Positions 1 through 17,768 of a DNA stretch of 17,768 nt are shown in pieces (position 1 is the first letter of the stretch; the number at the start of each line of letters is the position of its first letter). The position numbers and the translations under genes are program-made. Origin of the DNA: Leptospirales bacterium (GTDB lineage Bacteria; Spirochaetota; Leptospiria; Turneriellales; JAOUFE01); the NCBI GenBank assembly GCA_040326155.1, contig JBEQLE010000081.1:1-17768 (forward strand). Reading direction: 5' to 3'. Below the pieces are notes generated by a model, which saw only the letters and a list, made by a program, of their open reading frames with translations, ran no database searches and was not told the origin of the DNA.

Positions 1-10
1 TTAATTATTT

Positions 11-1348
11 ATGAAAGTAACTATTTTAACTGTCGGTACGCGGGGAGATGTTCAACCATGCCTTGCCTTTGGACAAGCTCTTCAAACGCAGGGCCATGAG
101 GTTAACATGGCAGCCCCACTCGACTATGAAAAGATGGTTGACGAATCTGGCTTGCGCTTCTTCCCGATTCGTCAACAGCTTCGTGATATCTACAGGCAAA
201 AAACCGGTTCTCAATGTTTAACGGAAAGAATAAATCCTCTGCATTTTTTATTCGGTAGAAATAAAAAAGTTCGTCCTATATTAGATTGTATAGTTTCTGA
301 TCTGGTCAGCGCCTGTACAGGTTCTGATATTATTTTATATACAATTTTAGCTATGCCCGCTTCGTTTATTGCAAATGACCTCGGTTTACCTTCTATGGCT
401 CTTTGCTTTCAACCTTTGAGTCGCACACAAACGTTTCCCAGCATTTTCTTTCACCCCCAGGTCAACATCAGGTTTTTGAACATTGCTTCTCACTTTCTTG
501 CCGAAAAAGCGATTCGTCTGGTTTTTCAGGGTTCTATTACAAGATGGCGAAAAAAATCCAGAATACCCAAAACGACACGCCAACATATTCATAAATACAG
601 CCATCGAGAATACCCGGTCTTAAACGCATTTAGCGCTCACATAGTCCCTAAACCGTCCGACTGGGGAAAACGAAAGCATATTACAGGTTTCTGGTTTCTA
701 GACAGCGCCATATCAAGTTGCAAGCCTTCTGGTGAGTTAATAAAATTCTTAGAAAACGGGGAACCTCCTGTTTGCATCAGTTTTGGTAGTATGAACGATA
801 TAAGAGTAAAAAAGAGAGTGAACATGGGTCTGCAAGCTCTGCAAAAAACAGGAAAAAGAGCTGTGTTAATTGCCGGTAAAAGTGGCCTGCAAAAACAAGA
901 CCTGATAATAAGTGATAACATACTGGTAGTTGACGAAGTATCTCACAAGTGGCTGTTTCCTCGTGTGAGTGCTATTATACACCATGGGGGAGCCGGAACT
1001 GTTGCGGCCGCCATTCGCGCGGGTATTGCCTCTATTATTATTCCGTTTTTTTTCGATCAAAAATTCTGGGGAAACCGTCTTTTTGCTCTTGGTGTTGGCC
1101 CACAACCCATACATGAAAAAAAATTATCAGTAGAAACAATCGCTAAAGCTATTACTGCGGTGGTCGAAGAAAGAAAGTATAATCTAAAATTACAAAATTT
1201 AAGCGTAAAAGTTAACAATGAAAAAGGTTTAGAGTGCGCAGTTAAAGCGTTTGAACTCGAAACATCTCGCTCCATTACGCAAAAAAGGGAGACAAAAAGT
1301 AAAGATGGAACAACCAAGTTCAGAAAATTCAGCAGAGCAAATTCTTAA
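11..1348 (+). CDS. GT-B fold family 1 glycosyltransferase (sterol 3-beta-glucosyltransferase/RhlB-like)
   Basis: 445 aa ORF with N-terminal GTRGDVQP motif, C-terminal sugar-nucleotide-binding box HKWLFPRVSAIIHHGGAGT...PFFFDQ and a central SFGSM motif. The 3' end overlaps the next gene. Confidence 0.9.
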   Translation: MKVTILTVGTRGDVQPCLAFGQALQTQGHEVNMAAPLDYEKMVDESGLRFFPIRQQLRDIYRQKTGSQCLTERINPLHFLFGRNKKVRPILDCIVSDLVSACTGSDIILYTILAMPASFIANDLGLPSMALCFQPLSRTQTFPSIFFHPQVNIRFLNIASHFLAEKAIRLVFQGSITRWRKKSRIPKTTRQHIHKYSHREYPVLNAFSAHIVPKPSDWGKRKHITGFWFLDSAISSCKPSGELIKFLENGEPPVCISFGSMNDIRVKKRVNMGLQALQKTGKRAVLIAGKSGLQKQDLIISDNILVVDEVSHKWLFPRVSAIIHHGGAGTVAAAIRAGIASIIIPFFFDQKFWGNRLFALGVGPQPIHEKKLSVETIAKAITAVVEERKYNLKLQNLSVKVNNEKGLECAVKAFELETSRSITQKRETKSKDGTTKFRKFSRANS

Positions 1349-3566
1349 CGCACTGAAAAAAACCAGCCTGTTTTCAGATTTCACAAATGAAACTCTGAAT
1401 AAATTATCCTTAAATGCTACATGGGTAATTTTGAAAAAAGGAGAAACTCTTTTTAACAAAGGTGACCTGGCCGACAGCATGTACCTTCTTACCGAAGGTA
1501 AGTTAATTGTAATAATCGAATCGGAGGGGGCCGGAGATGTTCTAAGAAATATTGAAGCGGGTCAAACCATAGGCGAAATGCAATTCCTGGTACACGGCAA
1601 ACGGACCGCCGACATATTTGCAGGAGACAATTCAAAAATAATTCGTTTTTCAAATATTCCACCAGATTTTACCAAAGAAGAAAAAGGTCTACTTGTAGAA
1701 AAATTAAACCAGATTATTCGTCAACGCCTCGAATATAAACAACTTGCCGCCATACTTCCAAAACTCTTTGGAGAATTAACACCAAGACAAATTGAAAAAA
1801 TCAGTACAAAAGCCGACTGGGTTCAACTACATGATGAAGAAGTACTTTTTAAACAGGGTGATCCTGGTGATAGTTTTTCCATTCTTGCCAGCGGACGCCT
1901 GAGTGCCGCTCTTGAAAATGGAGACGGTACACGGCGTGTCATTAAACAAATTTCAAGGGGACAAATTATCGGTGAGATGGCTCTACTTGGCGGTGAAAAC
2001 CGAACGGCCACAGTGTACGCCACTCATGAGTCTCAAGTATTTCGTTTTAAAAAAGAGGCATTTTCCACATTACTAAAAGAATACCCCGATTTGCTTATGC
2101 AAATTACAAGAAGTCTGGTGCAAAGACTGTCTGACTCAAATAAAGGAGTAAGCAAATGGGAGTCGAACCCCATTATAGCTCTTGTACCTGTGCATGAGTC
2201 TTCCCCTCTAAAAGAATTCGGAGCCCGATTTCTAAAAGCCATTTCAAGCATTTGCCCTGTTTTATATTTAGATGGACCAGCCATGGACGAGATGCTAGAT
2301 ACACCTGGCATATCTCAAGTCGATGAAAAAGATCCAAATAATATACGTCTACAAGAGTGGATTAGCATTCAAGAATCAAAATATGAATTTATTATTCTCG
2401 AAACCGACACTACTCCAACCAATTGGACCACATGGTGCCTGGGCCATGCTGACCAGGTTTTACTTGTTGCTGACCAGGACGAAGACAGTCAACTTGGAGA
2501 AATTGAAAACTTCCTGGAAGACAACTCGAATAAAATAGTAGTAGAAAAACGGTCTATCGCAATTTTACACCCCAATGGGGAAAAACTTCCCACAAACACC
2601 AAAAGGTGGCAAACAGAGCGAAACCTTGAATTTTGTTACCATATCCGAAATGACTCTGAAAAAGACATCGAACGAATTGCCAGAATTATCTCGGGAACCG
2701 CCGTTGGTCTGGCTTTAAGCGGCGGTGGAGCCAGGGGTTTTGCCCATATTGGAGTTATTAAAGCGTTAGAAGAGTCAAATATAGCAATCGATATTATTGG
2801 CGGTACCAGCATGGGCGCATACATCGGAGCTATGTATGCCAAAGGTTGGACTTGCGAAGAACTGGCGAGCTATGACATCTCCAAATTGATCTTTGACATG
2901 ACCCTGCCGGTCACTTCCCTGTTTGCAGGCAAAAAAATATCGAACGGGTTTAAAAGTATTTGTGGTGAAGTTGCCGTCGAAGACTTATGGATACCTTACT
3001 TTTGTGTTTCGAGTAATTTAACCAATGCAGAAATGAAAGTCCACCGAACGGGTATCTTATGGAAAAGTTTACAGGCGAGTAATGCCGCGCCAGGTATTTA
3101 CCCTCCTGTTGTTATGGATGGGGATTTACACGTTGACGGAGCCCTTCTTAATAATCTGCCTGTAGATATTATGGGCGAAATCTGTCAGGGAAACGTTTTA
3201 GGGGTGGATGTAAGCCCTGCAGTCGACATGAAAGAAAACCCAAATTATGGAGATCATATTTCCGGCTGGAAAATATTATGGAGAAAAATTAACCCTTTTG
3301 TAAAACCCATCATTATACCAAGCATTCAACATATATTACACCGAGCCGGTGAATTGGCCAGTATAGCCAACCAGAGAAATATGCTGGCTCAAACAACCGA
3401 CTTATACCTTAGACCTCCGGTTGAAAAATATGAGCTGGGCGACTACGCCCTTTCTGAGAAAATTATTGAAGATGGATACCAGTACGCAATGTCCAAAATA
3501 AAAGAGTGGAATTTAAGCGACAACCTCGATAAAAATCTTAAAGCAAACCTTAAAAAACAGACTTAA
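1305..3566 (+). CDS. Cyclic-nucleotide-binding, patatin-like phospholipase (NTE/RssA family)
   Basis: Two cNMP domains (LFNKGD...IGEM...RTA; LFKQGD...IGEMALL...RTATV) followed by patatin motifs GGGARG, GTSMG (nucleophile Ser) and DGA. Start placed at ATG 1305, with GGAG about 13 nt upstream. The ORF track starts at TTG 1251. Confidence 0.9.
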   Translation: MEQPSSENSAEQILNALKKTSLFSDFTNETLNKLSLNATWVILKKGETLFNKGDLADSMYLLTEGKLIVIIESEGAGDVLRNIEAGQTIGEMQFLVHGKRTADIFAGDNSKIIRFSNIPPDFTKEEKGLLVEKLNQIIRQRLEYKQLAAILPKLFGELTPRQIEKISTKADWVQLHDEEVLFKQGDPGDSFSILASGRLSAALENGDGTRRVIKQISRGQIIGEMALLGGENRTATVYATHESQVFRFKKEAFSTLLKEYPDLLMQITRSLVQRLSDSNKGVSKWESNPIIALVPVHESSPLKEFGARFLKAISSICPVLYLDGPAMDEMLDTPGISQVDEKDPNNIRLQEWISIQESKYEFIILETDTTPTNWTTWCLGHADQVLLVADQDEDSQLGEIENFLEDNSNKIVVEKRSIAILHPNGEKLPTNTKRWQTERNLEFCYHIRNDSEKDIERIARIISGTAVGLALSGGGARGFAHIGVIKALEESNIAIDIIGGTSMGAYIGAMYAKGWTCEELASYDISKLIFDMTLPVTSLFAGKKISNGFKSICGEVAVEDLWIPYFCVSSNLTNAEMKVHRTGILWKSLQASNAAPGIYPPVVMDGDLHVDGALLNNLPVDIMGEICQGNVLGVDVSPAVDMKENPNYGDHISGWKILWRKINPFVKPIIIPSIQHILHRAGELASIANQRNMLAQTTDLYLRPPVEKYELGDYALSEKIIEDGYQYAMSKIKEWNLSDNLDKNLKANLKKQT

Positions 3567-3584
3567 AGCCTGAAAGGTTTTCTT

Positions 3585-4619
3585 ATGAGCATGTTCCGTT
3601 CTATTTTGAAAAAAACAGGTCTAAAAGTCTGGGCAGGTCTGTTCATCATTTTTTTATTTTCTTTGTGGGCATTTTACAATTACGATTTTCACTCCGTTTT
3701 TCTTTCTATTTCAAGAGCGAATTACACACTAATTACTTTCGCTGTGTTTCTAAATATTTTTCTGTTATATTTTCGAGTTTTAAAATGGCGTTTTTTCTTC
3801 ACCCCGCACAACACTATTTCTTTTTATAATATGTCTTTAGCCGCTTTTTGCGCCTACACGCTTAACATGGTATTTCCGGCGAGGGTGGGCTTGTTTTTAC
3901 AGGCCTGGATTTTAAGTAAAAAAGAGTCCATTCCTAATAGTTCCGCTTTAGGTACGGTCGTTTTAACCAGAGTTTTAGACGGCATTGCCATTGCCTCTAT
4001 TGGGCTTTTTGTCCTTCTTCTTGCAAAAGAAGAGGCTGGTGCGGCCGATTTCTGGTCTCCATTACAGAAAACTGCTATTATATTCTTTTCGTTATACCTG
4101 ACGTTTGCTCTGGTTTTTTTTATTCTTGGCAAACATGAAACCCTGCATTTGAAAGTTTCAAAAGTTCTAAAGAAAATTCTTCCAAAACGTTTTAAGGAAA
4201 AAACAGATAAGGCAATTCTCTCTTTTCGCGAAGGCATGAATGTAGTCAATCGTCCCGGTCAGCTTGCCTTTATATTTGCTTTGACTTTTATTTTCTGGGC
4301 CTTGTGCGCGCTATGGATTTTCATTTTTCTAAAAGCTTTTGGAATTTCCGAAATCTCGTTCTTAACCCCTTTTGTCATTTTAGTTATACAGGTTTTCGGC
4401 TTTGCTATTCCGGTTCCCGGCAATATTGGCCCTTACCATGCGGCAACCGTGGTGGCCCTCTCGCTTTACGGTATCGTGGGCGAATTCGCCCTGTCCATAG
4501 CCATTACCATGCATGGGGTTATCCTCATAACAAACAGTTTGCCCGGCCTGCTTTACATGTGGTATGAAAAAGTACGTAACCCTGAATTTTCTCCCAAAAT
4601 AATGAACCAGATAAAATAA
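3585..4619 (+). CDS. Lysylphosphatidylglycerol synthase TM / UPF0104 (putative flippase-like) membrane protein
   Basis: 344 aa with many hydrophobic segments and family-typical motifs R-x-x-KW, N-x-x-FPARVG, R-x-x-D and P-x-PGNIG-x-YH. Confidence 0.8.
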   Translation: MSMFRSILKKTGLKVWAGLFIIFLFSLWAFYNYDFHSVFLSISRANYTLITFAVFLNIFLLYFRVLKWRFFFTPHNTISFYNMSLAAFCAYTLNMVFPARVGLFLQAWILSKKESIPNSSALGTVVLTRVLDGIAIASIGLFVLLLAKEEAGAADFWSPLQKTAIIFFSLYLTFALVFFILGKHETLHLKVSKVLKKILPKRFKEKTDKAILSFREGMNVVNRPGQLAFIFALTFIFWALCALWIFIFLKAFGISEISFLTPFVILVIQVFGFAIPVPGNIGPYHAATVVALSLYGIVGEFALSIAITMHGVILITNSLPGLLYMWYEKVRNPEFSPKIMNQIK

Positions 4620-4837
4620 AATGTTGGCAGGCAAAGTGCCAGGTATTTTTGAATTGTAAAGGCATTCTATTCCAAAAGTCTGCACTGCGGAATGCTACCG
4701 CACTACAAAACGGTATATTATTTTAAAGTTTCTATTTTCATTATTTTCATATGATTTAAAATAGTAGACGATGACAGTAAATTTTGAAAAACGTTATTTG
4801 TACGTACCAAAAAAAGTAAAATCTTGATAACTTATCC

Positions 4838-7800
4838 ATGAGAAAATTGCAACAAAATCTACTTCCTTTAAGCGCCCTGCAAAAAGATATTGCCATAGAC
4901 CAACTCTCGCACCCTCATATTCCAATTTATAACATTGGAGCCTGGCTAAAAATTGAAGGTGAAATTAACACTGAAGTGTTTAAAGATGCTACATGTAAGG
5001 TTATTGAAGCCAACGATAGCCTCCATATCGTTTTTCGTAAACACAACATATTACCGCTGCAGGAATTTCAAAAACCGAAAAAATTCAACTACAACTTTAT
5101 TGATTTTTCCAATTCGCCGGACCCGGAATCTCACACCCATCAGTATATGCACACCGAATTTGTTCGTCCGTTTGCTTTATACGACAACCATTTGTATCGT
5201 TATTCTTTGGTTAAAACCTCCGACACATGTTATTATTTTTTAACTGTGCAACACCACATCATTATGGACGGTTTTTCGAATAGCCTGGTCTTCTTGCAAA
5301 CTGGTGATCTTTATCGCAAGCTAACAAACCTGGAAAATATAGACGATGAACTAACGAAGCGACCCTCTTACAAAAAGTTCATTACCGAAGAGATTCAATA
5401 CCTGAAGTCTGAGAAGTTTTCTAAATCGCAGGAATTCTGGAAAAACGAATTTACGACTTTACCTCAACGAGTTATACAGCAAAACCATGAAGAGCCTGGC
5501 TCTGCGGAATCTTTTCGCGGCAGTGTATTTTCATACCCCTTGTCCTTGGAACAATATAATAGATGGCGTGAATTCAGCAGTTCTCAAAACTGTACGCCCT
5601 ACCATCTGTTTGTGGCTGCTCTTTATATCTATTTTCAAAGAACAAACCCTGCACATAATTTTGTTTTCGGAGCCCCCGCCAAAAACCGACCGGGAGCGAC
5701 CGCTAAAATTACCACTGGTCTTTTCACCAACATTACCCCCGTCAAATTAAACGGAGACTTAAACCAGACAACAGAAGATCTGTTAGCCAACATTGTGCGA
5801 AAACTGCGTTCCACCTATCGTTACCAACGCTACCCCATTGGTGAAATAAACAAAATTACCGGTATTCGCAAATCGGGCTACGACCAACTGTTTGACATTG
5901 TTGTATCGTATGAAAACTTCGACGTGGACGCGAATTTCAATAATGGTCCCGTAGAAGTGCAAACACTGAATAACGGTTATGTTCGAAACTCTTTGTCTTT
6001 GGCAATTAAAGAGTATCATGTAAAGCAAGGGCCAAAAATAGAGATGGCTTTTAATAAGGGGGCTTTTACCCAGCCCGAAATGGATGAGCTTATAGAAAGG
6101 CTCAAATTTATTATTGACCAGATGGTAATTGCCCCTGGCAGTAAATTAAACGATTTTGAACTTGTACCGAAAGAAGAGAAACAAAAAATACTGAATTTCG
6201 GGAATTTGAATGACCAAAAAATAAATCTAACCGACGAAAAGCAAACCGTCGATCAAACTCATTTTCAAAGTTGCTTTCACCTGTTTGAAAACATAGTAGA
6301 AAAAAACCCCGAATCTCTTGCCGCCATTTGCCAAGGTGTCTCGGTTACATATTATGAATTAAATAAAAAAGCAAACCGTCTGGCCCACTACCTTAGCTCA
6401 CTCGGTATTCAAACCGAAACCTTCGTTGGAATCCATATGGATCGTTCTTTAGATATGCTTATATCCATACTGGCGGTTTTAAAATCGGGAGCGGCCTATG
6501 TGCCTTTAGATCCGTCTTACCCGATCGAGCGCATCGACTTTATGATCGCCGATTCGCAGGCCGCTCTTATTTTAACACAATTAAAATACAAAGAACGGTT
6601 TGCAGGAGCTTCAAAAAAGGAAAATATTCAAAACAGTGGTAATCAGCAAAAATATATTTATATTGACGATTATAACGGTGCCCCGCCCTGGGCCGACCAA
6701 AGCGAAGAAAATCCCTCTTCAGGTCATGTCGAAACAGCCAGCAAACTCAACTTGCCCGAAACTCCCGTGTATATAATTTACACCTCCGGTTCAACAGGAA
6801 AACCCAAAGGGGTTGTTAACCTTCATCGAGGACTATCGAATTTAGTTGCGGCCCAAAGTAAGGTTTTCAACATTAAACCCGGTAGTCGTATTTTACAATT
6901 TACCTCGCTCAGTTTCGATGTCGCCGCCTCTGATATTTTTACCACTCTTTGCGTGGGGGCCACTCTTGTTCTCGAAACGGCAGAAAATATTTTACCGGGA
7001 ACGCCGCTGGCAAACACCATAAAAAAATTCGAAGTCACTCATATAGCCATGCCTCCTTCTTCTTTGACGGTAATGCCCCCTTTAGCCGAAAACGATTTAG
7101 CCTCCTTAACCACTATTATAACAGGCGGTGAAACGCCCCCTCTGGAACTTTTTAAAAAATGGAGTTCCGGTCGAAAAATATTTAACGCCTACGGGCCCAC
7201 CGAAACAACGGTCTGTGCATCCGTCTGGGAATATGAGCAAAGCTCCAAAAAACCGTTTATTGGACGCCCTCTGGACAATGTAAAAATCTACATATTGGAC
7301 AATAAATTACAAATTGTTCCAACGGGAGTTTCGGGCGAACTCTATATTTCAGGGGTTGGTCTGGCCCGTGGTTATCTGAATCGTGAAGAGTTGACCAAAG
7401 AGAAGTTCATACGCAACCCTTTTTATACTGACGAAATGGACTCTATCTACACTCGTCTTTACAAAACCGGTGACATGGCCAGGTACCAACCCGACGGTAA
7501 TATTGAATTTCTCGGGCGCACTGACTCGCAACTGAAAATACGCGGTTACCGAATTGAACTCGAAGAGATAGAAGCTGTATTACGAAAACACCCCCTTGTC
7601 GAAAACGCAGTTGTAACCGTAATTGGTTCTGGTTTGCAAGGTAAAAAAATTGCCGCCTATGTTCTTACTTCCGAAAAATCTAAAACAGAACTCGACCATC
7701 TCGAATTAAAACTATTTTTAAAAAACAAACTTCCGCCTTATATGGTGCCTGTTTTCATAACAGAGCTTAAACAATTTCCATTGACTGCAAATGGGAAAAT

Positions 7801-8887
7801 TGACAAAACCCAATTGCCCGACCCTCGTGCAAACAACGAGAGCAGCGATAGCATCCAAAACAGAAAAAATAACAAACAGCGTCGTAAAAACACGGCCATT
7901 GAAAATAAACTTATTGTTATATTGAAAAAAGCAGCCAGTATAAACCATATACAAATAGATGAAAATCTCTTTGACGCCGGTTTGGACTCCTTAAACGCCA
8001 TTGAATTTTTATTGCAGATCGAAAAAGAGTTTGCCGTTAAAACTCATAATCGTCTATTAATTCACCATGATACAATTGAACTCTTGGCCAACCACCTCGG
8101 GCATAAAACCAGCTTACCGAAAGCTGCAAACAATGAAAACGCAGACCCAAACCTGCACCCCATGATGTTAGCGATGTCCGGGAAACAAAACGATGGAGCG
8201 ATACAAACTACCGAAACACCATTTTTTTGTGTCACCGCAGGTTATGGCGATATTATTGCGTTAAAAGCTCTATCGCAGCAAATTGGCCCGCAACGTCCTT
8301 TTTACATTTTGCAACCCTCCGATGATGTCGCCGCGAATATTGACGCGAAGTCACTCGCTTTATTATACCTTGCTGAAATACAAAAAACAGACCCTTCGGG
8401 AACTTATTTGTTAGGCGGCTATAGCGCAGGAGGCATTATTGCTTTTGAAATGGCCCAGCAATTAACAAAAGAGAGCAAGAACGTTGCACACGTTGTTATG
8501 TTGGGAATTCCGTTTACCCATGGCGCTTTCGGTGTCAGGCTTCGAAATATATTAAAGGGGGCATTATCAAAACTTATATCTGAAAATAAAAATACAAAAT
8601 ATGAAATTGTAAGAATTCTTAAATCTCTGTTTTTAGACAAGGGTTTACAAATTCATATGAACAGCCTGGCAGGTTATCTGCCAAAACCATACTCTGGAAA
8701 AATTTCAATTTTTGAAGGGTGTCAGGCACCTACCAGGTTCCTTCCCTGGGAGAAAAAATGGAAAAGAATTGCCAGGGCGGGTGTCGATATTCAGTTTCTA
8801 GCTGGAAGCCATGATACTTTTATACGCCCACCCGAAAACATCGAGCTTGCCAAACGCCTTAATGAACTATTTAAAAATTCGCAATGA
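4838..8887 (+). CDS. Monomodular non-ribosomal peptide synthetase, C-A-T-TE
   Basis: C domain HHIIMDG (5252-5272). A-domain cores YIIYTSGSTGKPKG, SFDV, NAYGPTE, GELYISG, YKTGD and NGKID. Carrier LFDAGLDSL (Ser 7988-7990). TE GYSAG (Ser 8423-8425) and GSH. Confidence 0.95.
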   Translation: MRKLQQNLLPLSALQKDIAIDQLSHPHIPIYNIGAWLKIEGEINTEVFKDATCKVIEANDSLHIVFRKHNILPLQEFQKPKKFNYNFIDFSNSPDPESHTHQYMHTEFVRPFALYDNHLYRYSLVKTSDTCYYFLTVQHHIIMDGFSNSLVFLQTGDLYRKLTNLENIDDELTKRPSYKKFITEEIQYLKSEKFSKSQEFWKNEFTTLPQRVIQQNHEEPGSAESFRGSVFSYPLSLEQYNRWREFSSSQNCTPYHLFVAALYIYFQRTNPAHNFVFGAPAKNRPGATAKITTGLFTNITPVKLNGDLNQTTEDLLANIVRKLRSTYRYQRYPIGEINKITGIRKSGYDQLFDIVVSYENFDVDANFNNGPVEVQTLNNGYVRNSLSLAIKEYHVKQGPKIEMAFNKGAFTQPEMDELIERLKFIIDQMVIAPGSKLNDFELVPKEEKQKILNFGNLNDQKINLTDEKQTVDQTHFQSCFHLFENIVEKNPESLAAICQGVSVTYYELNKKANRLAHYLSSLGIQTETFVGIHMDRSLDMLISILAVLKSGAAYVPLDPSYPIERIDFMIADSQAALILTQLKYKERFAGASKKENIQNSGNQQKYIYIDDYNGAPPWADQSEENPSSGHVETASKLNLPETPVYIIYTSGSTGKPKGVVNLHRGLSNLVAAQSKVFNIKPGSRILQFTSLSFDVAASDIFTTLCVGATLVLETAENILPGTPLANTIKKFEVTHIAMPPSSLTVMPPLAENDLASLTTIITGGETPPLELFKKWSSGRKIFNAYGPTETTVCASVWEYEQSSKKPFIGRPLDNVKIYILDNKLQIVPTGVSGELYISGVGLARGYLNREELTKEKFIRNPFYTDEMDSIYTRLYKTGDMARYQPDGNIEFLGRTDSQLKIRGYRIELEEIEAVLRKHPLVENAVVTVIGSGLQGKKIAAYVLTSEKSKTELDHLELKLFLKNKLPPYMVPVFITELKQFPLTANGKIDKTQLPDPRANNESSDSIQNRKNNKQRRKNTAIENKLIVILKKAASINHIQIDENLFDAGLDSLNAIEFLLQIEKEFAVKTHNRLLIHHDTIELLANHLGHKTSLPKAANNENADPNLHPMMLAMSGKQNDGAIQTTETPFFCVTAGYGDIIALKALSQQIGPQRPFYILQPSDDVAANIDAKSLALLYLAEIQKTDPSGTYLLGGYSAGGIIAFEMAQQLTKESKNVAHVVMLGIPFTHGAFGVRLRNILKGALSKLISENKNTKYEIVRILKSLFLDKGLQIHMNSLAGYLPKPYSGKISIFEGCQAPTRFLPWEKKWKRIARAGVDIQFLAGSHDTFIRPPENIELAKRLNELFKNSQ

Positions 8888-8894
8888 GCTTACT

Positions 8895-9800
8895 CTATTT
8901 CCAGTTATATTCGGCGTCGGCAATTAGCTCTCCGTCGTGTATAACCTGAGTGGCTGCATTTGGCATTTCCACTTTAAACGTATCATCCGATTTCAAAACA
9001 TTATTCAGTGTAAACCCGTGAGAACTCATGAACTCTTCAATACTCTCTTTTTTGGAAGTCCAGTTTAACGGTTCACTTTTCAGTTTAAGATAAAGCGGTA
9101 GCAAAGGACCATAGTTGTGTTTACCTTCTTCTTTCGGACGAACAAAGGTAAAAATAAAGTGGCATCCGTTTTTACTGAGCTCTTTTACAGAAGTAAGTAA
9201 AACTCCAATCTCTTCTGGAGTAAGATACATTAAAACGCCTTCCACTATAAAAACAGTACGTAATTTTGGGTCATACCCTTTGTAGCTGGTTAATTTTTCT
9301 TTCAGTGTATCTTTTGTAAAGTCGATGGGAACCAGCGAAAAATTTGTTAATTTGGTACCTGACTCATCTGCCATTTTTTCAATGGCTTCTTTTTTTACAC
9401 GTTGCGTTGCCGGATGATCCATCTCAATAAAATGCACCTTGGAATGGGCAGGCGCCAGACGAGAAAAAAGACTGTCAAAACCGGCACCAAGGTTCACCAC
9501 CTGTGTTGCCCCGCCTGAAATAGCGTTTTCAACAAAACCCTCTATTGTATGTTTGCGTAAAACATAATGAGCAGCAAGCCCCGGCATCAAAAGTTTTTCC
9601 ATAAAAGGAAAAAATACACGATAAACGGCCCCGTTCACTTGATTGTACTTTTTACGTCCCTCTGGTGTAGAATTTAGAACACTTGTATAAAAACTTTTTT
9701 CCTCAGCTTTTACCAGCCCTTTAAATTGTTTACGCCGGTCTGTTAACAAAACTCCCTGAGCTACGCTAAACGCTGTTGAACTTACTTCATTTTCTTCCAT
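8895..9800 (-). CDS. Class I SAM-dependent methyltransferase, leucine-carboxyl-methyltransferase (LCM)/TcmP-like
   Basis: Motifs VSSTA (N-terminal), QVVNLGAGFDS, EMDHP, IDF and EGVLMYL are typical of the LCM family. Good RBS upstream. Confidence 0.85.
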   Translation of the reverse strand: MEENEVSSTAFSVAQGVLLTDRRKQFKGLVKAEEKSFYTSVLNSTPEGRKKYNQVNGAVYRVFFPFMEKLLMPGLAAHYVLRKHTIEGFVENAISGGATQVVNLGAGFDSLFSRLAPAHSKVHFIEMDHPATQRVKKEAIEKMADESGTKLTNFSLVPIDFTKDTLKEKLTSYKGYDPKLRTVFIVEGVLMYLTPEEIGVLLTSVKELSKNGCHFIFTFVRPKEEGKHNYGPLLPLYLKLKSEPLNWTSKKESIEEFMSSHGFTLNNVLKSDDTFKVEMPNAATQVIHDGELIADAEYNWK

Positions 9801-9806
9801 ACTGAA

Positions 9807-9812
9807 ACCTCA
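9807..9812 (-). promoter_or_regulatory. Shine-Dalgarno site of the methyltransferase
   Basis: TGAGGT on the minus strand, 6 nt upstream of the ATG at 9800. Confidence 0.6.
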
Positions 9813-9977
9813 CTATAATTTTTTTATTAAATATATCATAGACAATAATACAAACCAATTTCATATTGCAACCCTTTTTACTTGTTTTGATTTTCGGCTA
9901 TATTGCCATGTTGAGTTGAAGGACTTGTATGTTAACTCGGTCGCTTTACGTACTATATACCAATATTGTATAATTGC

Positions 9978-11156
9978 TTATTCTTTAGCTCGAAACAAAA
10001 GTTTGAAACCGGTTGACCCGACAATTGCCCCGAGCATGGAGCATAAAATAATGCCGTTATAAAATGTTTCGGTAAATATATTTAAAGAATAACCGAGTTG
10101 TCCAATTGCCACAAGCATTGTAAGGGGGGCGGCAAGAATCAGGGTGATGCCTGTAAAGTTTCGAACGGTATGTAAGAGTCCCCGCCCTTTTAATAATGGA
10201 ATAAAGCCAATTGTAATTATACCACGCAGCAGCAATATAATACCATATAACGCCAAAGCGATTAAGAGACTCGATTGAAATCCCCCTGACGTAAAGTGAA
10301 AGTCCCAACCTATTTTTATAAAAAAGAAAGGTATAAAAAAACCATACCCGATGGAAGATAATTTTTTTTCAAGCTCAGCTTTACTTCGAAATACATAAGA
10401 CAAGATCATCCCACCGATAAAAGCTCCGAGTATTAATTCCAGTTTGAAAAAAGCTGCCATGGCAACCATGCTCATTAAAAGTAAAAATGACAACCTGACG
10501 GACAGTTCAGATGTATCGCCATCACCGGACAGGTCCAATACGCTTTTGGGGGACCACCAGAAAAAAAGCAATATCAGTCGAATTAAAACATAGGCGCCCA
10601 GAGCGAGCAACACAACTCCAGAAAGGTTTATCGCGATCGAATATACATCGGCGCCGCCTGAATGTTCATAAACTTCAAATACGATCATACCGATAATACT
10701 GAAGAGTTCCCCGACCGATGTAACCAGTATCAAGTTTTGCCCCAGGGAAGATTTTTCACTTTTGGCATTTTTTAGCGCAATAAAGGGCACCCCTACGGAG
10801 ATGGCCGTTATCGGTAATATAACATATATGCCGATAGGTTGTCCGATAAAATACCAGACAATGTAAGATATTACATATAAAAGTATGAGCGCGAGACCCG
10901 CCATGAGTATTTTTTCTCTTGAGAAAAAGTCAAAATTTATTTCGAGGCCGGCTAAAAAGAGTAAAAAGATAAACCCCATTTGTGAAAGAAAGTCAATTAA
11001 GTAAAGGTCTTCTGGCGCATTGGTAAAAAAGGATTGAACCGCCATTCCAAATATAATTTCACCAACTATTCCGGGTATGAACAACCACCGGTTTATAATG
11101 GGAACAAAGAAAGCCCCGAGGGCGAATATAAAAAGGTATATTGCAAATGAATCCAT
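9978..11156 (-). CDS. Cation:proton antiporter, CPA2 (KefB/KhtU-like) membrane subunit
   Basis: 392 aa, almost wholly hydrophobic, with motifs P-x-IVGEIIFG, LLFLAGLE, LGAFIGG and GFFIPFFFI-x-IG. Confidence 0.88.
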   Translation of the reverse strand: MDSFAIYLFIFALGAFFVPIINRWLFIPGIVGEIIFGMAVQSFFTNAPEDLYLIDFLSQMGFIFLLFLAGLEINFDFFSREKILMAGLALILLYVISYIVWYFIGQPIGIYVILPITAISVGVPFIALKNAKSEKSSLGQNLILVTSVGELFSIIGMIVFEVYEHSGGADVYSIAINLSGVVLLALGAYVLIRLILLFFWWSPKSVLDLSGDGDTSELSVRLSFLLLMSMVAMAAFFKLELILGAFIGGMILSYVFRSKAELEKKLSSIGYGFFIPFFFIKIGWDFHFTSGGFQSSLLIALALYGIILLLRGIITIGFIPLLKGRGLLHTVRNFTGITLILAAPLTMLVAIGQLGYSLNIFTETFYNGIILCSMLGAIVGSTGFKLLFRAKE

Positions 11157-11160
11157 CTGT

Positions 11161-12696
11161 TTAAACCGGCAAAAGTAATATACTGCCTCGAAATTTTTTC
11201 GCGAGAAGTTTTTCCGGTATGGGGGGATTTAAAAACCTCGCTTTTTTTTCTACAGGGTAGGATAAAACGAGAAGTTCATTAGTGGGAACGACTTTTAAAG
11301 TTTCGTGTACGGGATTGCCAGTGACGATTTTTTCTTCTATTAGTAATCCGTAAAGCGCCGCCAACTCTTGTACCGACTGTAAAGCATTTTCAAGCGCCGT
11401 TAATTTTTCTGAACTTGTTATTTCTTCAGGTGGATTTACGAGTACCGCACGCACAGGTAATTCAAACTTTTTGGCGGCGTCGAGAGCCAACTCGGCCGCT
11501 CGCAGTGAACCTTCTATGTCGGAAACGTATATCGTTATTCGGGTCAGGGACTCTTTGTCGCCTTTCATAAACCACACAGGAGAGTTATTTTTTCTGGCTT
11601 CATTTAGTAGTTTCTTTTGAAACAACCATCTGTGTTTTACGCGATGAAAATAACTATTTGGCTCTTTATATAAAATAAGACCAAACCGGTTCGCCTGGAA
11701 TAAAGAACTTAAATAGGCTCTTAAACGAAAAGGACTGGAAGTGTGGTATTTAATATTTTTGACCATATGTTCTGGCCAGGTATCGGGGTAATCTACCGAT
11801 TGTACGGACTCTCTGAGTTCTTCGGTTCCAGTCAGGAAGGCTACATCGGTTGGTTCCATATTCTTTAGTAACCATTCAAACTCTTCTTCAAGATGAAGGG
11901 CAGATTTTGAATCGAGGCTCATGACCAGGACCAGGTCTCCATGTCTTTGTGGAAAAACTGACGCCCCCGCTTTTAAATACTGGGCTGTCGAACGCAGTAA
12001 ATATGGATCGCCGATGAGTATTATTTTATCGCCGGTTTTTGGCACCGTGTTTCCATTGGGTATAATAAACTTATCTTCTTTAGATACCTCAAAATTTCTT
12101 AAATAAGCAAGAGCTGAGCTTAAACCAAGTTTATGTTTAGGACGGTAAATAGCCCCAATAATCCATTGTTTTGGCGGTAGGTCTTTGAGTGGTTTTCCAA
12201 CCAGGGGGGAACTACTGGTTAACTCGATCTGGATAATCTCACCTAACCCTTTGCCAATATTTAAAGCTACGGTTTCTCCAAAGTTCATCTGGTTTAAAAT
12301 CATATTAGCCATTGTCTCGTATGGAGTTACGACAAAGGTTCCGGTTTGGCGAATAGTTTCAGCTAACTTTTGGTTATTTATTCTGACAAATATATTTTTC
12401 AGTTTAAACCGTTTTTTAAGTATATTAATGATCTCTTCGCAGGTCTCATCATCATTTATGGTTATTAGAATCTGGTACGCAGTTCCGATGCTGGCTCTTT
12501 CGAGGGTGATATAACTACTTGCATCGCCCTCAATTAAAATAACCGTGTCGGTGTGTTCTTTTTCAATAAAAATAGATTTCAATTTTTTAGGATTTATATC
12601 GATTACAGTTAATCGCCAGGAAGCTTTTAACCTTTCCGTCAATATTCTTCCCGTTCTACCGGCCCCTATTATTCCAATCAGTGGTTTATTACTCAT
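11161..12696 (-). CDS. RCK (TrkA-N + TrkA-C) regulatory protein with C-terminal universal-stress-protein-like domain
   Basis: N-terminal Rossmann motif GIIGAGRTG and GDAS...LERASI. TrkA-C motifs SPLVGKPLKDL and IPNGNTV...GDKI. C-terminal GSLRAAELALDAAKK...GNPV resembles USP. Lies 4 bp upstream of the antiporter. Confidence 0.8.
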   Translation of the reverse strand: MSNKPLIGIIGAGRTGRILTERLKASWRLTVIDINPKKLKSIFIEKEHTDTVILIEGDASSYITLERASIGTAYQILITINDDETCEEIINILKKRFKLKNIFVRINNQKLAETIRQTGTFVVTPYETMANMILNQMNFGETVALNIGKGLGEIIQIELTSSSPLVGKPLKDLPPKQWIIGAIYRPKHKLGLSSALAYLRNFEVSKEDKFIIPNGNTVPKTGDKIILIGDPYLLRSTAQYLKAGASVFPQRHGDLVLVMSLDSKSALHLEEEFEWLLKNMEPTDVAFLTGTEELRESVQSVDYPDTWPEHMVKNIKYHTSSPFRLRAYLSSLFQANRFGLILYKEPNSYFHRVKHRWLFQKKLLNEARKNNSPVWFMKGDKESLTRITIYVSDIEGSLRAAELALDAAKKFELPVRAVLVNPPEEITSSEKLTALENALQSVQELAALYGLLIEEKIVTGNPVHETLKVVPTNELLVLSYPVEKKARFLNPPIPEKLLAKKFRGSILLLPV

Positions 12697-12910
12697 AATT
12701 ATATTTGACGCTGTTCTTGACCGGTTTGGTCATTGTTTTTGGACTCCATATTTGTATGAATCTATAATCTCTGTAAAGCGTCAACTTTTTAAACGGCTTT
12801 ATTTGTATCTATTCATAGAAAATTACCAGTAAAGTTCATTTCTATTGATCATATCTATTTTTTACACCTTTTGGCAAAAAAAAACCGCATACTACCACGG
12901 TAATATAAAA

Positions 12911-13005
12911 GGGGAAGCGGAGGACCGGGCGGGGCTTGCCCCGCTTGGGCCGTAGCGGGGGGAAAATGAATAATACGGGAAGAAAACCAGGCGATTTCCC
13001 CGCTT
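12911..13005. repeat. GC-rich palindromic cluster (REP-like or terminator-like hairpins)
   Basis: Perfect hairpin GCGGGG-CTTG-CCCCGC (12929-12944). AAGCGG (12915-12920) pairs with CCGCTT (12941-12946), and AGCGGGG (12954-12960) pairs with CCCCGCT (12998-13004). The surrounding intergenic DNA is AT-rich. Confidence 0.55.
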
Positions 13006-13027
13006 ATAGCTTAAAATTTCGACTTTG

Positions 13028-14140
13028 TCAGGTGGGTAATTTCTCATCTAGGTATTTAAAATAAATGTCCGTGATGGTTAAAAACACAGCAATAATCAGG
13101 GGACCATAAAAAATCCCTATGATGCCAAAGGCGGACATTCCGCCGATAATGCTGAAAAACATTAAAAAGGAATTCATGCTGACATGCTTACCCATAAACA
13201 GGGGCTTAAACCAGTTTTCGGTAACAAGGGAAACTACCGTGCAATATATAAAAAGAATAATTGCAGCCGTTGTCTGCCCTTGAAAAAAAAGATAGAGTGA
13301 GGCGGGTACCGAAATTACTGAAATTCCAACCAGGGGAATAAAGGCGAGCACAATCATGGTGGTTGTCCATAAAGTTAAAGATTCAAACCCCGCTATCCAG
13401 AAACCAATGCCGGCAAGCCCACCCTGGATGACTCCTCCAATCCCATTAAAAACAAGGGTGGCAAAATTCATTTTGTTTACCGTATCGATAATTCGTTCTT
13501 CGTGTTCGTCCTTCAAAGGAAACAGTTTCAAAAAGTAAACTTTTAGACTTGGTCCTTCCAGAAAAATTGCATATATAAGAATTTGCATCAACAAAAGAGA
13601 AAACAAAAATTGTAGTAGATTGCTCAACAATGCGTTCAGAGAATCCAACGCTAAAACCAGACCCGATTTCAGACTGGCATTAATCCACTTCTCAACTTCT
13701 ACCGGTGTAAATTCAATACCAAAATAACCAAGAGTTGACTTGAGCCCGCCGGCAAAAGCGTGGTCCCCGAAAAGAATATTCCCGATAAAGTCACTTCCCC
13801 CCTCCCCTTGAATAAAATTATAAATGCCAAAAACCTCTTTTGCAAGTTGTGTAATAATATAGATAAAGGGAAGAGTAATTACAAGCAAAATAAATACCGA
13901 GAGAATCATCGAGCTGACTTTGCGGCTAAGTCCCGTTTTTCTCATAAGCAGGTTCAACAGGGGGTAAAAAGCGCCGGCAATAATAAAACCCATAATGGCC
14001 GGAGTTAGATAATCGTATACGGTATAAATAACGAGCAACCCCGAAAGAGATAGAATAATTAAAAAAGCCCTCTGTTGTGACCCCGTAGAAACTCCACGCG
14101 CCTTCGCAGCCCTGTTTTTATTTTTCTTCTGTGAACTCAT
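13028..14140 (-). CDS. AI-2E family (PerM/TqsA-like) permease
   Basis: Multi-TM protein with motifs AFIPLVG, ENWFKP and GGMSAFGIIGIFYGP. The start is uncertain: ATG 14140 chosen, alternatives are ATG 14161 and GTG 14197. Confidence 0.88.
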   Translation of the reverse strand: MSSQKKNKNRAAKARGVSTGSQQRAFLIILSLSGLLVIYTVYDYLTPAIMGFIIAGAFYPLLNLLMRKTGLSRKVSSMILSVFILLVITLPFIYIITQLAKEVFGIYNFIQGEGGSDFIGNILFGDHAFAGGLKSTLGYFGIEFTPVEVEKWINASLKSGLVLALDSLNALLSNLLQFLFSLLLMQILIYAIFLEGPSLKVYFLKLFPLKDEHEERIIDTVNKMNFATLVFNGIGGVIQGGLAGIGFWIAGFESLTLWTTTMIVLAFIPLVGISVISVPASLYLFFQGQTTAAIILFIYCTVVSLVTENWFKPLFMGKHVSMNSFLMFFSIIGGMSAFGIIGIFYGPLIIAVFLTITDIYFKYLDEKLPT

Positions 14141-14201
14141 CGAACTTTTTAAAGAACTCATGCAAGGACATATACTATTTACATTTGGCTGCTGCACCTG
14201 T

Positions 14202-14217
14202 TATTTTCAATGGGGGG
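14202..14217 (+). repeat. 16-bp direct repeat, copy 1 (TATTTTCAATGGGGGG)
   Basis: Exact match to 17652-17667. Confidence 0.85.
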
Positions 14218-14381
14218 GGGATGGGAGTAGCGAGCCTCCAGGTATTGATTCTCTAAATGGAAACTTGTGGCTGCGCGTTTTGAATATATTATTATAGTGA
14301 CAGGTATTTCTCCTATTCCAGAATATTAAAGTGTCTTTGAATCTTCTTTACGGGACATATATGCCTTAAAATAGAAACTAC

Positions 14382-15344
14382 ATGGAAAAATTAGAATTTT
14401 ATTTTATTCTGTTATATATTTTAATTTTATTGTATGTATGCTTTGATCTTTACAATAAAATAGACTTTCGTTCAGAAATGCTAATTCAAAAATTTAATGA
14501 ACGGTTTAGAATTTACTGGGCAAAAATTTCAAGTAAGACGATAAAATCGCCTGGAAGACCACCAGTTTCGGATGAAACTAAAGCAATTATAAAGAAAATG
14601 CTTTTAGAAAATTTTCTAATAGGCGGTCTTCGTATTTATATGAATCTAATTCAGCTCGGAATTCACGACGCTTCTCTCTCTTCTGTTTATAGAATTATTA
14701 GAAATTTTAAAATTAATTTGCACCCGGAAAAGTCACAGACCTGGAAAACTTTTTTATACAACTCCAGAGTTGTTGCAATGGATTTTCTAACAGTGCAAGT
14801 TGAGATGGCTAAAGAGCGTTTTCGTCCGTTGTATATTTATATTATTATGGATCATGAACGAAGAAAAGTTATTCATTACAACTGTACTTTTGAACCAAAT
14901 GAAGACTGGGTTGTACAACAACTTAAACACTGTTTTGGTGATGAGCATAATTACAAGTATATGGTTCATGATCGGGACTCTGCGTTTATGCACAGAGTTA
15001 AAGAAGCCTTACCGGTATATTTTGATATTGAATCAAAGCCAACGGCTCCCCAATCTCCATGGCAAAATCCTTTTGTTGAAAGCTTCAATGGTACATTACG
15101 CAGAGAACTTTTAAATCACGTTATTGTAAAAGATGAGTTTCATTTACGAAAGTTACTCAATGAATACATTGAATTTTATAATAATCACAGAATGCATTCC
15201 GGGTTGATGGATTCGCCCGAAGGTGGAACTATTCAAAAAAGGCCACAAGGCGCAAAACTAAAATCCAGATCTGTGTTAAACGGTTTGCATCATATTTACT
15301 ATTGGTCAGGCAACGAGCCAGACCGCATCAATAGAACAGCTTAA
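14382..15344 (+). CDS. Integrase-core (rve) DDE transposase
   Basis: PGRPP followed by an HTH-like region. Catalytic motifs AMDFL, HDRD and PWQNPFVESFNGTLRRE, then YNNHRMHSGL and C-terminal LNGLHH-x-Y. Confidence 0.9.
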   Translation: MEKLEFYFILLYILILLYVCFDLYNKIDFRSEMLIQKFNERFRIYWAKISSKTIKSPGRPPVSDETKAIIKKMLLENFLIGGLRIYMNLIQLGIHDASLSSVYRIIRNFKINLHPEKSQTWKTFLYNSRVVAMDFLTVQVEMAKERFRPLYIYIIMDHERRKVIHYNCTFEPNEDWVVQQLKHCFGDEHNYKYMVHDRDSAFMHRVKEALPVYFDIESKPTAPQSPWQNPFVESFNGTLRRELLNHVIVKDEFHLRKLLNEYIEFYNNHRMHSGLMDSPEGGTIQKRPQGAKLKSRSVLNGLHHIYYWSGNEPDRINRTA

Positions 15345-15567
15345 GTTTTTCTAGTAAAGCAGTTTGTTTTGCAAAAGAGTGATCCGTCTAACCCAAAAAC
15401 CAGTTGATCTTTTATCATATATATGCCTCTATTTATTATCACTCTTACAACTTATATTTAATTATTTTAGCAGATTCAAAGTTTTGACGAATATTCACAA
15501 AAAACAATGTTTTATTGAGTAAAATCACGTTGCCCGCCGCATATGAGACCTTTTTGACACGGATCAG

Positions 15568-17654
15568 GTAGTATTCCATCGACAGCGTTCCCAGGTTGTC
15601 TGTTGCGGGGTCTAAATAGGGGCCCCAGACTTTTTTTGTTCTTCCGAAGCTGTCATATTTATAGTTTATAAAATTTCCGTTTAAATCTGTAACCCTGATC
15701 ACTGTGCCTAGTTTATAGTCATACTCTGAAAGTGACTTATAACCGAAGGAATCGGTTACTTTTACAATATGGGTTTTGACTATGTTGTCGTAGTTGTAAA
15801 ATATTTCATAGTTGTTTGGGTCTGTCAGTCTGACTATATTCCCTTCGTTGTTGTAGCCGATCTCTGTTTTTGCCCACTTGTTTTTTGAGGCCAGGTAGAC
15901 TTCGAAGCTGGTCAGGTTTCCTTTGGCGTCATATCCGGCTCTTCTTTTTCTTAAAATTTTTCCACGGTTTCTTACGGTTACTTCTTCGGGTTTCCCCATG
16001 GAGTATATGCCTGGGTCATATTTGTAATCGATTAACAAGTCTGTATCGTCTGAAGCAATTTTGTCGTCTCCGTAGTCAATTTCTCTGGTGATGTTTGCAT
16101 ATTCGTCGTATTCGTAGTTGACTTCGTTTATTTTGGGGCCACCACTTTTTTCGTAGTAGTATGTTTTTTGTATGGTGGCGGCCGGAAAGGCTGAGAGAAG
16201 TTTTCCTGATATTACGACCTCGTTTTTTAGTTCATATGTGGTTTCGTTTTTTCTGTATACGAATCCGTCTTTGGCTCTTACTTCATTATAATAAGCAAGT
16301 CCTTTCATGTGATAACTGTCATTATGGTACTTTGTAAATGAGGACGATCCATCGGGGCGGGTTTCTTTTACCGATTTATAACCATAGGGTACTCTTTCGT
16401 CTCGGTCGTATTTGCCGGCTCCGTATTCGTAGTTTGTGGTGTACTTGTCTTCTGTTTTTCCTTCTGTGGTTGTTACGCCATTTATTACTGTTGTTTTTGA
16501 AAGTACATAAGAGCTGTTTGGGTTGGCTTTGGTGTTTCCTTTTCTTTCGTAATCGAATGTTAAGGTGTAGCCTAACGGTCCGTTCACTTTTTTTAGCAGG
16601 TTGGTTTTTCCGTTTCCGTTTACTCTGGCCTGTATTTTATTGTTTCCTGTATTTTTAAATACGTGGTCTACCAATCCGTCTCCATTTATATCCATCATGC
16701 TGACATAACCTGAGGTTGTTCCTAGTGACGCGCCTAGTCCGAAAGTTATTGTCAGAAAAATTACTGGTATCCCAAGTTTAAGACTTCCGTTGGCCGATAC
16801 TGAAAAGTTTCCCGAGTATCCTACGATGTCGCCGTTTACTAACGGTTTTAAACTTTGCGTTGGAAATTTTAATGTATTCAATAAGGAGCCAAAGTATTGA
16901 CTTGGTGAGGATTCCCATCCGGGTACATAGTATTTTACTGCTTCTCCGAACGATGTTCCTGTGTTAAAAGCGACTAAAAAATAGTTGCTTCCACTGCTTT
17001 TCGTTACATAGTCGGGTAAGCCGTCGCCGTTTATATCTACAAAAGTTGCTTCTGTTCTTGTGACTGCGAACGAACCGGTTAATCCTCCACTGCTTACATA
17101 CCCAGTTGATGTGGTTGAGTAGTTGAAACCTTCTCCATTGGAACCGGGTAGAACTGTGTTTTTCAGGTCGGACCTTGGCGCGTCACCTTTTACGACATCC
17201 CATACGTTTATTGTTTTTGCAAATTTCCAGTTTTCTTCTTTTGATGAAAAGTTGTCGCCCAGGTTCAGGCGTACTTTTATTGTATTGTTGCCTTTGTTCC
17301 AATTTACGTGGTCTGGTAGTCCGTCGCCGTTTATGTCCATTAACATGTATTTTGTTATGGAGGTTCCGTATGTATAACCACCACCTAATCCTGAAATAAA
17401 TTTTTTGGCTTTTACTGAAAATCCCGATGCGTCTGATTCATACAATGTGGTATCTGGGTCTTTGCCCTTGAGGTTTGGTAAACTCAAACCTAATGATATA
17501 CTTGCATTCGTACTTTCATTGATATTTTCACCCAGGGTATGCGAGAATGTTTCTGAGCGACCAAAGCCTATTCCGCCTTCATTAAATTTTACCTTTAGCT
17601 CATTCGCCCCTTTTTTCCTTTGTACCTGGTCTGGGTATCTGTCTCCGTTCATAT
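15568..17654 (-). pseudogene. Internal fragment of a large FG-GAP / TcdB-middle / YD-repeat (RHS, Tc-toxin B/C-like) gene, truncated at both ends (ORF track 15445..17691)
   Basis: Four DxNGDxxxD motifs (the first is cut to NMNGDRYPD), a TcdB-midN-like segment NLLKKV...YDRDER.PYGY and YD repeats (YDEYAN, YDAKGN, YDSFGR). No N-terminal SpvB-like region and no RHS core or tip. The ORF's first ~13 and last ~41 codons come from non-RHS flanking DNA. Confidence 0.75.
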
Positions 17655-17667
17655 TTTCAATGGGGGG
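17652..17667 (+). repeat. 16-bp direct repeat, copy 2 (TATTTTCAATGGGGGG)
   Basis: Exact match to 14202-14217, located at the 5' breakpoint of the RHS-like fragment. Confidence 0.85.
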
Positions 17668-17710
17668 AAGTTTCCCCCCTCGCCCGCACATGGTTGCGGC
17701 CTACCCCCTA
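17662..17710. repeat. GC-rich double hairpin, possible end of a repeated or mobile element
   Basis: GGGGGGA-AGTT-TCCCCCC (17662-17679) and CCGCA-CATGGT-TGCGG (17684-17699), then CCTACCCCCTAC (GTAGGGGGTAGG on the minus strand). Confidence 0.55.
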
Positions 17711-17768
17711 CGTTTTTTTATGAATTTGTAAACTTCGTTTTCGAATTTTCTATATACAATATTTATAT

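Follow-up and report, generated by a model that had tools for sequence, protein, structure and literature searches.

The DNA analysed here (the window, 17,768 nucleotides of a Leptospirales contig) begins with four plus-strand genes at positions 11-8887, which encode a family 1 glycosyltransferase (GT), a patatin with cyclic-nucleotide (cNMP)-binding domains, a flippase-like membrane protein and a nonribosomal peptide synthetase (NRPS), as read from the ORF list together with Pfam and NCBIfam (Table 1). Domain calls are matches above the curated cut-off of Pfam, and likewise of NCBIfam for its TIGR models. The first-pass annotation of this DNA had described four co-oriented genes, the first two overlapping and the others set off by gaps of 18 and 218 bp. 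Both gaps are exact (3567-3584 and 4620-4837), all four genes lie on the plus strand, and the overlap is 98 nt with a patatin start at TTG 1251 and 44 nt with one at the in-frame ATG 1305, the start that agrees better with the N-termini of patatin homologues. The four named genes stand, but the four-gene extent does not, as a methyltransferase gene of the LCM type on the opposite strand, convergent with the NRPS gene and leaving 7 bp between the stop codons, is part of the same cluster and makes five. The upstream edge of the cluster is out of view because the contig begins 10 bases before the GT.

Table 1. Genes and spacer of the cluster, with the lines of evidence behind each assignment.
Feature	Position	Strand	Evidence
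GT1 (GT-B) glycosyltransferase, 445 aa	11..1348	+	Pfam, PDB relatives, related loci
NTE-type patatin lipase with two cNMP-binding domains, 753 aa from ATG 1305	1305..3566 (TTG ORF 1251..3566)	+	Pfam, motifs
MprF-flippase-like membrane protein (LPG_synthase_TM / UPF0104 / PplT) without synthase domain, 344 aa	3585..4619	+	Pfam, NCBIfam
AT-rich spacer ahead of the NRPS gene, 218 bp	4620..4837	.	ORF and signal scan
Single-module NRPS, 1349 aa	4838..8887	+	Pfam, motifs, code
LCM / TIGR00027-type SAM-dependent methyltransferase, 301 aa	8895..9800	-	Pfam, NCBIfam

The spacer contains no plus-strand ORF of at least 30 aa and no MbtH-like or MbtH-sized gene. Its terminator-like hairpin (4624-4642) and promoter-like site (4735-4762) are supported only by agreement with the consensus, and the promoter/terminator scan finds promoter-like sites no more often in the sequence than in shuffles (24 versus 21.3). 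For positions 1-9800, neither a sequencing run nor an RNA dataset is among the matches listed. The contig (C151) has a GC content of 39.7%, against 39.6% for the genome, and its tetranucleotide distance ranks at the 69th percentile among 55 contigs of comparable length. A binning error was considered for this contig and set aside, GC and tetranucleotides giving no foreign sign, which is not proof of nativeness.

The NRPS had been described as a single C-A-T-TE module, and all five Pfam domains occur in that order above cut-off: Condensation (237 bits), AMP-binding (283), AMP-binding_C (41), PP-binding (43) and Thioesterase (61). The C domain spans approximately 4853-6193, the A domain 6284-7798, the T domain 7910-8098 and the TE domain 8222-8824. 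They carry the motifs HHIIMDG (C), GLDSL (T) and GGYSAGG (TE), and the A-domain code runs from D694 to K987. Across the 13 NRPSs of the family, HHxxxDG, G[LM]DSL and GGYS[AL]GG are intact in 12 to 13, one member being cut before the TE domain. A PPTase candidate, a 229-aa frame, is encoded elsewhere in the same genome.

Codes of ten residues were read off the alignment by motif anchors and by PheA numbering. Nine of the 13 family members carry DAST[VI]AAVCK, two (the window NRPS and its relative P0002) share DVSAIGAVCK, one has DSSTIGAVCK and one DAWTVAAVCK. Three of the ten residues in the window code differ from those of the family majority, and it equals no code that could be checked. DASTVAAVCK is what we take to be a classical Tyr code, an assignment that was not found in open full text, and DAWTVAAVCK is assigned to L-Phe by SANDPUMA in the lunaemycin preprint. 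In all 13 members the A domain is predicted to be of the aromatic, Tyr/Phe type. Among the structure matches of the window A domain, five LgrA entries rank above 1AMU.

The C domain starts at residue 6 of the NRPS, and no separate carrier, A-domain or ligase gene is found in the window or among the annotated neighbours of six related loci. It is therefore N-terminal in a first module, with no carrier domain ahead of it and no separate aryl or peptidyl carrier in the cluster, the position of a starter C domain. When the C-domain profile of the family was compared with PDB chains, the starter domain of RzmA (7c1k/7c1h/7c1p) came out on top at 175-181 bits, followed by BacC (167) and TycC (147), with the SrfA starter (121), EntF (121) and CDA-C1 (109) lower down. 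The margin over an internal C domain is about 14 bits for the family profile, and with the window C domain alone as query BacC outscores RzmA. Among solved structures the closest to the family profile is a starter domain, and the C domain is tentatively read as starter-like on that basis.

RzmA, the rhizomide synthetase (PDB 7C1H), is described as using acyl-CoA directly through this domain, from a cluster without ACP and ligase genes (PMC7804268). The window cluster likewise lacks genes for an ACP or an acyl ligase, so that here too the acyl group probably comes straight from acyl-CoA. The two proteins share an N-terminal C domain with HHxxxDG, but the similarity is modest (~180 bits) and the chain-length gate residue differs. 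In contrast to the lipopeptide of RzmA, the window product would be one N-acyl amino acid, because the single module ends in a TE domain. In RzmA, R148 is reported to set acyl length, a large side chain giving a short chain. At the aligned position the window has N, P0002 has H and the other family members have T, I, Y or F, the bulky residues occurring in the Desulfobacter and Magnetocorallium members, and this position does not predict a long acyl chain.

P0002 is a close relative (65% identity, on a 13,348-bp contig) and the sole one returned by a word-based protein search with the NRPS, which missed family members at 36-43% identity. An exhaustive C-domain profile search (alignment A2) placed only P0187 and P0217 as single-module proteins of ~1300 aa among the best 150 listed, and gave no family size because the summed C-domain scores of multi-module NRPSs swamped it. 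Genome contigs searched with the NRPS alone gave 44 pattern matches, none upheld by tblastn.

In the GT, EryCIII-like_C, Glyco_transf_28 and UDPGT all exceed the Pfam cut-off, and two stretches are conserved, GTRGD in the N-terminal part and HHGGAGT in the C-terminal part. With N- and C-terminal domains and full-length similarity to solved members, it falls among GT1 (GT-B) enzymes of the sterol-glucosyltransferase or MGT-like kind. Its best solved relative is the yeast sterol 3-beta-glucosyltransferase (5xvm/5gl5; E 1e-48 over residues 2-427), an enzyme that works on a membrane sterol hydroxyl, and the vancomycin enzymes GtfA, GtfB and GtfD (E 1e-22 to 1e-31) are also among the best. The methyltransferase scores 113 bits against Pfam LCM and 127.9 bits against NCBIfam TIGR00027, both above cut-off.

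The membrane protein matches LPG_synthase_TM over its full length (residues 15-321 to profile positions 1-302 of 302, 134 bits) and TIGR00374, the flippase-like domain of NCBIfam, also above cut-off. It is a member of the UPF0104 / PplT family, to which the flippase domain of MprF belongs, and is predicted to translocate lipid. No tRNA-dependent synthase domain of the MprF type is present in this protein, which has the transmembrane domain only, or in the ORFs of the window.

The patatin ORF contains cNMP_binding in two stretches, NTE_Ploop and Patatin, with GGGARG, GTSMG and DGA conserved and both GE...R[ST]A loops intact, which places it in the NTE type (GGGxRG, GxSxG, DG[AG]). The domain order is that of the NTE family and the Ser-Asp dyad is intact, but the window enzyme is bacterial and is encoded inside a biosynthetic cluster. 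PADLOC matches it to Pycsar/CBASS effector models through the cNMP (E 2e-22) and phospholipase (E 2e-6) parts only. As no nucleotide cyclase is found by Pfam or NCBIfam among the ten ORFs of the window, a defence-system reading was rejected.

The cluster recurs in other bacteria. Fourteen related loci were seeded by the flippase-like protein alone (relatives at 38-71% identity) and then scored for the other genes. The NRPS is present in 12, the patatin in 11, the GT in 10 (37-50% identity) and the methyltransferase in only four, and most absences are contig ends. The first-pass annotation had proposed a synteny search and made its reading depend on whether NRPS homologues ever occur with the GT, patatin or UPF0104 genes. 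Such co-occurrence is found in 10 to 12 of the 14 loci and in at least four other lineages, so that this test does not refute the reading. Hosts include Nitrospinia/Nitrospinales MAGs, a Latescibacterota MAG, Ca. Magnetocorallium, Desulfobacter curvatus DSM 3379 and other Desulfobacterales, in addition to metagenome contigs. Since the same gene set recurs in distant phyla, the grouping is beyond chance.

Gene order varies, running GT-patatin-flippase-NRPS in the window with the methyltransferase following on the opposite strand, methyltransferase-NRPS-GT-patatin-flippase in Nitrospinia, and a reversed patatin followed by flippase-NRPS-GT in Desulfobacter. In three loci (L019, L021 and L022) a methyltransferase homologue at 38-44% identity immediately precedes either the NRPS or a radical SAM gene, and L023 has a homologue at 31%. 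Each of the four proteins is most similar to that of the window in Nitrospinia, less so in Latescibacterota, then in Magnetocorallium, and least in Desulfobacter, a shared ranking that fits inheritance as a unit. Nitrospinia loci are flanked by MMPL (RND), LolA_like, DUF1302 and two FA_desaturase genes, and among the annotated related loci no ABC or MFS exporter recurs next to the cluster.

Some loci depart from this picture. In L023 no patatin was found within 10 kb, although the other three genes are there. L020, from a Nitrospinia genome, has the flippase-like gene without an adjacent NRPS, and the NRPS and GT are on another contig. The NRPS frame is broken in three of 12 loci (L019, L024 and L030), which points to gene decay or to errors in assembly. 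G470, a genome reached by way of the NRPS, was discarded as an independent locus, being the same genome as L024, and G357 holds a distant variant only, on a 3,956-bp contig. No orthologues were found in 40 kin genomes or in the 189 other genomes of the class sample, so that the cluster occurs in one of 190 class genomes; in the order of G190 it occurs in three of 301. Because it is rare and was not found in the sampled kin, the cluster would be a clear-cut example of the transfer of a lipid pathway from one phylum to another.

Amino-acid-containing lipids and glycolipids alter the charge, permeability and recognition of bacterial envelopes. The preferred reading, to which we give about an even chance, is that the five genes move together between distant bacteria and produce an envelope glycolipid that contains an amino acid, namely a glycosylated N-acyl aromatic amino acid. 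From the gene content we infer each chemical step, the order of the steps and the location of the product. The A domain would activate an aromatic amino acid of the Tyr/Phe type and load it on the T domain. The starter-type C domain would then N-acylate it, with primary metabolism supplying the acyl-CoA or acyl-ACP, and release by the TE domain would leave the N-acyl amino acid at the membrane's inner face. The GT would glycosylate this hydrophobic acceptor on a hydroxyl group, in the simplest case the Tyr phenol and otherwise a 3-hydroxyl on the acyl chain, and the methyltransferase may cap the product, the free carboxylate being a guess. The flippase-like protein would bring the lipid into the outer leaflet, from where the RND/MMPL, LolA-like and DUF1302 set that adjoins the cluster in Nitrospinia may carry it further out. 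Finally, the patatin, gated by cyclic nucleotides, might cleave or transfer an ester-linked acyl group, so that the lipid is remodelled or removed on a cAMP or cGMP signal.

The order of acylation, glycosylation and flipping had been put forward in the first-pass annotation. The starter-like C domain, the sterol-glucosyltransferase relative and published operons that pair a GT with a UPF0104 protein support this logic; its chemistry is conjectural and the role of the patatin only proposed. The same annotation had cited two precedents that do not hold as given. Brabantamide, offered as a glycosylated lipo-amino acid, is according to its description a lipopeptide with two amino acids, which the NRPS joins into a dipeptide (PMC4493835), and for the glycine-glucolipid of Alcanivorax, offered as a known product of an NRPS and a GT, the pathway is stated not to have been elucidated (PMC10710537).

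A different product could come from the same enzymes. They may make a secreted small molecule, a short- or medium-chain N-acyl Tyr glycoside acting as surfactant, signal or antibiotic, with the membrane protein as its exporter and the patatin as an immunity or activating esterase, which is considered unlikely. Pairs of an NRPS and a GT are known for secreted glycosylated lipopeptides, brabantamide among them. In Pseudomonas sp. SH-C52, braABC likewise joins an NRPS to a GT for a glycosylated product of the lipo-amino-acid type, but the sugar is on a 3-hydroxy fatty acid, the third gene encodes a Baeyer-Villiger monooxygenase, and flippase-like, patatin and methyltransferase genes are not part of the system as described (PMC4493835). 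The window NRPS, for its part, has one module, and Pfam finds no monooxygenase gene in the window. Myxotyrosides A and B of Myxococcus sp., isolated as natural products, are Tyr-derived, rhamnosylated and fatty-acylated (PMC2854365), the chemotype that the preferred reading predicts as well, and they show that it exists in bacteria. No Myxococcus locus is among those recovered. To our knowledge no gene cluster has been assigned to the myxotyrosides, and a link to this one is only a lead. The bulky gate residues of the Desulfobacter and Magnetocorallium members suggest shorter acyl chains, and the cluster is patchily distributed and rare, as genes of secondary metabolism typically are. Against a secreted product stand the missing conserved exporter, the LolA_like, DUF1302 and fatty-acid desaturase-family genes of the Nitrospinia loci, and the link of the UPF0104 family to membrane lipids in the cases described (10.1101/2022.03.11.483950; PMC12713373).

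Lipid aminoacylation by a tRNA-independent analogue of MprF or Dlt is similarly improbable. Here the GT would first glycosylate an existing membrane lipid, the NRPS would add an aromatic amino acid to it, and the flippase-like protein would expose the result. The amino acid might be N-capped by the C domain, and the acceptor, reached through the TE or C domain, might be a glycolipid or a phospholipid. We know of no NRPS system in which a TE transfers its product to a lipid, which counts against this alternative, as does the minor role that it leaves to a C domain whose best solved relative is a starter domain using acyl-CoA. The cluster is without an acyl ligase or ACP and the gate residue gives no long-chain prediction, both of which suit it. 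The membrane protein also shares a Pfam family with the flippase half of MprF, an enzyme that places an amino acid on a lipid and then flips it, the family being reported to flip aminoacyl-PG there (10.1101/2022.03.11.483950). MprF, though, relies on a tRNA-dependent synthase, whereas the window has NRPS activation and a predicted aromatic amino acid rather than Lys or Ala. In addition, the two characterised operons that combine a GT with a predicted flippase of the UPF0104/YbhN type, gpgSDF of Pseudomonas aeruginosa, which makes GlcN-PG, and hexSDF of Clostridium difficile, cited as analogous, modify lipids that already exist, and therefore favour lipid aminoacylation (PMC12713373). In that account their GTs belong to GT4, act on PG or a diradylglycerol glycolipid and are accompanied by a deacetylase, and lipid translocation by GpgF is stated to be unverified even there. 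The window GT belongs to GT1, and no deacetylase is found in the window or in the annotated related loci, which leaves only the pairing of a GT with a UPF0104 protein in common; an NRPS, a gated patatin and a methyltransferase take the place of the rest.

That the patatin, with or without the flippase-like protein, forms a separate module beside the NRPS-GT pair, either a Pycsar/CBASS-like effector or a phospholipid-remodelling pair, is very improbable: the PADLOC matches, the patatin-less L023 and the opposite orientation of the gene in Desulfobacter speak for it, but those matches span generic domains only, the window lacks a cyclase, the NTE_Ploop domain of the NTE family is present, and the patatin stays by the cluster across phyla despite rearrangement.

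The preferred reading of an envelope glycolipid can be made more specific, and in that form is offered tentatively, as possible rather than probable. The product would be an undescribed envelope lipid, an O-glycosylated N-acyl-Tyr/Phe that is built by an NRPS, exposed by an MprF-type flippase and controlled by a cAMP/cGMP-dependent lipase, all encoded by a mobile cluster. The first-pass annotation had not recognised the four-gene combination from any characterised cluster, and a full-text literature search likewise gave no description of this gene set. The amino-acid lipids known to us so far are made by dedicated acyltransferases or by MprF. If the reading is correct, a Tyr-based glycolipid made by an NRPS and served by its own flippase and signal-gated lipase would constitute a new route and a new head group. 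The NRPS would replace the usual aminolipid N-acyltransferases, the lipid would be methyl-capped in some hosts, and it would be the first membrane lipid with turnover wired directly to a cyclic-nucleotide signal. The cluster would also behave as a mobile unit, spreading through at least five lineages of bacteria from marine and sediment habitats. As the gene set is present in the cultured Desulfobacter curvatus DSM 3379, the prediction is directly testable by lipidomics.

The GT1 glycosyltransferase (GT), the patatin, the MprF-flippase-like protein (FLP) and the nonribosomal peptide synthetase (NRPS) of the window recur together in other bacteria. Co-occurrence was seeded with FLP relatives alone, using an alignment of 16 of 24 matches (E 1e-56 or better, except P0074) to reach the DNA around FLP relatives in nine genome loci and five metagenome loci, and the window proteins were then run by tblastn on all 14. 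The NRPS was found in 12 of these loci, the patatin in 11, the GT in 10 and a homologue of the convergent methyltransferase in four, a synteny comparison that upholds the grouping of the first four genes proposed in the first-pass annotation. By record title, the hosts comprise members of Nitrospinia/Nitrospinales and Latescibacterota, Ca. Magnetocorallium paracelense, and Desulfobacterales that include Desulfobacter curvatus DSM 3379.

Contig ends account for most of the missing genes: one contig stops 150 bp past the FLP gene (L028), one begins 40 bp ahead of it and stops within the NRPS (L029), and a third also stops within the NRPS (L031). Two absences are genuine. The Ca. Magnetocorallium locus (L023) reads FLP-NRPS-GT with no patatin within 10 kb, and in a Nitrospinia MAG (L020) a protein with NACHT and FGE-sulfatase domains occupies the patatin's place upstream of the FLP gene; this MAG carries the NRPS and the beginning of the GT on another contig of 5.5 kb. 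NRPS reading frames are broken at three loci, in one of which (L024) the GT frame is broken as well; these may reflect assembly errors or decay.

The order GT-patatin-FLP-NRPS with a convergent methyltransferase in the window becomes methyltransferase-NRPS-GT-patatin-FLP in Nitrospinia and methyltransferase-radical SAM-NRPS-GT-patatin-FLP in Latescibacterota, and in Desulfobacter the patatin lies on the opposite strand, followed by FLP-NRPS-GT. Since the genes are kept together despite this reshuffling, a common function is well supported. The GT, patatin, FLP and NRPS (percentages in that order) also all lose identity to the window along the same series of lineages, from the Nitrospinia locus L021 (50, 48, 48 and 43%) through the Latescibacterota locus L022 (46, 46, 42 and 42%) to the Desulfobacter locus L026 (40, 28, 38 and 37%).

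The window is the entire contig C151 (17,768 bp) of a draft genome that totals 4.26 Mb over 171 contigs and is 94.7% complete. With only 10 bases ahead of the GT gene, the contig leaves the upstream edge of the cluster out of view. The intergenic gaps of 18 bp and 218 bp reported in the first-pass annotation are exact, and all of its domain names stand, each above curated cut-offs. The patatin gene most likely starts at an in-frame ATG that is preceded by GGGAGA 12 nt upstream and from which the N-termini of its homologues align; the gene would then overlap that of the GT by 44 nt.

Features of the window and of related loci, with coordinates in each contig or locus
Locus	Feature	Coordinates	Strand	Basis
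Window	GT1 glycosyltransferase	11-1348	+	Pfam/NCBIfam above curated cut-offs
Window	Two cNMP-binding domains, NTE_Ploop, patatin	ORF 1251-3566, likely start ATG 1305	+	Pfam/NCBIfam above cut-offs
Window	Full-length LPG_synthase_TM protein, without synthase domain (FLP)	3585-4619	+	Pfam/NCBIfam above cut-offs
Window	NRPS, C-A-T-TE	4838-8887	+	Pfam/NCBIfam above cut-offs
Window	Methyltransferase	8895-9800	-	LCM/TIGR00027 type
Window	CPA2 cation/proton antiporter, separate TrkA_N/TrkA_C protein, then AI-2E family transporter	9978-12696, 13028-14197	-	
Window	Integrase-core (rve_3) protein, 320 aa	14382-15344	+	IS3, IS481 transposase models below threshold
Window	748-aa ORF	15445-17691	-	FG-GAP repeats, TcdB_toxin_midN, start of YD repeats
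L019	NRPS, frameshifted	2402-6225		
L024	NRPS, frameshifted	10998-16072		
L030	In-frame stop within NRPS	4363-4445		
L020	NACHT + FGE-sulfatase-domain protein	345-3122		
L021	Flanking genes	59-1465, 11097-15353		
L030	Flanking genes	15-1334, 11141-13627		
L020	Flanking genes	5210-8516		
L020	RhuM-family gene	6014-7024		
L022	Radical SAM gene	702-2432		
L023	Radical SAM genes	6462-8369, 8700-10052		B12-binding
L026	HDOD-HD-GAF-GGDEF protein	5677-7740		
L032	HDOD-HD-GAF-GGDEF protein	5881-7869		
L047	Distant variant cluster	2-3954		

The NRPS family is intact in its motifs, with HHxxxDG and the carrier serine kept in all 13 alignable members and GGYS[AL]GG in all 12 that extend into the TE domain. 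Specificity codes of 10 residues were taken from the alignment by motif anchors and GrsA-PheA numbering, on which the positions rest; spacing between the anchors is consistent, except that the window NRPS and its close relative P0002 share a loop insertion of three residues. Nine members carry DAST[VI]AAVCK, one DAWTVAAVCK, one DSSTIGAVCK and two (the window and P0002) DVSAIGAVCK. We take DASTVAAVCK to be a classical tyrosine code, an assignment for which the full-text literature search returned no support. DAWTVAAVCK was assigned to L-Phe by SANDPUMA, according to the lunaemycin preprint. Judged from the 13 codes, the A-domain family looks aromatic, mostly tyrosine; the window code departs at three positions, which makes its own aromatic assignment less certain. 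Among solved A domains, ApnA-A1 gives the best single-domain match (388 bits), ahead of GrsA (374 bits). The window genome holds two PPTase matches, one within a 229-aa frame.

We give roughly even chances to a pathway in which the cluster makes a glycosylated N-acyl aromatic amino acid: the NRPS would form the N-acyl aromatic amino acid, the GT would add a sugar to it, most simply at the tyrosine phenol, the methyltransferase would cap the product in some hosts, the FLP would expose it and the gated patatin would remodel or remove it. All of this chemistry we infer from the genes, motifs, co-occurrence and type of A-domain code that are observed. Bacterial fatty-acylated, rhamnosylated tyrosine-derived compounds, the myxotyrosides, are described in a review (PMC2854365).

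The acyl group would be attached by the C domain. Against solved chains, the C-domain family profile ranks three entries of the rhizomide synthetase starter C domain (RzmA-Cs) on top at 175-181 bits, followed by BacC (167), TycC (147), and SrfA-Cs and EntF (121); with the window C domain alone, BacC comes first and RzmA-Cs second. RzmA-Cs (7C1H) is described as an acyl-CoA user from a cluster without an ACP or ligase gene (PMC7804268), and both genes are likewise absent from the window cluster. In RzmA, the R148 side chain is reported to set acyl length, a large residue giving a short chain (PMC7804268). At the corresponding position the window has N and other members have H, T, I, Y or F, so this rule does not predict a long acyl chain. 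A secreted N-acyl-tyrosine glycoside, as opposed to an envelope lipid, is a rather unlikely product: the Nitrospinia clusters are flanked by an MMPL/RND gene (fragment), LolA_like and DUF1302, likely an outer-membrane lipid export set as judged from these families, plus two fatty-acid-desaturase-family genes in L021. The window genome has four LolA_like genes outside the cluster and no match to DUF1302. In L020, LolA_like and DUF1302 are separated by an inserted RhuM-family gene.

The best solved relatives of the GT are yeast sterol 3-beta-glucosyltransferase (E 1e-48, near full length) and vancomycin GtfA/B/D, which would fit an enzyme adding a sugar to the hydroxyl of a hydrophobic acceptor. 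The FLP belongs to the same family as the flippase half of MprF, members of which are proposed in a preprint to be general translocators of lipids that are often fused with GTs or neighbour them (10.1101/2022.03.11.483950). In Pseudomonas aeruginosa, gpgSDF (GT, deacetylase and UPF0104 protein) is reported to make GlcN-PG both in its own host and in E. coli, with C. difficile hexSDF cited as its analogue; the flippase activity of the UPF0104 protein is predicted, and stated by the source to be unverified (PMC12713373). An MprF/Dlt analogue, in which the GT glycosylates an existing lipid that the NRPS then aminoacylates, would make use of the same FLP family; we consider it unlikely.

In the patatin, GGGARG, GTSMG, DGA and both cyclic-nucleotide loops are intact; Desulfobacter patatins have a single cNMP domain, compared with two in the window. 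These domains would also suit an unrelated neighbour such as a Pycsar/CBASS-like effector, but this is very unlikely, as PADLOC matches are limited to the generic domains and no cyclase is present in the window. Two Desulfobacter-type loci encode a signalling protein with HDOD-HD-GAF-GGDEF domains beside the patatin, which may be coincidence between close relatives.

The solved relatives of the methyltransferase are weak (ML2640, Rv0731c), and that it methylates a carboxylate would be a guess from the family name. Latescibacterota and Ca. Magnetocorallium have radical SAM genes within or alongside the cluster, a hint of extra C-methylation or another kind of tailoring there.

Every part of the cluster falls in a known family. 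The pairing of NRPS with GT is known from brabantamide and that of GT with UPF0104 from gpgSDF, but the five-gene set differs from both and lacks their defining features, as it does those of MprF and Pycsar. No description of the five-gene combination was found in full-text searches, which covered the main text of openly accessible papers. The prediction is testable, as a cultured organism, D. curvatus DSM 3379, holds the patatin, FLP, NRPS and GT genes (L026).

Among 40 kin genomes searched, no orthologues of the NRPS, GT or FLP were found, the best matches being another NRPS (29% identity), a GT (29%) and flippase-like proteins (23-28%). The profile of the NRPS C-domain family matched only the window's own genome within a class sample of 190; in the order to which the Desulfobacter genome belongs, it matched three of the 301 genomes sampled (five candidates scored per genome). 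The nearest relatives come from the environment: the window NRPS shares 65% identity with P0002, the patatin and FLP of L028 are 79% and 71% identical, and the FLP of L029 is 61% identical. In GC and tetranucleotide composition the contig is typical of its genome, and an old horizontal acquisition is the simplest reading. L047, on a contig of 3,956 bp, carries a distant variant in which genes for a GT1, a metallophosphoesterase and a CxxCxxCC protein precede an NRPS C domain; its proteins are 29-31% identical to those of the window.

Beyond the methyltransferase, the antiporter and separate TrkA_N/TrkA_C protein resemble a split Kef system; these and the AI-2E gene do not recur in the related loci. 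The integrase-core gene is the contig's sole mobile-element gene, 4.6 kb from the cluster. The 748-aa ORF resembles the N-terminal portion of a Tc/Rhs-type toxin protein, and its end abuts the transposase gene, so the toxin gene may be truncated.
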